From positions 32,001 through 96,000 of IMG/VR virus record IMGVR_UViG_3300010885_049703: a DNA stretch of 64,000 nt; one strand, given 5' to 3'. A program made the translations under genes and the position numbers. The notes beneath the pieces are model-generated. The model worked only from the letters and a program-made list of their open reading frames with translations, made no database searches and was not told the origin of the DNA. This document shows positions 1 to 64,000 of the stretch, piece by piece; within the stretch, counting starts at the first letter, position 1; each line of letters starts with the position of its first letter. The stretch is from a virus.

Positions 1-2
1 CA

Positions 3-803
3 TTGATATTTGCATTTAACAATGCCGAAATCAATTATGTGAGCATGGCTGCATGGAATGCCGGCAATATCCAGCGGCATCTTGGAATACCAACGTCGTT
101 GGTCACTGACTGTATTGATCCCAGCTGCAATGATGTTTACGATAAATTTGATCGCGTTATCGTAGTAGAAAAACCCCGAGCAGGTACGCGACATTTCAGC
201 GATATTGGCACAACAGTAGATTGGTACAACACCAATCGTATGGATGCCTACTCATTGACACCATATGATCAAACCCTGGTGATTGATGCTGATTATGTTG
301 TATGTAGCAGTGTCTTGAATGTAGCATTGACACGTGACCAGGATTTTCAGTGCTTTCAAGAAGCATTTGATATCACTGGCACCAATGACTTCAATAGCCT
401 CAATACATTTGGTGAACACAGTTTTCCCATGTGGTGGGCCACAGTGATGATTTTTAAAAAAAGCACAGCAGCTCAATATATTTTTGACTCCATGCAGATG
501 GTACGCGATAACTGGCAGCACTATCGCGATCTTTATAAAATACAGCGTCCCACATATCGCAATGACTTTGCCTTGAGCATTGCCTTGGGAATTTACAGTG
601 GCCATACTTTGAAAGTAGATTCAATTCAACATCAGTTGGCCACTGTACTTCCTGAACATCGGCTACAGCAAATGTCTAAAGATGATTATCGGATCGAATA
701 CAGCACTAGCACAGGTACCTTAAAATACATAACTTTGCGAGGAGTTAGTTTCCACGCCATGTGTAAACGAGATCTAGGAGCCATAGTTGCCAATCCTCTC
801 TGA
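3..803 (+). CDS. GT-A fold glycosyltransferase-like protein (5' truncated by window)
   Basis: PYDQTLVIDADY (DxD motif) and WATVMIFKK; paralog of the next ORF. Confidence 0.55.
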   Translation: MIFAFNNAEINYVSMAAWNAGNIQRHLGIPTSLVTDCIDPSCNDVYDKFDRVIVVEKPRAGTRHFSDIGTTVDWYNTNRMDAYSLTPYDQTLVIDADYVVCSSVLNVALTRDQDFQCFQEAFDITGTNDFNSLNTFGEHSFPMWWATVMIFKKSTAAQYIFDSMQMVRDNWQHYRDLYKIQRPTYRNDFALSIALGIYSGHTLKVDSIQHQLATVLPEHRLQQMSKDDYRIEYSTSTGTLKYITLRGVSFHAMCKRDLGAIVANPL

Positions 804-1563
804 ACGTGGGTATCTAATACCGGCGCTTGACAACGAATCTACTGACTATGTGCGCTGTGCGCAACAACTGGCACACAGCATAAGACAGTTTGAGCCTGAG
901 GCAAAAATCGCTGTGGTGACATTACGGCGTTGTGCAGATTCAGTGTTTGATTACGTGATTCCGTTGCCGCATGGTGATTGCAGCACTGGAGATAACAAAC
1001 AGTGTAATGATTGGCAAATGTTTTCAGCATCACCGTTTCGTCAGACTATAAAACTTGAAGCTGACATGATCATTGCATCGTCGATTGATCATTGGTGGGC
1101 AATGATGCAACATCGTGATGTGTGTATTAGCACAGGGTGCAGAGACTATTATGATCAACCTGCACAATCAAGATTCTATAGAAAGTTGTTTGACACCAAC
1201 AACTTACCTGATGTCTACAATGCCATAACGTATTGGCGAGTCAGCGACACCGCCAAAGAATTCTTTAAATTAGTACGTGCAATATTTGAAAACTGGACAG
1301 AGTATCGTAAACTATTGAAATTCGCCGATGAAGAAGCCAGCACTGATGTAGTGTATGCAATGGCTGCAAAGATAGTTGGAGTAGAACAGTGCACCATGCC
1401 GTTTGCTAGTTACCCACAAATAGTTCACATGAAAAAACATATCATTAACACTCGCACTAACGACTGGACACGTGAACTGGTCTGGGAAACTGATCCCTTG
1501 CGTATTCAAACTGTGGCGCAGTGGGGAGCATTTCACTATCACATCAAGGACTGGCAACCATGA
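787..1563 (+). CDS. GT-A fold glycosyltransferase-like protein
   Basis: SPFRQTIKLEADM aligns with TPYDQTLVIDADY of the upstream ORF; genes overlap. Confidence 0.5.
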   Translation: MPILSERGYLIPALDNESTDYVRCAQQLAHSIRQFEPEAKIAVVTLRRCADSVFDYVIPLPHGDCSTGDNKQCNDWQMFSASPFRQTIKLEADMIIASSIDHWWAMMQHRDVCISTGCRDYYDQPAQSRFYRKLFDTNNLPDVYNAITYWRVSDTAKEFFKLVRAIFENWTEYRKLLKFADEEASTDVVYAMAAKIVGVEQCTMPFASYPQIVHMKKHIINTRTNDWTRELVWETDPLRIQTVAQWGAFHYHIKDWQP

Positions 1564-1892
1564 CACCTGAAGAATTTTGGAATATTTTACATGCTGTGCC
1601 TGAACCGCACCCAATATTCTATAGACTGTATTACGATGATCAAGGGTCGCCCTTATTCTACAGCATGGAGGATTTACCAGGTAATTACATTGACATTGAC
1701 AAAGAAACTTATTTTCAATCCAGCAGTTATGTAAGAGTGCGTGACGGTCAATTAATTCGCACCAGCATAAACACCAGTCGCAAATTAGTGCCCAGCAGCA
1801 TTGGATTTGCGTGTGATCCCAATGACGTTGCTGTAGTCAGCGACTCTTCCTCTAACCGATGGGCAGTAAAAAACTATGATTCAGAAAATTGA
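1560..1892 (+). CDS. hypothetical protein
   Basis: ATG at 1560 overlaps upstream TGA (ATGA coupling). Confidence 0.6.
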   Translation: MTPEEFWNILHAVPEPHPIFYRLYYDDQGSPLFYSMEDLPGNYIDIDKETYFQSSSYVRVRDGQLIRTSINTSRKLVPSSIGFACDPNDVAVVSDSSSNRWAVKNYDSEN

Positions 1893-2802
1893 TATTGCAG
1901 ACTTAGATTGTATATTTTTAACTTATGATGAACCAAATGCTGAGACAAATTGGGTGCATGTTAGGAACATGGTGCCCTGGGCACGACGAGTGGATGGCGT
2001 TAAAGGGTCAGACGCTGCCCACAAAGCGGCAGCCATGGCTTCTGTTACCGATCGGTTTGTGCTCATTGATGGTGATAACATCCCTGATATTGGCTTTTTT
2101 TCATGTACACTGGAGTTGGATGATACCAATCGCGATTGTGTATTTCGCTGGCGTGCCAGGAATAACGTTAACGGACTAATGTATGGTAACGGTGGTATAA
2201 GTTGCTGGACAAAGGATTATGTACTAAACATGCTGACACACGAAGCGTCGGATGGCTCTGATGAGACTGCTGTAGAGTTTTGTTTTCACCCCCGGTACTG
2301 GGCAATGCATGATTGTTATAGTACCACACATATCAATGCCACTGACTTTCAGGCCTGGCGTGCTGGCTTCCGCGAAGGTGTTAAGATGTGTTTGGATCGT
2401 GGTCGCCGTCCTAGCATCAGTGAATTCCAACACCGTGTGGCACAACGTAACTTGGACAACCTAACTATCTGGCACAACATTGGCCGTGATATAGAAAACG
2501 GGGAGTGGGCTATTGCAGGATCACGACAAGGCACTTACATGACAATGCTCACAGAGTGGGACTACGCCAAGGTACAAAATTTTGATGAGTTGGCAGATCT
2601 TTGGAAGTCAGTGCAATCACAAGAACCCAACACGCTTGCTGGCAGAATGGCCGAAGAGTTGCACACACAATTAAACTTACCAATGCATTATACACAAGCA
2701 GGAGAAAGTGAATTTTTCAAGCATCATTATCAAGCCAACTGGCGTAATCGTGGCACGATGGTGCAAGAAATTGATGTCATTAGACAACAAGGAGTCTGGT
2801 AA
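1876..2802 (+). CDS. glycosyltransferase-like protein (GT-A)
   Basis: DCIFLTYDEPNAE...FVLIDGDN (DxD); homologous to the C-terminal domain of 19149..20819. Confidence 0.55.
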   Translation: MIQKIDIADLDCIFLTYDEPNAETNWVHVRNMVPWARRVDGVKGSDAAHKAAAMASVTDRFVLIDGDNIPDIGFFSCTLELDDTNRDCVFRWRARNNVNGLMYGNGGISCWTKDYVLNMLTHEASDGSDETAVEFCFHPRYWAMHDCYSTTHINATDFQAWRAGFREGVKMCLDRGRRPSISEFQHRVAQRNLDNLTIWHNIGRDIENGEWAIAGSRQGTYMTMLTEWDYAKVQNFDELADLWKSVQSQEPNTLAGRMAEELHTQLNLPMHYTQAGESEFFKHHYQANWRNRGTMVQEIDVIRQQGVW

Positions 2803-2803
2803 T

Positions 2804-3850
2804 ATGAGTTTAATTAACAGCCATTGCGGGTTTGCACCACTGCAAGAAGTCTGGCTAGGTGATGTATATCCAACACACTTTTATGATCATTTGTCTGCAC
2901 CAGTACGCGATGCATTTCATACCATTACTGAATGGACCAAGGAAGACCTAGGCAAAATACATGCTAAACTAACTGAGCTGGGCGTAATTGTACGTAGACC
3001 TGAATACCATAGCATAGACGATTGTTTAAATCATAACGACAACTTGTTGAAACCTGTGGTTGCAGCCCGAGATGACACATTAGTGTTAGGATCAACTATG
3101 TATCATCTACGTAATCAATTTCGTCAAAACCCTTGGCAACAAGCACTGGATGATTACAGGGCCAGTGGCGCCACAGTATTAGAATATCAAGAAGGTGAGC
3201 CTTGGGCATGTATAAGTCCCCCGTGCATGGTACGTATTGGCCGCGACTTATATATAGATTGGATATACCACAACCATGTTTGGGGAATAGTAACAGAACC
3301 GTTAGTAGAACTAGCTAAAAATTATCGTGTACATGTAAGTATGATTGATGGACACAGCGATTGTGTATTTTGTCCAGTGCGAGAAGGGTTGATTCTAACT
3401 ACTGATTACAAGCAGTCTTACGACAAAACATTCCCTGGATGGCAAATACACAATATCAATCACAAGAAACGTAAAGGATCTCTAAACATGAGTGGTGGGT
3501 TTCATCAATGGCATGTACCTGATGTTAAAATAGGTGCCAACAAAGAGTTCCAGCAACATGTACAAACGAAAGCACAAGATTGGATAGGTAGTTACCAGGA
3601 AACTGTATTTGATGTAAATTTGCTAATAGTTGATGACAAAAATATTCTTAGCATAGGAGACGATGACGAAACATTTGAGTTCTTACACCATCAGGGTTAT
3701 AATGTGCATGCCTTTGATTTTCGTTGTAGAAATTTTTGGGACGGCGGCATGCATTGTTTAACAAATGACATTCGTAGGACTGGCGATTGCAAGGACTATT
3801 TCCCACACCGTGGTGGCGCAGCATTGGATTGGTTAATTGATGGAAGTTGA
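2804..3850 (+). CDS. amidinotransferase (glycine/inosamine-phosphate amidinotransferase family)
   Basis: LQEVWLG, RDD, GHSD, FDVN and GGMHCLTNDIRR catalytic motifs; start reassigned to ATG 2804 after GGAG. Confidence 0.8.
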   Translation: MSLINSHCGFAPLQEVWLGDVYPTHFYDHLSAPVRDAFHTITEWTKEDLGKIHAKLTELGVIVRRPEYHSIDDCLNHNDNLLKPVVAARDDTLVLGSTMYHLRNQFRQNPWQQALDDYRASGATVLEYQEGEPWACISPPCMVRIGRDLYIDWIYHNHVWGIVTEPLVELAKNYRVHVSMIDGHSDCVFCPVREGLILTTDYKQSYDKTFPGWQIHNINHKKRKGSLNMSGGFHQWHVPDVKIGANKEFQQHVQTKAQDWIGSYQETVFDVNLLIVDDKNILSIGDDDETFEFLHHQGYNVHAFDFRCRNFWDGGMHCLTNDIRRTGDCKDYFPHRGGAALDWLIDGS

Positions 3851-4808
3851 TGTAGTTACTAGCGATTCGCTGATTTGGAACAAACAACAATTTATATTTG
3901 ATCTGATTGTTGCAGCGCAATCAGGCCAAGTCGTTGTGAATTTACTGCACGAAGGCCCTGACTGCATCGCTGCAGGTATAGATTTGGTACTAGATCAAAT
4001 TTGCGAATTAATGAGTCTGCCACGGGAGCATTTTTTAATACAGACTAGCAATCAACTAAGTTCTAGCGCATATCCTGAACAAAGAACATCGTTTGTTGAG
4101 TTAGCGTTAGCAAAGACGTTGGCAACGCAGAGGTTACCACAAACAAGCACATTGCAGCATAAATTTGGTATATTCATAGGTCGTAGTAACTGGCAAAGAT
4201 TGGGACTAGCAGCATATTTGAGCTCACAGTATCCTGAGCAAACCACAATGACTTTTCACTACGATAATCAAATTGATTATCATCGCAATAATTTTGGGAT
4301 CGAAGAATTTGTACAACGTAATTGGGAACGTGCTCCACAGATACTGGAGTTTTTGAAACGTTTGCCTATTACAAACGATCATCAAACTTATCCTATTTTA
4401 TGGAACAAACAAGGATTTGATTTACAAGAGCAATATAAATCCTTGTTTGTTGAAATAGTATGCGAAACTTACTTTACTGGTCGCACATTTTTTATAACTG
4501 AAAAAACTCTACGGTGTATTGTAAATCGTAGGCCATTTTTAGTGCAAGGTCCTAGATGCTATCTAAAAAATTTGCATGCACTGGGATTTAAAACATTTGA
4601 TCAGTGGTGGGACGAAGGGTATGATTTAGATCATTCAGATGCTAGATATCAAACACTATGCAATGGTATAGATTGGATCGCACAACAATCATCAAATACA
4701 ATACAGCAATGGTATCAAGACATGCAACCAGTATTGGAACACAATATAGAATGTTTAAAACAACTAAGCACAAAAAAGATACTTACAACAGATTTTTCTT
4801 ATGAATAA
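3837..4808 (+). CDS. GT-B-like protein of the ET...TEK family
   Basis: VEIVCETYF..FFITEKTLR..RPFLV..GFKTFD.WDEGYD, shared with three paralogs in the window. Confidence 0.5.
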   Translation: MMEVDVVTSDSLIWNKQQFIFDLIVAAQSGQVVVNLLHEGPDCIAAGIDLVLDQICELMSLPREHFLIQTSNQLSSSAYPEQRTSFVELALAKTLATQRLPQTSTLQHKFGIFIGRSNWQRLGLAAYLSSQYPEQTTMTFHYDNQIDYHRNNFGIEEFVQRNWERAPQILEFLKRLPITNDHQTYPILWNKQGFDLQEQYKSLFVEIVCETYFTGRTFFITEKTLRCIVNRRPFLVQGPRCYLKNLHALGFKTFDQWWDEGYDLDHSDARYQTLCNGIDWIAQQSSNTIQQWYQDMQPVLEHNIECLKQLSTKKILTTDFSYE

Positions 4809-6192
4809 AGGTGATGAATTAGTAGGAACCAAAAGCAAGTTTTTAACTTCTGCTGAGCAAATGAAAGAACAACTGGGACCTGCACGTTGCTATGCCAAGT
4901 GGCAGCAGGTTAGTCTGCATTTAACTACGGGCATGACCAACAGTTGCTATCATCCACCACTGCATGAAATAGATGCCACTTTACTGGCAGATAACCCTGG
5001 TGCATTACATAACACGCCGTATAAGAAAGAACAGCGTAAGATTATGTTGCGCAATGAACGTCCGGAGGAATGTAGTTATTGCTGGACACAAGAAGACATG
5101 GGCAACTTGTCAGACCGGCATTATCGTAGTGGAGAGCCTTGGGCTGATATAGATCTAACAAACTTAACCGGAGATGAAGATGTCATACCTACCTATGTGG
5201 AAGTTAATTTTAGTAATGTTTGCAATCTCAAGTGTAGCTATTGCAGCCCACAGTATAGTTCAACGTGGGCTGACGAAACTAACCGACATGGGGCCTATCC
5301 TACTAGAGTCCCTCATAATGAGCCGAGTCATTTTAACGGGCGTCGTAAGCCTATACCTGTTCGCGAAGATAACCCTTATGTAGAAGCATTCTGGCGTTGG
5401 TGGCCGCAGTTATATCCCAGACTAAAGCATTTTCGTATGACCGGTGGTGAACCATTGCTGGATAAAAACACATACCGGGTATTTGACTATGTGTTGGCAT
5501 TGCCCAAGATGGATCTGCACCTAAACGTTACATCAAATTTCAGTGTTGATTATCATGTGTTTTCACGGTATCTTGATTACGTCAAGAGATTATGCAATAC
5601 ACAAATTGAACATTTTATGCAGTATGTCAGCGTTGACACCGGTGATTGGATGCAAGCTGAATACATTAGACATGGCCTTGATATGAATTTGATGTTGAGT
5701 CATGTCAACAATTATCTTGATGAAGTGCCCAATCGCAGCAGCCTTACATTTATCATCACACTAAACAATCTCAGTGTAACAGGACTGGATCAACTGTTAG
5801 ATTATATTTTAGAACTACGTGCTAGATACAGTAAGACTTATCAACGTGTGTGGTTTGATACACCATTGCTGAGACAACCACGCTGGCAGAGTTTACAGAT
5901 ACTTCCTGTTGCATATCAACGACGCATAGAGCAACACATAGAATTCATGCGGCAGAATCTTATGCCTGAGGGTAGTTTTGTAGGATTCAAAGATTATGAA
6001 GTACAACGTATGCAACGTGCCTTGGATTGGATGCGCGAGCCACAGGATGCTGTAGAAGTAAACACCGCACGAGCAGACTTCTATCGCTTTTTTGGCGAAC
6101 ATGATCGCCGCCGTGGTACTAACTTCGTAGAAACTTTTCCAGAGATGACGACTTTTTGGCAGGAATGTGAATCACATGCTCGGCAATCGTAA
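4801..6192 (+). CDS. radical SAM protein with N-terminal twitch/SPASM-like Cys cluster
   Basis: CNLKCSYC, TGGEPLL; N-terminal C..CYH..CSYC. Confidence 0.85.
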   Translation: MNKGDELVGTKSKFLTSAEQMKEQLGPARCYAKWQQVSLHLTTGMTNSCYHPPLHEIDATLLADNPGALHNTPYKKEQRKIMLRNERPEECSYCWTQEDMGNLSDRHYRSGEPWADIDLTNLTGDEDVIPTYVEVNFSNVCNLKCSYCSPQYSSTWADETNRHGAYPTRVPHNEPSHFNGRRKPIPVREDNPYVEAFWRWWPQLYPRLKHFRMTGGEPLLDKNTYRVFDYVLALPKMDLHLNVTSNFSVDYHVFSRYLDYVKRLCNTQIEHFMQYVSVDTGDWMQAEYIRHGLDMNLMLSHVNNYLDEVPNRSSLTFIITLNNLSVTGLDQLLDYILELRARYSKTYQRVWFDTPLLRQPRWQSLQILPVAYQRRIEQHIEFMRQNLMPEGSFVGFKDYEVQRMQRALDWMREPQDAVEVNTARADFYRFFGEHDRRRGTNFVETFPEMTTFWQECESHARQS

Positions 6193-7333
6193 ATTAATCT
6201 TAGACACATTCTGTGAAGTCTACGACTTACTTCGGCCCTGGATGGATGGCGATTTTTATGATTTTTCTCAATTAACTATAGAGCCTGGCTCCATTTATAT
6301 GGTGGGCCGGGCACAGTTTAATTTGAATGTACAAAAAGTACGTGACATAGTTGACAGCAAACAAGCCATTGTAGTAATCAGTAATCCAGCCGAAGGCAGT
6401 GAAACACTCAAACATCATATGCAACGTGCCGGGGTTAATGAGTATGTGCAAGATGGAAGATTACTATTGTTAGGCGGTGGCGACATGGAGTCTGAGTATC
6501 AATATCTGCAATACGACTCTTTCTTACCAAAAGTTTACGACTATCCAGAAAACTTAATTGAATGTCAGCGAACCCCTGAGATCTATACTCAACTTGATAA
6601 ACCTTATAAGTTTTTATTCTTAAATGGTCGCGCTCGCCCGCATAGAAAATTTTTGATACAAAGTTTTAGTCAATTAGGAATGTTGGACCAAGCAATCTGG
6701 ACTAATCTTGATTTGCACACAGGCAGTACTCAAGAAATAACAATGATGCGCCAAGGGAAAGATCTGATTGCAGAGACCATTCCAATTAAATTACTTGATT
6801 CAAAGTATGAAGTGAGTAGATATCATCGTAATCTCACTCGGGGATCACCAGAAAAATTTGTCAAAAATTCTCTGTTTGATATTGGAACCGGACAACCTGA
6901 ATGGGGAGAAATTTATCTCAAAGCCGATCTCTATATTGATACCTATTTTAGTGTAGTCACTGAAACAATATTCACTTATCCATATAGTTTCCGAACAGAG
7001 AAAATTTGGAAACCAGTTGCAATTGGGCATCCTTGGATAGCAGTTGCCAATGCAGGATTTTATCGCGATATCAAAAATTTGGGATTCCGTACATTTGATA
7101 AACTTATTGATGAAAGTTTTGATGACATTTCTAATAATTCAGATCGACTACATCGTGTGAAAGATGTTATAATTGATCTATATAATAGTGACTTGCCTAG
7201 TTTTATGTTAGCAGCGCAGGAAATTTGCGAATACAACCAACAACATCTCCAAGACATGCGTGTCAAAATACGTGCAGAGTTTCCAGAGAGATATCGTAAA
7301 TTTATGATTGAACAGGGAATTATCAATGAATGA
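6167..7333 (+). CDS. GT-B-like protein of the ET...TEK family
   Basis: FLFLNGRARPHR; YFSVVTET..RTEKIWKP..GFRTFD..DESFD. Confidence 0.5.
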   Translation: MNHMLGNRKLILDTFCEVYDLLRPWMDGDFYDFSQLTIEPGSIYMVGRAQFNLNVQKVRDIVDSKQAIVVISNPAEGSETLKHHMQRAGVNEYVQDGRLLLLGGGDMESEYQYLQYDSFLPKVYDYPENLIECQRTPEIYTQLDKPYKFLFLNGRARPHRKFLIQSFSQLGMLDQAIWTNLDLHTGSTQEITMMRQGKDLIAETIPIKLLDSKYEVSRYHRNLTRGSPEKFVKNSLFDIGTGQPEWGEIYLKADLYIDTYFSVVTETIFTYPYSFRTEKIWKPVAIGHPWIAVANAGFYRDIKNLGFRTFDKLIDESFDDISNNSDRLHRVKDVIIDLYNSDLPSFMLAAQEICEYNQQHLQDMRVKIRAEFPERYRKFMIEQGIINE

Positions 7334-8663
7334 TTTAGAATTCCGACAACAAGTGCTTGATACTAAAAGCGCAAGTTTCTGTGCAGCCAAGTGGTACAAT
7401 GCCACTATTTGGTTAGGCTCGGGCATGACTACAAGTTGTCATCATCCATTGCCGCACAAAGTCAGTGTTGATGAAGTACAAATTAATCCTCGAGCATTGC
7501 ACAATACCCCAAAGAAAAAAGCAGAACGTCAAATGATGCAGCAAGGCGAACGTCCAGCTGGCTGCGAATACTGCTGGAAAATAGAAGACATGGGTCGTGA
7601 TGCTATAAGCGATCGTGTTTACAAAAGTAAAATTTATCCCATAGAGGATTTAAATCGTGCAATCAATACGCCACCAAATGAAGATATTAATCTTCGCACT
7701 CTTGAAATTAGTTTTGACCGTACTTGTCAATTCGCTTGCTCTTACTGCAATCCTGCTTTCAGTTCAACATGGGTTAAAGATATCAGAGACAATGGACCCT
7801 ATACTAATTTACTGTCAGACGGTAGGAATCACTTTACTCACGCTCATGACAGTAGTCAACTTTATAGATTTGGCGAGAGTAATCCGTATGTGGAAGCGTT
7901 TTTTAAGTGGTGGGAATCGGACCTACATCAAACATTAGACGAATTACGCATCACCGGTGGTGAACCATTGATGTCAGGATATACTTGGCAGCTACTGGAT
8001 TGGTTCAAAGAGAATAAAGGCAAGAGTAAAACACGTCTTGCGATCAACAGTAATCTTGGCACACAAGTTGACATAGATAGATTGTTTACCAGTGTTGATG
8101 AGCCTATTGATTTGTACACCAGCAACGAGTCTGTGGGCTTACAAGCAGAGTACATACGTGATGGTCTTGTCTGGGATGATTGGGCCAATACAGTAGAACT
8201 TATATTAGACAATCAAATTGGTCACAAACTACGTGGGTTGCATATTATGTGTACTGTCAACACATTGTGTTTGGATAGTCTAGTGGATTTTTTAGATTGC
8301 ATAGTCAATTGGAAACTAAGTTATGGCACAGACGCAGTGAGTTTTACATTAAATATACTACGCTTCCCTAGCTTCCAAAGCCCCTTGGTATTGCCCGAAC
8401 ACTTGCGTACACAGTACAAAGATCAACTTGCTGATTTTATGGCCAGACACAAAGATAACAGTTGCTTGCATGAACATGAATGGAATCACATGCAACGACT
8501 TGTGGATTATCTTGATGTAGTCAAAACTCCTCACAGTGACTCAGCAGAGTTAGAAGTGTTACAACGAGATTTTAAGCAATTCTATCAACAATATGATCAA
8601 CGTCGAGGGAAAGACTTTGCTACAGCATTTCCAAATTTAATGGAGTGGTATGACCAAATTTGA
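7326..8663 (+). CDS. radical SAM protein with N-terminal twitch/SPASM-like cluster
   Basis: CQFACSYC, ITGGEPL; close paralog of 4801..6192. Confidence 0.85.
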   Translation: MNDLEFRQQVLDTKSASFCAAKWYNATIWLGSGMTTSCHHPLPHKVSVDEVQINPRALHNTPKKKAERQMMQQGERPAGCEYCWKIEDMGRDAISDRVYKSKIYPIEDLNRAINTPPNEDINLRTLEISFDRTCQFACSYCNPAFSSTWVKDIRDNGPYTNLLSDGRNHFTHAHDSSQLYRFGESNPYVEAFFKWWESDLHQTLDELRITGGEPLMSGYTWQLLDWFKENKGKSKTRLAINSNLGTQVDIDRLFTSVDEPIDLYTSNESVGLQAEYIRDGLVWDDWANTVELILDNQIGHKLRGLHIMCTVNTLCLDSLVDFLDCIVNWKLSYGTDAVSFTLNILRFPSFQSPLVLPEHLRTQYKDQLADFMARHKDNSCLHEHEWNHMQRLVDYLDVVKTPHSDSAELEVLQRDFKQFYQQYDQRRGKDFATAFPNLMEWYDQI

Positions 8664-9951
8664 TTACAACAGTTCTGATCCAGTTAATATTTCGCTTGAT
8701 GACCTTGATGAACATAAACAGTTTCTGTTAACTGAATCAAAAACATTTTGCATTTACCCCTGGATGCACTTACACGCCTATCCTACCGGAGAAGCCTATC
8801 CTTGTTGCTATAGTGAAATGTGGGCGCCAGTGGGATCATGCAAGAAAAATAGCTTAGAAGAAATTTGGAATGATGCACCAATCCGAAAAATACGACAGAA
8901 CATGCTTTCAGAAAATCGTAGTCCAGCTTGCACACGTTGCTACGAACAAGAGTCTGCAGGGTTTCGCAGTGGACGCCAAGGTGCCAATAAGCATCATGGA
9001 CATCATATTCATAAAATTGACGGCACTGCCAGTGATGGCCATCTTGACAAATTTGAAATGTCATACTGGGATATTCGATTTAGTAACTTATGCAACTTAA
9101 AATGTCGTAGTTGCGGACATATCTTTTCAAGTCAATGGTATCAGGATCAAGCTAAACTAGCCGGACCCGACTGGGCGAAGAATCATAAAGTTTTAAACAT
9201 ATCCGGTCGCGCAGAAGATGACATGTGGAATCAATTACTTCCACATATTGATTATGTAGAACAAATTTACTTTGCTGGCGGCGAACCTCTTCTCATGGAA
9301 GAACACTATAATATTCTTGAGGAACTTGTGCGTCGTAAAATGTTTCATGTAAAATTAATTTACAACACTAACTTTACACATACCAAGCTCAAAGATAAGA
9401 GTGTGTTTGAGTATTGGAAATTGTTCAACAGTATCAGCGTTGGCGCAAGCCTTGACGGTGCTGACCACTATGCTGAGTATATTCGCAAAGGTACAAACTG
9501 GCAGCAAGTAGAACAGAATCGCCTTGATATGATACGAATCTGCCCCGAGGTTGACTTTTACATTAGTCCCACGCTGAGTATTATGAATGCCTGGCACCTG
9601 CCAGATTTTCATCGCGATTGGGTTGAACGTGGCTTTATACGTCACCAAGATTTAAATGTCAACATTCTTCAGGATCCAAATTTTTATAGGATTGACATTG
9701 CCGGTGCAGCATACAAACAAGAGCTCAAAGATAAATTTGAAAGGCATTTAGACTGGTTGCGCCCACATGACCCTCTGCAACGAGCCACGGTAGGATTTGA
9801 GTCAGCTATAAATTTCATGATGGCCAAAGACAACAGTGAGTTGCAGGTAAAGTTTTTTGAACGCACTCAGCAACTTGATGACATACGCGGAGAAAGTATT
9901 TTCAAAGTCATACCAGAACTAGCAAGAATAAATGCAAATACCACACAATAA
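8650..9951 (+). CDS. twitch-domain radical SAM protein
   Basis: FCIYPW..PCC..CTRC N-terminus; CNLKCRSC; AGGEPL. Confidence 0.85.
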   Translation: MTKFDYNSSDPVNISLDDLDEHKQFLLTESKTFCIYPWMHLHAYPTGEAYPCCYSEMWAPVGSCKKNSLEEIWNDAPIRKIRQNMLSENRSPACTRCYEQESAGFRSGRQGANKHHGHHIHKIDGTASDGHLDKFEMSYWDIRFSNLCNLKCRSCGHIFSSQWYQDQAKLAGPDWAKNHKVLNISGRAEDDMWNQLLPHIDYVEQIYFAGGEPLLMEEHYNILEELVRRKMFHVKLIYNTNFTHTKLKDKSVFEYWKLFNSISVGASLDGADHYAEYIRKGTNWQQVEQNRLDMIRICPEVDFYISPTLSIMNAWHLPDFHRDWVERGFIRHQDLNVNILQDPNFYRIDIAGAAYKQELKDKFERHLDWLRPHDPLQRATVGFESAINFMMAKDNSELQVKFFERTQQLDDIRGESIFKVIPELARINANTTQ

Positions 9952-11161
9952 ATTTTGTATCCTTCCATGGGTAAGTTTGGAAACTAGTCCCGTGGGAACA
10001 GTACGACCCTGTTGTTTAGCCAAGGATGAAATACACAATGACGGTAATAAATTCCACCTTACGACCTCAACCTTTGATCAAATACGAAATAGCAGTTACA
10101 TGCAAGGCCTCCGACAGGAATTTCTTGCAGGTCAACTTCCATCAACATGTGAGCGTTGTTGGGCAATTGAAGATTCAGGAGGAACCTCCAAGCGACAGCA
10201 TACCCTTAACAGACTTAAACACATAGTTGTTGATACAGAGTGGACTGATGATTCTAAAGATTTAATATTCTTGGATCTTAAACTAGGCAACATCTGTAAT
10301 CTCAAATGTCGTATATGTGGACCTTGGAGTTCGAGTACCTATGCCTCGGAAGAAATAGGTACCGTGATGACATTGGAACGCAAGCAAACCTATGCTTATC
10401 AGATGTTGCGCGAAGGACGCTGGCCAAGAGAGAGCCCAGACTTCTGGCAGCAACTCAGTGATATTGCTGGTCAAATACGTTATCTTGAATTTACCGGTGG
10501 CGAACCATTTATGATTGCCGAACACTTTGATTTTCTACAGACACTTGTGGATCGCGGTGTTGCCGGCAATGTTGAAATACATTATAACACCAATGGCACA
10601 CAGTATCCTGAACGTGGTATTGAGTTATGGCCACATTTTAAAACAGTTGAAATCGCCATTAGCATTGATGACTTGGGTGAACGATTTGAATATCAGCGCA
10701 CGGGTGCCCGGTGGACGGAAGTACAAGACAATATATATAAATTTAGAAAACTGCGACGCAACAGCAAAAACATTCAATTACAATTGTGTTGTACAATAAG
10801 CATTTGGAATGTTGTTTACTTCAGCGAGATTGCAGCCTGGGCTAGTTTATTTCCCTGGGACTTTGTTTACTGGAACTACCTACATGATTCCCCAACGTGG
10901 TGCATTGCCAACATGGTTGAGCCAGTCAAAGACAATATAGCAAAGCATTTACAAAGTCAACTCATAGTTGATCAACATGCTGATGAACGAGATAAAATAA
11001 TCGACTTTATGTATTCAAGAGAAGGATACATGGGGTGCGGGCGAGGTGGCGCATTAACTGATGAAATTGAACGATTTGATAAACTACGCAATCAACGTCT
11101 AGGAGATGTTGCACCGCTATTGGCAACAATGTTATACTATGACGGACCTTATGACGACTAA
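9932..11161 (+). CDS. twitch-domain radical SAM protein
   Basis: FCILPW..PCC..CERC; CNLKCRIC; TGGEPF. Confidence 0.85.
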   Translation: MQIPHNKFCILPWVSLETSPVGTVRPCCLAKDEIHNDGNKFHLTTSTFDQIRNSSYMQGLRQEFLAGQLPSTCERCWAIEDSGGTSKRQHTLNRLKHIVVDTEWTDDSKDLIFLDLKLGNICNLKCRICGPWSSSTYASEEIGTVMTLERKQTYAYQMLREGRWPRESPDFWQQLSDIAGQIRYLEFTGGEPFMIAEHFDFLQTLVDRGVAGNVEIHYNTNGTQYPERGIELWPHFKTVEIAISIDDLGERFEYQRTGARWTEVQDNIYKFRKLRRNSKNIQLQLCCTISIWNVVYFSEIAAWASLFPWDFVYWNYLHDSPTWCIANMVEPVKDNIAKHLQSQLIVDQHADERDKIIDFMYSREGYMGCGRGGALTDEIERFDKLRNQRLGDVAPLLATMLYYDGPYDD

Positions 11162-12449
11162 GCCCAAAACACTGTGCATGGCGCCATGGGTTCATACCTA
11201 TCTTTCACCGCAAACTGAACGTCGCATGTGTTGTGCCAGCAGAGAACCTGCGCAAAACTTTCAACAGTATATTGATACCCAGGCCGGTAGTGGCGAGTAT
11301 ATCCCTATTACATTAGAACAACATTGGAATGGTGATCATATGCGAGATGTACGCAGACGTATGATGGCCGGTGAATCTGTGCCTGAGTGTGACGTTTGCA
11401 ACAACAAATTATTGAATACTGACGTTTATAGAGATTATTTCTGGCAATTATTTAAACACCAGTATGACGAAATTTGGGCAACCACTGCCAGCGATGGGTC
11501 AACCACTATGCAGCCCATAAGTTGGGATTATCGTTTCAGCAATCTTTGTAATTTCAAATGTCGTACGTGTGGTGATATGTTGTCAAGCTCTTGGGAAAGT
11601 GAACAGCGCCAGTATCAGATGGTTAACTGGTCAAACCCCAAAAATAATTGGATGAAATCTGATATTCGACAACAGATTACCCAATTTCAAGACACGCAAA
11701 TTGAACAAGAGTTTGCCAAAGCAGTGGAAGAACACCGAGTAGAAGAAATATATTGGGCAGGTGGTGAACCGTTGATGTATGAACAACATTGGCGGTACAT
11801 GAAAAGAATTATTGAACTAGGAGATGGAAAACGTGTTTATGCAAGATATAACAGTAATCTTAGTCGCATCAGCTATGGCGGTGTTAATTTGTTTGATGAT
11901 ATTCTTGTTCATCTTCGCGATTGGCAGATGTGCGCGAGCCTTGACGGTACCGGCTCCACAGGAGAATACATCAGGACAGGACTTGATTACCAAAAATGGC
12001 TCAAAAATTTCCGGCACGGACTAACAGTACAGACTAATCCCAGGCAAATGCGTGTTGACTTTACATTGACATTGCCTGGCATGACCGAAGTTCTTCGCAT
12101 TGAAGAACTGTGTCATGAACTGCATGTGGCACTGTTGGCCAAAGTTATATTCAGTTTTTCCCCAGACATTGTTATGTCACCGTTGGCCTTGCCTCGGCAG
12201 CTGTTGGATCCTTGGCTAGACGATCTAATTAAACAGAGTTCAATCCCCACAATGCGTAGATTGTTAGAAGAACTAAAAACAAGACCTTGTTTTGAAGAAC
12301 AATACACTGCAAAAGAATATCGTGATGGGCTTGCTCGTGGTAAACAACGTATGTTAAAATTAGAATCAATACGTGCATGTAATACTAGCTTGGATAAAAT
12401 TTTAAAAGAAAGACCCGAAGTTTATGAATGGTGGCAATCAATTGATTAA
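11151..12449 (+). CDS. twitch-domain radical SAM protein
   Basis: LCMAPW..MCC..CDVC; CNFKCRTC; AGGEPL. Confidence 0.85.
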   Translation: MTTKPKTLCMAPWVHTYLSPQTERRMCCASREPAQNFQQYIDTQAGSGEYIPITLEQHWNGDHMRDVRRRMMAGESVPECDVCNNKLLNTDVYRDYFWQLFKHQYDEIWATTASDGSTTMQPISWDYRFSNLCNFKCRTCGDMLSSSWESEQRQYQMVNWSNPKNNWMKSDIRQQITQFQDTQIEQEFAKAVEEHRVEEIYWAGGEPLMYEQHWRYMKRIIELGDGKRVYARYNSNLSRISYGGVNLFDDILVHLRDWQMCASLDGTGSTGEYIRTGLDYQKWLKNFRHGLTVQTNPRQMRVDFTLTLPGMTEVLRIEELCHELHVALLAKVIFSFSPDIVMSPLALPRQLLDPWLDDLIKQSSIPTMRRLLEELKTRPCFEEQYTAKEYRDGLARGKQRMLKLESIRACNTSLDKILKERPEVYEWWQSID

Positions 12450-13506
12450 AGTTACATTGCGTAACCCTTTAAAAAAGTCTCAACAATTATCTTATTACAT
12501 CCAACCCTTGGATAATCAATTAGCCAAAGATTGGGTCCGGGCGTTAGAGAATGTCATTGATCAAAATTTAATGCTAGAGAAAAACTTTTGCTTTCTAGGG
12601 TTTCCGCATGCCTTGCGTTCACTGGACTATTTGTGCAATGGTCTCAATCAATCTGTTGGTCAAATCAACGACTTCTTTGGCGGACACTATCAAATCACAG
12701 AAACATATACACCTGAAAGTTGCGTGGCCGAGGACCTAGGGCCAAATCATGAAACATTTAATACATTGCACAATCACTTTGAAAGATTACAAGGCACTGT
12801 GGAGAATCTCAGTACTTTCTATCGTAGTGCCAATGATCCCACAAAGTTTGCTATTAGACAACTCAACAATATCTGTCATGAGCTTGAGAGTTTAATTTTA
12901 AGTCAGCGTAAACTTCGTCTTGATCCTGACTGGGTTAGGCCCAGCCAAATTACAACTTGGCTCAATGCCCCCAGGCATACACTAACTGATGAGCATCGTC
13001 GAGGATTCGTTGACAATGGATATCAGCGCAATTTTGGCACAGTGTATATGCATTGGTGTCAAATTGGCAAAACGTACTTTGAAGTCTGGCGAGATGAACA
13101 TGCCCCTAAACTGACAGATACAGTGTGTGAAGCCATAACACACTTACAATATTACTCAGGGGAGTTTGACATTGAATGGGGACGCACAGTTGATAATCGT
13201 GAACAGTGGTGGCTTGAAGATATAGCACCGTTCTATCAATGGCTAGACGACAATGGACTTGACAAGAATGATACATCGCTGAGTCTTGGACATTTGCCAA
13301 TCGGCACGGTATTGCTGAAAGAAAGTTTTGGTACTGAAAATTGGGAAGAAATTTGGCCAATGCTGGAGCAGCATCTAGATATATATTCAGTAGAAGTCAA
13401 CGGACATACAGCCACGTATGATTATGTCTGGAGCGACAGTGATTACAATCAATTGCAAATTGACATGTTGCGCCCAGGTTACAAACACAGTTCAAGGAAC
13501 TCGTAA
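12424..13506 (+). CDS. hypothetical protein
   Basis: 360-aa ORF coupled to neighbours; no motif recognised. Confidence 0.7.
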   Translation: MNGGNQLIKVTLRNPLKKSQQLSYYIQPLDNQLAKDWVRALENVIDQNLMLEKNFCFLGFPHALRSLDYLCNGLNQSVGQINDFFGGHYQITETYTPESCVAEDLGPNHETFNTLHNHFERLQGTVENLSTFYRSANDPTKFAIRQLNNICHELESLILSQRKLRLDPDWVRPSQITTWLNAPRHTLTDEHRRGFVDNGYQRNFGTVYMHWCQIGKTYFEVWRDEHAPKLTDTVCEAITHLQYYSGEFDIEWGRTVDNREQWWLEDIAPFYQWLDDNGLDKNDTSLSLGHLPIGTVLLKESFGTENWEEIWPMLEQHLDIYSVEVNGHTATYDYVWSDSDYNQLQIDMLRPGYKHSSRNS

Positions 13507-13607
13507 TGAATTTTTTTAAAAAATGGTGGGATTGGATTCGTTTAGAAATCCGTTACCGCCGCAAACTGCGCGAACTTCGTAAAAGAGATCCGTTCATATA
13601 CAAATGA
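13506..13607 (+). CDS. 33-aa micro-protein ending RKRDPFIYK
   Basis: read from sequence: MNFFKKWWDWIRLEIRYRRKLRELRKRDPFIYK; TAATG and ATGA coupling on both sides. Confidence 0.7.
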   Translation: MNFFKKWWDWIRLEIRYRRKLRELRKRDPFIYK

Positions 13608-15085
13608 ATATCCTAGGTATCTCAGCCGGGTTTCACGATGCTGCAATAAGTCTAGTGGATCATCACGGTGATATACTATTTGCCGGGCACAGTGAACGAT
13701 ACAGTAAAGTAAAGAACGATTCGGACATTTGTCAAGCATTGTTGTCTGAGATTCGTGACTACCAAATTGATACCATAGCATACTATGAACGTCCATTAGC
13801 AAAGCAATTACGACAATGGTACAGTGGGCAAGGCATTGAATGGAACAAGTTGTTGGCCAAGAGTATTGTACGTGATCAATGTGCACCGTGGCTACCCAAC
13901 AACCCCCGACAAATAAAGTCGTTCAATCATCATTTGAGCCATGCAGCAGCAGGATTTCAAACCAGTACTTTTGATCGTGCCACAGTGGTAGTGATAGACG
14001 CTATTGGTGAATGGGACACGGTTAGTATCTGGGGAGCTGAATATGTCAACGGTCGGGCAAAGTATACAAAACTATGGGGACAACGATATCCACATAGCAT
14101 AGGATTGTTTTATAGTGCTATGACTCAACGTGTAGGCCTTAAACCCAACGAAGATGAATACATCTTAATGGGCATGAGTGCATATGGTAAACGTGATCTT
14201 GGGGATGTGATTAGTCATCGTTTCGTACACGATGAAGTTGATATTCTGTTTAAAGAAAACTTACATACCGGCATTGTGGCTGATTATCTTGGATACGCAC
14301 AGGATACAGATATTGCTGCCGGTACACAGGATCTAGCAGAAACGTTGATATACAATGTAATGCGTCGTGCAAGAGAGTTTAACTGGAGCACGAATCTTGT
14401 TTATATGGGCGGTGTTGCCCTTAACTGTTTAGCGAATAGGAACCTTGGTGAATACTTTGAACATATATGGATTATGCCTAATCCTGGTGATGCTGGTAGT
14501 AGCCTTGGTGCTGCGGCACTTGCCTATGGTGGTCGTCTCAACTGGCGCAATGCTTATCTTGGGCATAATATACCTGGGCCATATCCTGTTGATTCCCTTC
14601 TTGATAGCCTACTGGCTGATGGGATTGTTGGTGTTGCTAACGGTCGTGCAGAGTTTGGGCCAAGAGCATTAGGCAATCGTAGTTTGCTGGCAGACCCACG
14701 TGGCGCAGATATAAAGGACAGAGTGAATGAAATTAAGCGACGTCAAAAATTTAGACCATTCGCCCCTGTTGTACTGGAGGAGATGGCTGATCAGTACTTT
14801 GATTTCCACCCTGGGTGGTGTAATAGCCGTTATATGCAGTCAGTCGCTCGTTGTCGCTTTCCTAGTGATTATCCTGCTATCTGTCATCATGATGGGACCA
14901 GTAGAGTACAGACGGTTCCAAAGGACGGTTCAGGAATCAGAGAACTGTTAGAAAAGTGGTTTATACTGACTGATTGCCCTATGCTACTCAACACAAGTTT
15001 AAACATTCGAGGTGAACCAATGGTCAATGATCGCAGCGATGCAGATAGGTTTGAAAATTTATATAAAGTAAAGGTACTAAGTTAA
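13604..15085 (+). CDS. carbamoyltransferase (NodU/CmcH family)
   Basis: ILGISAGFHDAA, HHLSHAA, DAIGE, GGVALNC, EFGPRALGNRS, LLNTSLN. Confidence 0.92.
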   Translation: MNILGISAGFHDAAISLVDHHGDILFAGHSERYSKVKNDSDICQALLSEIRDYQIDTIAYYERPLAKQLRQWYSGQGIEWNKLLAKSIVRDQCAPWLPNNPRQIKSFNHHLSHAAAGFQTSTFDRATVVVIDAIGEWDTVSIWGAEYVNGRAKYTKLWGQRYPHSIGLFYSAMTQRVGLKPNEDEYILMGMSAYGKRDLGDVISHRFVHDEVDILFKENLHTGIVADYLGYAQDTDIAAGTQDLAETLIYNVMRRAREFNWSTNLVYMGGVALNCLANRNLGEYFEHIWIMPNPGDAGSSLGAAALAYGGRLNWRNAYLGHNIPGPYPVDSLLDSLLADGIVGVANGRAEFGPRALGNRSLLADPRGADIKDRVNEIKRRQKFRPFAPVVLEEMADQYFDFHPGWCNSRYMQSVARCRFPSDYPAICHHDGTSRVQTVPKDGSGIRELLEKWFILTDCPMLLNTSLNIRGEPMVNDRSDADRFENLYKVKVLS

Positions 15086-15864
15086 TGATTTCCTCCACTA
15101 CAACTCGCTACAGAGATAATTTTTATTATTACAACAATGATGAAGTCATAGGTCGTAGTTTACAAAAGTACGGTGAGTATGGTCAAACTGAACTTGATTT
15201 TTTACTTTGGATTGTTGATCAACGTTATACAGTGTATGATGTAGGCGCCAACATAGGAGTATATTCCACAGCATTTGCATCTCGTGGTGCTCAAGTCTAT
15301 GCGTTTGAACCAAACCCCCACAATTATTCTTTGTTGAAACGAAATACCGAAGGATTAACTAATGTACATTGTCGACAAAATGCTATTGGCAATGGGCTTG
15401 GAAAAATCTCTATTGAAGATTTTAATCCTGAAGAATCTGGCAACTATGGAACAATGTCAACCAAACATAATCGCGGTGTTGAAGTAGACTTAATGGCATT
15501 AGACTATCTTGATATCCCTATACCTAACTTGCTAAAAATTGATGTAGAGGGAGCCGAGCTCGATGTGTTGTTGGGCTGCGAGAAAAAAATTGCTGAATCA
15601 GTGCCATGCATTGTGTATGAAGCACACGAAACCGAACAGTTTAGTGAGATTTGGCATTTCTTAAAACAATTTGATTATCGTTTGTATTGGTTGCAATGCA
15701 TGAATTACAATCCCAAGAACTTCAATGAGAATTCAGAAAACATATTTGAAAACACTGCATTGTTTAGTGTAGTGGCTTGGCCTCCAGGTTGGCCACTGTC
15801 ATTGACTGCTCAAGAAGTCACTGGCCCCAATGACGACTGGCACAAATTTGAAACTTACAGATAA
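15085..15864 (+). CDS. FkbM family methyltransferase
   Basis: YDVGANIG, AFEPNP, LKIDVEGAE. Confidence 0.9.
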   Translation: MISSTTTRYRDNFYYYNNDEVIGRSLQKYGEYGQTELDFLLWIVDQRYTVYDVGANIGVYSTAFASRGAQVYAFEPNPHNYSLLKRNTEGLTNVHCRQNAIGNGLGKISIEDFNPEESGNYGTMSTKHNRGVEVDLMALDYLDIPIPNLLKIDVEGAELDVLLGCEKKIAESVPCIVYEAHETEQFSEIWHFLKQFDYRLYWLQCMNYNPKNFNENSENIFENTALFSVVAWPPGWPLSLTAQEVTGPNDDWHKFETYR

Positions 15865-16895
15865 GTCTCAAGACCGCCGCGACGTCTGATGTCTTGTGTG
15901 CAGCAACTAATACCTCCGTCCCAGAAGTAACTGTGACGGAGTTCGCTTATTATGGGATTGATTTGATGTCGCTCGCAAAAATCAAATACAGTTTTATTGT
16001 AGGCACTGAAAATTACATTTGATTCATCTAGTACCAGGCAGTTGACATCAAACACTGTCTCGGCAACAAACCCAGTCCACTTTGCCAAATAGGTATTGAC
16101 ATACTCTGTAAATTCAGCAGTGGGTGTTTGTCCTTGTACATACCAAGCACCAGGTGATTCCTCATAACGGAATTTTCCTATTTCCATGGCAGCATGTATA
16201 CTTGAATCCCAAATTTTACATACTTCCCATCCAGGAAAGTCTTGATCAAAATGTAAGTTTACATCGTGTTTACTTGACAGTATCACACCTGGTTTAAGTA
16301 TGGCAAACACAGCATCACCGTGCCCATCTGTTACAGCTTCATGTATTCTATACTCAGCACCTAGTACATTATCAACTATCCAACGACTTTGATCCGGGCG
16401 CAAGAAGTCACTGTTGTCAAAAAATACATCACGGCCCACACGCACAATGCAACTAGCCGACGCACCGTTTAGTATACAGTTTGGATCCCAGTTAGCACCA
16501 TGTGGATTAATGATGCACCCTGGTTGCCCTTGATTATACTCAGAACAAATATCGTTTAATTCAATCATAGGCAATACACGTAACAATTTATTACCTAGTG
16601 TTATTTGCCAATCTCTTGGAGTCAACGGCGGTAAAGGAACACCTTCGTTTCTGATTTGACTTTTTTGAAACCAATTAATATCAGGCAATTTAGGTCTGCG
16701 TACCTTGGCCCCAAAGGTTTCAATGGTGCGTTGAAGATTGTCAAGATCTTCGGCAGTTTCTAACAGTATTTGTTGTAACTGACTACGAACCTGCGGGCTG
16801 TCAATGAAGTCAAAGTATTCAGGATTGTAAGCACGACCCACGATAACTTCTTCTAATGGTTGCCAGCTGGTAAATGAATTAATTAATGGAGTCAT
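15855..16895 (-). CDS. amidinotransferase
   Basis: PLEEVIVG, PRD, GHGD, FDVN, GGISCCTQDIRR. Confidence 0.8.
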   Translation of the reverse strand: MTPLINSFTSWQPLEEVIVGRAYNPEYFDFIDSPQVRSQLQQILLETAEDLDNLQRTIETFGAKVRRPKLPDINWFQKSQIRNEGVPLPPLTPRDWQITLGNKLLRVLPMIELNDICSEYNQGQPGCIINPHGANWDPNCILNGASASCIVRVGRDVFFDNSDFLRPDQSRWIVDNVLGAEYRIHEAVTDGHGDAVFAILKPGVILSSKHDVNLHFDQDFPGWEVCKIWDSSIHAAMEIGKFRYEESPGAWYVQGQTPTAEFTEYVNTYLAKWTGFVAETVFDVNCLVLDESNVIFSAYNKTVFDFCERHQINPIISELRHSYFWDGGISCCTQDIRRRGGLETYL

Positions 16896-18069
16896 TGAGT
16901 TGTTTGGTTAGGGTATTTAAGCGGTTGTATTTTGACGACCAAAATAACTGTTGATTATGTCTAGCATCATCTTCGCACTGTTGAATCCATAGATCTAGAT
17001 TTTGAATCAATATACTAGAGATCGCAGCACGAATATTGATCCAACGATATGTACTATCTTCAATTTGATCATAACCATTGATTATACAATGATCAAATGT
17101 TCGGTATCCCAATGATTTTAATGTAGCCAGGCTGTTTGGCGGTGCCACTAGGATAAAAGGTTGTGTATGTTTAATTGGCTTAAAAGTTTTTTCTGTTAAA
17201 AAAGTACCACCACTTTGGTCAGCATCAAACATTGTTTCCAACACAACATGAAAATAACTATCTTGAAAATGTTCAGGAACAAGTGTATGATGTTGATTTT
17301 GAGAAGTTGTATCTAAGTCATCGCATCTATATGGAGCACCAGTAAGAAATTGATCAATATAAAGTGGTAATTTAGGAAACCAATTAAGATCTATAGGGTT
17401 GTCATTGGAGTTTTCATTGATGCTCACTGTATTGTAACTCCAGTAGGCATTATCAAGCATGTGCGATCTATGCAAATCAGCAACAACAGCAGCACGCCAC
17501 CATTTGTGTGTACGGCTCAACATGGTAAATGTTTTACTACGTGCTGTATGTTGCCAAGTTAATGGTTTATGTTTTTTATTAGCTCGCCAATAAAATAATT
17601 CATGATCGGCAAAATAAAAAAATCCTGGTATATTAGAGGATGCAGTATTGCCACTAACAAACCTATAACATTCTGTACTAAGATTGTGCTGCAAACACAA
17701 TTCATCAAGTCTTGTTTTTTCATGTGCAGGGTTATCACCTTCGTGGTAATAAAATAATACATGTAACTGTCCTTGATGTACAAGTTTTAAAGTACTGGCC
17801 GGAATTAGATTAAAATAATCAACATCAAAATTAAAAAATCCCAAGCCTATGGGATAAAAACATTGTGCGGGAATATGATCGTCAACTGCGTAAAGTTCAA
17901 TAGGAAAATTGTGATCTTGGCCATAATACAGCAAACGCAAAGGAACTACAAACGGGTATTGACTGCCCAAGTGACTATATCCTTCGCCAAGATCTTGCAA
18001 GGGTACTAAATTGGGATAAGGTTCCCCATTGACAAAGTGATCAAATACTAAGTTTAGTTTGTAAGTCAT
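16879..18069 (-). CDS. GT-B-like protein of the ET...TEK family
   Basis: YFHVVLET..FLTEKTFKPI..GYRTFD; start taken at MTYKLNL. Confidence 0.5.
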   Translation of the reverse strand: MTYKLNLVFDHFVNGEPYPNLVPLQDLGEGYSHLGSQYPFVVPLRLLYYGQDHNFPIELYAVDDHIPAQCFYPIGLGFFNFDVDYFNLIPASTLKLVHQGQLHVLFYYHEGDNPAHEKTRLDELCLQHNLSTECYRFVSGNTASSNIPGFFYFADHELFYWRANKKHKPLTWQHTARSKTFTMLSRTHKWWRAAVVADLHRSHMLDNAYWSYNTVSINENSNDNPIDLNWFPKLPLYIDQFLTGAPYRCDDLDTTSQNQHHTLVPEHFQDSYFHVVLETMFDADQSGGTFLTEKTFKPIKHTQPFILVAPPNSLATLKSLGYRTFDHCIINGYDQIEDSTYRWINIRAAISSILIQNLDLWIQQCEDDARHNQQLFWSSKYNRLNTLTKQLNDSIN

Positions 18070-19150
18070 CAAGCATCTCTTGCATTTCTTTCCATAATAC
18101 AGATTCAAAACTACCACTATAAAAATGATTGTAGTTGTGATTGATCACAGGTAAAATACTGTGAAACAATGTTGTTTTATCATCAGGGGTTAAACTATCA
18201 AGATGTTTCAACAGTTGTCCAATGAGTTCTATTCTCTTTTGGTCATCGGGCTCGTCGTCGTAACTTTCGTCCCAGAAATCACCAAAGGTTTGGAATCCAT
18301 AACTTCGCAAATATGCCAAGCTACCACACGTTCCTACTAATACAAACGGCATTTGTAGACAAATAGGTTTGAATACTTTTTCAGTTAGGTGTTGTCTAGC
18401 TCCTGTGGCAATAGTTTCGGTTACAAGATATAACAAACATTGACTTGACTCATTAAACAAATCTAGTTTTGAACTTTGACTTGCGGAAACTTCGCCTTCG
18501 TTTTCAAACTGTAGTGGTAATGTCTGTTGTGAAAATACAGATTGTATATCAGGGTACCACTGTAGCAGTGGTTCAACCGCATCAACAACAGATATGTTTT
18601 CGGCTGGGCAGATATCTGGACAACTAATCAGATTGTTAGTTAATTGATTTTTAAAAATATGATACAACATCAACAACCGATGATGTCGTTGCCCGGCTAC
18701 AATACGATTTGGAGCAATAAATGTGTGAGTAATTTTTCTTTGACTGGGATCAGTTACTAGATAGGTATAATTGTAACCCCGAAACCAATCCAATGCAGCC
18801 CATCCGTTATAAAAATAATAGAATTGGAGCCAATCATAGGTTTGACAAATTCTATCTACTGTGCTACTATTGTATTCGCTAGTGATAATAACACCATGTC
18901 CGGGGCATTTCAACACATTGTCTTGACTGGCAAAAATATGCTGTAACACCGGGCGCAACCGAGAGAAGTCTAACGGCTCTTGGTCAAATACGAATATATA
19001 ATTGAACTCGTTGCCCGGCGGTGCATAGTTTTTGAGATCAGCCAGCCGCGTGTGACCAGGTGGATCACAGAACCACATACGTGTTCTGGGAATGTTTCTT
19101 TTTATGAATGGCCAAAATGTATGATTGTAAATCTCGTCAATTCTAATCAT
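18041..19150 (-). CDS. GT-B-like protein of the ET...TEK family
   Basis: LYLVTET..HLTEKVFKPI..GFQTFG.WDESYD. Confidence 0.5.
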   Translation of the reverse strand: MIRIDEIYNHTFWPFIKRNIPRTRMWFCDPPGHTRLADLKNYAPPGNEFNYIFVFDQEPLDFSRLRPVLQHIFASQDNVLKCPGHGVIITSEYNSSTVDRICQTYDWLQFYYFYNGWAALDWFRGYNYTYLVTDPSQRKITHTFIAPNRIVAGQRHHRLLMLYHIFKNQLTNNLISCPDICPAENISVVDAVEPLLQWYPDIQSVFSQQTLPLQFENEGEVSASQSSKLDLFNESSQCLLYLVTETIATGARQHLTEKVFKPICLQMPFVLVGTCGSLAYLRSYGFQTFGDFWDESYDDEPDDQKRIELIGQLLKHLDSLTPDDKTTLFHSILPVINHNYNHFYSGSFESVLWKEMQEMLDDLQTKLSI

Positions 19151-20819
19151 GTTTGATGTATTTTATTTTGATCGCAAGCCCAACTTATTCCCACATGAAC
19201 GTTGGGCAAAGAATTTAGAAGATGCAAAAACTCAAAGTCGTACTAGATTTTTCTGGGTAGTCAACTACTTATCGGACTATACAGACTTTGATTTTCTTTG
19301 GGAACCAACTCCCTGGGAAGCGCACCAACGACATGTTTGGCCCAGTCAATGGCAACGAGATGGTGGCACACAGTTAGTGCCCAAACAAGGATTTACGGAT
19401 ACCAATTACGATCACACTACAGTGCCAAGAAAAGCCGGCGTTGATATTGTGTATGTTGACCATGGCAACCCAGAATCTCCCACAGTTAAACTCACACAAC
19501 GTGTGAGATACGTCGACAATTACCTTGACACATTAAAACGCATTGCCGCAGCAGAAACCAATGAATGGATATGGATCACCAGCAGCATCTGCGACTACAC
19601 TGACTTTGATTTTTCATGGCATCCTGAACCTTGGCAAGCGGACATGCTGCATGTATTTGCCAGCGGTCAACAACGCTTTGGTGATACGTTTTACATGCAT
19701 GTACCCAGTGCCCGGCAACGTCTTGGTGATGTGGAATTATTAGATTGGTATGCATTGAACTTTGTTACAGATATTGTAGTACCGCGGCATCATATTCCAG
19801 TTAACTGGCATCGCAAGGACACACACATTGATGCAATAAAGCAGCACGAGTTTCGGGCACCTTTGGAAATATTCACTTGCACTAATGTTGATGTTCCGTT
19901 GCCTGAAGTTAACCTATGGCGTAGCAAGACTAAAACTATCGTATCATTAAGTGCAGGTGCATCGGCTGTGATAGTTCCGCAAGTGGCAGCACCCACAATT
20001 AAAACACAACTCTATGATTATCCTTACATAGATAAGACCTATAACAATTGTGTGGAAGATCGTTTACAAGATGTAATCTTTATCAGCAACGGCGAGCCCA
20101 TGGCCGAAGCGAATTGGAACAATCTACAAGAACTGTGTCCCAGAGCACGTCGTAGCGATGGAGTTACCGGCCGTGAAGCAGCATACAAAGCAGCAGCCGC
20201 TATGAGTGACACACCTTGGTTCTTTGCTGTGTTTGCCAAAACAGAAGTGTTACCTGAATTCAAATTTGATTTCCAACCTGATCGTATGCAACAGCCCAAG
20301 CACTATATTTTTCACAGTCGCAATCCAGTTAATGGATTAGAGTATGGTGCCATGAATATTAACTTGTACAATCGCCAACTCACCTTAGATACACGACCCG
20401 GCTTAGACTTCACATTGAGTTCGGCACATGAAGTAGTACCCATCGTAGCCAGTATCTCAAGATTCAACACTGATCCTTGGATCAGTTGGCGCAGTGCATT
20501 TAGAGAAGTGTTGAAACTAAAGCGTGAAGTTGACTTTGGTGCTGACGTAGAAATACAATATCGTCTAGACACATGGTGTACTCGTGCTGAAGGAGAAAAT
20601 GCTGAATGGGTGTTGCAAGGTGCACAGGATGCCTTGGCATATTATGCGGAAGTCAACGGGCGACTATCACAGTTACAGTTGAGCTTTGACTGGGCTTGGT
20701 TAAAACAATGGTTTGAAAGCCGGCATGGATACCAGCTATGGGCTAAAACTGATCAACAAACTCCTGAGTCACAAACCAATTTAGATATTGCTCAACTCCT
20801 AATTCAAGGGATATTGTAG
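19149..20819 (+). CDS. multi-domain glycosyltransferase-like protein with internal repeats
   Basis: repeated W(V/I)..DYTDFDF.W.P.PW unit (two copies plus a degenerate third); C-terminal DVIFISNGEP domain homologous to 1876..2802. Confidence 0.55.
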   Translation: MFDVFYFDRKPNLFPHERWAKNLEDAKTQSRTRFFWVVNYLSDYTDFDFLWEPTPWEAHQRHVWPSQWQRDGGTQLVPKQGFTDTNYDHTTVPRKAGVDIVYVDHGNPESPTVKLTQRVRYVDNYLDTLKRIAAAETNEWIWITSSICDYTDFDFSWHPEPWQADMLHVFASGQQRFGDTFYMHVPSARQRLGDVELLDWYALNFVTDIVVPRHHIPVNWHRKDTHIDAIKQHEFRAPLEIFTCTNVDVPLPEVNLWRSKTKTIVSLSAGASAVIVPQVAAPTIKTQLYDYPYIDKTYNNCVEDRLQDVIFISNGEPMAEANWNNLQELCPRARRSDGVTGREAAYKAAAAMSDTPWFFAVFAKTEVLPEFKFDFQPDRMQQPKHYIFHSRNPVNGLEYGAMNINLYNRQLTLDTRPGLDFTLSSAHEVVPIVASISRFNTDPWISWRSAFREVLKLKREVDFGADVEIQYRLDTWCTRAEGENAEWVLQGAQDALAYYAEVNGRLSQLQLSFDWAWLKQWFESRHGYQLWAKTDQQTPESQTNLDIAQLLIQGIL

Positions 20820-21705
20820 GATTCCAGTCAGTTACAGTTTTTAGTTTGTCACTGTCAAGAGTATCTCTATTGGGATAAAATGCATCGTGTGGTTGAGTGA
20901 TAATCTCAGCCGGAAGCCTTGCTGCAATTAGTTCTGCCGCTTCGATAATCTTTCTTCCCTGTCCTCTTGTGCAATTAAAAATTTCATTGGCTGCAGCAGG
21001 GTGTACAGCCGCAGTGACAAAAGCAGCAGCAACATCAGTGACATAACTAAAGTCTAATCGATTGTCAGGACCGTTCACATGTATCCGGCCAGTCTTGATG
21101 GCACCCACAGTCATCTTACTGATCACACGTACTACCATATCACGCACACCATACAATGCACTGGGGCGTAGAATACTGTATTCTAAGCCATGCTCGTGCT
21201 GCCAAATCTTACACATACGTTCGCATTGTAGTTTATAACTTCCGTACAATGTCAATGGATTACATTCAGCAGTTTCATTGGGAATATTACCACCAAAGTC
21301 TCCATATACCATTGACGAACTGGCCAATACAAAACGTTGAACTTTAAACTCCACACATAGATCCAATGCAATGGCAGTGGCTGCAATCATGTTAGTTGTG
21401 GCATCAACTACATTCTTCTTCACCATCTTGGCATTGGGGTATGTGGCAAGATCAATCACAACATCAGGGCCAACCTCAGAAAATACTTGTCGCAATTTTT
21501 CAGAGTTGCAGACATCAACATTCCATGCTGAATGGAATCCTATAAAGGCAGTGCGTTGGTCAAGCACAGGATTATATTCCCAATCCTTATACTCGCCGTA
21601 TTGATGATGTATGTCAACAACGTTGACTTGATGACCAAGATCAATGAGCTGGCGTGCAACATTGTGTCCGATAAATCCATGTCCACCTAGTATTAATATT
21701 TTCAT
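20743..21705 (-). CDS. NAD-dependent epimerase/dehydratase
   Basis: GGHGFIG, SSSMVYG, YGSYK. Confidence 0.9.
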   Translation of the reverse strand: MKILILGGHGFIGHNVARQLIDLGHQVNVVDIHHQYGEYKDWEYNPVLDQRTAFIGFHSAWNVDVCNSEKLRQVFSEVGPDVVIDLATYPNAKMVKKNVVDATTNMIAATAIALDLCVEFKVQRFVLASSSMVYGDFGGNIPNETAECNPLTLYGSYKLQCERMCKIWQHEHGLEYSILRPSALYGVRDMVVRVISKMTVGAIKTGRIHVNGPDNRLDFSYVTDVAAAFVTAAVHPAAANEIFNCTRGQGRKIIEAAELIAARLPAEIITQPHDAFYPNRDTLDSDKLKTVTDWNPTISLELGVEQYLNWFVTQEFVDQF

Positions 21706-22739
21706 TGCAATACCTTGGCTATTTGTTCTACTTCACTGTCAGTTAGTGTGTGTTGGTTAGGCACAGTGAAACTTTGTCGTGCCAATTCATCGGCTCGTGG
21801 ACAATTGGCAGTATACAGCGTTTCCCGATGAACTGGCCTTGAATAGTGTACGGCTATGTCAATCGCTTGTTGTTGAAACTGTTTGATAACGATGTCTCGT
21901 TGCAACGATTTAAAAACTAGTTTACTGTAATCGTGTGCCCTTAGATTGGTATCTAACACACACTGGTGTTGACTTTGTGCAATAAGAAATTGCGCTATCT
22001 CATGCCTTCTGCGCTGCCATTGTGTAGCCAGTTCCAACCCAACGCTAATACACGCTGCTTCAAAACTACTGATCATACTGTTCATTCCTGGTGCAATACT
22101 TGCATCGGTATTTTTCTTCTTGCCGTGTAATCGCAGCAGTTGAGCCATGGCAGCAATGTCATCATCATCAGTGAGTACGGCTCCGCCACTGCCCCAGCTA
22201 CTGATAGGTTTACTGGGTGAAAAACTAACACAGGCAACCGTGCCTTGGTTGGCACTCCAAGTTGTACCGTTGTGACTCATTAAACTTTGAGCAGCATCAC
22301 AAATCACAGGTATGCCTAGTTGATCTAATGCGGCCCAGTTGCTCATGTTGCCAAATATATCCACTGCCACCACAGCAGCGCAGTCTTTGATTTGACTTAC
22401 ATCAATACAATAATTGTCAACAACATCAACCGCAATTGGTATATGACCGGCTCTGACAATAGCATGTGCCGTGGCAGTGAATGTGTAGGTGCTTACGGCA
22501 ATTCTACTTTGTGGGGGAAGATTCAAACACCATATGGCAATGATCAGTGCATCAGTGCAACTGGCAGTTGTGACACAATGTTTTCTATGAAACGTTGTGG
22601 CTAGCCTTGTTTCTAATCGTTGTACCAGTGCTGAGTTTTGAGCTAGGCCCTGTTGATGATCTTCGTTGAGCATTGTCCAGACTTGATCACGTATCTGAGT
22701 CCAGTTGCGAGCATTTTGGAATAGTGCGATGTTACTCAT
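21702..22739 (-). CDS. DegT/DnrJ/EryC1/StrS PLP-dependent sugar aminotransferase
   Basis: SCTDAL, DAAQS, SFSPSKPISSWGSGG (catalytic Lys). Confidence 0.88.
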   Translation of the reverse strand: MSNIALFQNARNWTQIRDQVWTMLNEDHQQGLAQNSALVQRLETRLATTFHRKHCVTTASCTDALIIAIWCLNLPPQSRIAVSTYTFTATAHAIVRAGHIPIAVDVVDNYCIDVSQIKDCAAVVAVDIFGNMSNWAALDQLGIPVICDAAQSLMSHNGTTWSANQGTVACVSFSPSKPISSWGSGGAVLTDDDDIAAMAQLLRLHGKKKNTDASIAPGMNSMISSFEAACISVGLELATQWQRRRHEIAQFLIAQSQHQCVLDTNLRAHDYSKLVFKSLQRDIVIKQFQQQAIDIAVHYSRPVHRETLYTANCPRADELARQSFTVPNQHTLTDSEVEQIAKVLQ

Positions 22740-23352
22740 AAGAATTCACTATTGTAAAACATTCAGCAAGCGTTTGCCTATTCTTCTGCGCCCAATATTG
22801 ATTGGCAGTGTAGATATACGCAATATCTGACTGGGATAGATAACTGCCGTAACATTCCAGCAATTGACGTTTGAATGTCCAATGATCAGCAATACCAACG
22901 TAATAGTTGGCAGTGCGTTGATAGTCATGGCAATAAGGCCAACTATGCATTAACCAAGTCTGACGGGCATGCTTCTTTACATAAGGCCAAGCCAGTTCAT
23001 AGGTGGCTCTGTGGTCTTGATGACTGTCTTCAGGATTGGGGATAATTGCAATGTCACATGACTCCAACAGATCGTGTAGTTGAGTCATGATTACATTATT
23101 GACTACAAGATTTGGCCTGCCGCCGGTGTGCAAGGGAGTGGGCAATACTCTAAGATCCCAGCCACTCAATTTATAACTGGCCGCAAGTTCATTGGTTACA
23201 ATGGCTGTGGTTCGGGTGGGATTGACTTCAGTGCTGGGTTGTACAGCAACCACACTGATGATTTCTGCACCCTGCTCTTGATAACGTCTGAGAGTACCGG
23301 CACAGGCAATCTCTACATCATCGGGGTGAGCACTGACAACGAGTATTTTCAT
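22732..23352 (-). CDS. PIG-L/LmbE family deacetylase
   Basis: AHPDDVE and HQDH motifs. Confidence 0.88.
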   Translation of the reverse strand: MKILVVSAHPDDVEIACAGTLRRYQEQGAEIISVVAVQPSTEVNPTRTTAIVTNELAASYKLSGWDLRVLPTPLHTGGRPNLVVNNVIMTQLHDLLESCDIAIIPNPEDSHQDHRATYELAWPYVKKHARQTWLMHSWPYCHDYQRTANYYVGIADHWTFKRQLLECYGSYLSQSDIAYIYTANQYWAQKNRQTLAECFTIVNSYE

Positions 23353-23504
23353 GACCACCTCAACAAATATAACATGTAGTCCGCCTCATTGCGAAAGTAT
23401 AGATAGCCTCGATCACGACACCAACGAATATCTTGATCACCAAATGTTTGTTCACACCATTGCATTCTTGCCCATGCTTCTGGTATCTTTGCTCGATAGG
23501 TCAT
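23349..23504 (-). CDS. small phage protein (F..E.D..F.L(K/R)W family)
   Basis: 51 aa read from sequence, ends YFRNEADYMLYLLRWS; ATGA-coupled. Confidence 0.6.
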   Translation of the reverse strand: MTYRAKIPEAWARMQWCEQTFGDQDIRWCRDRGYLYFRNEADYMLYLLRWS

Positions 23505-23734
23505 GACCATTTTAATTTAAACCACACTGCTGGTTTTTCGTCTTTAAAGTAGTAACACCAGGAACTCATTATATAATCTACCTTGGATCTATAACCTCGT
23601 TCACGTAGCCATGAATTTAAATCATCTAACGTATAAGGCTCAATGCTAGGACGCAACTCTACCTTGTATATGAATCCTTGTTCAGCTAATCTGACACTGT
23701 AAGGTCTGCTCAACGGGTTACTGTGATCTTTCAT
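23501..23734 (-). CDS. small phage protein (F.LKW family)
   Basis: ends YFKDEKPAVWFKLKWS. Confidence 0.6.
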   Translation of the reverse strand: MKDHSNPLSRPYSVRLAEQGFIYKVELRPSIEPYTLDDLNSWLRERGYRSKVDYIMSSWCYYFKDEKPAVWFKLKWS

Positions 23735-24690
23735 TGCCAGTGTGTGCTAGTAGTCAGCCAATTGTAATAAGATAAGAATCCTTCAGCAACATCAACTTTG
23801 GGATCATACCCAAAGTCTTGACGAGCAGCATCAATGTTCAGTGATCCACGACTGGGGAAGTCTAGATCACGATCCCCGACTTGAATAGATCCTTGCCCCA
23901 CTATGCTGACAATCATTTCAGCTGCCTGCAACAATGTCACGGAATGACTTTTTGTTATATTATACGTGCGATTCTTTGTTTGGTCAATCAAACTGGCATT
24001 AGCGATACCTTCGGCGGCATCATCAACATAGGTAAAGTCCAAAGTTTCCGCGGCACCATTTACGTTTAACCAGCCGCCACGCAATGCCTGCATCATGAAT
24101 CGTGATATAACACGGTCTTCAACATCCAACGGTCCATATACCGCACTGGGACGAATGATGGTGTAATCAAAACAGCCGCGTCGCTGGTAATCTTTTACTA
24201 GAGCCTCGCCGGCAAGTTTCATTATACCATATTGTCCTTGTGGGCGACATATAGCATCTTCACGCACATCATCTCGGAAATCACCGTAGACCATTGAGCT
24301 TGATATGTACACAAAACGTTTGACACTGTGTGCATTCGCGCTTTCCAGCATGTTGATCAGTCCTTCAATCATCACCTTTGCTCCCAATCCAGGATTGGCA
24401 TTTACTACTTTTTGTCGGGGAAAGCTGGCCATGTGTATTACAACATCAGGCTGTTCGCCCGCAATGATGCTGTTGACTGCAGCCGCATCTGCAATGTCGT
24501 TGGTATAGCAACGTACTGATAGTGGAAATTTTACTCGACGCTGTTGTATCAAGTAGTCAAGTTCTTGTTGTGGGATGACACCATAGTTGGTGAGATTGTC
24601 AATAACTGCTACATCGTGCCCAAGGCGTGTTAGATGAAGCACGGTATTGTGCCCAATTAATCCAAGCCCACCTGTGATCAATACTTTCAT
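23731..24690 (-). CDS. NAD-dependent epimerase/dehydratase
   Basis: GGLGLIG, SSSMVYG, YGIMK; paralog of 20743..21705. Confidence 0.9.
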   Translation of the reverse strand: MKVLITGGLGLIGHNTVLHLTRLGHDVAVIDNLTNYGVIPQQELDYLIQQRRVKFPLSVRCYTNDIADAAAVNSIIAGEQPDVVIHMASFPRQKVVNANPGLGAKVMIEGLINMLESANAHSVKRFVYISSSMVYGDFRDDVREDAICRPQGQYGIMKLAGEALVKDYQRRGCFDYTIIRPSAVYGPLDVEDRVISRFMMQALRGGWLNVNGAAETLDFTYVDDAAEGIANASLIDQTKNRTYNITKSHSVTLLQAAEMIVSIVGQGSIQVGDRDLDFPSRGSLNIDAARQDFGYDPKVDVAEGFLSYYNWLTTSTHWQ

Positions 24691-25013
24691 TGCGACCACT
24701 TTAATTTAAAGAATGTATAGTTTTGTTCACTCATCTCGCCTTCCAAGGCAATTTTGTATCCAAGTGATATTGGATCAGCCAAAGTATGAAAGTAGATGTC
24801 GCCTTCGCAGTGTTCCGTACACCACTGACCTTTTTCCGTCTGTTGCCATTCTTGAATTGTGAATGATGCATAAAGCATGGGATCTTCAACATCACCGACT
24901 GTAAAATTATGCAACATAACTTTTTGTGTCTGCATGTATGACCTGGGATTGTTATGAAATTTAAATCGTTCCGGAAGCTGGCCAGGCCAAGTTTTACTAA
25001 AAGTGATTGCCAT
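24687..25013 (-). CDS. small phage protein (F.LKW family)
   Basis: VGDVEDP..; ends YTFFKLKWSQ. Confidence 0.6.
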   Translation of the reverse strand: MAITFSKTWPGQLPERFKFHNNPRSYMQTQKVMLHNFTVGDVEDPMLYASFTIQEWQQTEKGQWCTEHCEGDIYFHTLADPISLGYKIALEGEMSEQNYTFFKLKWSQ

Positions 25014-25674
25014 TAACTAACTCCGCAGCCATTGGAAATATTTTTGCAATTACATTGGCGCAGGCCACAGCAACTTCTTGATGTTCTTTTTGTGTGCCGT
25101 TGCCACTGCGCAGTTCAATAAAATGTATCCAACTACGCAAAGTGCCATTCATGTACAGTCGACTTTCCATGATACCTTCGGGCAACACTGCACGAGCTTG
25201 TTCTTTGGCAATGCCATTGTCAACTGCCCACTTATACGCTTCGCGACTGGCAGCTATCACATTCATTTGACGAATCTTCCATTCGTGTTCAAGTTCTTGG
25301 TCATCAGTTTCAATGCTGTTTTGACGATTCTTGGTATCTTGCAGTCGTGCATCACGCAACACAAAGTTTAGATCCTTTGTGGGATCGGCGTAACGTTGCG
25401 AGAACTCTTGGAAACTAAAACTACGATGACGTAAGATCTGTCGAGCAATGTCTCTTGTAGTGGTAATTTCTATACAAGCACTGACCATCTCAAGTGGACT
25501 CCAGTGTTGGTGCTTGATCAAATAGCGTATGAGTTTTTCGCTTGACTCAGTGTTGAGTTGATTACTGGGGTTACTGACACGAGCGCAATAGGCAATAAGT
25601 TCTTGAGCATCACCTATACCTAGCCCAGTTAGTTCAGCCGTGGGCTCGCTAGAAGAAATCAGTCTGACGTTCAT
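24997..25674 (-). CDS. thyX: flavin-dependent thymidylate synthase
   Basis: HWSPLE; RHRSFSFQEFSQRY signature. Confidence 0.95.
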   Translation of the reverse strand: MNVRLISSSEPTAELTGLGIGDAQELIAYCARVSNPSNQLNTESSEKLIRYLIKHQHWSPLEMVSACIEITTTRDIARQILRHRSFSFQEFSQRYADPTKDLNFVLRDARLQDTKNRQNSIETDDQELEHEWKIRQMNVIAASREAYKWAVDNGIAKEQARAVLPEGIMESRLYMNGTLRSWIHFIELRSGNGTQKEHQEVAVACANVIAKIFPMAAELVNGNHF

Positions 25675-25980
25675 TTATAGGCCGCTTAAAATTTTGTTGG
25701 TTTCGGGTTGCACCAGCTCGGCCACAGCATTGACGTCAAGCACAAATTCAATATCTTGTACTTCGTCGCCAAGCTCGGCTAGTTGGCGGGTTATGAGAAT
25801 TTCAATTTCTTCTAACTCAAGGCCTTGTTTCTTCAGCGTGTGAAAGTTAATAGTTTTCTGACGCCGGCCTTCTATTTTGATTATAACTTTTTTGATACAT
25901 TCAAGGGGAACAGCAGTTTTTTCATCAATACCTGAAATTATGTGTTCCCACTTCTCGAGAAAATCATCACTGAGCTTCAT
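25675..25980 (-). CDS. hypothetical protein
   Basis: ORF from MKLSDDF, in operon. Confidence 0.6.
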   Translation of the reverse strand: MKLSDDFLEKWEHIISGIDEKTAVPLECIKKVIIKIEGRRQKTINFHTLKKQGLELEEIEILITRQLAELGDEVQDIEFVLDVNAVAELVQPETNKILSGL

Positions 25981-26698
25981 GTGCGGCGGTTGCTTTCTTT
26001 GGACGACCACGTGTCTTGGCTGCCGCAGTTGACACGGGTGCGGTTGATTCACGAACAACAGCCTTGGGATTTGCTTTTGGGTTCATACGTGCAGCTTCTT
26101 TTTTCATGCGAGCTGCTTCAGCAATCAATCCTTTGGCTTCAATTTCCATGCGCTTGGCCTGTACCAACATATTGTCGGCAATGTCATTGTCATTAAGATA
26201 TGAACTGGTACTGGCTTGAGAACTAGGCGGAGGTGGTGCTCCTAACTCTCGACCAGCTTTGTATTCTGCTTCGGCTGCACGTTTAGTCGGAGCATCTACC
26301 ATTCCGCGATTGGCATCTACCTCGGCTAGTTTTCTACTAGCACCTTCGCCAAGCTTCATTTCGGCTAAAATCTTGTTGAGTTCGTCAAGTCTGATTGTAT
26401 TGCCAGTGCTGGGAGTCATAATCACTTGCCCAGTATTGACTTTTTTCATCATGCTTTCACGATGCAACGTCTCAAGAATGTTTCTACCATCGGGCAAAAG
26501 ATTACGATGTAATGCATCAGCAAATTCTTCGGCTTGTTGACCTACATCACTTTCCAATACTTTCATGATAGAATCATGCCAGTGTGCTGGCAATGTGTCG
26601 GGATAAATGACCAAACACATATGATCCATTCCCGGAATGGTTCTAAATATCACAGCGACCTTGCGATCGTTGTGTTTTCCAATATGCTTTAAAAACAT
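25967..26698 (-). CDS. hypothetical protein with basic C-terminal tail
   Basis: AGGAG SD; C-terminal KTRGRPKK (AT-hook-like). Confidence 0.7.
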   Translation of the reverse strand: MFLKHIGKHNDRKVAVIFRTIPGMDHMCLVIYPDTLPAHWHDSIMKVLESDVGQQAEEFADALHRNLLPDGRNILETLHRESMMKKVNTGQVIMTPSTGNTIRLDELNKILAEMKLGEGASRKLAEVDANRGMVDAPTKRAAEAEYKAGRELGAPPPPSSQASTSSYLNDNDIADNMLVQAKRMEIEAKGLIAEAARMKKEAARMNPKANPKAVVRESTAPVSTAAAKTRGRPKKATAAHEAQ

Positions 26699-26699
26699 A

Positions 26700-26942
26700 T
26701 TATTCTCCTTGAAGGGCCGTTTCGGGCTCTGGCGGTAGTTCTGTTTGAGTGCTTTCTTGAACTTGTTGCGCTTGTTCTTCGATTGCTTTCAAAAATACAG
26801 AGAGACGATCAAAAACTTCGCCCACTGATTTCATTTCTTCTGCTCGATAAGCGCCACGGCTGCAAGCAACTTCAATGCAGGTCTTCAAACCTACAAGGTC
26901 CGTTACGGTTAAATTGTTGTTGGGGGTAGTAGTAGTATCCAT
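26700..26942 (-). CDS. hypothetical protein
   Basis: IEVACSRGAYRAEEM; TAAATA 5 nt upstream of ATG. Confidence 0.65.
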   Translation of the reverse strand: MDTTTTPNNNLTVTDLVGLKTCIEVACSRGAYRAEEMKSVGEVFDRLSVFLKAIEEQAQQVQESTQTELPPEPETALQGE

Positions 26943-26959
26943 GCAAATATTTAATCAAT

Positions 26960-26993
26960 AAAACACCGCAGATTTTATTTTCTGCGGTGTTTT
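26960..26993. terminator. intrinsic terminator-like hairpin
   Basis: AAAACACCGCAGA...TCTGCGGTGTTTT inverted repeat after the VWA gene. Confidence 0.7.
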
Positions 26994-27004
26994 GGCAAAA
27001 TTGA

Positions 27005-28285
27005 TCAATGTACTTCGTTTTCTTCGTAATAAGCAAATTGACCCCAGGGTGGGACAATAGTCTTGGTACCGTGTAAAATCCACAGTGTGTCGGCGTAGTT
27101 CTCATCACCCCACGAACCGAATGGATAGCCATCTGTAAACACAATCAAACGTTTGGGTTCAATGTTATTCTCTTTGAGATAACTGAAGATACAGTCAAAG
27201 TCTGTACCACCACCGCCGGATACTTCATAATCTAGCATGGTTTCCATGTTTTCGCTATCATATGTTCTTGAATTGTATACTTCTGTGTCAAACGTAGCAA
27301 TATGAATACGAAACTGTCCAAACTGATTCATGATACCCTGTACCTCGCTGAGAAAATCTTTGAGCATGGATTCGTCAATTGAACCTGAAGCATCTAACAT
27401 CACACAGATATCAATCATCTCATCATTCTTTAATCCGGGCATTACAGCGTCCATGTGCCAGCCCTTGCGACTTGCCCGCATCCAAGTGTAGTCAGATTTA
27501 ATAGTTGATTCCATCTGCATACGCAACAACTCACGCCAGTCCATTTTAGGTTCAGTGAGATTTTGGATAATGCGTTTGACCCCTGCTGGAATGTTGCCGG
27601 CGTCTGATGCCTGTGCTGCGCTCAATACAGCTTCCTTGATTTCGTCGCGAATCTGTTGACGCTCTTCGTCAGTGAGTTTGGGGCGACCCTTGCCATCTTT
27701 GTCGCCTTCGCCTTCGCCTTCGCCTTCGCCTTCACCGTCTAAGTGATCATCAAGCAGTCGATCAATCAGTTGATTGATGTTGATTTTTTCGGCGTTTTCG
27801 TAGAGATGATTGTAGATCTCTTCTGAGCTCATACCATCGTATTTGGTGTCAAACAAACATGGCACTGAAGTAATCTTTTCACCAACACGATGTCGCACAA
27901 GATCGCCATTGACAGCATAGTCATTGGCTACATTCCACAATTGTGCATCTCGGCTCATGCGACGACCAAAGTGATCATACACCACATGCAATACTTCATG
28001 TCCAAACAAGAATTCAAGTTCTTTGGGCTGCAGCATTTTAACAAAACGACTATTGTAATAAAAGTTTCTGCCGTCTGTGGCTGCAGTTGAACACCACTCG
28101 TCGGCATTGACAAGTTTCAATCGTGTTGCAAGATTGCCAAAGAAACTAGACTTCAACAATAGTCCAACACGAGCAGTGATCAATTGCTCTCTCACCTCTC
28201 GATCAATCTTAGGATCCGTGGGACCAATTAAGTCAGCGAATTTCTTTGCTAACTCTTTTGTGTTTTCTGTTGTGCCTTTACTCAT
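27005..28285 (-). CDS. metallopeptidase-like + VWA domain protein (DUF2201 type)
   Basis: TAATDG, HEVLH (HExxH), DASGS (MIDAS), GGGGTDF, FTDG. Confidence 0.85.
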   Translation of the reverse strand: MSKGTTENTKELAKKFADLIGPTDPKIDREVREQLITARVGLLLKSSFFGNLATRLKLVNADEWCSTAATDGRNFYYNSRFVKMLQPKELEFLFGHEVLHVVYDHFGRRMSRDAQLWNVANDYAVNGDLVRHRVGEKITSVPCLFDTKYDGMSSEEIYNHLYENAEKININQLIDRLLDDHLDGEGEGEGEGEGDKDGKGRPKLTDEERQQIRDEIKEAVLSAAQASDAGNIPAGVKRIIQNLTEPKMDWRELLRMQMESTIKSDYTWMRASRKGWHMDAVMPGLKNDEMIDICVMLDASGSIDESMLKDFLSEVQGIMNQFGQFRIHIATFDTEVYNSRTYDSENMETMLDYEVSGGGGTDFDCIFSYLKENNIEPKRLIVFTDGYPFGSWGDENYADTLWILHGTKTIVPPWGQFAYYEENEVH

Positions 28286-28308
28286 AGTTTCTCCTTCATT
28301 GTTTTATT

Positions 28309-28337
28309 ATTATAACGCAAGTGAGATTATTGGTCAA
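28309..28337 (-). promoter_or_regulatory. sigma70-type promoter
   Basis: TTGACC-17 nt-TATAAT. Confidence 0.75.
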
Positions 28338-28573
28338 ACGGATTCCAAGTGTTTGAGAGCAAAAATCAACGCATCATTGGGGTCTTTGAACCAATATTCT
28401 AGTGTCCAAGCATCAACGTCGGCATTGTCAGGATTGGCATGCGCAAACCCCCAACGAACACCATATCTACCAAATTCCTGATTACACAGAGCATTGATCC
28501 GCATTACTTCAGTTGAAGTATATGGATTGAATTTCCGTTTGACTTTGGTAGTTTTCACAGTAAATAACTCCAT
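28334..28573 (-). CDS. small phage protein (F.LK family)
   Basis: ends WFKDPNDALIFALKHLESV. Confidence 0.6.
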   Translation of the reverse strand: MELFTVKTTKVKRKFNPYTSTEVMRINALCNQEFGRYGVRWGFAHANPDNADVDAWTLEYWFKDPNDALIFALKHLESV

Positions 28574-29459
28574 GTATTCAATAACAGATCCCTGGGCAAG
28601 ATTGCAACAAGTAATGGTTGGAACTTGTCATACACATCTTAATTTACCTTGGATCATAGATTCTTCCGCTCGTACTGCATTGGAAAAAATTTTACTTGAA
28701 ACTCAAGAAGATCTTGACAGTCTTGCCAATTGGTTAACTCAACAAGGTTGTACGGTTTCAAGACCAAAGGTAGATTCTACTAAGTTAACCAAGCGACCCA
28801 CAATCTCTCCCAGGGATGACATTTTAGTTGTCGACAATCGATTGTTTGTTGATGTTGACACTATCAATGGCAGCAATATTCATTATTTTGGTGACCGTTT
28901 GTGCGTAAGTCGCGATGTTGATCCGGCTGTGGCTGCACGATTGTTTCCTGATTATAAAATTATTAGATTTTATCAAACCGGGCATGTTGATGGTTGGTTC
29001 ACTATTCCAACACCTGGATTGATTGTCAGCGGGATTGATCATCAACGTCCGGACCTTATGAAAATGTTTTATAAAACATACTTTGCCGATCACGAAGTTG
29101 TCTATGTAAGTGAAACATTGGCCAAAGCAGATTGGGGATTGAATCGCACACATCAAACCTGGACCAGTCACGCAGACTCAGCACTGTCAAATTTCTTAGA
29201 TCAATATCTTTCAAGTTGGACCGGAACTCCCGAAGAAACTATATTTGAAATCAATATGTTGATACTAGATCGCCACAATGTGGCGGTGAACTGTATTGAT
29301 GACACAGTGCTCACAGCCTTGCAACGATACAGCGTCACGGCTCACATAGTTCCTTTTAGACATGCTGCGTTTTGGGACTGCGGGATTCACTGTGCCACAG
29401 CAGATCTACAAAGAAAAAGCGAGAGTCCGGAGACCCTCGCATCAACGCACCGCAATTAA
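28572..29459 (+). CDS. amidinotransferase (shorter paralog)
   Basis: LQQVMVG, PRDD, GHVDG, FEIN, CGIHCATADLQR; start at MYSITDPW after TAAATA. Confidence 0.75.
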   Translation: MYSITDPWARLQQVMVGTCHTHLNLPWIIDSSARTALEKILLETQEDLDSLANWLTQQGCTVSRPKVDSTKLTKRPTISPRDDILVVDNRLFVDVDTINGSNIHYFGDRLCVSRDVDPAVAARLFPDYKIIRFYQTGHVDGWFTIPTPGLIVSGIDHQRPDLMKMFYKTYFADHEVVYVSETLAKADWGLNRTHQTWTSHADSALSNFLDQYLSSWTGTPEETIFEINMLILDRHNVAVNCIDDTVLTALQRYSVTAHIVPFRHAAFWDCGIHCATADLQRKSESPETLASTHRN

Positions 29460-30544
29460 CTGGCACTGGCTTGTAGAATGTACTTGCCGTAACGATTGTG
29501 GAACTCGTCAAAGTGAGTAAGTTTAGTGGGTTGGAACGGTAGATTGTACGTAGTCAATGCAATACGTGCGCCCATGACAACCAACTCAGTTTCAAAATTA
29601 TCCATCATGTAGCGGAAGAAGCAATCAGCCATGGCATGGAATTTCTTATCTTCGGCTTTGTTTTCAACTGCATCCTTGAGCTCGTAACACATTGAAATCA
29701 CCAAGGAATACATTGCCGACACTTCTTTGACATCAAGTGTAGTGACCTTGCCACTAAGGATATCTTCGGGCTTGGGCATGCGACCTGCAATTTTGCGGTG
29801 TGCTGCAAATTTAACAGCAAGGCCTTCGCCAATGGTGCCAGAAATCAAATTGGTCAAAGTTTCAACGTCAGTGTCGTCGTCGTGTAACAGTTCGCTAACA
29901 AAGGTCCAAGTACGTGGTGTAGCAAAGGCACGTGAGCTAGACTTGGCATCAAAGTCATACAAGTCTTGTTTGGCAAAACTCAAATAACCCACAACATCTT
30001 TGTGAATCTTGTTGTTGGTGGCCCACTCTTGCCAATTAGAAAAGTCAACTTTGATCTCTTGGTGAATAAAACGATTGGCAAGCGGAGTAGGCATACGGAA
30101 TGTAACACCTTTGTCCGACTCACGGTTACCTGCAGCAACCATAACAACATTGTCTGGCAATACATACTTGCCCACACGACGATTGAGAATCAACTGATAG
30201 GCTGCGGCTTGTACTGCTGGCGCTGCGGAGTTGAGTTCGTCCAGGAACAAAACCACCACAGGATATTGATCTGCTAGTTCTTGACTGGGTAAGTCAATGG
30301 GCGGTGCCCAATCCATCACACCTTTTTCTTTGTTGTAAAACGGAATGCCTCGTATGTCTGTGGGCTCCATCTGCCCCAAACGAAGATCAATCATGAAACC
30401 GTTGAGGTCTTGAGAGATTTCTGCAACTACATCACTCTTGCCAACACCCGGAGGCCCCCAGAGAAAGATGGGACGTTTAACATTGAAGGCTTTGGTGATA
30501 CACTTGCGAACTTGCTTGATTGTTACTGTGCGGGATTCTGACAC
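29456..30544 (-). CDS. MoxR-like AAA+ ATPase
   Basis: GPPGVGKS Walker A, LFLDE Walker B, AAGNR, LANRF, TPRTW. Confidence 0.9.
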   Translation of the reverse strand: MSESRTVTIKQVRKCITKAFNVKRPIFLWGPPGVGKSDVVAEISQDLNGFMIDLRLGQMEPTDIRGIPFYNKEKGVMDWAPPIDLPSQELADQYPVVVLFLDELNSAAPAVQAAAYQLILNRRVGKYVLPDNVVMVAAGNRESDKGVTFRMPTPLANRFIHQEIKVDFSNWQEWATNNKIHKDVVGYLSFAKQDLYDFDAKSSSRAFATPRTWTFVSELLHDDDTDVETLTNLISGTIGEGLAVKFAAHRKIAGRMPKPEDILSGKVTTLDVKEVSAMYSLVISMCYELKDAVENKAEDKKFHAMADCFFRYMMDNFETELVVMGARIALTTYNLPFQPTKLTHFDEFHNRYGKYILQASAS

Positions 30545-30575
30545 GAATGTTCTCCTTTTTAACTATTGAACACAT

Positions 30576-30604
30576 ATTATACTAGTTGACGAATTTTGTG
30601 TCAA
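30576..30604 (-). promoter_or_regulatory. sigma70-type promoter
   Basis: TTGACA-17 nt-TATAAT, then TAGTTAA and AGGAG. Confidence 0.8.
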
Positions 30605-30610
30605 ACAAAA

Positions 30611-30952
30611 TCACATGCCTTCGGGATAATGCAACTCCCATGCCGCGTCGCCTACAACTGAAATCCAATGTTTCTTAGGCAACTTATCAATTATGTCAAA
30701 CGCAACATTCTCTGCGTAAAAATCGTATTCATGAATCACTTTTTTAGCCAGCAATCTAGCGATGGCTGCATCAAACTTTTCGCGAACTACAGAATCCGCA
30801 ACAGTACGAGCAATTGCATCTTTTTTAACAATACCCACTGCTCTCCATTCTGCAGTAGTAAAGTCGCCTTCGCGTCCACTCCACATTTCGCGGCATACTG
30901 ATTCAAATTTTGGGATACGCACATTTACGGTTACAGTTTTAGCAATACGCAT
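30611..30952 (-). CDS. hypothetical protein
   Basis: TAAGGAG SD and its own promoter. Confidence 0.7.
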   Translation of the reverse strand: MRIAKTVTVNVRIPKFESVCREMWSGREGDFTTAEWRAVGIVKKDAIARTVADSVVREKFDAAIARLLAKKVIHEYDFYAENVAFDIIDKLPKKHWISVVGDAAWELHYPEGM

Positions 30953-30984
30953 TTGATTCGCTCCTTATTAACTACTATACATCT

Positions 30985-31013
30985 ATTATAGCAAATGGAG
31001 TATTATTGGTCAA
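30985..31013 (-). promoter_or_regulatory. sigma70-type promoter
   Basis: TTGACC AATAAT..(17)..TATAAT. Confidence 0.8.
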
Positions 31014-31017
31014 ATAG

Positions 31018-31047
31018 AAAAAAGCCCTTGATTTACAAGGGCTTTTT
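31018..31047. terminator. bidirectional intrinsic terminator
   Basis: AAAAAAGCCCTTG-ATTTA-CAAGGGCTTTTT. Confidence 0.8.
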
Positions 31048-31072
31048 GGTTGCTGCTTTGCTAACAATGTTG

Positions 31073-31312
31073 CTAATCTGTTAGTGCCAGGGATTTACTG
31101 CGCTTTCGTAAGAACTCTTGCCCCACATAATAATCCACTAGTTTACGCTGAATCATTGTGACTAAGTCGCCTGAATCATCGTCAACAAAGAATCGCACAG
31201 GACACCTGCCCCAAGTACTATAACGCACGAAGTCTGCGTAATACTTGCGATGATTCTTGTCCGTGGGATCAAACACTACCCAGGGTCTATGCAAAAGTTG
31301 GAGTCTGCTCAT
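31073..31312 (-). CDS. hypothetical phage protein
   Basis: MSRLQL..VFDP..HRK..TWGRCPVRF. Confidence 0.6.
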   Translation of the reverse strand: MSRLQLLHRPWVVFDPTDKNHRKYYADFVRYSTWGRCPVRFFVDDDSGDLVTMIQRKLVDYYVGQEFLRKRSKSLALTD

Positions 31313-31313
31313 A

Positions 31314-32606
31314 TTAATAACGATATGTCTCTGGTTTGAAAGGTCCATTAAGGTCTACACCAATGTAGTCGGCTTGTCGTTGTGTTAGTGTAGTTAGTGT
31401 AGCACCAACGTGAGCTAAATGCAACCTAGCAACCTCCTCATCTATGTGTTTTGGCAACAGATAAATGTCTACTTTGCTGTATTTTGATGAATTGGTCCAC
31501 AGCTCAAGTTGAGCCAACACCTGATTGGTGAAACTAGTTGACATCACGTAACTTGGGTGCCCCGTGGCGCAGCCCAGGTTTACCAGTCGACCTCGGGCCA
31601 ACACAATAATTTTACGACCATCGGGCCATACCACATGGTCTACCAGAGGCTTGATTTCTTCCCAGACCAAGTCTTGTAAGCCGGCAATGTCAATTTCACT
31701 ATCAAAGTGACCAATGTTACACACAATGGCATTACGTTTCATGCGATCCATGTGATGACGAGTGATCACATCAACATTGCCTGTGGCAGTGACAAAGATG
31801 TCGGCTATCTCAGCCGCGTAGTCCATGGTCACAACTTCATACCCGTCCATGGCTGCCTGCAATGCACAGATAGGATCAATCTCAGTAATCCATACCCTGG
31901 CGTTTAATGCACGTAAGGCTTGAGCTGACCCTTTGCCTACATCGCCATAACCAGCAACCACAGCAGTTTTACCTGCGATCATAACATCTGTAGCACGTTT
32001 GATCGCATCCACTAGACTTTCACGACAACCATACAAGTTATCAAATTTTGTTTTGGTGACTGAATCATTGACATTGATCGCGGGAATCTTTAATGTACCT
32101 GCAGCAATACGTTCTACAAGTTTATGAATACCTGTGGTAGTCTCTTCACTGACACCAATGATGCCGGGCAACAGATCAGGATGGCGATCATGCACCCATG
32201 CAGTGAGATCATGCCCATCATCTAACAATAGATTAGGTACCCATCCATTGGGACCGCGTACGGTTTGTTCAATACACCACCAATATTCTTCTTCAGATTC
32301 ACCTTTCCAAGCAAACACTGGAATACCCTGTGCAGCCAATGCGGCTGCTGCATGATCCTGCGTTGAAAAAATATTACAACTTGACCAACGTACTTCGGCA
32401 CCAAGATCAACAAGTGTTTGAACCAATACTGCAGTCTGGATAGTCATATGTAGACTACCTGTGATACGTGCGCCCTGGAGAGGTTTTGTACTACGATACT
32501 TTTCACGCACAGACATCAAGCCCGGCATCTCTTGTTCAGCAATGGCGATTTCTCGTTGCCCCCAGGCCGCTAGGTCAATGTCAGCTACTTTAAAGTCATA
32601 GTGCAT
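31314..32606 (-). CDS. ahcY: adenosylhomocysteinase
   Basis: [54 protein letters not shown]; start at MHYDFKVAD. Confidence 0.97.
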
Positions 32607-32769
32607 TGTCTGTGGCCCCCTGTGGACGTTTTTCGCGGCGAGGTTGAATTGCTGCTGCAAGTTCGGCTTGTATCATTGCTGATTTGTATGCATGCATGCG
32701 ATCACCAAGTAATGTTGCCATTACTCGTTTGGTGGTTTTTGATAGGTTAAAGTGTTTACCTGGTTTCAT
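32596..32769 (-). CDS. small basic hypothetical protein (57 aa)
   Basis: read from sequence: [31 protein letters not shown]; ATGA-coupled to rpoZ. Confidence 0.6.
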
Positions 32770-33026
32770 CTAGTTCCTTTATATGATTTCTGTGTGACAG
32801 CAGGATCCTGGTTGAGATATAGATAATCTTTGGTGACATACCCTTCTTCTATTTCTCTAATAGCAGTGACACTGTGTCCATGACGTCCGGGTGATATATG
32901 TGCTGTATACCCAGATTTTAATTCTCTAACTCTGCGACTAGCAACGAGCACTAAATTGAATAGCCCTCCCACACGCTGGGCTGCTACTTGACTGGTCAAT
33001 CCATGTTGATCAATTTGATTTGACAT
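32766..33026 (-). CDS. rpoZ: RNA polymerase omega subunit-like protein
   Basis: GGLFNLVLVASRRVREL...TAIREIEEG. Confidence 0.75.
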   Translation of the reverse strand: MSNQIDQHGLTSQVAAQRVGGLFNLVLVASRRVRELKSGYTAHISPGRHGHSVTAIREIEEGYVTKDYLYLNQDPAVTQKSYKGTR

Positions 33027-33082
33027 TGTTGTTCCTTATAGAGAAGTATTTAACTATAACATAATATCAATATAAAATCAAG

Positions 33083-33108
33083 ACAATGCCCACCAAAGTG
33101 GGCATTGT
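33083..33108. terminator. hairpin/terminator after rubrerythrin
   Basis: ACAATGCCCAC-CAAA-GTGGGCATTGT. Confidence 0.6.
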
Positions 33109-33123
33109 GGCCAAATTCTTCAA

Positions 33124-33561
33124 TTAGGTGTTGTCAGCGGTGTACTTTTCCAATGCCTTGGCATAACGATTGGCATGACTACGTTCTGCTTTGGCCAATG
33201 TTTCAAACCAATCAGCAACTTCATCAAACCCTTCATCACGAGCAATTTTAGCCATACCAGGGTACATGTCTGTGTACTCGTGTGTTTCACCATGAATTGC
33301 TGCTTCCAACATTTCACGTGGTGTTTTACCTGGAAGTCCTGTACCAGGTTCACCTGCACCACCTTCAATCAAGTATTCCATGTGACCATGTGCATGTCCT
33401 GTTTCACCTTCAGCGGTGCTACGGAACAATGCTGACAGATCATTTTCTCCGGCAATGTCGCAACCGTTTGCAAAATACAAATAACGACGATTTGCCATTG
33501 ACTCTCCGGCAAATGCTTCTTTCAAACACTCTGCTGTTTTGGTACCTTTAAGATTACTCAT
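33124..33561 (-). CDS. rubrerythrin (ferritin-like di-iron, no rubredoxin domain)
   Basis: [44 protein letters not shown]. Confidence 0.92.
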
Positions 33562-33641
33562 TTACTTCTCCTTAAAAATAAAATATTATACTACTTAGAT
33601 AAATGAAAAGCAACTGATTTGAACAATAAATATCTTCGCCT

Positions 33642-34649
33642 ATGATATCATTTGAAGAAATCAGAGATGTGCATTTGGAAATCTCTAGCCTATGCAATGC
33701 TGCCTGCCCGTTATGCCCTAGAAATTTTCGAGGGTATCCGCACAATGATGGATATCCAGAAGCCAACATGACATTGGCACAGGCACAACAAATCTTTGAT
33801 CCCAATTTTGTTTCACAGTTGTCACGCATCTACCTCAATGGCAATTTTGGAGACATTGTGATGAATCCAGAAACCCCAGACATTGTTGAGTACTTTCGAG
33901 CAAATAATCCCAATTTAATCATTGCGATCAGCACAAATGGATCAGGTAGAGATCGAAAATTTTGGCAAAGATTGGCCAATGCAGGAGCCAAAGTTTTTTT
34001 CTGTCTCGATGGACTAGAGGACACACATCACTTGTATAGGCAAAACACAGTGTGGCGCCAAATACTTCGCAATGCTGAAACTTTTATTGCCGCTGGTGGT
34101 TATGCTACTTGGAAGTTTATATTGTTTGACCATAACCAACATCAGATACAACAATGTCGTGAGCTGTCAGAACAATTAAAATTCGCACATTTTGAAATCA
34201 TCAACGATGGCAGAAACATAGGGCCAGCGTTTGACAAACACGGAGAACTCACACATGTCATCGGCGACTATCAAGGCTCAACAGATTTTAAAACAATGTT
34301 CTTTAAGAAAAAAACAGACACAGTTGTATTAGAAGATATCATTGTTGATAAAAAAGTAAAATCAACAGTCATCTGTGAAGCCAAAATTACCAAGTCAATC
34401 TATGTTACATCCATTGGTGAAGTGTATCCCTGCTGCTTCATGGGCTACTATCCAAGAACCTACGGGCGAGGGGAATACCATCAAGCAGTTAATTCACAGA
34501 TAGCACTGTTGATGCAAAATAACAATGCGTTGGACTCATCTATTAAACAATGCATTGAGTGGTTTGCTGATGTAGAAACATCCTGGAAGAAGGCTACGTA
34601 TGAATCTGGCAGATTAGTAGTGTGTGATGATAACTGCGGGTCTTGTTGA
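33642..34649 (+). CDS. radical SAM protein with C-terminal SPASM/twitch cluster
   Basis: CNAACPLC; C..GEVYPCC..CDDNC. Confidence 0.85.
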   Translation: MISFEEIRDVHLEISSLCNAACPLCPRNFRGYPHNDGYPEANMTLAQAQQIFDPNFVSQLSRIYLNGNFGDIVMNPETPDIVEYFRANNPNLIIAISTNGSGRDRKFWQRLANAGAKVFFCLDGLEDTHHLYRQNTVWRQILRNAETFIAAGGYATWKFILFDHNQHQIQQCRELSEQLKFAHFEIINDGRNIGPAFDKHGELTHVIGDYQGSTDFKTMFFKKKTDTVVLEDIIVDKKVKSTVICEAKITKSIYVTSIGEVYPCCFMGYYPRTYGRGEYHQAVNSQIALLMQNNNALDSSIKQCIEWFADVETSWKKATYESGRLVVCDDNCGSC

Positions 34650-34650
34650 T

Positions 34651-35286
34651 TTATTTTTGCATGAGTTGATTGACAAAATCAAGTAAGAGATGATGTTGAC
34701 CGCCGTTCCAGCGACTGCGCATCCAGCTGTAGCAATTGTACCAATGCTGATCGGCTTCGGGATGACATCCTATCAGTCCCACACGATCTTGCATGATGGC
34801 CATGGCGTCACCATTGGCATATCGAGCAACGGTCTCGAAGTTGTTGCCTACAAATGCACAGCCGTCATAAAAGTACATGTTTGTGGGCATGTCTTGCCAA
34901 GTCACTGAGATGTGTTTGGCGTGCGGACGTCGTGTGTCTGTGTTGGGCTGACGAATATACTGCACTGCTCTGACACCATTTAGCAGCCCAAAATAATCTG
35001 TATCAGCCCAGTATGCACCCATGCAAATGCCCAGATATCTACCACCCCCGGCCACAAAGTTGCGTATGCGTTGAGCATGTTGACGCATCAGGAAATCGTA
35101 ACTGTCGCTATCCCCTATACCGCCCGGGAAACAAACCATGTCAACATCGTCAAAAAAGTCATCTTCTAGTTCGTGACGAGTAAACAGTTTGAAGTTATAG
35201 TGTGGCTCAAGAGCTCGTATGACCCCGTTGCCGCTTTGCACTGAACATCGGGGCTGGTGTACAAACAAGGCTATGCGCCTGTGCAT
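34651..35286 (-). CDS. BPL_N / class I glutamine amidotransferase-like protein
   Basis: FPGG, GGRYLGICMGAY nucleophile elbow, HPE. Confidence 0.8.
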   Translation of the reverse strand: MHRRIALFVHQPRCSVQSGNGVIRALEPHYNFKLFTRHELEDDFFDDVDMVCFPGGIGDSDSYDFLMRQHAQRIRNFVAGGGRYLGICMGAYWADTDYFGLLNGVRAVQYIRQPNTDTRRPHAKHISVTWQDMPTNMYFYDGCAFVGNNFETVARYANGDAMAIMQDRVGLIGCHPEADQHWYNCYSWMRSRWNGGQHHLLLDFVNQLMQK

Positions 35287-35435
35287 ACGCTAGTATCCGT
35301 AGAATACTATTTTGATGATGAAAACTAGCCAAGCCAGTCTCAGCACGTTGTCAAAAATGCGTTCAGCAATGTCTAGTTTTGTGGGTGTTTTGTTGTCCAT
35401 GATTATCTGCTAGGTTAATGGTATTTAGTTCAAAC

Positions 35436-35457
35436 AAAAAGGGCTCCGAAGAGCCCT
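35436..35457 (-). terminator. intrinsic terminator
   Basis: AGGGCTC-TTCG-GAGCCCTTTTT on the minus strand. Confidence 0.8.
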
Positions 35458-35516
35458 GTGTTGCTACTGGTTACGGGTTCCAGTGATCGCCCAATCTTTG
35501 CGCCCGATTTCATGAA

Positions 35517-36932
35517 TTAGAAGCTAATTTGGCCTCTGAGCATAACTGCCTGTTCGCCATCTACACGAGCACCAGATGTACCAACTGGTTTGTTAAACTT
35601 AGTGTCAACGTAGTTTGCCATCAAACGTACATTGTCGTTTAAGAACCAAGTAACACCGTAAGTAATGGAGGTTGCTAGGTTTGCTTTACCTGTTGCAACA
35701 GTGATATCTTCAGCATTGAACTCACTGGCACGTACACCAACTTGCCATGCACCCTTGCCACCACTTGTGTAAGCAGAGTTAGGTTTGATCCAACCAAATA
35801 TACCATCTTTGTAGTTGTGGCTCTCACCCGTGATATTATAGATTGCCTGAACATAGTGACCAGTAATCTCTTTATCTGTACCAGTAGCGGGGTCATAGTT
35901 GAAGTTGAAATGCTCACCTTGCAATTTCAAACCCTTCCAAGCAAATGCTGCTTCAATGCCTTGGCGTGTTCGTGCGGTATCACCACTCAATGCTGATGAT
36001 CCTGTGAACCATGCACTTTGCTGGCGGCCTTCAGTACGACCACTGGCAGGAGCAACTCCAGTTTTGACATTGCCTGTGCTGTATGCTGCACCCAAGTGTG
36101 CCACAAAGTCTTTGTTCTGAATTACTTCTGCAATGTTTGTAGTCACACGTCCAACAACATCTACACCATCAACTGCGGTGCTCTTGTTAGCACGACCACG
36201 GCTTAGTGCCACAGCGTAGGTAAATCCTGTTCTAGGAATACCATGTAACATCACACCAGTTTCTTTGGCAGGAATAAATTCACCTTCAGTCTGACCAATC
36301 AAACTACGTTCCATGAAGTCAATGTTGTTGGAACTGGTCAACTGTTCTAAACTGAAAGGCATCTTAAATGTACCAACTTGTAGTTGTGCCTCTGTGATAG
36401 CAGCATAGTTAAACCAGAATTCATCAATGGTTGATGTGGTTGAACTTGCGCCAGCGTCGTTACCAAAGTTTGCCAAGAGAAGATATTTGAAGTCTTTGGC
36501 AATCTGTCCACGTACACCAAAACGTCCACGACGAACTTCCAATGTGTCTTGATATGGATCGGTTGATTGACCAGAACTAAATGTTTGAGTATAACTTCTG
36601 TAGTCCATGTGAATACGACCAGTAAACTGTGCTGTGGTATTGCCATCTTTGGATTTGATACCAAGACCATTTTCCATCACAGCGCCATCATTCGCTCTGC
36701 TCAAACGATAGTTGTTGCTGTCCTTGACATCTTTGTCAATTCTAGATGATTGGAATTCTTTGTTTTCCAAACGATCCCGGTGTGCTTCAATTTTAGAAGA
36801 GTGTTCTTGCTTAGATAGAATTCCTTTTTGTAAAAGAATATCTAATGTATCAGTGTATTCATCTGCTTGCACAGATCCAGCAAACGACAAGGCAATTGCC
36901 AGCGCCGCTGTTAGCATTTTAAAGTGTTTCAT
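35517..36932 (-). CDS. phosphate-selective porin OprO/OprP family
   Basis: signal peptide; GRIHMDY, RRGRFG, PFSLEQLTSS..FMERS; C-terminal Phe; adjacent to pstS. Confidence 0.85.
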   Translation of the reverse strand: MKHFKMLTAALAIALSFAGSVQADEYTDTLDILLQKGILSKQEHSSKIEAHRDRLENKEFQSSRIDKDVKDSNNYRLSRANDGAVMENGLGIKSKDGNTTAQFTGRIHMDYRSYTQTFSSGQSTDPYQDTLEVRRGRFGVRGQIAKDFKYLLLANFGNDAGASSTTSTIDEFWFNYAAITEAQLQVGTFKMPFSLEQLTSSNNIDFMERSLIGQTEGEFIPAKETGVMLHGIPRTGFTYAVALSRGRANKSTAVDGVDVVGRVTTNIAEVIQNKDFVAHLGAAYSTGNVKTGVAPASGRTEGRQQSAWFTGSSALSGDTARTRQGIEAAFAWKGLKLQGEHFNFNYDPATGTDKEITGHYVQAIYNITGESHNYKDGIFGWIKPNSAYTSGGKGAWQVGVRASEFNAEDITVATGKANLATSITYGVTWFLNDNVRLMANYVDTKFNKPVGTSGARVDGEQAVMLRGQISF

Positions 36933-36996
36933 TGAGGTTTCCTTTCGAATAATCCACCAACACTATACTACATTATGTTGGTGGATGTCAAGTGTA

Positions 36997-38022
36997 TTAC
37001 TTCCAAATTGATTGACCACTGGGGTCTTTCAGATCTTTTTTCCAGTTATCTTGTACTAATTTGATAACAGACTGAGGCATGTGTACATATTCCAATTCTT
37101 CACTCATCTTAGCGCCGTTTTTATAGGACCAGTCAAAGAATTTAAGAATAGCACGACCAGTCAAGCCATCTGCTTGTTGACGGTGCATTATGATAAAACT
37201 AGCACCAGTTGCTGGCCAAGAATCTTTGCCAGTTTGGTTTGTCAGTAACAAATACATTCCTGGAGCGTTGTTCCAATCTGCACCTGCTGCGGCTGCTTTA
37301 AATGTGCTGTCATCTGGTTGTACAAAGTTGCCATCACGATTTTTCAATTGTGCATGAGCAATTTTATTTTTCTTGGCAAATGCATATTCCACATACCCAA
37401 AAGAACCTTTGACACGTTGAATGTTGGCTGCAACACCTTCATTGCCTTTGCCGCCTACACCAACTGGCCACTTTACGGCTGTACCTTCACCAATTGTTTT
37501 AGCAAAATCAGCATTTACTTTGCTTAGATAGTTTGTCCAAATAAATGTTGTACCTGAACCATCTGCACGGTGTACTTCGGTAATATTCATTGCTGGTAGT
37601 GTAACGCCAGGATTCAAATCAGTGATTGCTTTGTCATTCCACTTGGTAATTTTGCCTAGATGAATATTGGCAATTACATCACTGGTCAGTTTTAATTGTC
37701 CCGGTTCTACACCATCAAGATTAACCACTGGAACAACACCACCAATGATTGCAGGGAATTGCATCAAACCTTCTTTTTCCAGTTCTTCTGGTTTCAATGG
37801 CATATCACTGGCGCCAAAGTCTACTGTCTTGGCTTTGATTTGACGTATGCCGCCGCCTGAGCCAATGCTTTGATAATTGAGTCCAATGCCTGTTGCTGCT
37901 TTGTAAGCTTCTGCCCATTTAGAATAAATTGGGTAGGGAAATGTAGCACCGGCACCGGTTAAATCTGCTGCAAACGCCACTCCGGTTAGCGTTAATAATA
38001 CGGCTGCAATGAGTCGTTTCAT
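36997..38022 (-). CDS. pstS: phosphate ABC transporter substrate-binding protein
   Basis: GAGATFPYP, YQSIGSGGG, DFGASD, HRADGSGTT, GKGNEGV. Confidence 0.97.
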   Translation of the reverse strand: MKRLIAAVLLTLTGVAFAADLTGAGATFPYPIYSKWAEAYKAATGIGLNYQSIGSGGGIRQIKAKTVDFGASDMPLKPEELEKEGLMQFPAIIGGVVPVVNLDGVEPGQLKLTSDVIANIHLGKITKWNDKAITDLNPGVTLPAMNITEVHRADGSGTTFIWTNYLSKVNADFAKTIGEGTAVKWPVGVGGKGNEGVAANIQRVKGSFGYVEYAFAKKNKIAHAQLKNRDGNFVQPDDSTFKAAAAGADWNNAPGMYLLLTNQTGKDSWPATGASFIIMHRQQADGLTGRAILKFFDWSYKNGAKMSEELEYVHMPQSVIKLVQDNWKKDLKDPSGQSIWK

Positions 38023-38067
38023 ATGTTGTCCTTAAAAGTTAAGCAGATGATGTTGCTCTGCAGTCAG

Positions 38068-38102
38068 TATTTAAACACATTAATATTACAACAGCATTAC
38101 AA
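38068..38102 (-). promoter_or_regulatory. Pho-box-like promoter of pstS
   Basis: TTGTAAT-GCTG-TTGTAAT (11-bp period), 11 nt, then TAAATA. Confidence 0.7.
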
Positions 38103-38105
38103 AAT

Positions 38106-39110
38106 CTAAATCAATTCCACCAAATTATTACGGAAGATTTCCCAGGCCGATTGCCATGACCAACGATGACTTCCGGCTTCAACTGTGCTGCGATCCAATT
38201 TCAAACACTCGTCTACAGCATGTTTTAAGTCTAGACTGAGATATCCAGTGACTCCAGGATCAACTACGTCCATGGGACCTGCACAGGGATAGGCAGCAAC
38301 AGGAGTACCACAGGCCATGGCTTCAATCATTACAATACCAAATGTTTCCCACTGACTGGGAAACACAAACACATCGGCGTTGGCGTAATAAGTTGCCAGC
38401 CGTTCTCCGGTTTTGAATCCCACAAAATGCACATCAGGGTAACGACGTTCTAGTTCTTCTCGGTATGGACCATCTCCCACCATAATTTTTGTTGCACCCG
38501 GATAATCTAGGCCGCAGAAGTCATCTAAGTTTTTCTCTTGACTGATACGACTCACACACAACAACACCGGACTGGTGCGCGAGCGTGTTCGCGATGATGG
38601 ATTGAATAGTGCTCGATCAACTCCACGGGTCCAAGGAACCAGTTCTCCATCAAACCCACGGCTGCGCAAATCTTTTACCATGGTATCAGTTGTTGTTAGA
38701 ACCTTGCCTGAGTGTTTGTGGAACCAACGCACTAAGGGCCAAGTAAGGGCTTCAGGAATTCCAAATAGTTTTTTGAGTCCTTCAGGGAATTTAGTATGAT
38801 AAGCAGTATTGTAGCGATAACCACGTTTTGAAAGATATTTTCTAGCAGACAGACCAATAGGACCCTCGGTGGCGATATGGATATGATCCGGATTGATCTC
38901 CTCAATCTTCTTGCCCATCGCCCGGGGATAGGCAATCTTGAGTTCGTTGTAGCGAGGACAACTAATGTAGCTGAAGTCCCCGGGAGTAATGTAAACAACG
39001 CGATAACCATCCATAACCGCACACGCTTCAATATTTTTGTATGTTGTAACAACGCCATTGATTTGATCCGGTAAATTATCTGTGATGATCAAGATTGTTT
39101 TTGCTGACAT
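38106..39110 (-). CDS. GT4 glycosyltransferase, Agt-like (diacylglycerol glycosyltransferase)
   Basis: ITD..PDQINGVVTT, IHIATEGPIG, YHTKFPE, ETFGIVMIEAMACGTPV. Confidence 0.8.
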   Translation of the reverse strand: MSAKTILIITDNLPDQINGVVTTYKNIEACAVMDGYRVVYITPGDFSYISCPRYNELKIAYPRAMGKKIEEINPDHIHIATEGPIGLSARKYLSKRGYRYNTAYHTKFPEGLKKLFGIPEALTWPLVRWFHKHSGKVLTTTDTMVKDLRSRGFDGELVPWTRGVDRALFNPSSRTRSRTSPVLLCVSRISQEKNLDDFCGLDYPGATKIMVGDGPYREELERRYPDVHFVGFKTGERLATYYANADVFVFPSQWETFGIVMIEAMACGTPVAAYPCAGPMDVVDPGVTGYLSLDLKHAVDECLKLDRSTVEAGSHRWSWQSAWEIFRNNLVELI

Positions 39111-39265
39111 GAACCCTCCACTCTAAAACTTTTGAATTTAAAATCGTAACGCATGGTTCGTAGAACTCGTTCGCAGGCAGTGCGATCAGTGAACTCCAAC
39201 TCTATCCTTCCGGGTTGATCCGTTGGATCGTTTACGTGTACTGCTATCAATATCATCAACCACAT
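39089..39265 (-). CDS. small hypothetical protein (58 aa, hydrophobic N-terminus, two Cys)
   Basis: read from sequence: MWLMILIAVHVNDPTDQPGRIELEF..C..C; overlaps both neighbours. Confidence 0.5.
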   Translation of the reverse strand: MWLMILIAVHVNDPTDQPGRIELEFTDRTACERVLRTMRYDFKFKSFRVEGSCQQKQS

Positions 39266-40019
39266 CATCTCGCTCCTGTGTCCAAGTTATTATCTCCCAG
39301 CGACCGTTGTGATGTTCAACCAATGCTGTGCATGATTCAACCCAGTCACCGTCGTTCATGTAGACAACACCATCTATTTCTTTGATTTCTGCTTTGTGTA
39401 TGTGTCCACAGATTACACCATCGTAGCCACGCTTCTTGCAGTATGTTGCTAGGTTCTTTTCAAATTGAAAGACAAAATCAATCGCTTTCTTGACTCGACC
39501 TTTAAGATATAAGCTGAGACTCCAATAACCAAAGCCGAGCCGGTGACGAATCCAATTAAAGCGGGAATTAAGTGTGAGTATAAAATCATATGCTTTGTCT
39601 CCTAGTATAGATAGCCATGGTGCCAGTCTAGTGATACCATCAAACAAGTCACCGTGTGTGACTAGATAATGACGACCGTCGGCACCAATGTGTTCGCATT
39701 GATTGACTATTTCAAAGTTGCCAAACCCTATACCATACTGCATGAATGGTCTTAGGAACTCATCATGATTGCCAGCCACGTAAACGACTCGTGTTCCACG
39801 TTTGCTATAACCCAGCACACGGCGCACTACATTGGTATGACTTTGTTTCCACCGCCATTTGTTTTGTTTTATTTTCCAAGCATCAATAATGTCGCCTACA
39901 AGATACAATGTATCGCAGGTGGTGTGTTTGAGAAAATTGTTGAGCTGATCGGCCTTGCAATCTTTGGTGCCAAGGTGAACATCAGAAATGAATACACTGC
40001 GATATGTTTTTGTTGTCAT
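39186..40019 (-). CDS. PlcP-like metallophosphoesterase (phospholipase C; LpxH superfamily)
   Basis: FISDVHLG, LVGDIID, GNHDE, HGDLFD, CGHIH, NDGDWVESCTAL; co-oriented with the Agt-like GT4. Confidence 0.8.
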   Translation of the reverse strand: MTTKTYRSVFISDVHLGTKDCKADQLNNFLKHTTCDTLYLVGDIIDAWKIKQNKWRWKQSHTNVVRRVLGYSKRGTRVVYVAGNHDEFLRPFMQYGIGFGNFEIVNQCEHIGADGRHYLVTHGDLFDGITRLAPWLSILGDKAYDFILTLNSRFNWIRHRLGFGYWSLSLYLKGRVKKAIDFVFQFEKNLATYCKKRGYDGVICGHIHKAEIKEIDGVVYMNDGDWVESCTALVEHHNGRWEIITWTQERDDVVDDIDSSTRKRSNGSTRKDRVGVH

Positions 40020-40040
40020 GGGCTGTTGTGCTTGAACAGA

Positions 40041-40075
40041 TATTTAAGGTCATGTACATTACAGATACGTTACAT
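40041..40075 (-). promoter_or_regulatory. Pho-box-like promoter of the plcP-like operon
   Basis: ATGTAAC-GTAT-CTGTAAT, 11 nt, then TAAATA; same geometry as at pstS. Confidence 0.7.
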
Positions 40076-40078
40076 CAT

Positions 40079-40102
40079 GAAAAAGCCCGCCGAAGCGGGC
40101 TT
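40079..40102 (-). terminator. intrinsic terminator of the tmRNA gene
   Basis: AAGCCCGC-TTCG-GCGGGCTTTTT. Confidence 0.85.
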
Positions 40103-40405
40103 ACTATTTTGGGTTACAAGGCATAGTTGCCCCGGGGATTACGCTGCGAGAGCGAAAACCTCGTCGTTAGCTGCGTTTGCAGTTACTAGTTTGCTTGGAT
40201 TACGTCCATCGCCTGGCGTGTTGCCTTCTTTGCTATCTCACCCTGTCGAAGCCAGGTCTGGCCCATCAGAAACATACTTCGTCCTGCAGTACGGTCCTTT
40301 TCACAAAGAGTCGCACGGTCTGCAAATATGTTTCTGGTGGACCAGGTGGGAGTCGAACCCACGTCCAGAATGCCTTTACTCCAAAGGAATTACAACAATT
40401 CTTAA
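40103..40405 (-). ncRNA. ssrA: tmRNA, circularly permuted (two-piece)
   Basis: acceptor piece with T-arm ending CUGGUCC-ACCA at 40335 lies upstream of the coding piece starting GGGCCAG at 40264 (G3:U70 pair); tag ORF ANAANDEVFALAA* at 40180-40139; outer ends approximate. Confidence 0.92.
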
Positions 40406-40412
40406 TAGTCGC

Positions 40413-40835
40413 TTATTTATTTTGTGGTTGATAATCCACGTTGGGCATACTATACAATAGAAAATTGTGACTGACTGCATCAAATCTAATCTTGAACATG
40501 CAGACTCCCGGCTCGTCAAGGTAACCATAGCTGCGCTTTATGCCTCCACGTTTTAATCTATAAACGCAAAAATGATCAAGGTCTATCAACGGTTCACCGC
40601 CTAACTCAATCAGTTCCACAATCACTGCGCTGTCTGTGTCTGTTCTTTCTATTACTTCTACACCTACACTTGCAATAGTTGTGACATCATGAACAAAGTC
40701 AAATCGTACCAGGGCAGGCTCAACTTGTTGACTAGATACCGGGTCTCCCAATATCTGCCAACGTATGGCATTGCCTTTAGATCTGATGTATAACGAAAGA
40801 TTTCTTTGATTTCTTGGCTTCAATGTATTGTTCAT
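40413..40835 (-). CDS. hypothetical protein
   Basis: ORF downstream of the B12-type radical SAM; start uncertain. Confidence 0.5.
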   Translation of the reverse strand: MNNTLKPRNQRNLSLYIRSKGNAIRWQILGDPVSSQQVEPALVRFDFVHDVTTIASVGVEVIERTDTDSAVIVELIELGGEPLIDLDHFCVYRLKRGGIKRSYGYLDEPGVCMFKIRFDAVSHNFLLYSMPNVDYQPQNK

Positions 40836-42324
40836 AAACTTCTTGTTGTTCGCGCAGCATTCTATCAGCTTCTTGACCATCGCGGTCACCAAATCCTAGT
40901 TCGTGTTGTAATTCTAAAAAGCGCCGATATCGATCAAATCGTCTTTCATAGGTATTGTCTGGATTAGTTGGTGTACTCCAAAAAATATGACTCCATCCCT
41001 TGACCACATTCTCTCTTTCAAAATGATAATGATCACGCAATCTACTATCATTGGTTAGTGGTACTTGATCACCAAGAGTAAATGGCGACGAGATGGCTAC
41101 ACTCAATAATCCATCGTTTGCCCAGTGCCGATAACGACGCAACAAATTCAATGTTTCTTCAAAGTCTTCTTCAGTTTCCATTGGATAGCCGGCCATGAAC
41201 AACCATACTTGTTTTATACCATTGTCATGCAATTGATGCGCAGTATAATCAATGTCAGTATTGCTGAATTTTTTACGCATGTCATACCGTATACGTTCAC
41301 TGCCGCTTTCTACTCCAATTATCCATTCAGAACATCCTGCTCGCCCTGCCAGTTCAAAGTCTCGAGGAGGTTGATTTTCTTTACCTCTAAAAATTGCATA
41401 ACCGCTGTAACGCAATGTACGTGGCAAGTGATCTGCAAGATATTGATTCATTTTACGGTAGTTTGGTATGCTGCCGTTGATCAAGTTACCACTGAATCTA
41501 AAAAAGTCTATGCCTGTCCGATGATAACTTTTGATCATTTCTTCGGCCAACAGTTCACCATCTTTGAAAATATATTTGGGCCAAAGATGTTCTACATCAC
41601 AAAAGGTGCATTTTCTAACACAACCTTTGCTGTCTGTGATCAGCAGATATCGATCACTAGGATTAAATCTTTGATAGATATCAAAGTCGTAGTTGTCCCA
41701 ATCAGGAATAGGCACTGCATTTAAGTCTTGACTGGTTTGTGGTGGCGAGTCAACTATACCATACAGATCTTGTTGTATGACATCAATGATAAATGATTCA
41801 GCGTCACCTGTCACTACACAGTCTATCATGCCATGGTCTACTAGAAACCTAGCTCTTGATCCTGTGGCATGAGTATCTCCAGTGTATTCACCTTGAGTTA
41901 AAATTTCTAGCCCGCGACCTCCGGCTAATATTTTTACTCCAGGAAGCCAGCGTCGAATGCTGTAACACATCAAGGTCAGATATGTTTCACTCATGACACT
42001 AAACACGCTCAATCCAACAATATCAGGATTGTATTTTTGTTTTATACCAATAAGTTTTTGTTTGTTCCATTTGAGAACATCAATCAGCACTCTTCTTGGT
42101 AGTTTACGATCAGGATTTGGGCCTTGACTGATATAAAAAAGCAATTCAGGCCAATAAGGTTTGTCCACAAATTCAGTTACAAATTCTGCAGCAAGATCCA
42201 TGGGTACAGCACTTATGCCGGCTTTGTTTAAACAGGCACTGAGCAAAGCAGGAGCTGTGGCAGGCCAGCCTGGGGTCTGATAGGGTAGACTAACAATGAC
42301 TATGGTGCGTTTATCAGTTGGCAT
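40777..42324 (-). CDS. B12-binding-type (class B) radical SAM protein
   Basis: PALLSACL, VGLSVFS, LAGG, GDAE, SKGCVRKCTFC, GVESGS, GYPMETEEDF. Confidence 0.85.
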   Translation of the reverse strand: MPTDKRTIVIVSLPYQTPGWPATAPALLSACLNKAGISAVPMDLAAEFVTEFVDKPYWPELLFYISQGPNPDRKLPRRVLIDVLKWNKQKLIGIKQKYNPDIVGLSVFSVMSETYLTLMCYSIRRWLPGVKILAGGRGLEILTQGEYTGDTHATGSRARFLVDHGMIDCVVTGDAESFIIDVIQQDLYGIVDSPPQTSQDLNAVPIPDWDNYDFDIYQRFNPSDRYLLITDSKGCVRKCTFCDVEHLWPKYIFKDGELLAEEMIKSYHRTGIDFFRFSGNLINGSIPNYRKMNQYLADHLPRTLRYSGYAIFRGKENQPPRDFELAGRAGCSEWIIGVESGSERIRYDMRKKFSNTDIDYTAHQLHDNGIKQVWLFMAGYPMETEEDFEETLNLLRRYRHWANDGLLSVAISSPFTLGDQVPLTNDSRLRDHYHFERENVVKGWSHIFWSTPTNPDNTYERRFDRYRRFLELQHELGFGDRDGQEADRMLREQQEVYEQYIEAKKSKKSFVIHQI

Positions 42325-42495
42325 TGTGATCTTCTTGTTGGGGTTTAAACAAGTATTCATGCCATAATGCATAAGCAAATACCACCAGGCATCCAGTCAA
42401 CATTGTGCCAAGTAAAAACCCAATAACAAAGTATAACTGTTCGGTGCCCATTAAACTACTTATGGAGCAGGGTACCGTGACCGTTAAACAATTCA

Positions 42496-42569
42496 TGGAG
42501 CGGGGTACGAGAATCGAACTCGTTTAACCAGCTTGGAAGGCTGGGACACAACCAATATGCCAACCCCGC
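42496..42569 (-). tRNA. tRNA-Gly(UCC)
   Basis: cloverleaf, anticodon loop CTTCCAA, encoded CCA. Confidence 0.93.
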
Positions 42570-42577
42570 ATCATCCT

Positions 42578-43420
42578 TTATACGTTTGATGCTGCGACAA
42601 TATGATTATGCATGATTTCTTTTACTTTGTCAAATCTTTGATAACGATTTTGAGCACCCATAACGACCACAGCATACGTGCGACCGTTTTGTTCAACAAC
42701 TACTCCCACACAATATCCAGCTGGATTGGTAAACCCAGTTTTGCTTACCACCACTTCGGGAAAAGCCAACAGCACCATGGTATTGGTATTCGGTACATGG
42801 CTAACGTTGGTGTACGTTTTGTGTTTACGATGCACCACAGTGGTAGTTGCCAAATCTTGATAGGTTGAAATTCTACGTATGATTTGATATCCATATGCTG
42901 CCTCCAACATTCTCCCAACATCTTCGGCAGTACTGACATTGGTTTGAATGCGACCTGACGGATCATCAAAGTGGGTGTTCAACATAGCCAACCGTGATGC
43001 CTTGTGGTTCATGGCATCAAGAAATGCAGTACGACCACCAGGATAATCGTGACTTAAAAATTCTGCCACATTATTGTCACTGCGTATCAACAACCGTTGA
43101 AATAATTGTTCTCTAGTCACTAACCGACCTTGATACTGCACGGTCTGTTGAAGATTGGTGTTGCCGTCAAGGCTTACCATTGCAGTCATTAACTTAGTCA
43201 AACTGGCCATTGGCCTTACCAGTTGAGTTCCATGTCCTACGATAGGTGATTGTGTTTTGATGTCATAGGCCCATACACTGATGGGATTCACTGTGCGAGC
43301 AGAATGATATTTTGCTTTTTTAACTGTTGCGTGATGCGAATGATGATGGTGACGTTTTTTAGCTTCAGCAGTGTTGACTAAACATGATAATGCAATGGCT
43401 ATTAATAATATTTTTTTCAA
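42578..43420 (-). CDS. D-Ala-D-Ala carboxy/endopeptidase (peptidase S11, PBP7-like)
   Basis: signal peptide; ASLTK (SxxK), SDN, KTG. Confidence 0.9.
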   Translation of the reverse strand: MKKILLIAIALSCLVNTAEAKKRHHHHSHHATVKKAKYHSARTVNPISVWAYDIKTQSPIVGHGTQLVRPMASLTKLMTAMVSLDGNTNLQQTVQYQGRLVTREQLFQRLLIRSDNNVAEFLSHDYPGGRTAFLDAMNHKASRLAMLNTHFDDPSGRIQTNVSTAEDVGRMLEAAYGYQIIRRISTYQDLATTTVVHRKHKTYTNVSHVPNTNTMVLLAFPEVVVSKTGFTNPAGYCVGVVVEQNGRTYAVVVMGAQNRYQRFDKVKEIMHNHIVAASNV

Positions 43421-43481
43421 TGGGCACCTCGTCTAAATAGTTCAGGCAAAAAGCCTGTTTAATATTTAGCTGGTTTTTTTT

Positions 43482-43556
43482 TGGTCCGGCGTGCAGGAAT
43501 CGAACCCACATTCTAGAGGTAGAAGCTCTATGTCCTATCCGTTGAACGAACGCCAG
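43482..43556 (-). tRNA. tRNA-Arg(UCU)
   Basis: cloverleaf, loop CTTCTAC, encoded CCA. Confidence 0.92.
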
Positions 43557-43566
43557 TTGTTTTAAG

Positions 43567-43591
43567 AAAAAGCCCAGTGACACTGGGCTTT
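43567..43591. terminator. intrinsic terminator after dnaK
   Basis: AAAGCCCAGT-GTC-ACTGGGCTTTTT on the minus strand. Confidence 0.8.
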
Positions 43592-43595
43592 AATT

Positions 43596-45473
43596 TTATT
43601 TGCTTTCTTTGAAGTCGGCATCAACTACTGTTTCATCTGCTGATTGTGCGGACTCAGATGCTTTGGCTTTGGCCTCAAAGATTGGAGCAGCAGCCTTGAA
43701 CAATTCATCCAGACCGGATTTAATTGCTTCCAGGTCATTGCCTTGAACAGCAGTTTCAACCGCAGTGATTGCAGTGTTGACAGAAGTTTTTTGTTCCTCA
43801 GTTAACTGTGATTCAACTTCTTTCATTTCAGCGCGAATCATATGTAACTGTGATTCGGCCTGGTTGCGTGTTTCAATAGATTCACGTTGTTTCTTATCGG
43901 CCTCGGCATTGAGTTCAGCATCCTTGATCATCTGTTCAACTTCGGCATCACTGAGGCCAGAGTTGGATTTGATAGTGATTTTGTTTTCTTTGCCGGTATT
44001 TTTGTCTTTAGCTGATACATGCATGATACCATTGGCATCAATGTCCAATGTTACTTCAATTTGTGGCTGACCACGACGTGCTGGTGCAATGCCTTCAAGG
44101 TTGAATTCGCCCAATGATTTGTTGTACTGAAACAGTTCACGCTCGCCCTGTGCAACTTTGATAGTCACGGCAGGTTGATTGTCGTCGGCAGTGGAGAACA
44201 CTTGGCTATGCTTGGTGGGAATAGTGGTGTTCTTGTTGATCAACTTAGTGAACACTCCACCTTGTGTTTCAATACCAAGGCTCAAGGGAGTTACGTCAAG
44301 CAACAATACGTCTTTGCGCTCGCCGCCCAACACAGCACCTTGCAAGGCAGCACCTGCAGCCACTGCTTCGTCAGGATTGACATCATGTCGTGGCGCTTTG
44401 CCAAACAGTTTCTCAACTGCTTCTTGTACCTTGGGCATACGTGTTTGACCGCCAACAAGTATAACTTCATCTATGTCTGCAGCAGTGACTTTGGCATCGG
44501 TCAGGGCCTGACGGCATGGCGCCAAACTGCGTTGAATCAATTCTTCCACAAGGCTTTCTAACTTGGCACGAGTCATCTTGACATTTAAATGCTTGGGACC
44601 TGTGGCATCAGCAGTGATATAAGGCAAGTTTACATCAGTTTGTGCGCTGTTTGACAATTCAATCTTTGTGCGTTCAGCAGCTTCTTTGAGACGCTGCAGG
44701 GCCATCACATCGGCCTTGAGATCAACCCCGGACTCTTTCTTGAACTCGTCAACAAGATGATCCATGATACGTTGGTCAAAGTCCTCACCACCTAGGAATG
44801 TGTCACCATTGGTTGACAACACTTCAATTTGTTTGTCGCCGTCAACGTGGGCAATCTCAATAATTGAGACGTCAAATGTACCACCACCTAGGTCATACAC
44901 AGCAATCTTGCGATCGCGTTTGTCTTGTTTGTCCACGCCATATGCCAAGGCCGCAGCAGTTGGCTCGTTGATAATGCGCAACACTTCCAGGCCTGCAATC
45001 TTACCTGCATCCTTGGTGGCTTGACGTTGACTATCGTTGAAGTAAGCCGGCACAGTGATAACTGCCTGTGTGACTTCATGGCCAAGATAATCTTCTGCAG
45101 TCTTTTTCATCTTACGCAATACTTCGGCTGAAATTTGCGGAGGTGCTAGTTCTCGATCGTTAGCGCGAACCCAAGCATCGCCATTGCTGGCTTCCATGAT
45201 TTGATATGGCATGAGGTCAATGTCTTTTTGCACAGCTTGTTCTTTGAACTTACGTCCAATCAAACGCTTGGCTGCATAGATTGTATTCTTGGGGTTTGTC
45301 ACTGCCTGACGTTTTGCCGGTGCGCCAACTAACACTTCGGCGTCGGTGTAGGCAACAATTGATGGCGTAGTACGTGCGCCTTCTGAATTTTCAATTACTT
45401 TTGGGGTTCCATTTTCTACAACAGCCACGCATGAGTTGGTGGTTCCGAGGTCAATACCTATAATTGTGCTCAT
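43596..45473 (-). CDS. dnaK: chaperone DnaK (Hsp70)
   Basis: [42 protein letters not shown]; AAGGAG SD. Confidence 0.98.
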
Positions 45474-45563
45474 TGTTTTCTCCTTTGAAGTAAGCAAGAT
45501 TTTGCAAATGCCCTGTCGGCACATTTACAAGTAATTATTTATTTCACATTATAACACACTTAG

Positions 45564-45638
45564 TGCCCCTGCTCCGAGTCGAACGGAGATAATTTTCCCT
45601 TTTGAGGAGAACGACTTTACCAATTTGTCCACAGGGGC
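45564..45638 (-). tRNA. tRNA-Leu(CAA), short variable loop, no encoded CCA
   Basis: GCCCCTG/CAGGGGC acceptor stem, loop CTCAAAA, T-arm CTCCG-TTCGACT-CGGAG; followed by CTA. Confidence 0.85.
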
Positions 45639-45642
45639 ATGT

Positions 45643-45879
45643 TTAGTTTGACCAGGTCAGCATGAATAGAGTACGATGTTCATTCCAGCGGAATGCCACA
45701 CCTATGTTATACAATATTTCACAGTCATCATACGCCCAAACACTGTATCTTGGGCCTATGCATTGTTTGAGCCACTCTTCAATAGAATACACTCCCTGGA
45801 TCCAATCTACTTGGGCATTGCCAAGTACGGGCCAAGGAACAGTTGCATGAAATTGGAATCTATGCCAGTCCACTAACAT
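45643..45879 (-). CDS. small phage protein (F.L.W family)
   Basis: ends AFRWNEHRTLFMLTWSN; TAAATA 5 nt upstream. Confidence 0.6.
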   Translation of the reverse strand: MLVDWHRFQFHATVPWPVLGNAQVDWIQGVYSIEEWLKQCIGPRYSVWAYDDCEILYNIGVAFRWNEHRTLFMLTWSN

Positions 45880-45902
45880 GCAAATATTTATTTTATATCC
45901 CC

Positions 45903-46151
45903 TTATTTTTTGTTCATTCTTTCACGTTCAAGTTGTTCTTGATAGAGTTTTTCCTCTGCGTCATCCTCGGCTAAAATTCCAGCACGGCGCTCTTCGTCGG
46001 TTTCTATCTGATCTACATTGGCATTTAATTTTTTGATATCTTCTTCAATTGCATGCTGGTCACTGTGATCCCCGCGTAGTTTGGACATTTCTCGTTCATA
46101 CCGTGTTACAAGGCTAGGTTTAACATGTTGCCTTATCCAATCAGTTGGCAT
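45903..46151 (-). CDS. hypothetical acidic coiled-coil protein
   Basis: start at MPTDWIR after AGGA SD, downstream of tRNA-Trp. Confidence 0.55.
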   Translation of the reverse strand: MPTDWIRQHVKPSLVTRYEREMSKLRGDHSDQHAIEEDIKKLNANVDQIETDEERRAGILAEDDAEEKLYQEQLERERMNKK

Positions 46152-46169
46152 GACAATTTCCTGGTTATT

Positions 46170-46243
46170 TGGCTCCGATGGACAGAATCGAACTGCCACT
46201 CACGGTTTTGGAGACCGTTGCACTGCCATTATACTACACCGGA
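46170..46243 (-). tRNA. tRNA-Trp(CCA)
   Basis: cloverleaf, loop CTCCAAA, encoded CCA. Confidence 0.92.
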
Positions 46244-46932
46244 ATTACTATAGTTCTTACAACGTAATCAGCAAACTCTTGATGCGCGGACTCGTCAAAA
46301 TGCATACGGCCGGTGGGAGTAAATTTTTGTTCAATGCACCAATCTAAAAATACCGGGGCAATCCAATCATACCTTTTTAAAACTGCTGCGTCATCAATGG
46401 GCCAGAAACTGTCTATGTTGATAACTTTGATGCCGGCATAAATTGCAAGTTGATTTAATGTGACAATATTTTTTATTTTGTTTAATCTTCCCACTACAGG
46501 ATCAGTGGCAAACACTATCCAGTGATTTAGATATTTCTGATATAACTTGCGTTGATCAATCCATTGGTAGCGTTTTTTAACGACTTTCTTGCGTCCTTCT
46601 CTCACAACATCATCTGGTTCAGTGCGCAACCATCCTTCTAGTCCTGCTGCCAACGGCAACCATTGTTGGTTTTCTTGCGAATAGATTTCTGAACGATCAC
46701 ATCCAGTCAAGCAGGCAATTACAATGTCATTGCTGGATAGGGATGACAGTTCTCTTTCAAAAATCCTAAACATAGCATCATTGCTACCTCCGGCAATGGC
46801 GTGATTTAGGGGCCGATATCCTAGACTCTGTGCAATTTTCACAGCATAGCTGTGAGAGTAGTTGTATTGATCGTCGCTGCTGATTTCCGAACCAGCAGCA
46901 TGACTACAACCCAATATCAATGCCTGTTTCAT
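46234..46932 (-). CDS. SGNH hydrolase-like protein
   Basis: LGCSHAAG, GGSND, HFDESAH; paralog of 51278..51985. Confidence 0.6.
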   Translation of the reverse strand: MKQALILGCSHAAGSEISSDDQYNYSHSYAVKIAQSLGYRPLNHAIAGGSNDAMFRIFERELSSLSSNDIVIACLTGCDRSEIYSQENQQWLPLAAGLEGWLRTEPDDVVREGRKKVVKKRYQWIDQRKLYQKYLNHWIVFATDPVVGRLNKIKNIVTLNQLAIYAGIKVINIDSFWPIDDAAVLKRYDWIAPVFLDWCIEQKFTPTGRMHFDESAHQEFADYVVRTIVIPV

Positions 46933-46958
46933 ATGCCTACTTAGCTGTGAACCAGATA

Positions 46959-47126
46959 TTAATGCACTGCTTCTTTTGTATTCACTTCACACTCAACTAC
47001 CCAATTATTGAATTGTGTGAATGTACTTACTTCTACCCCGAGTCCCACAGCTTCGTTGACAAAATGTTGCAACAACGAATTATACAACTCATCGGGCATT
47101 GTATCTTTGGCAAATTTAATTTTCAT
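46959..47126 (-). CDS. small hypothetical protein (55 aa)
   Basis: read from sequence: MKIKFAKDTMPDELYNSLLQHFVNEAVGLG..; AGGGA SD. Confidence 0.55.
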   Translation of the reverse strand: MKIKFAKDTMPDELYNSLLQHFVNEAVGLGVEVSTFTQFNNWVVECEVNTKEAVH

Positions 47127-47151
47127 TGTCAATCCCTAGATCTAAAGTAAA

Positions 47152-47356
47152 ATGCTCTGCGTCCCGCGGCGGTAATTATACTGTGTCAGTAAACATGTCC
47201 TCTTTCAAGGGGAATACCTCTACAGCCTCCACCCGCTCCACGACCGGGACCGTTCTCGCATTGCCAGCGCCGTTTCGGTTGGAACGGTACCACCCGTGCT
47301 TGTCATAGCACTTCTCATCCTCCGGGTCAGAGTATCCAGTGACGCTGGAACGGCGC
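47152..47356 (-). ncRNA. unidentified GC-rich multi-pseudoknot RNA abutting the tRNA-Ser 3' end
   Basis: several long-range complementary segments (see findings); no credible CDS. Confidence 0.65.
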
Positions 47357-47444
47357 TGGCGGAGAGTATAGGATTCGAACCTATGCGCCACTTTCGCAAC
47401 GACAGTTTAGCAAACTGCTGCCTTGACCACTCGGCCAACTCTCC
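47357..47444 (-). tRNA. tRNA-Ser(GCU)
   Basis: long variable arm, loop TTGCTAA, encoded GCCA. Confidence 0.93.
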
Positions 47445-47565
47445 ATAAATCTAGTTGCTCTACCATATTGAAACACACTATACAACAGGTTTAGGTCTGC
47501 TTCTATATCCTGTCACGGCGTAGTATGAAGTTATCTCTAGACCTTGGCCGTAATGTGCTTTAATA

Positions 47566-47640
47566 TGGTACACGGTAGGGGAATCGAACCCCTCTTCCAT
47601 CCGTGAAAGGGATGTGTCCTAACCGATAGACGAACCGTGC
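47566..47640 (-). tRNA. tRNA-Glu(UUC)
   Basis: cloverleaf, loop CTTTCAC, encoded CCA. Confidence 0.93.
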
Positions 47641-47835
47641 ATAAAAAAGTGAAGGTTCCTATAAAGCCCATCGTCACCTACAACCATTGGGTAGTCGCCT
47701 ACCATCTGATTTAATGCTAACAAGGAACTGACTATTACATGATGCCGAAGTCACGTTACTGCATCAAACCCTTGCTGAACCCTTGCGGGACGATTCGCAC
47801 TCAATCGTTTTAATCTAGAACTGATACAAAAATAC

Positions 47836-47864
47836 AGTTTAACTGATAATGCATTAATGGTCAA
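47836..47864 (-). promoter_or_regulatory. sigma70-type promoter for the RNA cluster
   Basis: TTGACC-17 nt-TAAACT. Confidence 0.6.
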
Positions 47865-48000
47865 CCAATTGCTGTACTTGTCTAAAACTTTGTTGCATCA
47901 ATCTGGCACGTTCAAGTTTGGCTTCAAGCAACTCTGCCAATTGCTTGGCAGTGAGTTCGTGCTCAGATTTCCGCGGTTGTTTCTGATCTTGTTCCTTCAT
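47854..48000 (-). CDS. small hypothetical protein (48 aa)
   Basis: MKEQDQKQPRKSEHELTAKQLAELLEAKLERARL.. read from sequence. Confidence 0.45.
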   Translation of the reverse strand: MKEQDQKQPRKSEHELTAKQLAELLEAKLERARLMQQSFRQVQQLVDH

Positions 48001-48014
48001 AGTATCTTATAAAA

Positions 48015-48224
48015 TTATTTGTCATTGTGCTTTGAGTTCATTTTCTCAATGCTCTCATCAAATCTTAATCCAGCCAGTGCTGTGACATATACAAAATAAC
48101 AAACAACTGCCACTGCAATTGCCAACACTGCCCAGTTAGGCAAATAACTCATCAAGAATCCCGCTAACAATCCACTGCTGATCACGCCCAGGGCGATTGC
48201 TGCTGCTCTAAGTTTCAAATACAT
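48015..48224 (-). CDS. small membrane protein
   Basis: two hydrophobic segments; AAGGA SD. Confidence 0.6.
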   Translation of the reverse strand: MYLKLRAAAIALGVISSGLLAGFLMSYLPNWAVLAIAVAVVCYFVYVTALAGLRFDESIEKMNSKHNDK

Positions 48225-48260
48225 TTTGTTTCCTTTCAATAAATTAACTACTGAACCTAT

Positions 48261-48289
48261 ATTTTACTTGAGGTTGATTATTAAGTCAA
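48261..48289 (-). promoter_or_regulatory. sigma70-type promoter
   Basis: TTGACT-17 nt-TAAAAT, then TAGTTAA. Confidence 0.65.
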
Positions 48290-48296
48290 CCTCAAG

Positions 48297-48878
48297 TTAT
48301 GTGGCACCCACAGGTCCGTTACCGTTTTGAAAGCCAATTTTGCCACCTTCTGCTTCAATACGTTTGATCACGTCTTCAAACAGTATAGGCGCAAAGTCGG
48401 TTTGTTCTACGCAGACGCAATGGTAGCGAACATCAATTTTGTATTCGCCCCATACTTCGGTCATCACACGGTTTGAATGTAGATGTCCGTGTATGTTGGT
48501 ACCAAAGCGACCCAGACTCTCTGAGTGTATGGGAATATGGCTTAGTATCATTCCGTTCATCACATGGTATGCACGTAGTTCACGGAAGTATTTACGATAT
48601 TCGTCATCACGGAAGATGTCATGGTTACCACGTATCAACACCTTGTCACCGTTTAGACGAGCCATTGTAGCCAGTGCTCGGCGATTGATAACAACATCTC
48701 CAAGGTGGTAGACTTTGTCGTTGGGCCGGACACGTTCGTTCCAGGCCTTGACCATCGCCTCATCCATGTCCTCAGGTGTGTCCCAAGGACGTAGCTTGGT
48801 CACCCCGTCGTTGCGCATAAAACGGCAAACGCCTGCGTGTCCAAAATGCGTATCACTGACTAAAAATACTGCTGGCAT
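48297..48878 (-). CDS. calcineurin-like metallophosphoesterase
   Basis: SDTHFGH, HLGD, GNHD, SHIP, HGHLH. Confidence 0.9.
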   Translation of the reverse strand: MPAVFLVSDTHFGHAGVCRFMRNDGVTKLRPWDTPEDMDEAMVKAWNERVRPNDKVYHLGDVVINRRALATMARLNGDKVLIRGNHDIFRDDEYRKYFRELRAYHVMNGMILSHIPIHSESLGRFGTNIHGHLHSNRVMTEVWGEYKIDVRYHCVCVEQTDFAPILFEDVIKRIEAEGGKIGFQNGNGPVGAT

Positions 48879-48924
48879 AATGTGCTCCTGTTGCAATTTT
48901 AACAACTAATTTAACTATACTGCT

Positions 48925-48953
48925 ATTATAGCAGACCACTGATTATTGGTCAA
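48925..48953 (-). promoter_or_regulatory. sigma70-type promoter
   Basis: TTGACC AATAAT..(17)..TATAAT, then TAGTTAA. Confidence 0.8.
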
Positions 48954-49309
48954 GTGCCGAGATTTTGTATATATTTTGCTAAGTCCCCGTACAATGCTGC
49001 CATCATTGCTTCGCGACTACCAAAAAACACAATGGTACGTTTTGGCCCAATGTAGTAAGGCATGGTGATACTGCGATCCAACTTCAACAGCATCAACTTG
49101 GTGAGAGGTTGTTTGGTTGGCAACTCATGAGTATAACATTCTAACTCAGCATGATCACGAAATGCAATCACTCCAGCGTCAGTAAGACGTAGACCACCTT
49201 CGGCACGTAGATTTTGCCACCAATGCAGCATGGCATGGTCAACCGATATCTGATGTTCAGCAGGAATTACTTCTAAAACTCGTTGAGTGATTTCAGCCCG
49301 TCGTGCCAT
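48950..49309 (-). CDS. hypothetical phage protein
   Basis: start MARRAE; WWQNLR.EGGLRLT. Confidence 0.6.
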   Translation of the reverse strand: MARRAEITQRVLEVIPAEHQISVDHAMLHWWQNLRAEGGLRLTDAGVIAFRDHAELECYTHELPTKQPLTKLMLLKLDRSITMPYYIGPKRTIVFFGSREAMMAALYGDLAKYIQNLGT

Positions 49310-49595
49310 TGGGAAAAATCCTTTCCCCAGCCGTGAGTAACACCACTGAGAATTTGTCAGTTTTGAATTGCGTGTTGAGCTTTCGAGCCAAGTTAATGGC
49401 ATGTCCTGGATTTGAGAAACTTACTTTTTTATACTTGGGGCCAGGAAATTGCTGCAACATGTTTGAAGTTTTGAGATTAATTGGAGCACTATCAAAGAAC
49501 ACAGCCCAAATACCATCAGACGCCAACACCTGCTCAGTTTTGTAAGTGGTCTTGTTGGTGAGTTCAACTAATACTTGAGGTTTAGGTCTAGACAA
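49293..49595 (-). CDS. hypothetical phage protein
   Basis: TTG start after GGAG; SRPKP..YKKVSFSNPGHAINLA. Confidence 0.65.
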   Translation of the reverse strand: MSRPKPQVLVELTNKTTYKTEQVLASDGIWAVFFDSAPINLKTSNMLQQFPGPKYKKVSFSNPGHAINLARKLNTQFKTDKFSVVLLTAGERIFPNGTTG

Positions 49596-49646
49596 CGGAA
49601 TCTCCAATAATATAACGCTATTATTTAGTCCGTAATCTAAGCAGTT

Positions 49647-49850
49647 TTAGAACGAGCCGCCTGTGAACTCTACCTGTATGGCTTCTTGCTTTTTGTCTGC
49701 TTGTTCACGTAGTTCCTGAACTTGCAACAGTAACTTGGTTATGTCAGCATGTAGATCTTTGGCATCCTGCATGGGCATTGAGAATTCCCGAGCAGTCCGT
49801 GATTCGTGTGCTTTGATGCGATCTACAAAACGATTGATGTGTAAACTCAT
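49647..49850 (-). CDS. hypothetical protein
   Basis: ATGA-coupled small ORF. Confidence 0.6.
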   Translation of the reverse strand: MSLHINRFVDRIKAHESRTAREFSMPMQDAKDLHADITKLLLQVQELREQADKKQEAIQVEFTGGSF

Positions 49851-50281
49851 TGTGCTTGTTCCTTGGTTTTAAATGGACCTCGATAAGTGTATCGTTGCAG
49901 TGTGATAAGTTTGGGATTTTGTACTACTTCCCAGCTGCGATTTTGCTGTATTAGATACCAACCGGCCGCATACCATGATTTTGATTTGCGTGTTTTGGTA
50001 AACAGTGGTAATTGCTTTCGAACTTCAAAAATACCATTGTAGGCTCGGCAGTCAGTACGAAACCCATAGATTTCATCTTGTGCAGGTCTAGCTGTTTTAA
50101 CTGCAGGTTCGAAGTCAATGCCCACACGCTGACGAATCATTCGCATGGATTTAAAACTATGTGTTTGATTATTGATCTTTACCTGAAAGCCATTGTCAGT
50201 GGCTTGAATGTTACCTATTTTTTCATCATTGTGTCGCAGTATCCAGTACTGATTGGGTATCACGGGTTTGGCTATTATCAT
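49847..50281 (-). CDS. hypothetical phage protein
   Basis: IAKPVIPNQYWIL..LPLFTKTRKSKSWYAAGWY. Confidence 0.65.
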   Translation of the reverse strand: MIIAKPVIPNQYWILRHNDEKIGNIQATDNGFQVKINNQTHSFKSMRMIRQRVGIDFEPAVKTARPAQDEIYGFRTDCRAYNGIFEVRKQLPLFTKTRKSKSWYAAGWYLIQQNRSWEVVQNPKLITLQRYTYRGPFKTKEQAQ

Positions 50282-51275
50282 CAAGAACTCCTTTGTATGT
50301 AGCATTGAGCCATTGAGCGTACTGCTCAGCTGACTCAGATATCTTTAGTAAGTCGTAGCGTCCACAAAATTTCATAAAACGCACACCTACTTGCCCGATG
50401 TCTCGGTGTGAAATCTGCTGGGCAATGGCCTGATCCACTTTGGTTTTAATCTCTATGGGTTGGGCAGTTAAATCAACCAATGCAACGTTGCGATTATAGT
50501 CATCCAACACACGATGCTCTGCACCGTGATGATCTGCCCACTTCTGCAACATTAAATTGTTCCACGCATAGCCTTTGGTATTACGATCCGCATAGGCCTC
50601 TTGGAGCCCAACTTTGTTCTTAGTGCCTTTGGTCCTAACCCCTGGATACGCTGAAAATACATTATCCGACGCATCGCCTCGCATACATTTTTCAAAGAGA
50701 AGCCACGAAGGATCTGGAACTATTTTTGGTGCTTTGGTTTTTTTGTCAATAATCTGTTTGCCCTTGGCATCAAAAATTCCTTCTAATGTGATGAGCTCGT
50801 CAGTAATGCCGTTAAACTGCTGAACGTTGGGTGCTAGAAGTTGTACAAAGTCTGTATCTGAGCTTACAATAAAATGTTGGTCTTGGGGATGTAAAGCGAT
50901 CCAGCGAGCAATAACGTCGTCAGCTTCGGCTTCGGGATGCCGTATTACCGAGCAGTTGGTCTGCTCAGCCAAGTATTTAGTGAACATATCAAATGTTTCC
51001 CAGAACAGTTGATCTTCTTCTTGTTCTTTTTCTGTCTGAGCAGCACGGGCCACAGCACGGTTCTTTTTGTAGGGCTCGTAGAAATCCTTGCGCCAACTGC
51101 GCCCCTCCAGTGCGAATATCACGTGATCAGCAGAGAATTTTCTATGGACTTTGTTGATTGCTGCCAGTGTGATGTGCAAAGCATAGCCTACTTTTTCTTC
51201 GGCACTGGTGGCACGAAAAGCCACGTGTCGGGCACGAAAGAACATGTTGGCAGTATCAATGAGTAAGTATCGCAT
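50226..51275 (-). CDS. 5'-3' exonuclease, T4 RNase H-like (PIN/FEN fold)
   Basis: LLIDTAN, WRK..YK.NR, EADDVI, SSDTDF, GDASDN. Confidence 0.9.
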   Translation of the reverse strand: MRYLLIDTANMFFRARHVAFRATSAEEKVGYALHITLAAINKVHRKFSADHVIFALEGRSWRKDFYEPYKKNRAVARAAQTEKEQEEDQLFWETFDMFTKYLAEQTNCSVIRHPEAEADDVIARWIALHPQDQHFIVSSDTDFVQLLAPNVQQFNGITDELITLEGIFDAKGKQIIDKKTKAPKIVPDPSWLLFEKCMRGDASDNVFSAYPGVRTKGTKNKVGLQEAYADRNTKGYAWNNLMLQKWADHHGAEHRVLDDYNRNVALVDLTAQPIEIKTKVDQAIAQQISHRDIGQVGVRFMKFCGRYDLLKISESAEQYAQWLNATYKGVLDDNSQTRDTQSVLDTATQ

Positions 51276-51277
51276 GA

Positions 51278-51985
51278 TTAGATTATGTTGTGAGTACGTA
51301 CATATTGTAGCACATGATTGGCCCAAAAGCAATGAGCATCAGCACCAAAATGCCAACTATCAGGATTTACTGTGGCAAATCCGTTGTTTTTCAGCACATT
51401 ATTGTAGGTCTGCATAGGATCATAAGGTGCAAGGTAATGATTGCCCCAATCCTGTTGAGTTGTTATTTTGCTAAAATCCGAATTGCCATTGAACATCACA
51501 TGACGTATATTGAGCTGTTGTAGCTCTTGATGAAATTCCCAAATTTCACTATGAGCTTGTTTGGCGCATTGTTGCCAATCCACATCAGCAATGAATTGTT
51601 GGTAACGTGATTGTAGATGTTCAGGAACATGATCTATGCCTGACGCATTGACTTGGTAGTACACACCCTCGTCCAACCATTCCTCGCGTTCCCATGTTGA
51701 CCACTGTATGATCATAAAGGTGTCTTTGAGTGCTTGCGGAGTTTGCTCGGCAATCCAACTGCGTGTGGTACGCATGATGCGTTGATTTGAGCTGGCTGCT
51801 TCGGCATCGCACCAAAGTACTGCGTACAGGGCATTGGCTATTTCGCACCCATAACTCACACGTTCGTTTTCAGGATGTGGGCGTCGTCCCAAGCCCCAGA
51901 AGAATGGATCATCTTCGGCAAAGCAATGTGGATTCACTGCTTCGGCAGCAGCACTGTGACTGTCGCCATTTACGTAAATTATCAT
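51278..51985 (-). CDS. SGNH hydrolase-like protein
   Basis: VNGDSH, ASSN.RI, WHFGADAH. Confidence 0.6.
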   Translation of the reverse strand: MIIYVNGDSHSAAAEAVNPHCFAEDDPFFWGLGRRPHPENERVSYGCEIANALYAVLWCDAEAASSNQRIMRTTRSWIAEQTPQALKDTFMIIQWSTWEREEWLDEGVYYQVNASGIDHVPEHLQSRYQQFIADVDWQQCAKQAHSEIWEFHQELQQLNIRHVMFNGNSDFSKITTQQDWGNHYLAPYDPMQTYNNVLKNNGFATVNPDSWHFGADAHCFWANHVLQYVRTHNII

Positions 51986-52273
51986 TTATTTGTCATTGAT
52001 TAAATGTGTGTACTTTAACAAAAACATTGTACGCATGGGTTCACTGTAAAAGTCAAGCATGATGTTTCGCTCAACAGAATAAGGTCTTTCACCTCGTGCC
52101 TCATTGAGAAATTCTGGGTGGTCAGTATACTCTGTGTGTTCTCTTGGAGTGAATCCCAAGACTTCGCGCATCTTATCGCGAAGCATTAGCACACTGGGGG
52201 TGTTTTTATATTCTTCAGTCATGTGCTGGCGTATGATACGCCACTGCCGGGGAGTAAGTTTAATTGGCTTCAT
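51986..52273 (-). CDS. small phage protein (F.LK family)
   Basis: ends LDFYSEPMRTMFLLKY. Confidence 0.6.
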   Translation of the reverse strand: MKPIKLTPRQWRIIRQHMTEEYKNTPSVLMLRDKMREVLGFTPREHTEYTDHPEFLNEARGERPYSVERNIMLDFYSEPMRTMFLLKYTHLINDK

Positions 52274-52472
52274 TGATCACTCGCTCACTGAATCTCAACG
52301 CAAATAATAGAGCATCGTCTTTATCTTCGAACTCAAACTCCATGGCGCGACTTGTGGGATGAAACATAAATCTATTTCCAGGAAGACCAAACATTTCCAC
52401 AGTCCAACTATAAATGTCGGCATGAGTGATATGAGTATCACCTTCTCGCCAACTCAAATGTACAGCGGTCAT
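52260..52472 (-). CDS. small phage protein (F.LR family)
   Basis: ends FEFEDKDDALLFALRFS. Confidence 0.6.
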   Translation of the reverse strand: MTAVHLSWREGDTHITHADIYSWTVEMFGLPGNRFMFHPTSRAMEFEFEDKDDALLFALRFSERVINEAN

Positions 52473-52870
52473 CAGCTTACTTCACTGCGTCCGTCACCAA
52501 GGTCCTTGCTGCGAACATAGCGTTGTGGATTCATTGCTTGTTCTTGTTCATAGGTCTCTAACACTACATTGCGACATACATTTTGAAACCAACGATCAAC
52601 GATGGCAGCATCTGAGTCGTCCTTTTTCATCATGTATCCTGCACGTACCAAATTAGATATAAACTTTTCGTTCCAATCTAATTCAAAACTTCCTTGATGT
52701 AGATTTTCTGGATCAATGTCCAGGCTAAGGATAGCAATGTATGGTTCGTCTCGTTCGTTGGCAAGTTCTTTGGCTGTTTTTGGTGGCGGTGATGGTGGTG
52801 CTTTCGTGCGAGGCTCGGAAACTGGCTTTGGTGGTTTTTTTGGTTTAAAAAATTTATCTAATAATCCCAT
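52472..52870 (-). CDS. hypothetical phage protein
   Basis: GSFELDWNEKFI..IVDRWFQNVC. Confidence 0.65.
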   Translation of the reverse strand: MGLLDKFFKPKKPPKPVSEPRTKAPPSPPPKTAKELANERDEPYIAILSLDIDPENLHQGSFELDWNEKFISNLVRAGYMMKKDDSDAAIVDRWFQNVCRNVVLETYEQEQAMNPQRYVRSKDLGDGRSEVS

Positions 52871-52888
52871 GGCAATGCCCTTTTAAAT

Positions 52889-53104
52889 TTAGTTATTAGA
52901 CTCGTCGATTCGACCCCAACGTATCTTGAGCCATATTCTTTCATGAATATAATAGTCGATGCTTAATAAAATGTGCAGTGCTGTGGCAAATCCGGTGGCA
53001 CTGCTGATATCACCGGTAAACAGATATGTCCAGAAGATTGTAAATGCCCATGCTGTGATTCTATATGATACCATACGTGCTATTGTTCGTTGTTTTGTTT
53101 CCAT
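52889..53104 (-). CDS. DUF2061-like small membrane protein
   Basis: RT..R..SYR...YYIHERIW.KI.WG. Confidence 0.75.
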   Translation of the reverse strand: METKQRTIARMVSYRITAWAFTIFWTYLFTGDISSATGFATALHILLSIDYYIHERIWLKIRWGRIDESNN

Positions 53105-53277
53105 TCTTTACCCCAATTGATTTTCAACCATACACGCTCGTGTATATAATGTGCCAGGGTCATAAAAATATTGATTATAATTGCACCACTTAATCCGGTC
53201 CATGCTGCAGTAATCAATGTTGCCACCACACGCCAAGTGATTGCTCTTACTATTGTTCTTTTGTGTAATTCCATCAA
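53080..53277 (-). CDS. DUF2061-like small membrane protein
   Basis: RTIVRAITWR...HYIHERVW.KI.WG; tandem paralog. Confidence 0.75.
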   Translation of the reverse strand: MMELHKRTIVRAITWRVVATLITAAWTGLSGAIIINIFMTLAHYIHERVWLKINWGKEWKQNNEQ

Positions 53278-54143
53278 GTTCCCCAGGCGTTGCGCCAGAT
53301 ATCTACTTGTAATCTAGGACTGTATCTATAGCCACGCTTCATTGCCAACTCAGCTACCTGCGGCACATTGAAGTTGTATAAGTCAGCAACGCCGCCCGTG
53401 GGCATCAAATACACAGGACCACCAAAGCCAGCTTTGCGGAATTGATACACCGCTTCGTCAACATCTTTCAAATCATCATCAGTGGACACAACAAACTTGA
53501 GATAGGTCATGCCCACCATCTCATAACTTTTTACAACTTCGGGACGTATAGCATCTTCCCAACGCTCTCCCGAGCATGGTAGTTTTGCACTGACACTGAA
53601 AGTCAAACGATCGTAATCTCTGCCGTGTCTAGTGAATTCTTCAAACAGGTATTCTCTAACATCTTCATGCAAAAACTGAGTACCATTGGTTTCAAATGTT
53701 ATGTTACGCAAGCCTTGTTGGCGACATTTTTCGATCAGCTTGGGATATTCAACTTGATAGCCCAGCAATGGTTCACCGCCTGTGATCACCAGGTGAACAT
53801 CGTCACTGATGTTGTCTGGACTCCATTTGTTCTTGGGAATCATGCCATGCATACGATCAGCGATTTCATCCAAGGTCATAAACGGTGACAGATGTTTGAA
53901 TGCCGGATGCCATGACGCATAACTGTCACAGCCTGTTCGTGCCAGCGGCAAGTCGTTGTAGGTTTTGTAAAGATGTACGTCGGCAGCAATTTCGTCGGGT
54001 TCAGTGGTCTTCTCACCACGCGGTAAGCCAAATCCACGACACTGAAAGTTACACCCAAATGTACGCATGAAAACGCTGGGCACACCAGCCCAACGTCCTT
54101 CACCTTGTAGACTATAAAATATTTCAGCTATTTTAAGTTGCAT
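53274..54143 (-). CDS. queE: 7-carboxy-7-deazaguanine synthase
   Basis: EIFYSLQGEG..G.PSVFMRTFGCNFQC..(insert)..CDS, ITGGEPL, ETNG, PRLQ. Confidence 0.9.
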   Translation of the reverse strand: MQLKIAEIFYSLQGEGRWAGVPSVFMRTFGCNFQCRGFGLPRGEKTTEPDEIAADVHLYKTYNDLPLARTGCDSYASWHPAFKHLSPFMTLDEIADRMHGMIPKNKWSPDNISDDVHLVITGGEPLLGYQVEYPKLIEKCRQQGLRNITFETNGTQFLHEDVREYLFEEFTRHGRDYDRLTFSVSAKLPCSGERWEDAIRPEVVKSYEMVGMTYLKFVVSTDDDLKDVDEAVYQFRKAGFGGPVYLMPTGGVADLYNFNVPQVAELAMKRGYRYSPRLQVDIWRNAWGT

Positions 54144-54167
54144 GATATTCCTTGAAAGTTTTGTGCG

Positions 54168-54196
54168 AGTATAGCACAAGAAATAAAATTAGTCAA
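54168..54196 (-). promoter_or_regulatory. sigma70-type promoter of queE
   Basis: TTGACT-17 nt-TATACT. Confidence 0.65.
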
Positions 54197-54563
54197 TGTC
54201 TTTTAAGAAAGGTTTTAATTTGGGAGGTTTCCAACCTTCAGGTTTGAGAACTTTGCCATCCTTGCGCTTGTTGACCTTACCAGTTTCTGAATCAATTTTG
54301 GCAAAGTTTGTTTGCATGACTTCGTTCCAGGCAGCTTCGGCATCTACTCCCATGCTGTGCAATGCTCCGGTGGTCACTACCAACAGATCAATCAATGCAT
54401 CCAATTGTTCCACTCGGTCTGCTGCCTGAACAGCTTCTTTGAGTTCATGCCATTCTTCTTTGATGAGATTCACATACATACGATACTGCTTGGGTTTGAA
54501 TTCATCTACTGTTTGATCACATGCCAGCATGAATCGTTTTTGATCTTCAAAAATATTTGTCAT
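54189..54563 (-). CDS. MazG-like (PRA-PH-like) NTP pyrophosphohydrolase
   Basis: LIKEEWHEL..DALID..EV..NFAK..KDGKVLKP. Confidence 0.85.
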   Translation of the reverse strand: MTNIFEDQKRFMLACDQTVDEFKPKQYRMYVNLIKEEWHELKEAVQAADRVEQLDALIDLLVVTTGALHSMGVDAEAAWNEVMQTNFAKIDSETGKVNKRKDGKVLKPEGWKPPKLKPFLKDID

Positions 54564-55108
54564 TTAGTCCACCATTGTTCCCAGGGAAATACAATCCATT
54601 GCGGATCTGCCGCTTTATTAATGTTACATGCGGTATAATTAACATCAAGTTTGCTTTCACTTGATTCGTTGTCAACTAGTGTGGCCACACGTACATTTGT
54701 GCCCCATATGTGATTCCACCTATCATGATTGGGCAAGCAACCGCTGGGCCAATCTTGTTGAATCCAGTTCAGTGTGGCACCGGTGTCGTTGATATCATCA
54801 ACTATGAGTATGTTTTTGGCGTTGATACTATAATCAAATTCTGCCAACAACTGTTCATCCTTGGGAACGTATCCAAACGCATCTTCGGCCATCCATAAAT
54901 TGCTTTCCGATTCATTGCCATCGCGCAGACTCACTTTGAGTGTCTCCATGCGCACTCCCAGGTATTGACTGATGAGATTGGCCGGAACAAGTCCACCACG
55001 AGTAATACCCACTACATAGTCAGGTCGCCAGCTGTCGTTGTGAATCTGTCTGATAATCTCCTGTGTGAAGTTTTCTACATCACGCCAGGTGTAGTATACC
55101 CGTTTCAT
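54560..55108 (-). CDS. purine phosphoribosyltransferase (Gpt-like type I PRTase)
   Basis: VGITRGGLVPA, ILIVDDINDTGAT (PRPP loop), WIVFPWE. Confidence 0.88.
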   Translation of the reverse strand: MKRVYYTWRDVENFTQEIIRQIHNDSWRPDYVVGITRGGLVPANLISQYLGVRMETLKVSLRDGNESESNLWMAEDAFGYVPKDEQLLAEFDYSINAKNILIVDDINDTGATLNWIQQDWPSGCLPNHDRWNHIWGTNVRVATLVDNESSESKLDVNYTACNINKAADPQWIVFPWEQWWTK

Positions 55109-55893
55109 AGTTTCCTTGCTTTGATTAATAAATGCCAACCCAGATATTCTTTCACTGCATCACGCATGGTATCACTCATGGCAGCAAACCAAGGTTCCAA
55201 TTCATAGCGACCTTCGCGGTATGCTGGTATGTTATACATAAAACAGTGATCCTGCCTAATACGTTCTATTTCAAACTGACCATTGAGCATCTGATAAATT
55301 TCACCTCTAGTAAATGCTTCGGCGTATGGACATTCAGCCTGTGCTTCAAACTGATCCAGCCCCTTTTGAATCATTGCATACTTCCAGGAGTTTTTAGCAT
55401 ACACCATAAAACGGAACTCGCCCCCAGGTGCCACTAAACTGTGAATCTCTTGAATGTGTTGTGCAATATTGGGTGAATGATGTATGACACCATAACTGTA
55501 CACAAGATCAAACTTGCCAAGATTTTCTATTGCTGTTGCATCATCTGGATCAAGTAAATTGATATTGCGGAAATCGCCATGTAAATCTAGAGTTTGGAAT
55601 CGGTCACGACAGATGTTTAAACTAGCATCACTGATATCAATGCCTGTGTATTCAGCACCGTGACGCACAAACTGTTCAGCGTCAGTTCCAATACCACACC
55701 CAATCTCCAACACCCGCTTGCCTTGCCAGCGATGAAACTGTGCAAAGTCAAGTATGTGTGGCTCTACACGATAACGACGTGCAGTGACTTCTTCAAAGTA
55801 CTCTACCGAACCCAAGGGTCGTTGACTGTGACGAATGTTGCAGGGTTGGCGATCCCAATAGGATTTTATTTTTTCTTCAAGTTGTTGAGACAT
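55105..55893 (-). CDS. class I SAM-dependent methyltransferase
   Basis: VLEIGCGIG, GIDIS, FDLVYSYGVIHH. Confidence 0.9.
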   Translation of the reverse strand: MSQQLEEKIKSYWDRQPCNIRHSQRPLGSVEYFEEVTARRYRVEPHILDFAQFHRWQGKRVLEIGCGIGTDAEQFVRHGAEYTGIDISDASLNICRDRFQTLDLHGDFRNINLLDPDDATAIENLGKFDLVYSYGVIHHSPNIAQHIQEIHSLVAPGGEFRFMVYAKNSWKYAMIQKGLDQFEAQAECPYAEAFTRGEIYQMLNGQFEIERIRQDHCFMYNIPAYREGRYELEPWFAAMSDTMRDAVKEYLGWHLLIKARKL

Positions 55894-56743
55894 TAACTGA
55901 TCCTGATGACATATTGACTTCTCTTTTAGTTGTAGTCATTTGCTTGTTGATGTCGTTAGCTTCAAGTTTTTCCCAGGGATTCTGTTGGTTGATCTTGACA
56001 TTCTCCCAAAAAGTAGTATCTATGCCCTTTGATTTCAAATAGCCGGCAATTTTTTCAGTGTCTGACATTCTATGATTAAACCATTTGACACTATGAAAAT
56101 CTTCGGGACTGTCAGGCTTACCCTCCAGCATTGGACGATTCTTAAATGTTTCATCATGGTTGTTGCCGGTGAGATCGTACCGATCATGCTCAACCCACAC
56201 TGGAATACGCTCCAGGATGTCCACCATGTATGCGATTTGACTCATCCAAGCGTCACTGATCTGATGTGGACTCATATATCCAAACATATCAAGCCAGTCT
56301 CTGGGAATAATTGGAAAAATACTGTAAGGATGTTCTCTATGAGTATGCACAGCCAATAACTTGAATTGACCTTGATACTTCATAATTTCTACATTCCAGC
56401 CTTGACTTTGCATCACAGCATCATCATTCCAGAACATTAACCATGCGGCATCGCTGTTTTTAGCTAGTTCTGTAACGTACTCATTAAGTCTAATATACCC
56501 CATGGGTTCAAAGCTCATTGCAGTATAATGTACACCTCGATCATCTAACAATGGTTGTAAAGATTCTTCCCAGTGTTTGATACCAACTTCGTCATCGTCA
56601 TCAAAGCCCAGGATAATTTGTATTGTTGATAGGTCTTGAACACGATTAATTAAACTCATTATACTGCGTGTCAGCGTCATTGTGCGCCCGCGAGTGGGCA
56701 ACAAAACTGCTATGTCATACTCATATGAATGTTGTTTTTCCAT
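55877..56743 (-). CDS. GT-A (family 2-like) glycosyltransferase
   Basis: IAVLLPTRGR, GFDDDD, WNDD. Confidence 0.7.
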   Translation of the reverse strand: MEKQHSYEYDIAVLLPTRGRTMTLTRSIMSLINRVQDLSTIQIILGFDDDDEVGIKHWEESLQPLLDDRGVHYTAMSFEPMGYIRLNEYVTELAKNSDAAWLMFWNDDAVMQSQGWNVEIMKYQGQFKLLAVHTHREHPYSIFPIIPRDWLDMFGYMSPHQISDAWMSQIAYMVDILERIPVWVEHDRYDLTGNNHDETFKNRPMLEGKPDSPEDFHSVKWFNHRMSDTEKIAGYLKSKGIDTTFWENVKINQQNPWEKLEANDINKQMTTTKREVNMSSGSVNVSTT

Positions 56744-56757
56744 TTATTCCTCAAATA

Positions 56758-57255
56758 TTATGCAAATAAGTCTTCGTTCCAATGTCTATGTCCCTCGCGG
56801 AAAGCCATGTTACTTTGTGTTTCACGTACTTCTACTCGATAACACCACAAACGTTCTGCTTCACCAGGTCCCCACATATCTGGAATATACACTCCATTGA
56901 CATACTTGTAAAGCATATCGGCTAGCCCCTCGCAGCCTAATCGTGGAAGAATGGTGAGTTTGGCCATGTTACGCTGTTGTAACAGTTTAAATGTCTCCAA
57001 TTCTGGATCATCTTGTGCAACTAACAAGGTGTGATCAAACTGATCTTCTAAAATCTTCTTTAGTTCTTTGAGTCCACCGTAGTCAGCAGCCCAATTGCGC
57101 ACATCTAAGTTATCGGTACCAAAGTAAAACTTCATGCTGAATGCATAGCCATGTATTAGATTGCAGTGGCTATCAGCACGCCATTGCCGGTAGGCACAGG
57201 GAAAGGCATTGTGGTATTCTTTGGTACTAGTATAATTGTATGTAACAGATTGCAT
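56758..57255 (-). CDS. queD: 6-carboxytetrahydropterin synthase-like
   Basis: HCNLIHGY, DYGGLK, FDH, VEVRET. Confidence 0.85.
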   Translation of the reverse strand: MQSVTYNYTSTKEYHNAFPCAYRQWRADSHCNLIHGYAFSMKFYFGTDNLDVRNWAADYGGLKELKKILEDQFDHTLLVAQDDPELETFKLLQQRNMAKLTILPRLGCEGLADMLYKYVNGVYIPDMWGPGEAERLWCYRVEVRETQSNMAFREGHRHWNEDLFA

Positions 57256-57258
57256 TGT

Positions 57259-57326
57259 TTTCTCCTATAAGTTAATATAGGCTTGCAGAGTTTGTATAGC
57301 GGGATGAATGCTCTAAAGGCCGCTGT
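57259..57326 (-). promoter_or_regulatory. preQ1-I-like riboswitch candidate with SD-sequestering hairpin
   Basis: AGCGG-loop(..CAUC)-CCGCU-AUACAAAC-UCUG, then CCUAUA/UAUAGG hairpin over AGGAG. Confidence 0.55.
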
Positions 57327-57335
57327 TGAAAACTA

Positions 57336-58025
57336 TTATATATGGTTTTCTCGGACTTTGTCTACATTATAGGTAAACACAGTTAGATATTTTTTATAAT
57401 GATGTTCGCTGCTACTGCAATGGAGTTGAGTACGATCCCAAGAAATCACATCGCCAAGATTCCAATCAACGATTTGTTCTATAGTCAGTCCGTGTAAATC
57501 TTCTATGGGCATATAGCTCAGATAGTCATGATATGTTTTTTCATCAAATTGATGATCGTTTATATTAACCACTTGACTATAATCAGCAACAGTACCCTGA
57601 GCTAATCCCAAAACATTTGATGCACGATCAATGGATTGTTTGAGATCAAGTCTTGAAAACTTAGTACTGGCACCAAACCAATAGTTATCAAAAAACACGG
57701 TTGATGCTTTTGGGGAGAAATCCAACGGTATTAAAAAAGATGGTCCCAAACATTCAGCAGACCACTCACGATGTGAATCCACATGTACTTTTTGATTATA
57801 CGAACGTTGATAGAAGAAAATTAATTCATCGACTGCCCAATTAAAATTTGCCAACTTGTTGATAATATCAGTAACTATTTGTTGTGGCCATTCGTCAACA
57901 TCCCAGTGAGGATGCTTGCTTGACATAGTGGGACGATGATCCCAAGGACCATCTTCCTGATCAAAATAATTTTTAAGACTAGCAATATCTTCCGGGGATA
58001 CTATATCCTTGTACACTTTAGCCAT
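57336..58025 (-). CDS. 2OG-Fe(II) oxygenase-like protein
   Basis: HVD...WDRTQLHCS...K facial-triad pattern. Confidence 0.55.
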   Translation of the reverse strand: MAKVYKDIVSPEDIASLKNYFDQEDGPWDHRPTMSSKHPHWDVDEWPQQIVTDIINKLANFNWAVDELIFFYQRSYNQKVHVDSHREWSAECLGPSFLIPLDFSPKASTVFFDNYWFGASTKFSRLDLKQSIDRASNVLGLAQGTVADYSQVVNINDHQFDEKTYHDYLSYMPIEDLHGLTIEQIVDWNLGDVISWDRTQLHCSSSEHHYKKYLTVFTYNVDKVRENHI

Positions 58026-58449
58026 TGGGATTTTTATAACCTTCTCGTTTATAATTGGCCTGTCCAGCGATTACACCACGTACCCCGCCAACAGGATCTT
58101 CGCAGTCTCCATGACGTCGGGGTATCAGATGTACATGTGGATACATCACAGTTTGCCCGGCAGCCTCGCCAAAGTTAATACCAATGTTAAATCCATCACA
58201 TTCACCTTGCTCAACCAATTTGTTGCCATGGGTTGTAGCCGAATACACTGCCTCATTGATAGTACTCACGGTATTATATCTCGGAACAAATAGTAAATGT
58301 CCTGGAGTAACTGGATAGCGATCACGATATACTACTACATGAAAATCTTCCCATACAACATCATCCCATGGTGCAATACTTTGTTTTTGAGCTTGTTCTA
58401 AATTATTCACACCAGTCATCGCTTTCCATGTAAACAGATGCTTGTTCAC
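58018..58449 (-). CDS. HIT family nucleotide hydrolase
   Basis: YPVTPGHLL, AGQTVMYPHVHLIPRR; start uncertain. Confidence 0.9.
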   Translation of the reverse strand: MNKHLFTWKAMTGVNNLEQAQKQSIAPWDDVVWEDFHVVVYRDRYPVTPGHLLFVPRYNTVSTINEAVYSATTHGNKLVEQGECDGFNIGINFGEAAGQTVMYPHVHLIPRRHGDCEDPVGGVRGVIAGQANYKREGYKNPNG

Positions 58450-58630
58450 GAGCAGATTCTATGCTTTCTGCAACAACAGTGAGAGTAGCAACACCGTGTT
58501 TGATATGAATGTCAAACGGCACACGGCCCATGGGCAACCAACCATCGTCAACTCGCAAACGAACTTTGTAGCTACGCATTTGTTGTGCTCGGCTTATGAT
58601 TTCTTGAGTATAGTCGGCTGCTGTTTTCAT
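58403..58630 (-). CDS. hypothetical protein
   Basis: small ORF in operon. Confidence 0.55.
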   Translation of the reverse strand: MKTAADYTQEIISRAQQMRSYKVRLRVDDGWLPMGRVPFDIHIKHGVATLTVVAESIESAREQASVYMESDDWCE

Positions 58631-58631
58631 A

Positions 58632-58826
58632 TCAGTCCCGCGGCATTGTTGCTGCTTCTTTGATCAGCTCTACAAGTTCTTCAACTGTTGATACTATGAT
58701 TTTAGTATTCTTCCATTCGTCGTTGTCATCACGTCCGCCAACTTCAATCATAAATCCGTTGTCGTACATGTTGATAGTAAATGCTTCATTTACTTTAGTG
58801 AGTTTGTCACTGATTGTTGTTGCCAT
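58632..58826 (-). CDS. hypothetical protein
   Basis: AAGGAG SD; YDNGFMIEVGGRD. Confidence 0.65.
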   Translation of the reverse strand: MATTISDKLTKVNEAFTINMYDNGFMIEVGGRDDNDEWKNTKIIVSTVEELVELIKEAATMPRD

Positions 58827-58849
58827 GTTCTCTCCTTGATTAGTTGAAT

Positions 58850-59182
58850 TTACTTTTTTTTACCAAATAGTGATTTTGACTTCTTTGCTAATTCTTGCTG
58901 CCGCTTTTTTTCTGCTGCTTCTTTAGCATCGGCTGCTTTTTTGGCTGATTCTCGTTCTCGTTCAATACGAATTGCATCTTCTTGACCTTGTGCAATCATT
59001 TTTTTAAACAGCAGAATTACTCGATCCTTTTCTCGCTCTGAAATTATCTTGACAGCTTCTACTTTTCCTTCGTAACTTTTGGCACTGTCTAAGAAACCTT
59101 CGGGTACTGCTAGTTTCTTTTTCTTGGGTTTTAATGCATCTAACTTCTTTTTAAACTCTTCTGGGGTGTCTTCTGTGGACAT
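58850..59182 (-). CDS. Lys/Glu-rich hypothetical protein
   Basis: AGGA SD; highly charged. Confidence 0.6.
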   Translation of the reverse strand: MSTEDTPEEFKKKLDALKPKKKKLAVPEGFLDSAKSYEGKVEAVKIISEREKDRVILLFKKMIAQGQEDAIRIERERESAKKAADAKEAAEKKRQQELAKKSKSLFGKKK

Positions 59183-59255
59183 GGTTTTTATTTCCTATAA
59201 TATAGTGAGTTCCCCCACTATACTATGTATCAATTAACCATGCTGGATTATCCCA

Positions 59256-60023
59256 TCATCTAGGCGCAAACTCTTGTTGTAGTTTGATATTGTCCATGAA
59301 CTCTTTCTTGACACTGGGGTCATCTTTGAATGCACCTGTTAGCACAGTGGTTTGTGTCAATGAACTATGTGCCATGATGCCGCGATTCTCACAGCAACCA
59401 TGTGTGGCTTGTATGTACACACCTACGTTTTTACTGCCAGTGGCCTTCATGATCTCTCTAGCGATATCATTGCACAACTCTTCTTGTAGTGTGCCACGGC
59501 GAGCACACCACTGAGCAATGCGAGTATACTTGCTCAAACCAATGAGCTTTTGAGCAGCAATGATTCCAATGTATGCAACTCCGCTGACTGGTTGATGATG
59601 GTGACTGCACATACTACGAAGCTCGCTGCGAACAACCAGCATGCCTTCATAACGGTCTGTTGTGTCGTTTGGAAATGCTGTTGCATCTGGAGCAGGTTCG
59701 TATCTTCCTGCCATGATTTCGTTAAAGTACATCTTGGCTAATCTACGTGCTGTGCCTTGACTGTTAGGATCTGTTTCGCGATCAATCAGCAATCGATCTA
59801 GCACAGTTTCAAATGCTTCTTCGGCTTCGTCAATTAGTCTAGATTTCTGATCGTCATTAACATAACCACTGATGTTATCACCGGCCCAGAAACGTTTCTT
59901 ATCATGTTTCATTTGGGTACGTATTGCATCAGCTAGATATGATTCTTGATAATCTTTATCACCTGCTGTTGTATTTGACGTCGGTTCGTCATCGCCGTCT
60001 ACATACATTTTTTCATATACCAT
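59256..60023 (-). CDS. folE: GTP cyclohydrolase I
   Basis: SMCSHH, IGLSK, LQE, HGCCENRG. Confidence 0.93.
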   Translation of the reverse strand: MVYEKMYVDGDDEPTSNTTAGDKDYQESYLADAIRTQMKHDKKRFWAGDNISGYVNDDQKSRLIDEAEEAFETVLDRLLIDRETDPNSQGTARRLAKMYFNEIMAGRYEPAPDATAFPNDTTDRYEGMLVVRSELRSMCSHHHQPVSGVAYIGIIAAQKLIGLSKYTRIAQWCARRGTLQEELCNDIAREIMKATGSKNVGVYIQATHGCCENRGIMAHSSLTQTTVLTGAFKDDPSVKKEFMDNIKLQQEFAPR

Positions 60024-60079
60024 ATTATCTCCGAGTTTTAGACGTGGATGTCTATAGGTTAATTATAAACATATTTAGA

Positions 60080-61231
60080 TCACTTGTCAAGCCCAAGTTC
60101 TTCTTCTAGTTGGCGAACTGGAGAACTCCAGTCATTGGTGAAGTTTCTTATGTACTGAATGTTATCTAAATCTTTCTGGGTTTGTAAAACAATTTCTTCA
60201 TTGGCAAAGTGTATGACCAATCCTCGACGTAAGGCAGTTTCCAAAAGTTCCTGGCGATAGTCATTGTCATCGGGTAAACTGAAAATACTAAACATGATGA
60301 GATGATTGACATTGCTGGTGTGAATCATGCTTTTCAAATGTGCATGATTTAGTCCTTCGTTCTCACCGTGTTGATAGGGAAACTTGTATCCTTTCTTGGT
60401 ACAATAATGTCGAACTGCCAAGGTTTGGAAATGCAGATCAATGTTGCGTGTTTTGACACCATCGTACTCCATGTAGCACACTACAATATCTTTGGATTCA
60501 TCAATAGATACCACTGCTTCTGAACTTTGATCGTGCAGTGGTCTAAAATATGCACCAGGCCATTTGCGGTGTGGCTGACCATCTCTAACCAGCAATCTGA
60601 TATCAATACTGACACGAGTCTTATCAGTGCGGTTGGGAATATTGCCATGAATGTGTTCTTGGAAGAACAAATGCGCCTGACCAGGTTGCAATGTAATTGG
60701 CCAACTGTTGTCAGCACAAGTAGAGTCTAGGTATTCATAGCTCCAGTTTTCGCGTTTGGCCTGGCGTGTTATTTCCCTACTCTTATCCAGATCCATGATC
60801 TGCATTGAGTTAGATTCAAAACATGGAGTGAACGGCATCCACACAGTTCTAAGTCCAAGTCCGTTGCCTACCCACCGGCCTTGATGGAAGATCAACACAG
60901 CACCAAACTTGTCTTGATTGGGTATCAAGATTCGTAAGTTACCAAATTTTTGAATTAACACATCGGTGCCCAGTTGTGGAACAACATGCTCAGATACAAT
61001 TTCATCAAAGTGTTGATAAAAATCAGTTTTCAGCAAGGCATGACTCACAGTGTTTTGAACACGTTGTATGTCATGCGGTGGAATAACTTCATGTAGTGTA
61101 TCCAGTGATGTGGCATTGGGATACAATTTTTGAATCTCACCTAAAATGATAGCCGGCATGGGATGCTGGCCTAGATCATAATCTAAGGTTTGATTATCAA
61201 ATGCTGCTTGGTCTTGAGTCAATTGTGTCAT
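60080..61231 (-). CDS. Fe(II)/2OG enzyme (PhyH-like) with HxG motif, fused to a C-terminal domain resembling 'sporadic carbohydrate cluster' proteins
   Basis: FHQGRW..VWMP..HIHGN.PN..RVSIDIR; C-terminal RHYC..FSIFSLP..IHFANE. Confidence 0.65.
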   Translation of the reverse strand: MTQLTQDQAAFDNQTLDYDLGQHPMPAIILGEIQKLYPNATSLDTLHEVIPPHDIQRVQNTVSHALLKTDFYQHFDEIVSEHVVPQLGTDVLIQKFGNLRILIPNQDKFGAVLIFHQGRWVGNGLGLRTVWMPFTPCFESNSMQIMDLDKSREITRQAKRENWSYEYLDSTCADNSWPITLQPGQAHLFFQEHIHGNIPNRTDKTRVSIDIRLLVRDGQPHRKWPGAYFRPLHDQSSEAVVSIDESKDIVVCYMEYDGVKTRNIDLHFQTLAVRHYCTKKGYKFPYQHGENEGLNHAHLKSMIHTSNVNHLIMFSIFSLPDDNDYRQELLETALRRGLVIHFANEEIVLQTQKDLDNIQYIRNFTNDWSSPVRQLEEELGLDK

Positions 61232-63003
61232 AGTGTTTCCATCCTATTTTTAATAAGTCCTTTTCTTCTTGCAGTGTAAAAATCCCCAGTTGGACTTGAA
61301 CTTCTGGCAGTGAATTTATACATAGTAGATTCATGAGCTCCTGTTATTATATTATAACTGGTTGTCAAAGTCAACGGATACTGTTGATCAAAGTCAACAA
61401 TAAACCCGCGTTGTAATTCAATCAAATCTTGGTCAACTTCTGTCAACATTGACAGAGCCGACAACGCCAACTCGGCAGCGTCTTGTTGATGCTGGTACAT
61501 GAATTCATAACTGATGCTATGAATTGCATGCCCTCCCACTCCATCAATCACTCCTTGTGTGAGATACCGATGTGTTTTGCTACGCACAGTATGATAATGT
61601 TCTTGAAATACTGTACTAGTGGATATCAATTTAAATAACTGATCATACAACGTTTGATAGGCAATATTTTTAACTTGTCGAGCATATCTTGCAATAATTT
61701 GTGTATATCCCATGGCATGCCAATGTATGATCATCCAGGCATAGACATATCCTTCAATGATATCGTCTGTGGTCATAGTGCTGGTGCCTGCAACGATCTC
61801 AGTTTGCTCGGCCACCGCATCTTGATCACGACTATCAAGATTCATATAATCTTTGACCCATATGGTTTTTAATCCATACTGTTGTCGACTCTGTGCAGTG
61901 GCCAATTCACTATTCTCTAACATCTGAGCGAACCATATGTCTATGGAATTATGTTGCCCCAACTCCAATAACTCACAAAGTCCTTGAATCCACGTATGCT
62001 TGGTTTCTAATGGTAATCCGATGATTACTTCGGTGTATGTCGGCACTTGATATTGTTCACTGAGCTGCATGACTTCTCTGATATTGTTGACATCAAGATT
62101 TTTTCTTTTGATAGCCTCTAACGTAGATTCATTCATACTCTGTACGCTGACAGTAACACCACGCCCATATGGTCCTAGGGTCTTGGCAATTTCAAATATT
62201 GCATTGGTACTATTTTTGGCATACTGTATGTTGATGACTTCTATTGCGGAGTTTTCAGCTCGTTGTCGCATAAGCCTGCTGATCTCTAAATCTCTGTCAA
62301 CGAAAATTCCAAAATTAGCATCTGCACAAAAAATATATGCCACTTGATGTGAAGCAGCCCACTCCAACTCACTGTCAACTCTTTCAAGCCCAAAGCGTTT
62401 TATTTTACTGTATGTCACTCCGCCCCAGTCACAAAAGGTACAAGCATATGGACAACCACGGTTAGTTTCCAAGGTCATTGCCCAAACTGCATCAGGGTTT
62501 GCTGATATTATATTGTCAAACACTCCTGTGAGATACGGACTTGGTATATCTAAGTCTTGTAATCGATCAGCAGGATATAACGCATCCACGGTGTTGTTGT
62601 GTAATATACTTCTCAGTATCTTTACAAAACTTTCTTCACCTTCGGCCAGTGCAATAGCATCAATAAACTGATGTGCATACATTTGCGAGGAACTCTGAGG
62701 CCCACCAAATATTATCACACAATCAGGAAATTTAATTTTTACTTGTCGGGCCAACTCCAAACAATACTGTTCGTTCCACATGTAGCAGCTGAAGCCACAC
62801 AGCACAGGATCATCAAGCTCACAAATGACTTGATCAATCGGGTCTCGGCGAAAGTACAATCCAGCAAGTTGAAAATTATCAACTATGTCTGTGAACTGAC
62901 CGGCATAACTCCAAAGACATCCGGCACTGTAAGGTAACCAATAATTAGGCTTGTTCTGAAACTCTACAACATATTGCGGTTGAAACAAGTATACATTCTT
63001 CAC
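61228..63003 (-). CDS. B12-binding-type (class B) radical SAM protein
   Basis: GFSCYMWN, FGGP, EGEE, ETNRGCPYACTFCDWG, DANFG; GTG start coupled to the upstream stop. Confidence 0.87.
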   Translation of the reverse strand: MKNVYLFQPQYVVEFQNKPNYWLPYSAGCLWSYAGQFTDIVDNFQLAGLYFRRDPIDQVICELDDPVLCGFSCYMWNEQYCLELARQVKIKFPDCVIIFGGPQSSSQMYAHQFIDAIALAEGEESFVKILRSILHNNTVDALYPADRLQDLDIPSPYLTGVFDNIISANPDAVWAMTLETNRGCPYACTFCDWGGVTYSKIKRFGLERVDSELEWAASHQVAYIFCADANFGIFVDRDLEISRLMRQRAENSAIEVINIQYAKNSTNAIFEIAKTLGPYGRGVTVSVQSMNESTLEAIKRKNLDVNNIREVMQLSEQYQVPTYTEVIIGLPLETKHTWIQGLCELLELGQHNSIDIWFAQMLENSELATAQSRQQYGLKTIWVKDYMNLDSRDQDAVAEQTEIVAGTSTMTTDDIIEGYVYAWMIIHWHAMGYTQIIARYARQVKNIAYQTLYDQLFKLISTSTVFQEHYHTVRSKTHRYLTQGVIDGVGGHAIHSISYEFMYQHQQDAAELALSALSMLTEVDQDLIELQRGFIVDFDQQYPLTLTTSYNIITGAHESTMYKFTARSSSPTGDFYTARRKGLIKNRMETL

Positions 63004-63518
63004 TGCTGCAGCCCAGTGATTTGCATAGTATACCTGGAATGATTGCCAAAGTTTCCGGCTATGTGCGTGGCAGTTCCAGTCCAGGACACCCAATCACCGG
63101 CTCTCCAGTCATCAAAGCATTGACCATCACAGTGAAAGATTTGTCCCATTTGCCAGTTGGTCAAAAATATCAACACTCTTGTGATAGTTTCAATATCTGT
63201 AACATTGTGATTCTTGCTGTATCTTCTATACAAATCACCATGCAATGGTTGTATAAGTCCGGGCTGCATGTGATGAACAACTATAAATTTTTCTTTGAGT
63301 TCAGGCCACGGATCTTGGTGCCAAAAGTTATTGGTGTTGATGTCATCGGCAACTTCCAGTGAAATCATATCCCAATAGCGATCACGATCAGCTACATCAC
63401 TCCAGACATAGATATCTTCGCCACGACTGGGACTGTCAGACATATCCTTGCGTTGATAAACCAACTGATCTAATGTCTGTTGATTCCAAATTGGATCAAT
63501 ATGTCCGTGTCTGATCAT
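63000..63518 (-). CDS. 2OG-Fe(II) oxygenase-like protein
   Basis: PLHGD...THIAGN...RYTMQITG. Confidence 0.7.
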   Translation of the reverse strand: MIRHGHIDPIWNQQTLDQLVYQRKDMSDSPSRGEDIYVWSDVADRDRYWDMISLEVADDINTNNFWHQDPWPELKEKFIVVHHMQPGLIQPLHGDLYRRYSKNHNVTDIETITRVLIFLTNWQMGQIFHCDGQCFDDWRAGDWVSWTGTATHIAGNFGNHSRYTMQITGLQQ

Positions 63519-64000
63519 TTTATCTCTAAGTTATTGCGCCAAATTTCTATGGTACGATCTAGACCCTGTGAAAGATCAACTGTTGGCTGCCAGCCCAGCA
63601 ACTGGTGTATGAGATTGTTATTGCTATTCAACCAATAGATCTCACCAGGACGACGAGGTTTTGAATCCCAATGCATGGTTCCTGACCAGCCAATTTTATC
63701 GGCAATCATTGCAGCGTAGTTATCAATGCGTATGGGATCGTTTGGTCCCACAGTCATCACAATACCAGTGCCAACAACATCAGGATTTTCAATCACACGC
63801 ACCCAGGCTTCTAATAAGTCAGTAATAAAAATAAAATTACGATAAGGAGTTCGATAACCAAGGTAGACATGATCAGGATTTTTCAACATTTGTGTTATAA
63901 TTTGTTCAGTGACAAAGAAATCATTGTCACGACGGCCATAGCTATTAGTTTGACGTATAGCAGTCCAAGGAAACTCATGAGATCGATGCATGTACTCAAG
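63515..64000 (-). CDS. NAD-dependent epimerase/dehydratase (5' truncated by window)
   Basis: RQTNSYG, RNFIFITD, RPGEI, LGWQP..LSQGL. Confidence 0.8.
   Translation of the reverse strand, partial: LEYMHRSHEFPWTAIRQTNSYGRRDNDFFVTEQIITQMLKNPDHVYLGYRTPYRNFIFITDLLEAWVRVIENPDVVGTGIVMTVGPNDPIRIDNYAAMIADKIGWSGTMHWDSKPRRPGEIYWLNSNNNLIHQLLGWQPTVDLSQGLDRTIEIWRNNLEIK

Follow-up and report, generated by a model that had tools for sequence, protein, structure and literature searches.

What is the function of the short leader that precedes a queD-like gene in an uncultured lake jumbo phage, and does it belong to a known class of regulatory RNA? The locus lies in a 64,000-nt stretch (the window) of a 114-kb viral record, where a 229-aa ORF without a family match (positions 57336–58025) is followed by an 80-nt gap, the leader (57256–57335), and then by the ORF of a 165-aa QueD-like T-fold protein of the PTPS family (56758–57255), the gene that the leader would regulate; these and all features described below are on the minus strand. 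A sequence-only reading had seen in this leader a variant of the preQ1-I riboswitch with its own expression platform. Our analysis finds a real and strongly conserved cis-regulatory pseudoknot, which makes the leader a good candidate for a new type of riboswitch, preQ1-I-like but distinct.

The elements named in that reading, namely a TATAAT promoter, a stem P1 of AGCGG and CCGCU, a loop ending in CAUC (57306–57303) and an A-rich tail, are all present. The −10 hexamer TATAAT (57340–57335) overlaps the TAA stop codon (57338–57336) of the upstream 229-aa ORF, and is separated by an 18-nt spacer from a −35-like hexamer, TAGACA (57364–57359), the two giving 11 of 12 matches to a sigma-70-like promoter. 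This match is particular to the window: a sigma-70 promoter was rejected as a family feature, as the −35 is not conserved and the best scores in relatives are mostly 6–8 of 12. A TAAATA, TAAGTA or TATAAT box nevertheless lies 5–11 nt upstream of P1 in 128 of 155 unique regions, compared with 4.6% of random 28-nt windows. The position of this box fits a transcript start just before P1, and its TAAATA-like form presumably recalls the late promoters of T4-type phages. A look for RNA sequencing runs that contain the stretch listed none.

Distribution of the leader element

IMG/VR contigs encode more than 588 relatives of the QueD-like protein, and a leader copy is recognisable in nearly all of the best 80, which were fetched. 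Contigs added by a pattern scan brought the collection to 200 viral loci, which hold 188 motif copies with 128 unique cores. Directly 3′ of the motif lies a QueD-like ORF, 34–100% identical to that of the window, in 182 of the 188 copies, while in the remaining six another small gene is inserted or the start codon is not ATG or GTG. Covariance models (R1 and R2; alignment A1) built from 120 unique sequences recovered one strong copy per locus, at 46–69 bits, with few exceptions: one locus had none, one copy was degenerate, another truncated, and one locus had a second, weak copy. The window element scores 61 bits with R1 (E = 3e-18) and 61.5 bits with R2, is the sole strong match in the 114-kb record and stands far above chance expectation. 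The proposal of a cis-regulatory RNA, conserved, structured and equipped with an expression platform, directly in front of a phage queD-like gene is supported.

A strict pattern scan of 185,579 GTDB genomes returned two MAG contigs only, both with a phage QueD-like gene, and provided no evidence for a bacterial version of the motif. One of these MAGs includes a syntenic 183-kb phage contig, in which the motif precedes a QueD-like gene of 60% identity. A blastn search with positions 56700–58100 against 50,697 deposited phage genomes gave no match, so that no cultured relative is to hand. As far as we have searched, the element appears confined to a single freshwater lineage of uncultured jumbo phages, whose complete members measure 353–365 kb. 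Our literature search found no paper on the motif, nor on any riboswitch in phage 7-deazaguanine gene clusters; the genome note of phage Seurat cites a riboswitch review and says nothing further on riboswitches.

A covarying pseudoknot with conserved unpaired nucleotides

The conserved core is a 45-nt aptamer-like pseudoknot (57280–57324) that runs from the 5′ strand of P1 to the 3′ strand of P2. P1, supported by covariation, pairs AGCGG (57324–57320) with CCGCU (57302–57298) and closes a 17-nt loop composed of L1 (CCUUUA, 57319–57314), the P2 5′ strand (G(A)GCAU, 57313–57308, assigned by homology) and, at its end, L2 (UCAUC, 57307–57303). On the 3′ side of P1, L3 (AUACAAACUCUGC, 57297–57285) has an A-rich start and then an invariant UCYGC; the tail as read from the sequence, AUACAAAC, covers its positions 57297–57290. 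L3 leads into the P2 3′ strand, AAGCC (57284–57280).

P1 occurs among the relatives as AGCGG/CCGCU, AGUGG/CCACU, AGAGG/CCUCU, ACCGG/CCGGU and UGCGG/CCGCA. In a model-fitted alignment of 101 sequences, 99.8% of the P1 cells are paired and three of the five pairs have changed on both sides; the closing pair, G7–C25 in the alignment of 120 unique sequences, is invariant. For P2 the 101-sequence alignment has 79.6% of cells paired and five of five pairs changed on both sides, some of the pair-type counts being inflated because the 4-bp and 5-bp classes of P2 are aligned one nucleotide out of register. The covariation score of the 101-sequence alignment was 0.391, compared with 0.133 when shuffled (0 of 500 shuffles reached the observed value) and at most 0.108 with slid partners, although part of this 'covariation' is shared ancestry, as the sequences represent one phage lineage. 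An alignment-free check gave a mean helix length of 4.05 for real loop and tail combinations against 3.71 for permuted ones, and again 0 of 500 permutations reached the real value.

The conserved P2 joins 4–7 nt just 5′ of the loop sequence UCAYC to the bases that directly follow the invariant UCYGC, with a consensus of G(G/A)CNN in the loop and NNG(C/U)C in the tail. Its compensatory types comprise several that start with GG (GGCA/UGCC, GGCG/CGCC, GGCU/AGCC, GGUG/CACC, GGGC/GUCC and GGCAU/AUGCC) as well as GACAU/AUGUC, GACGC/GUGUC, GACUU/AAGUC, ACGAC/GUCGU and AUGACGC/GUGUCAU. The sequence-only reading had placed the loop–tail pairing in another register, between UAGAG (57315–57311) and CUCUG (57290–57286). 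That helix does form in the window, with 5 pairs and −3.0 kcal/mol, but it is not a conserved feature, as only 26 of the 128 unique relatives make at least 4 pairs there; the longer GGC..UAGAG/CUCUG..GCC helix, put forward as an alternative to the hairpin over the ribosome site, proved specific to the subgroup of the window. The homologous P2 of the window pairs G57313(A57312 bulged)GCAU57308 with A57284AGCC57280, and amounts to four Watson-Crick pairs with an A-A mismatch and a single bulge, at −1.8 kcal/mol as an isolated duplex. It is a weak helix, and we count this against our best explanation.

Conservation extends to the unpaired positions, with NCU in L1, UCAYC in L2 and NUANAAAYUCYGC in L3. 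About 20 of them are invariant or nearly so among the 120 aligned unique sequences, the invariance in L2 and L3 being partly by construction, since loci L082–L200 were gathered with a pattern that fixes much of both loops; by analogy, such positions recall ligand pockets. After a consensus N-C-U, L1 continues with a variable stretch made up mostly of pyrimidines; the length of L1 ranges from 3 to 11 nt and its first base is C, U or A, with C9 and T10 of the alignment conserved at 90% or more. In L2, U-C-A is conserved at 90% or more and C57303 is invariant. UCUGC is also kept in the copies that were found through protein similarity or the model rather than through the pattern. We considered two pairing partners for UCYGC and rejected both: a helix with the P1 5′ strand (GCGG/CYGC), as UCYGC remains unchanged when P1 is AGAGG or ACCGG, and a helix with a loop GCA, which fails for loops of the GGCU and GAC types. 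The fold of the leader alone is unremarkable (z-score −1.44). What the locus offers in favour of a riboswitch is a covarying 5′ leader, conserved unpaired nucleotides, attachment to one gene family and a platform that overlaps the aptamer.

Sequestering helices and predicted switch direction

In the window, the Shine-Dalgarno (SD) sequence AGGAG (57266–57262), read from the sequence 6 nt 5′ of the ATG start codon (57255–57253), is partly covered by the hairpin CCUAUA-UUAACU-UAUAGG (57281–57264, with arms at 57281–57276 and 57269–57264). This hairpin, already recognised from the sequence alone, is present as described, has a folding energy of −4.9 kcal/mol and covers the AGG of the SD. Among 153 unique leaders, 105 carry such an SD hairpin (CCUAUN...NAUAGG, the sixth pair being G-C in 92, A-U in 7 and G-U in 5), 35 carry a helix over the start codon (GYCAUC...GAUGGC), 6 cover the SD with GUCUU...GGAGAC and 7 are variants. 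A pattern search places the 3′ strand of P2 within the 5′ arm of the sequestering helix in 146 of the 153 leaders, and inspection by eye does so for the 7 variants; formation of P2 and sequestration are therefore mutually exclusive. In the window the nucleotides common to both are C57281 and C57280.

We took as the measure of SD accessibility the mean unpaired probability of the SD in ViennaRNA ensembles. Across the family this mean increased from 0.29 in the free leader to 0.54 when the P2 strands were blocked (121 leaders up, 3 down), and to 0.66 when the whole aptamer was blocked (133 up, 2 down). The SD of the window was unpaired at 0.38 in the free leader, 0.22 with the P2 strands blocked and 0.68 with the whole aptamer blocked, the latter also raising the start codon from 0.55 to 0.95. 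The window SD stays paired when only P2 is blocked because CUCU of L3 pairs with GGAG in these ensembles, which we count against our best explanation; the modelling suggests a possible role for L3 as a second anti-SD when no ligand is bound. As the conserved 3′ strand of P2 is not the SD itself but has the anti-SD for a partner, the wiring predicts an ON switch rather than an OFF switch of the preQ1 type, and on these models the element is probably a translational ON switch.

We postulate that, without ligand, the hairpin CCUAUA/UAUAGG would pair the AGG of the SD and keep translation low, a role that the helix over the start codon would play in other relatives; CUCU of L3, being complementary to GGAG, could add to this. 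Binding of a small molecule where P1 and P2 meet would stabilise P2, the pocket being formed by C57303, the closing pair G57320–C57302, L1 and the A-rich L3. P2 would then take up C57281 and C57280; as no other G-C pairs hold the hairpin together than the two made by these bases, it would melt, the ribosome site would open and the QueD-like protein would be made. The adenine riboswitch of Vibrio vulnificus add is a translational ON riboswitch of comparable design: there, too, the 3′ strand of an aptamer helix is common to the helix that sequesters the ribosome-binding site, and the ligand frees both SD and start codon. It differs in that its aptamer is a three-way junction and not a pseudoknot, and its ligand and gene context are also unrelated.

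Given the conservation of the core, the covariation of P1 and P2, the association with one gene family and the fact that P2 overlaps the sequestering helices, we think it probable, with some reserve, that this 45-nt H-type pseudoknot at the extreme 5′ end of the queD-like mRNA is a phage-specific riboswitch. These four points are shown; that the RNA binds a ligand, which ligand it is and in which direction it switches is what we infer.

Relation to preQ1-I, rival explanations and the proposed ligand

The riboswitches of the preQ1-I class, types I–III, with examples from B. subtilis queC, T. tengcongensis, C. antarcticum and E. coli, carry a specificity cytosine just 5′ of the P1 3′ strand, which in type I is part of a 'UC' signature (PMC11625349). 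The phage element shares with this class the H-type pseudoknot, a 5-bp P1 closed by G-C, a P2 made between loop and 3′ tail, an A-rich L3 after P1 and a position at the 5′ end of an mRNA with a 7-deazaguanine pathway gene downstream; as in type I, an invariant C (here C57303) stands just 5′ of the P1 3′ strand with a U before it, and by analogy it would take part in pairing with the ligand. Such likenesses, together with the UAGAG/CUCUG helix, which gives the window 5 pairs where preQ1-I has its P2, would be expected of a true, if divergent, preQ1-I member that binds preQ1 or preQ0 and uses UAGAG/CUCUG as P2. We consider this distinctly unlikely. The check that the sequence-only reading had named, Infernal with the Rfam PreQ1 model (RF00522, gathering score 39 bits), returned nothing at the site: the model has no match in the window at gathering score, and at E ≤ 10 it has none in 57150–57450 and none at the site in the 114-kb record. 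It is equally silent on a MAG that holds two copies of our motif (G006), and on 121 sampled Bacteroidota genomes it found no preQ1-I. Few relatives keep the UAGAG/CUCUG register, and the architecture departs from that of preQ1-I in several respects. At 45 nt the aptamer is longer than the roughly 34 nt of preQ1-I; L1 starts with N-C-U instead of UU or UUC, is long and variable and has its U displaced by two positions; and L3, which in preQ1-I runs for about 6–8 nt straight into P2, here has 13 nt, with the invariant UCYGC separating the A-rich tail from the covarying P2. Moreover, preQ1-I riboswitches occlude the SD or form a terminator and turn expression off, whereas the P2 3′ strand here is not the SD and competes with the anti-SD helix, for which ON is predicted. 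The motif has also been found only in one uncultured freshwater jumbo phage lineage whose complete relatives have no QueC, so that preQ0 and preQ1 could not be made by the known route. The description as preQ1-I-like thus holds for the layout of P1, cytosine, A-rich tail and H-type pseudoknot but not for membership of RF00522 or for the predicted direction of switching. We do not file the element as a preQ1-I member and treat it as one that works like such an aptamer; it may descend from an aptamer of the preQ1-I kind.

Proteins, too, can be the partners of leader RNAs, as in the leader pseudoknot of phage T4 gene 32 and the operator of ribosomal protein S15, both protein-bound translational operators, and small conserved 5′ pseudoknots fill such roles in phages and bacteria. 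A phage protein, for example the QueD-like enzyme or another protein of the pathway, might accordingly recognise the pseudoknot, in keeping with the strict tie of the element to one protein family and with the conserved single-stranded UCYGC, which could be a protein contact. This we hold to be unlikely, as the pocket-like arrangement copies a known small-molecule aptamer, three platforms on one conserved core are typical of riboswitches and the neighbouring genes yielded no RNA-binding domain. The leader might instead be a constitutive structure that senses nothing, such as a 5′ stabiliser, a fold that tunes translation or an RNA thermometer based on the SD hairpin, which is weak and A-U rich; a 5′-terminal stem can protect an mRNA, and the unremarkable fold z-score would also agree with such a role. 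Yet the roughly 20 invariant unpaired nucleotides would be needless for a stabiliser or a thermometer, and so would a pseudoknot that covaries and, in three independent platform designs, overlaps the sequestering helix with its 3′ strand, which makes a constitutive role highly improbable in our judgement.

No Rfam family reaches its gathering score at this site in a search of the whole window, and a permissive search (E ≤ 10; 57150–57450, 301 nt) returned chance-level matches only, to sau-41, freshwater-2 and CRISPR-DR48, driven by the SD region. Freshwater-2 RNA (RF02980), a cis-regulatory element from freshwater metagenomes, provided the sole full-length weak alignment over the intergenic region. 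We rejected it as a chance match, since its 17 bits (E = 2.4) fall short of the gathering score of 49.9, the alignment rests on the ribosome site AGGAGAAAAC-AAUG and the helices do not match.

The regulated QueD-like protein matches Pfam PF01242 (3.8e-15) and PHROG 2389, 'QueD-like' (3.7e-36), and aligns to the QueD and QueD2 structures 7V0F and 4NTM. It carries HCxxxHGY in place of CxxxHGH: Y22 and Y37 replace the zinc ligand His16 and His33 of E. coli QueD, respectively, while the catalytic Cys, His and Glu are kept. The 150 unique motif-linked homologues all keep H30, C31, H35, G36, Y37, H75 and E145, and at position 22 they have either Y or F. By sequence, the protein belongs to a distinct T-fold subfamily and is a putative CPH4 synthase. 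Its neighbours encode an HIT protein (58018–58449), FolE (59256–60023), a protein without family match in Pfam or PHROGs (60080–61231) and a B12-radical-SAM enzyme (61228–63093) on one side, and a GT2 glycosyltransferase (55877–56743), a SAM methyltransferase (55105–55893), a Gpt-like phosphoribosyltransferase (54560–55138), a MazG-like protein (54189–54563) and a QueE-like radical SAM enzyme (53274–54179) on the other.

The 114-kb record contains one PTPS-family gene, and neither QueC nor Pfam TGT was found in it; three relatives that are at least 98% complete likewise have no convincing QueC and no Pfam TGT. From this gene content, the phage product is probably 7-carboxy-7-deazaguanine (CDG) or a derivative and not preQ0 or preQ1, perhaps handled at the base or nucleotide level. 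The suggestion made from the sequence alone, that the ligand might not be preQ1, is reasonable in view of the complete relatives without QueC. The presence of the invariant cytosine points to a ligand that offers a guanine-like face, most likely, we infer, a guanine-like heterocycle of the 7-deazapurine/pterin pathway that the phage runs with FolE and its QueD-like and QueE-like enzymes, or the input of that pathway. Candidates are CDG, 7-deazaguanine, preQ0 or preQ1 of the host, guanine, and a pterin (dihydroneopterin triphosphate/H2NTP or CPH4).

A more far-reaching reading, which we offer tentatively as possible rather than probable, is that the element represents a new class of riboswitch, restricted to viruses, and with it the first ON switch found in nature for the 7-deazapurine pathway. 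It would sense an intermediate or input other than preQ1 (e.g. CDG, 7-deazaguanine, guanine, H2NTP or CPH4), and turn on the non-canonical HCxxxHGY QueD-like enzyme in jumbo phages whose deazapurine is made with neither QueC nor a recognisable DpdA. To our knowledge, all known preQ1 riboswitches are bacterial OFF switches, and phage-encoded riboswitches that serve the phage's own metabolic genes are rare. If the reading is true, a phage-only ON relative with an altered pocket would be a new ligand–RNA pair and an example of a minimal pseudoknot aptamer that has been re-purposed, and the 45-nt RNA would be a compact ON-switch part for synthetic biology. The element would also give a handle on an unexplored deazapurine pathway of abundant lake jumbo phages, with FolE, a QueD-like protein in which two zinc ligands are replaced, a QueE-like enzyme, a Gpt-like phosphoribosyltransferase, MazG, GT2 and a methyltransferase, but without QueC and Pfam TGT, and the identity of the ligand would name an intermediate of this pathway.

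A minor observation concerns the logic of such control. The metabolic rationale of an ON switch for a biosynthetic gene is not obvious, which we have counted against our best explanation; we speculate that ON logic would be better suited to a substrate or an input signal than to an end product.

QueD-like protein and the deazapurine cluster

The product of the queD-like gene directly downstream of the leader motif (56758-57255, minus strand) is a T-fold protein whose signature reads HCNLIHGY where QueD has CxxxHGH, and in the QueD-like proteins the place of the E. coli QueD zinc ligand His16 is taken by Tyr or Phe. Across 150 unique homologues, residues H30, C31, H35, G36, Y37, H75 and E145 are invariant. 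Judged from their sequences, the QueD-like proteins form a T-fold subfamily of their own.

The gene lies in a deazapurine cluster (window 53274-63093, minus strand). Its products comprise FolE, the QueD-like protein, a QueE-like protein, a Gpt-like PRTase, MazG, a GT2, a SAM methyltransferase, a B12-radical-SAM enzyme and a HIT protein. Searches for QueC and for a Pfam TGT found neither in the record of the window or in three near-complete relatives (G001-G003, at least 98% complete). This cluster content, together with the lack of QueC and Pfam TGT, suggests an unusual deazapurine route, possibly acting at the nucleotide level.

Surroundings of the leader motif

A TAAATA/TAAGTA box lies 5-11 nt 5' of P1, the first helix of the pseudoknot, in 128 of 155 unique relatives (57335-57345, minus strand, in the window), and partly overlaps the stop codons of the upstream gene. 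No conservation of a -35 element was found upstream of the box among the relatives. By analogy, the box may be a phage-specific promoter element resembling T4 late promoters.

In a few relatives (L171, L025, L084 and L128) a small extra gene separates the leader from queD, encoding products of 282 aa, 276 aa and 85 aa and a cupin-like protein of 113 aa; the first predicted target of the leader there is the inserted gene. Only one of 200 loci, L088, harbours a second copy of the motif (6-53, plus strand), which is degenerate and weak (32 bits), with ACCAG/CUGGU as its P1. A SAM-methyltransferase gene follows this copy, and the normal copy (L088:1000-1047) lies ~1 kb further on.

Host hints and translation-related RNAs

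Two different jumbo-phage contigs with the leader motif, of 39 kb and 183 kb, were found in a Haliscomenobacter sp. MAG from GTDB, the larger showing synteny with the window, and one more in a Chitinophagales MAG (GTDB). Either these contigs (L207, L208 and L210) were binned with the MAGs artefactually, or their presence there hints at Bacteroidota hosts.

An Rfam scan of the window revealed a phage-encoded tmRNA, which scored 154 bits and is of the beta/permuted type, together with at least five genes for tRNAs, located at 40078-40497 and 42499-47640 on the minus strand.

What the first reader, a model, noticed from the sequence alone, without database searches (positions are those of the whole stretch)
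60080..61231. Fe(II)/2OG enzyme with a halogenase-type H-x-G motif
Seen: FHQGRW (codons at 60878-60886) where HxD/E is expected, with the distal His (HIHGN) and the 2OG-binding Arg (RVSIDIR) retained, plus a fused second domain. Known: replacing the carboxylate ligand with Gly or Ala opens the halide site in SyrB2, WelO5, BesD and the nucleotide halogenase AdaV. Inference: a viral radical halogenase acting on a sugar or nucleotide, encoded between a B12-type radical SAM and folE.
Basis: partly seen in the sequence, partly recalled or inferred. Interest (0 to 1): 0.75.

Follow-up and report, generated by a model that had tools for sequence, protein, structure and literature searches.

The report
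Phage sugar oxygenase missing iron carboxylate
A large marine phage carries a two-domain iron/2-oxoglutarate enzyme whose usual aspartate iron ligand is replaced by glycine, always together with a glutamine four residues before the second histidine, so it is more likely an oxygenase with a relocated third ligand than a halogenase, and only an assay can decide.

Summary
ORF 60080-61231 (-) encodes 383 aa with H116-Q117-G118 (codons 60878-60886), H195 and R206-x-S-x-D-x-R212. A profile alignment to PtlH and the within-family alignment both place G118 where relatives carry the iron-binding Asp.

The protein fuses two NCBIfam "sporadic carbohydrate cluster" families: TIGR04324 (PhyH-like 2OG oxygenase) and TIGR04323 (resolvase-like fold). 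The host contig is a T4-superfamily jumbo-type phage. At least 279 IMG/VR viral contigs and some bacterial polysaccharide loci carry H-x-G relatives. No GenBank phage record does.

Asp and Gly forms are interleaved in the family tree. Gly118 always comes with Gln191, at distal His minus 4 (246 of 246 sequences). Asp forms have Gln there in only 5 of 90. HygX, a solved sugar-modifying 2OG enzyme, has H-x-G...E-x3-H, with its acidic ligand moved to this same position.

My best reading (0.5) is an H-x-G...Q-x3-H site with a relocated, neutral third ligand, acting on a sugar or nucleotide-sugar. Halogenase remains a live rival (about 0.2). The model's coordinates could not be read, so this geometry is inferred.

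This scan reached the same Gly+Gln reading earlier on other phage DNA (e1-5370145, e1-5370154).

The parts
60080..61231 (-). Whole gene (383 aa plus stop): TIGR04324-like 2OG/Fe(II) oxygenase domain fused to a TIGR04323 domain
   Evidence: AF2 model with mean pLDDT 97.2
60521..61231 (-). N-terminal PhyH-like double-stranded beta-helix oxygenase domain (about residues 1-237)
   Evidence: TIGR04324 match E 4.6e-28 over residues 35-233. VIA-align: PtlH Z 14.2, EvdMO1 12.5, AviO1 12.3, CurA Hal 11.1, HygX 10.2, SyrB2 10.2. Foldseek.
60878..60886 (-). H116-Q117-G118: proximal His ligand, with Gly in the place of the facial-triad Asp
60647..60661 (-). Q191-E-H-I-H195: Gln at distal His minus 4 (coupled to Gly118) and the distal His ligand
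   Evidence: HygX E-X3-H precedent; aligns with Ser at His minus 4 of CytC3
60596..60616 (-). R206-V-S-I-D-I-R212: strand carrying the presumed 2OG C5-carboxylate Arg/Ser
   Evidence: R206 and S208 are at least 99% conserved in both Asp and Gly forms. R206 aligns with the Arg of PhyH FRKAIS and PtlH MRMSMD.
60083..60496 (-). C-terminal TIGR04323 (LIC12192-family) domain, residues about 246-383, with a resolvase-like alpha/beta fold and unknown role
   Evidence: TIGR04323 62.9 bits against cutoff 55. VIA-align Z 11.7 to a serine-recombinase catalytic domain, 4bqq. Atlas nearest clusters are LIC12192-family.
61228..63093 (-). Upstream B12-binding radical SAM gene (KedN5-like C-methyltransferase subfamily); its stop overlaps the target's start (ATGA)
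   Evidence: adjacent to the target in 14-16 related viral loci
59256..60023 (-). Downstream GTP cyclohydrolase I gene (folE)
   Evidence: Pfam PF01227 E 2.9e-40; next to the target in 17 related loci
63515..64000 (-). NAD-dependent sugar epimerase/4,6-dehydratase gene (runs off the window), part of the conserved sugar module

Best explanation
The gene encodes an active Fe(II)/2-oxoglutarate oxygenase of the PhyH-like fold. It belongs to the carbohydrate-cluster family TIGR04324 and is fused to its usual neighbour TIGR04323. Its metal site is H116 plus H195, with the canonical Asp replaced by Gly118. The vacated position is served by Gln191, four residues before the distal His. This gives an H-x-G...Q-x3-H site: the arrangement solved in the sugar-modifying enzyme HygX (H-x-G...E-x3-H), but with a neutral amide where HygX has a carboxylate. 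R206 and S208 hold 2OG. The enzyme most likely oxidises a C-H bond (hydroxylation or oxidative cyclisation) on a sugar, nucleotide-sugar or glycan. That substrate would be made by the co-transcribed SDR dehydratase/epimerase, the B12 radical SAM methyltransferase and glycosyltransferase genes. Shown: the sequence features, the fold, the family, the Gly/Gln coupling, purifying selection and the contexts. Inferred: that Gln191 contacts the iron or its sixth ligand, the reaction type and the substrate.
For: Gly118 lies in the Asp column of the family and of PtlH. Gln191 is present in 246 of 246 Gly forms and 5 of 90 Asp forms, and no Gly form has Glu or anything else there. It is the only position common to all Gly-type representative clusters. 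Asp and Gly forms are interleaved in the tree, with up to 8 changes and at least 2 forced. All 3 well-supported independent pairs change Gln191 in the same direction. The D+Q state exists (5 sequences) while G without Q does not, which is what one expects if Gln must be in place before Asp can be lost. HygX has H-X-G...E-X3-H with the acidic ligand relocated to the same His-minus-4 position (PMC13374393), and it shares the fold (Z 10.2). The Asp-to-Gly loss of bulk is roughly matched by the Pro/Ser/Ala-to-Gln gain, leaving little new cavity for a halide (inference). The 2OG-binding Arg/Ser are retained. Selection is strongly purifying. Carbohydrate context: the family names; a conserved module of DegT, SDR, B12-rSAM and the target in about 17 viral loci; and a Roseivirga chromosomal locus with GDP-mannose 4,6-dehydratase, epimerases and glycosyltransferases.
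Against: No coordinates of the model could be read, so the Gln191-to-iron distance was never measured. DSSP on the model shows residues 191-194 as non-strand, so the orientation of the side chain is uncertain. Gln is strictly preferred over Glu, which is odd for a simple ligand relocation. It would also suit an amide N-H hydrogen bond to a bound anion. Apart from AspH, I know of no characterised natural H-x-G/A 2OG enzyme that is not a halogenase (my own knowledge, and biased by targeted mining). The coupling rests on only about 3-8 independent transitions, and the sign test is underpowered (p 0.25). No substrate is known for any member of TIGR04324 or TIGR04323, and no paper mentions either family.
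Confidence: 0.5

Rival explanations
1. Radical halogenase. Gly118 opens a coordination site for chloride or bromide. The amide N-H of Gln191 hydrogen-bonds the bound halide or oxo, much as the second-sphere Asn does in the BesD/HalA family. The enzyme then chlorinates a sugar or nucleotide, possibly cryptically.
For: H-x-G sits at the ligand position. Halogenases and hydroxylases are likewise interleaved in the BesD/HalA family, where D144G goes with a second-sphere amide, Asn224 (bioRxiv 10.1101/2024.09.19.613983). Gln191 aligns with the Ser at His minus 4 of the halogenase CytC3; from my memory of the SyrB2 structure paper, the equivalent Ser231 lines the chloride pocket. CytC3 is the best, though non-significant, PDB sequence match of the single protein (E 0.77). 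CurA Hal, SyrB2 and WelO5 share the fold (Z 9.7-11.1). Gln and never Glu is selected. Marine hosts offer ample chloride.
Against: A Gln, as long as the iron-binding Glu of HygX, occupies the position next to the vacant site, whereas the PhyH-type halogenase CytC3 has a small Ser there. H-x-G does not guarantee halogenation: AspH and HalA I151N/N224V only hydroxylate. I know of no halogenated sugar in bacterial surface polysaccharides, where the family sits (my own knowledge). H-T-G forms also occur in what looks like a non-marine Alphaproteobacteria MAG (isolate name MFD09212; habitat not checked). Hydroxylases such as PtlH match the fold better than halogenases do.
Confidence: 0.2
2. Two-histidine site completed by the substrate. 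With the Asp gone, a carboxylate, phosphate or hydroxyl of the substrate (for example a nonulosonic acid or an NDP-sugar) binds iron directly. Gln191 orients that group.
For: AspH works with only two protein ligands (PMC10947486). The neighbouring SDR best matches LegB-type 4,6-dehydratases of nonulosonic acid pathways, though weakly. A neutral hydrogen-bonding Gln rather than Glu would suit an anionic substrate group.
Against: There is no direct evidence. The Asp forms of the same family sit in similar clusters and presumably take similar substrates without such binding.
Confidence: 0.15
3. The oxygenase domain has lost metal binding and serves only as a binding or scaffolding module for the fused TIGR04323 domain.
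For: The canonical triad is incomplete.
Against: Both His residues, the 2OG Arg/Ser and many pocket residues are invariant across hundreds of sequences. Selection is strongly purifying. The specific Gly/Gln coupling argues for a maintained active site.
Confidence: 0.05

Closest known systems
TIGR04324 'sporadic carbohydrate cluster 2OG-Fe(II) oxygenase' plus TIGR04323 'LIC12192 family sporadic carbohydrate cluster protein' (NCBIfam)
   Same: Both domains match (E 4.6e-28 and 2.6e-17). JGI names many homologues as this fusion. Bacterial relatives lie in polysaccharide loci.
   Different: The oxygenase part scores 98.4 bits against a cutoff of 150. Here the two families are one polypeptide. The ligand Asp found in most representatives (H-[ST]-D) is Gly, with Gln191 added. 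Neither family has a known function, and no paper mentions either accession or the family name.
HygX, hygromycin B orthoester synthase (PDB 4XCB and others)
   Same: It is a sugar-modifying Fe/2OG enzyme with a double-stranded beta-helix. It has H-X-G in place of H-X-D/E, and its third ligand has moved to distal His minus 4 (PMC13374393). Fold match Z 10.2 over 207 residues.
   Different: HygX has Glu at His minus 4 where this protein has Gln. Structure-based identity is only 8%, and HygX was not detectable by sequence search. HygX has no TIGR04323 domain. Its substrate is an aminoglycoside.
PtlH, 1-deoxypentalenic acid 11-beta-hydroxylase (PDB 2RDN), PhyH family
   Same: It is the best structural match (Z 14.2, rmsd 3.5, 206 residues) and the best profile match (E 6.8e-7). 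The H-x-D, distal His and Arg motifs align.
   Different: PtlH has a canonical H-Q-D triad with Ala at His minus 4. Its substrate is a terpenoid, and it has a single domain.
PhyH-fold Fe/2OG halogenases SyrB2, CytC3 and CurA Hal, and the free-substrate halogenases WelO5, BesD/HalA and AdaV/AdeV
   Same: A small residue (Ala or Gly) replaces the carboxylate in H-x-D, the 2OG Arg is kept, and the fold is shared (Z 9.7-11.1). D/G switching occurs among close relatives, as in the BesD/HalA family.
   Different: Sequence similarity is not significant (E 0.02-0.09 with the profile). The residue at His minus 4 is Ser in CytC3 but a long Gln here. There is no carrier protein partner, and no halide evidence.
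AspH (human aspartate/asparagine beta-hydroxylase)
   Same: It is a natural 2OG oxygenase that binds iron with two His only and still hydroxylates (PMC10947486).
   Different: It belongs to a different subfamily, takes a protein substrate, and has no coupled Gln that I know of.
Methylphosphonate synthase MPnS (2-His-1-Gln iron site)
   Same: It is a precedent for a Gln amide as the third iron ligand in a marine microbial non-haem iron enzyme (my own knowledge; not found in the paper library).
   Different: It is a cupin of the HEPD family, not 2OG-dependent. Its Gln sits at the same position as the Glu it replaces rather than being relocated.

Membership tests
Fe(II)/2OG oxygenase superfamily, PhyH-like branch | Double-stranded beta-helix fold like PhyH/PtlH | tested here: met
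   AF2 pLDDT 97.2; PtlH Z 14.2, PHYHD1 12.2, PhyH 11.3; Foldseek E 1e-8 to 1e-6; profile against PDB gives PtlH E 6.8e-7 and PhyH 0.003
Fe(II)/2OG oxygenase superfamily, PhyH-like branch | H-x-D/E...H facial triad | tested here: not met
   H116 and H195 are present, but the carboxylate position is Gly118
Fe(II)/2OG oxygenase superfamily, PhyH-like branch | Basic residue binding the 2OG C5 carboxylate about 10 residues after the distal His | tested here: met
   R206 (His+11) and S208 are at least 99% conserved and align with the Arg of PhyH and PtlH
TIGR04324 SpoChoClust_2 | HMM score above the curated cutoff (150 bits) | tested here: not met
   98.4 bits, E 4.6e-28, residues 35-233 of a 248-position model. 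This makes it a divergent relative rather than a member at NCBI's threshold.
TIGR04323 SpoChoClust_1 (LIC12192 family) | HMM score above the curated cutoff (55 bits) | tested here: met
   62.9 bits, residues 253-361
Fe(II)/2OG radical halogenases | Ala or Gly in place of the carboxylate ligand | tested here: met
   Gly118 in the Asp column
Fe(II)/2OG radical halogenases | An open, halide-sized pocket at the vacated coordination site | tested here: inconclusive
   The model's coordinates are not readable. Gln191 sits at the position that holds the iron ligand in HygX and a small Ser in CytC3, which argues against an open pocket but was not measured.
Fe(II)/2OG radical halogenases | Halide-dependent turnover and a halogenated product | not testable with these tools
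   Needs a biochemical assay
Fe(II)/2OG radical halogenases | Sequence membership in a characterised halogenase family (SyrB2/CytC3, WelO5, BesD, AdaV) | tested here: not met
   Only sub-threshold local matches: CytC3 E 0.022 and SyrB2 E 0.085 with the family profile
HygX-type relocated triad (H-X-G...E-X3-H) | Gly at the canonical carboxylate position | tested here: met
   motif as given in PMC13374393
HygX-type relocated triad (H-X-G...E-X3-H) | Acidic ligand at distal His minus 4 | tested here: not met
   That position is Gln191, never Glu, in 246 Gly-type sequences
Serine recombinase/resolvase (C-terminal domain) | Catalytic-domain fold | tested here: met
   Z 11.7 (4bqq), 10.7 (3bvp) and 9.3 (Tn3, Sin) over residues about 246-368
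Serine recombinase/resolvase (C-terminal domain) | Sequence family membership (Pfam Resolvase) and DNA-binding parts | tested here: not met
   No Pfam hit. There is no downstream DNA-binding domain, as the protein ends at residue 383. So this is a fold resemblance only.

The most novel reading that the evidence does not exclude
The H-Q-G/Gln191 clade is a new, very abundant family of Fe(II)/2OG halogenases. It would be carried by marine cyanophages, jumbo phages and some bacteria, and would chlorinate or brominate a sugar or nucleotide-sugar, possibly cryptically. The Gln amide would hold the halide. As far as I know, that would be the first viral Fe/2OG halogenase and the first enzymatic sugar C-H halogenation in glycan biosynthesis.
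Probability: 0.2. Interest if true: 0.85.

Novelty: new variant of a known kind. Interest (0 to 1): 0.6.

Why it matters
Either outcome is new enzymology. If Gln191 binds iron, this would be, as far as I know, the first natural 2OG oxygenase clade with a 2-His-1-Gln site. It would also give a naturally replicated experiment, with Asp and Gly/Gln forms interleaved in one family, on how the third ligand tunes ferryl chemistry. If the site binds halide instead, it would be a new halogenase family of biocatalytic interest. The gene is among the commoner unexplained genes of uncultured marine myophages: at least 279 IMG/VR contigs carry it and no cultured phage does. Its function therefore bears on what sugars or glycans these phages make during infection. 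It also attaches a testable hypothesis to two NCBIfam families (TIGR04323 and TIGR04324) for which I found no assigned function.

Tried and rejected
- Pfam and PHROGs give nothing for the target.
- tblastn of P0001 and of the cyanophage-type homologue P0065 against 50,697 GenBank phage records found no match, and blastn of the 5-kb region found none either.
- I searched for a compensating Asp or Glu. D76 is 96% conserved in the oversampled H-Q-G clade but present in only 56% of Gly-type representatives. E192 is variable. D210 is common to both Asp and Gly forms. None qualifies.
- I asked whether the 95-aa gene always upstream in cyanophage contexts is a carrier protein for a SyrB2-style halogenase. 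It has no Pfam match and no obvious phosphopantetheine site. Another upstream gene is NifU-like by eye (GGACxxC motif; not run against Pfam).
- The independent-pairs test of the Gly/Gln coupling found only 3 well-supported pairs. All were concordant, but p is 0.25.
- HygX could not be aligned by sequence, so the equivalence of Gln191 to the HygX Glu rests on the published motif spacing.
- Papers on TIGR04323/TIGR04324, on the PtlH ligand numbers, on SyrB2 Ser231 and on the MPnS 2-His-1-Gln site were not found in the library. McCulloch 2015 is not held. Statements on those points come from my own knowledge.
- The AF2 model's coordinates are not exposed, so no distances were measured.
- I rejected the idea that the C-terminal domain is a recombinase. 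Only the fold matches.

Full report
**Observation.** The minus-strand ORF at 60080-61231 is intact and encodes 383 aa. Codons 60886-60878 read CAT CAA GGC, which is H116-Q117-G118 within FHQGRWVGNG. HIHGN (H195) and RVSIDIR (R206-R212) follow. The ATG overlaps the stop of the upstream B12-binding radical SAM gene as ATGA, with an AGGA about 10 nt upstream. folE lies directly downstream. Every factual element of the finding is therefore confirmed.

**What the protein is.** Pfam and PHROGs give nothing. NCBIfam splits the protein into two parts. Residues 35-233 match TIGR04324, 'sporadic carbohydrate cluster 2OG-Fe(II) oxygenase' (E 4.6e-28, 98.4 bits, below the 150-bit cutoff). Residues 253-361 match TIGR04323, 'LIC12192 family sporadic carbohydrate cluster protein' (62.9 bits, above the cutoff of 55).

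An AlphaFold2 model built on a 114-sequence alignment is very confident, with mean pLDDT 97.2 and pTM 0.93. Residues 2-237 form a PhyH-type double-stranded beta-helix. The best structural matches are PtlH (Z 14.2), then EvdMO1, ThoJ, AviO1, PHYHD1 and SnoK at about Z 12. CurA Hal scores 11.1, HygX 10.2, SyrB2 10.2 and WelO5 9.7. Residues 246-368 adopt the serine-recombinase catalytic-domain fold (Z 11.7). They have no Pfam Resolvase match and no DNA-binding extension. I treat that as a fold resemblance only.

**Is Gly118 really at the ligand position?** Yes. An exhaustive HMMER search found 396 representative relatives. Of the 118 that are at least 200 aa long, 89 have H-x-D in the same column. 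These are mostly H-S-D, H-T-D and H-N-D, with identical spacing (H-x-[D/G]-x-W-x-G-x-G). Another 25 have H-x-G: 13 H-Q-G, 11 H-T-G and 1 H-N-G. The family profile aligns this motif to FHQD of PtlH, and it aligns HG(N) and TRvSxDxR to the distal His and Arg strands of PtlH and PhyH. That these PtlH and PhyH residues are the iron and 2OG ligands is my own knowledge of those structures.

**Is the gene functional?**
- H116, Q117, G118, H195, R206, S208, D210 and R212 are invariant in 26 fused homologues of 38-67% identity.
- Against a 97%-identical homologue there are 81 synonymous and 13 non-synonymous codon differences.

**The key new fact.** On a tree of the oxygenase domain, built with the motif columns masked, the Asp and Gly forms are not two clean clades. 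A 36-row clade holds 23 Gly and 13 Asp forms interleaved. Parsimony needs up to 8 changes, and starred branches force at least 2.

One other position tracks the switch: residue 191, four residues before the distal His. Among representatives it is Gln in 92% of Gly forms and 4% of Asp forms. The single Gly-form exception there looks truncated or frameshifted in this region. Asp forms have Pro, Ser or Ala at this position. After adding a second homologue search, 336 sequences could be scored. Gly goes with Gln in 246 of 246, Asp goes with Gln in 5 of 90, and no Gly form has Glu there.

The phylogenetically strict test is underpowered. It finds 3 supported independent pairs, all concordant, with p 0.25. 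No acidic residue is specific to all Gly forms:
- D76 is conserved only in the H-Q-G subclade.
- E192 is variable.
- D210 is shared by both forms.

[quoted passage not shown] Here the sequence is Q191-E-H-I-H195. Gln therefore sits exactly at the HygX ligand position.

In the halogenase CytC3 the same position aligns with a small Ser. A side chain of Glu length at this position can thus reach the iron, whereas the aligned halogenase keeps it small. The bulk lost in Asp to Gly is about regained in Pro/Ser/Ala to Gln.

The D+Q state exists and G without Q does not. That fits an order in which Gln arrives first and Asp is then lost.

I therefore favour a relocated third ligand, an H-x-G...Q-x3-H site, over an open halide site. 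As far as I know (own knowledge), methylphosphonate synthase is the precedent for a 2-His-1-Gln iron site.

The strict choice of Gln over Glu keeps two rivals alive. In one, the amide hydrogen-bonds a bound halide, much as Asn224 contributes to the second-sphere network in HalA. In the other, it orients a metal-bound anionic group of the substrate.

H-x-G alone does not prove halogenation. AspH hydroxylates with two His ligands (PMC10947486). HalA I151N/N224V is a pure hydroxylase with its halide site intact.

**Host genome.** The window lies in a single 114,259-bp contig. It encodes T4-type baseplate wedge and hub proteins and a family-B DNA polymerase. The polymerase is closest to the jumbo phages Phosso, Atu_ph07 and 121Q at 43-50% identity. 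The contig also carries six tRNAs and a tmRNA, a 4,745-aa ORF, and Hsp70, PstS, a phosphate porin and AdoHcy hydrolase genes. 'Viral' is therefore correct.

**Neighbourhoods.** At least 279 IMG/VR contigs encode H-Q-G fused homologues. The 80 loci kept fall into two main contexts.
- Context A covers about 17 loci, including this phage and relatives down to 40% identity. The order is a 401-aa protein, DegT aminotransferase, a 172-aa protein, SDR epimerase/dehydratase, B12 radical SAM, the target, then FolE. HIT, QueD and a PRTase follow.
- Context B covers about 45 loci. These are uncultured cyanomyophages, judged by CpeT, a gp5-like hub and a gp9/10-like protein. There the target follows small genes and other 2OG oxygenases, and it precedes a structural protein of about 1,900 aa.

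So the link to folE is lineage-specific. In this window the flanking genes include a QueE-like radical SAM, a xanthine/HGPRT-like PRTase, a MazG-like protein, a methyltransferase, a GT2-like glycosyltransferase, QueD and HIT. This agrees with earlier notes that a deazapurine island lies here. I see no evidence that the target acts on deazapurines.

Bacterial chromosomes also carry fused H-x-G forms: Roseivirga (H-Q-G), Planctomycetota (H-N-G, H-T-G) and Alphaproteobacteria (H-T-G). The Roseivirga copy sits among GDP-mannose 4,6-dehydratase, epimerases, FUT8/NodZ-like transferases and a GT2. This supports a sugar, nucleotide-sugar or glycan substrate.

No GenBank phage record has a detectable homologue.

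**Verdict.** The halogenase interpretation is only partly supported. My probabilities are:
- relocated neutral-ligand oxygenase acting on a sugar: 0.5
- halogenase: 0.2
- substrate-completed two-His site: 0.15
- inactive: 0.05

The remainder is unassigned. The same Gly+Gln reading was reached earlier in this scan on other phage genomes (e1-5370145, e1-5370154). My alignments, tree and counts were made independently. The HygX lead came from the second of those notes, and I checked it in the literature.

**Limits.** Several structural facts about SyrB2, PtlH and MPnS rest on my own knowledge.

Noticed in passing
window 40048-47640 (-): There is a cluster of six tRNA genes (Gly-tcc, Arg-tct, Leu-caa, Trp-cca, Ser-gct, Glu-ttc) plus a tmRNA flagged by ARAGORN with an asterisk (tag ANAANDEVFALAA). 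Hsp70/DnaK lies at 43596-45524 among them. This is unusual cargo for a phage.
   Followed up: no
window 35517-38022 (-): A phosphate-selective porin O/P gene (35517-36932) lies next to a PstS-like phosphate-binding protein gene (36997-38022) in a phage genome. PstS is a familiar phage auxiliary gene; the porin is less usual.
   Followed up: no
genome G000:C1:14172-28409 (+), upstream of the window: A 4,745-aa ORF lies just after the baseplate wedge and hub genes and is presumably a giant virion or fibre protein. In cyanophage relatives the target gene sits directly upstream of a similar giant ORF of about 1,900 aa.
   Followed up: partly
window 53274-59182 (-): The island holds deazapurine-type genes: a QueE-like radical SAM (weak, E 1e-13), a MazG-like protein, a xanthine/HGPRT-like PRTase, a SAM methyltransferase, a GT2-like glycosyltransferase, QueD/PTPS and HIT. 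No QueC was seen in the stretch examined.
   Followed up: partly
window 63000-63518 (-) and 57336-58025 (-): Two small proteins (172 and 229 aa) have no Pfam, NCBIfam or PHROG match. They are conserved beside the target in related phages (clusters c21 and c26). By eye they contain H-x-D...H patterns (LHGD..., HVDSH...) and may be further small oxygenases or cupins. This was not verified.
   Followed up: no
L059-L068, about 240 bp directly upstream of the target homologue (for example L060:9530-9766): In 10 cyanophage-type contigs a 78-aa protein precedes the oxygenase gene. By eye it looks NifU/Nfu C-terminal-like (GGACxxC motif); it was not run against Pfam. It may be an iron or Fe-S handling partner.
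   Followed up: no
L076 (IMGVR_UViG_GVMAG-S-1059906-5): A contig labelled as a giant-virus MAG also encodes a 39%-identical fused homologue, so the family is not confined to tailed phages and bacteria.
   Followed up: no
window 40777-42378 (-) and L002:14010-15074 (-): There are further radical SAM genes elsewhere on the contig (533 aa and 354 aa) besides the B12-type and QueE-like ones. That is at least four radical SAM enzymes in 114 kb.
   Followed up: no
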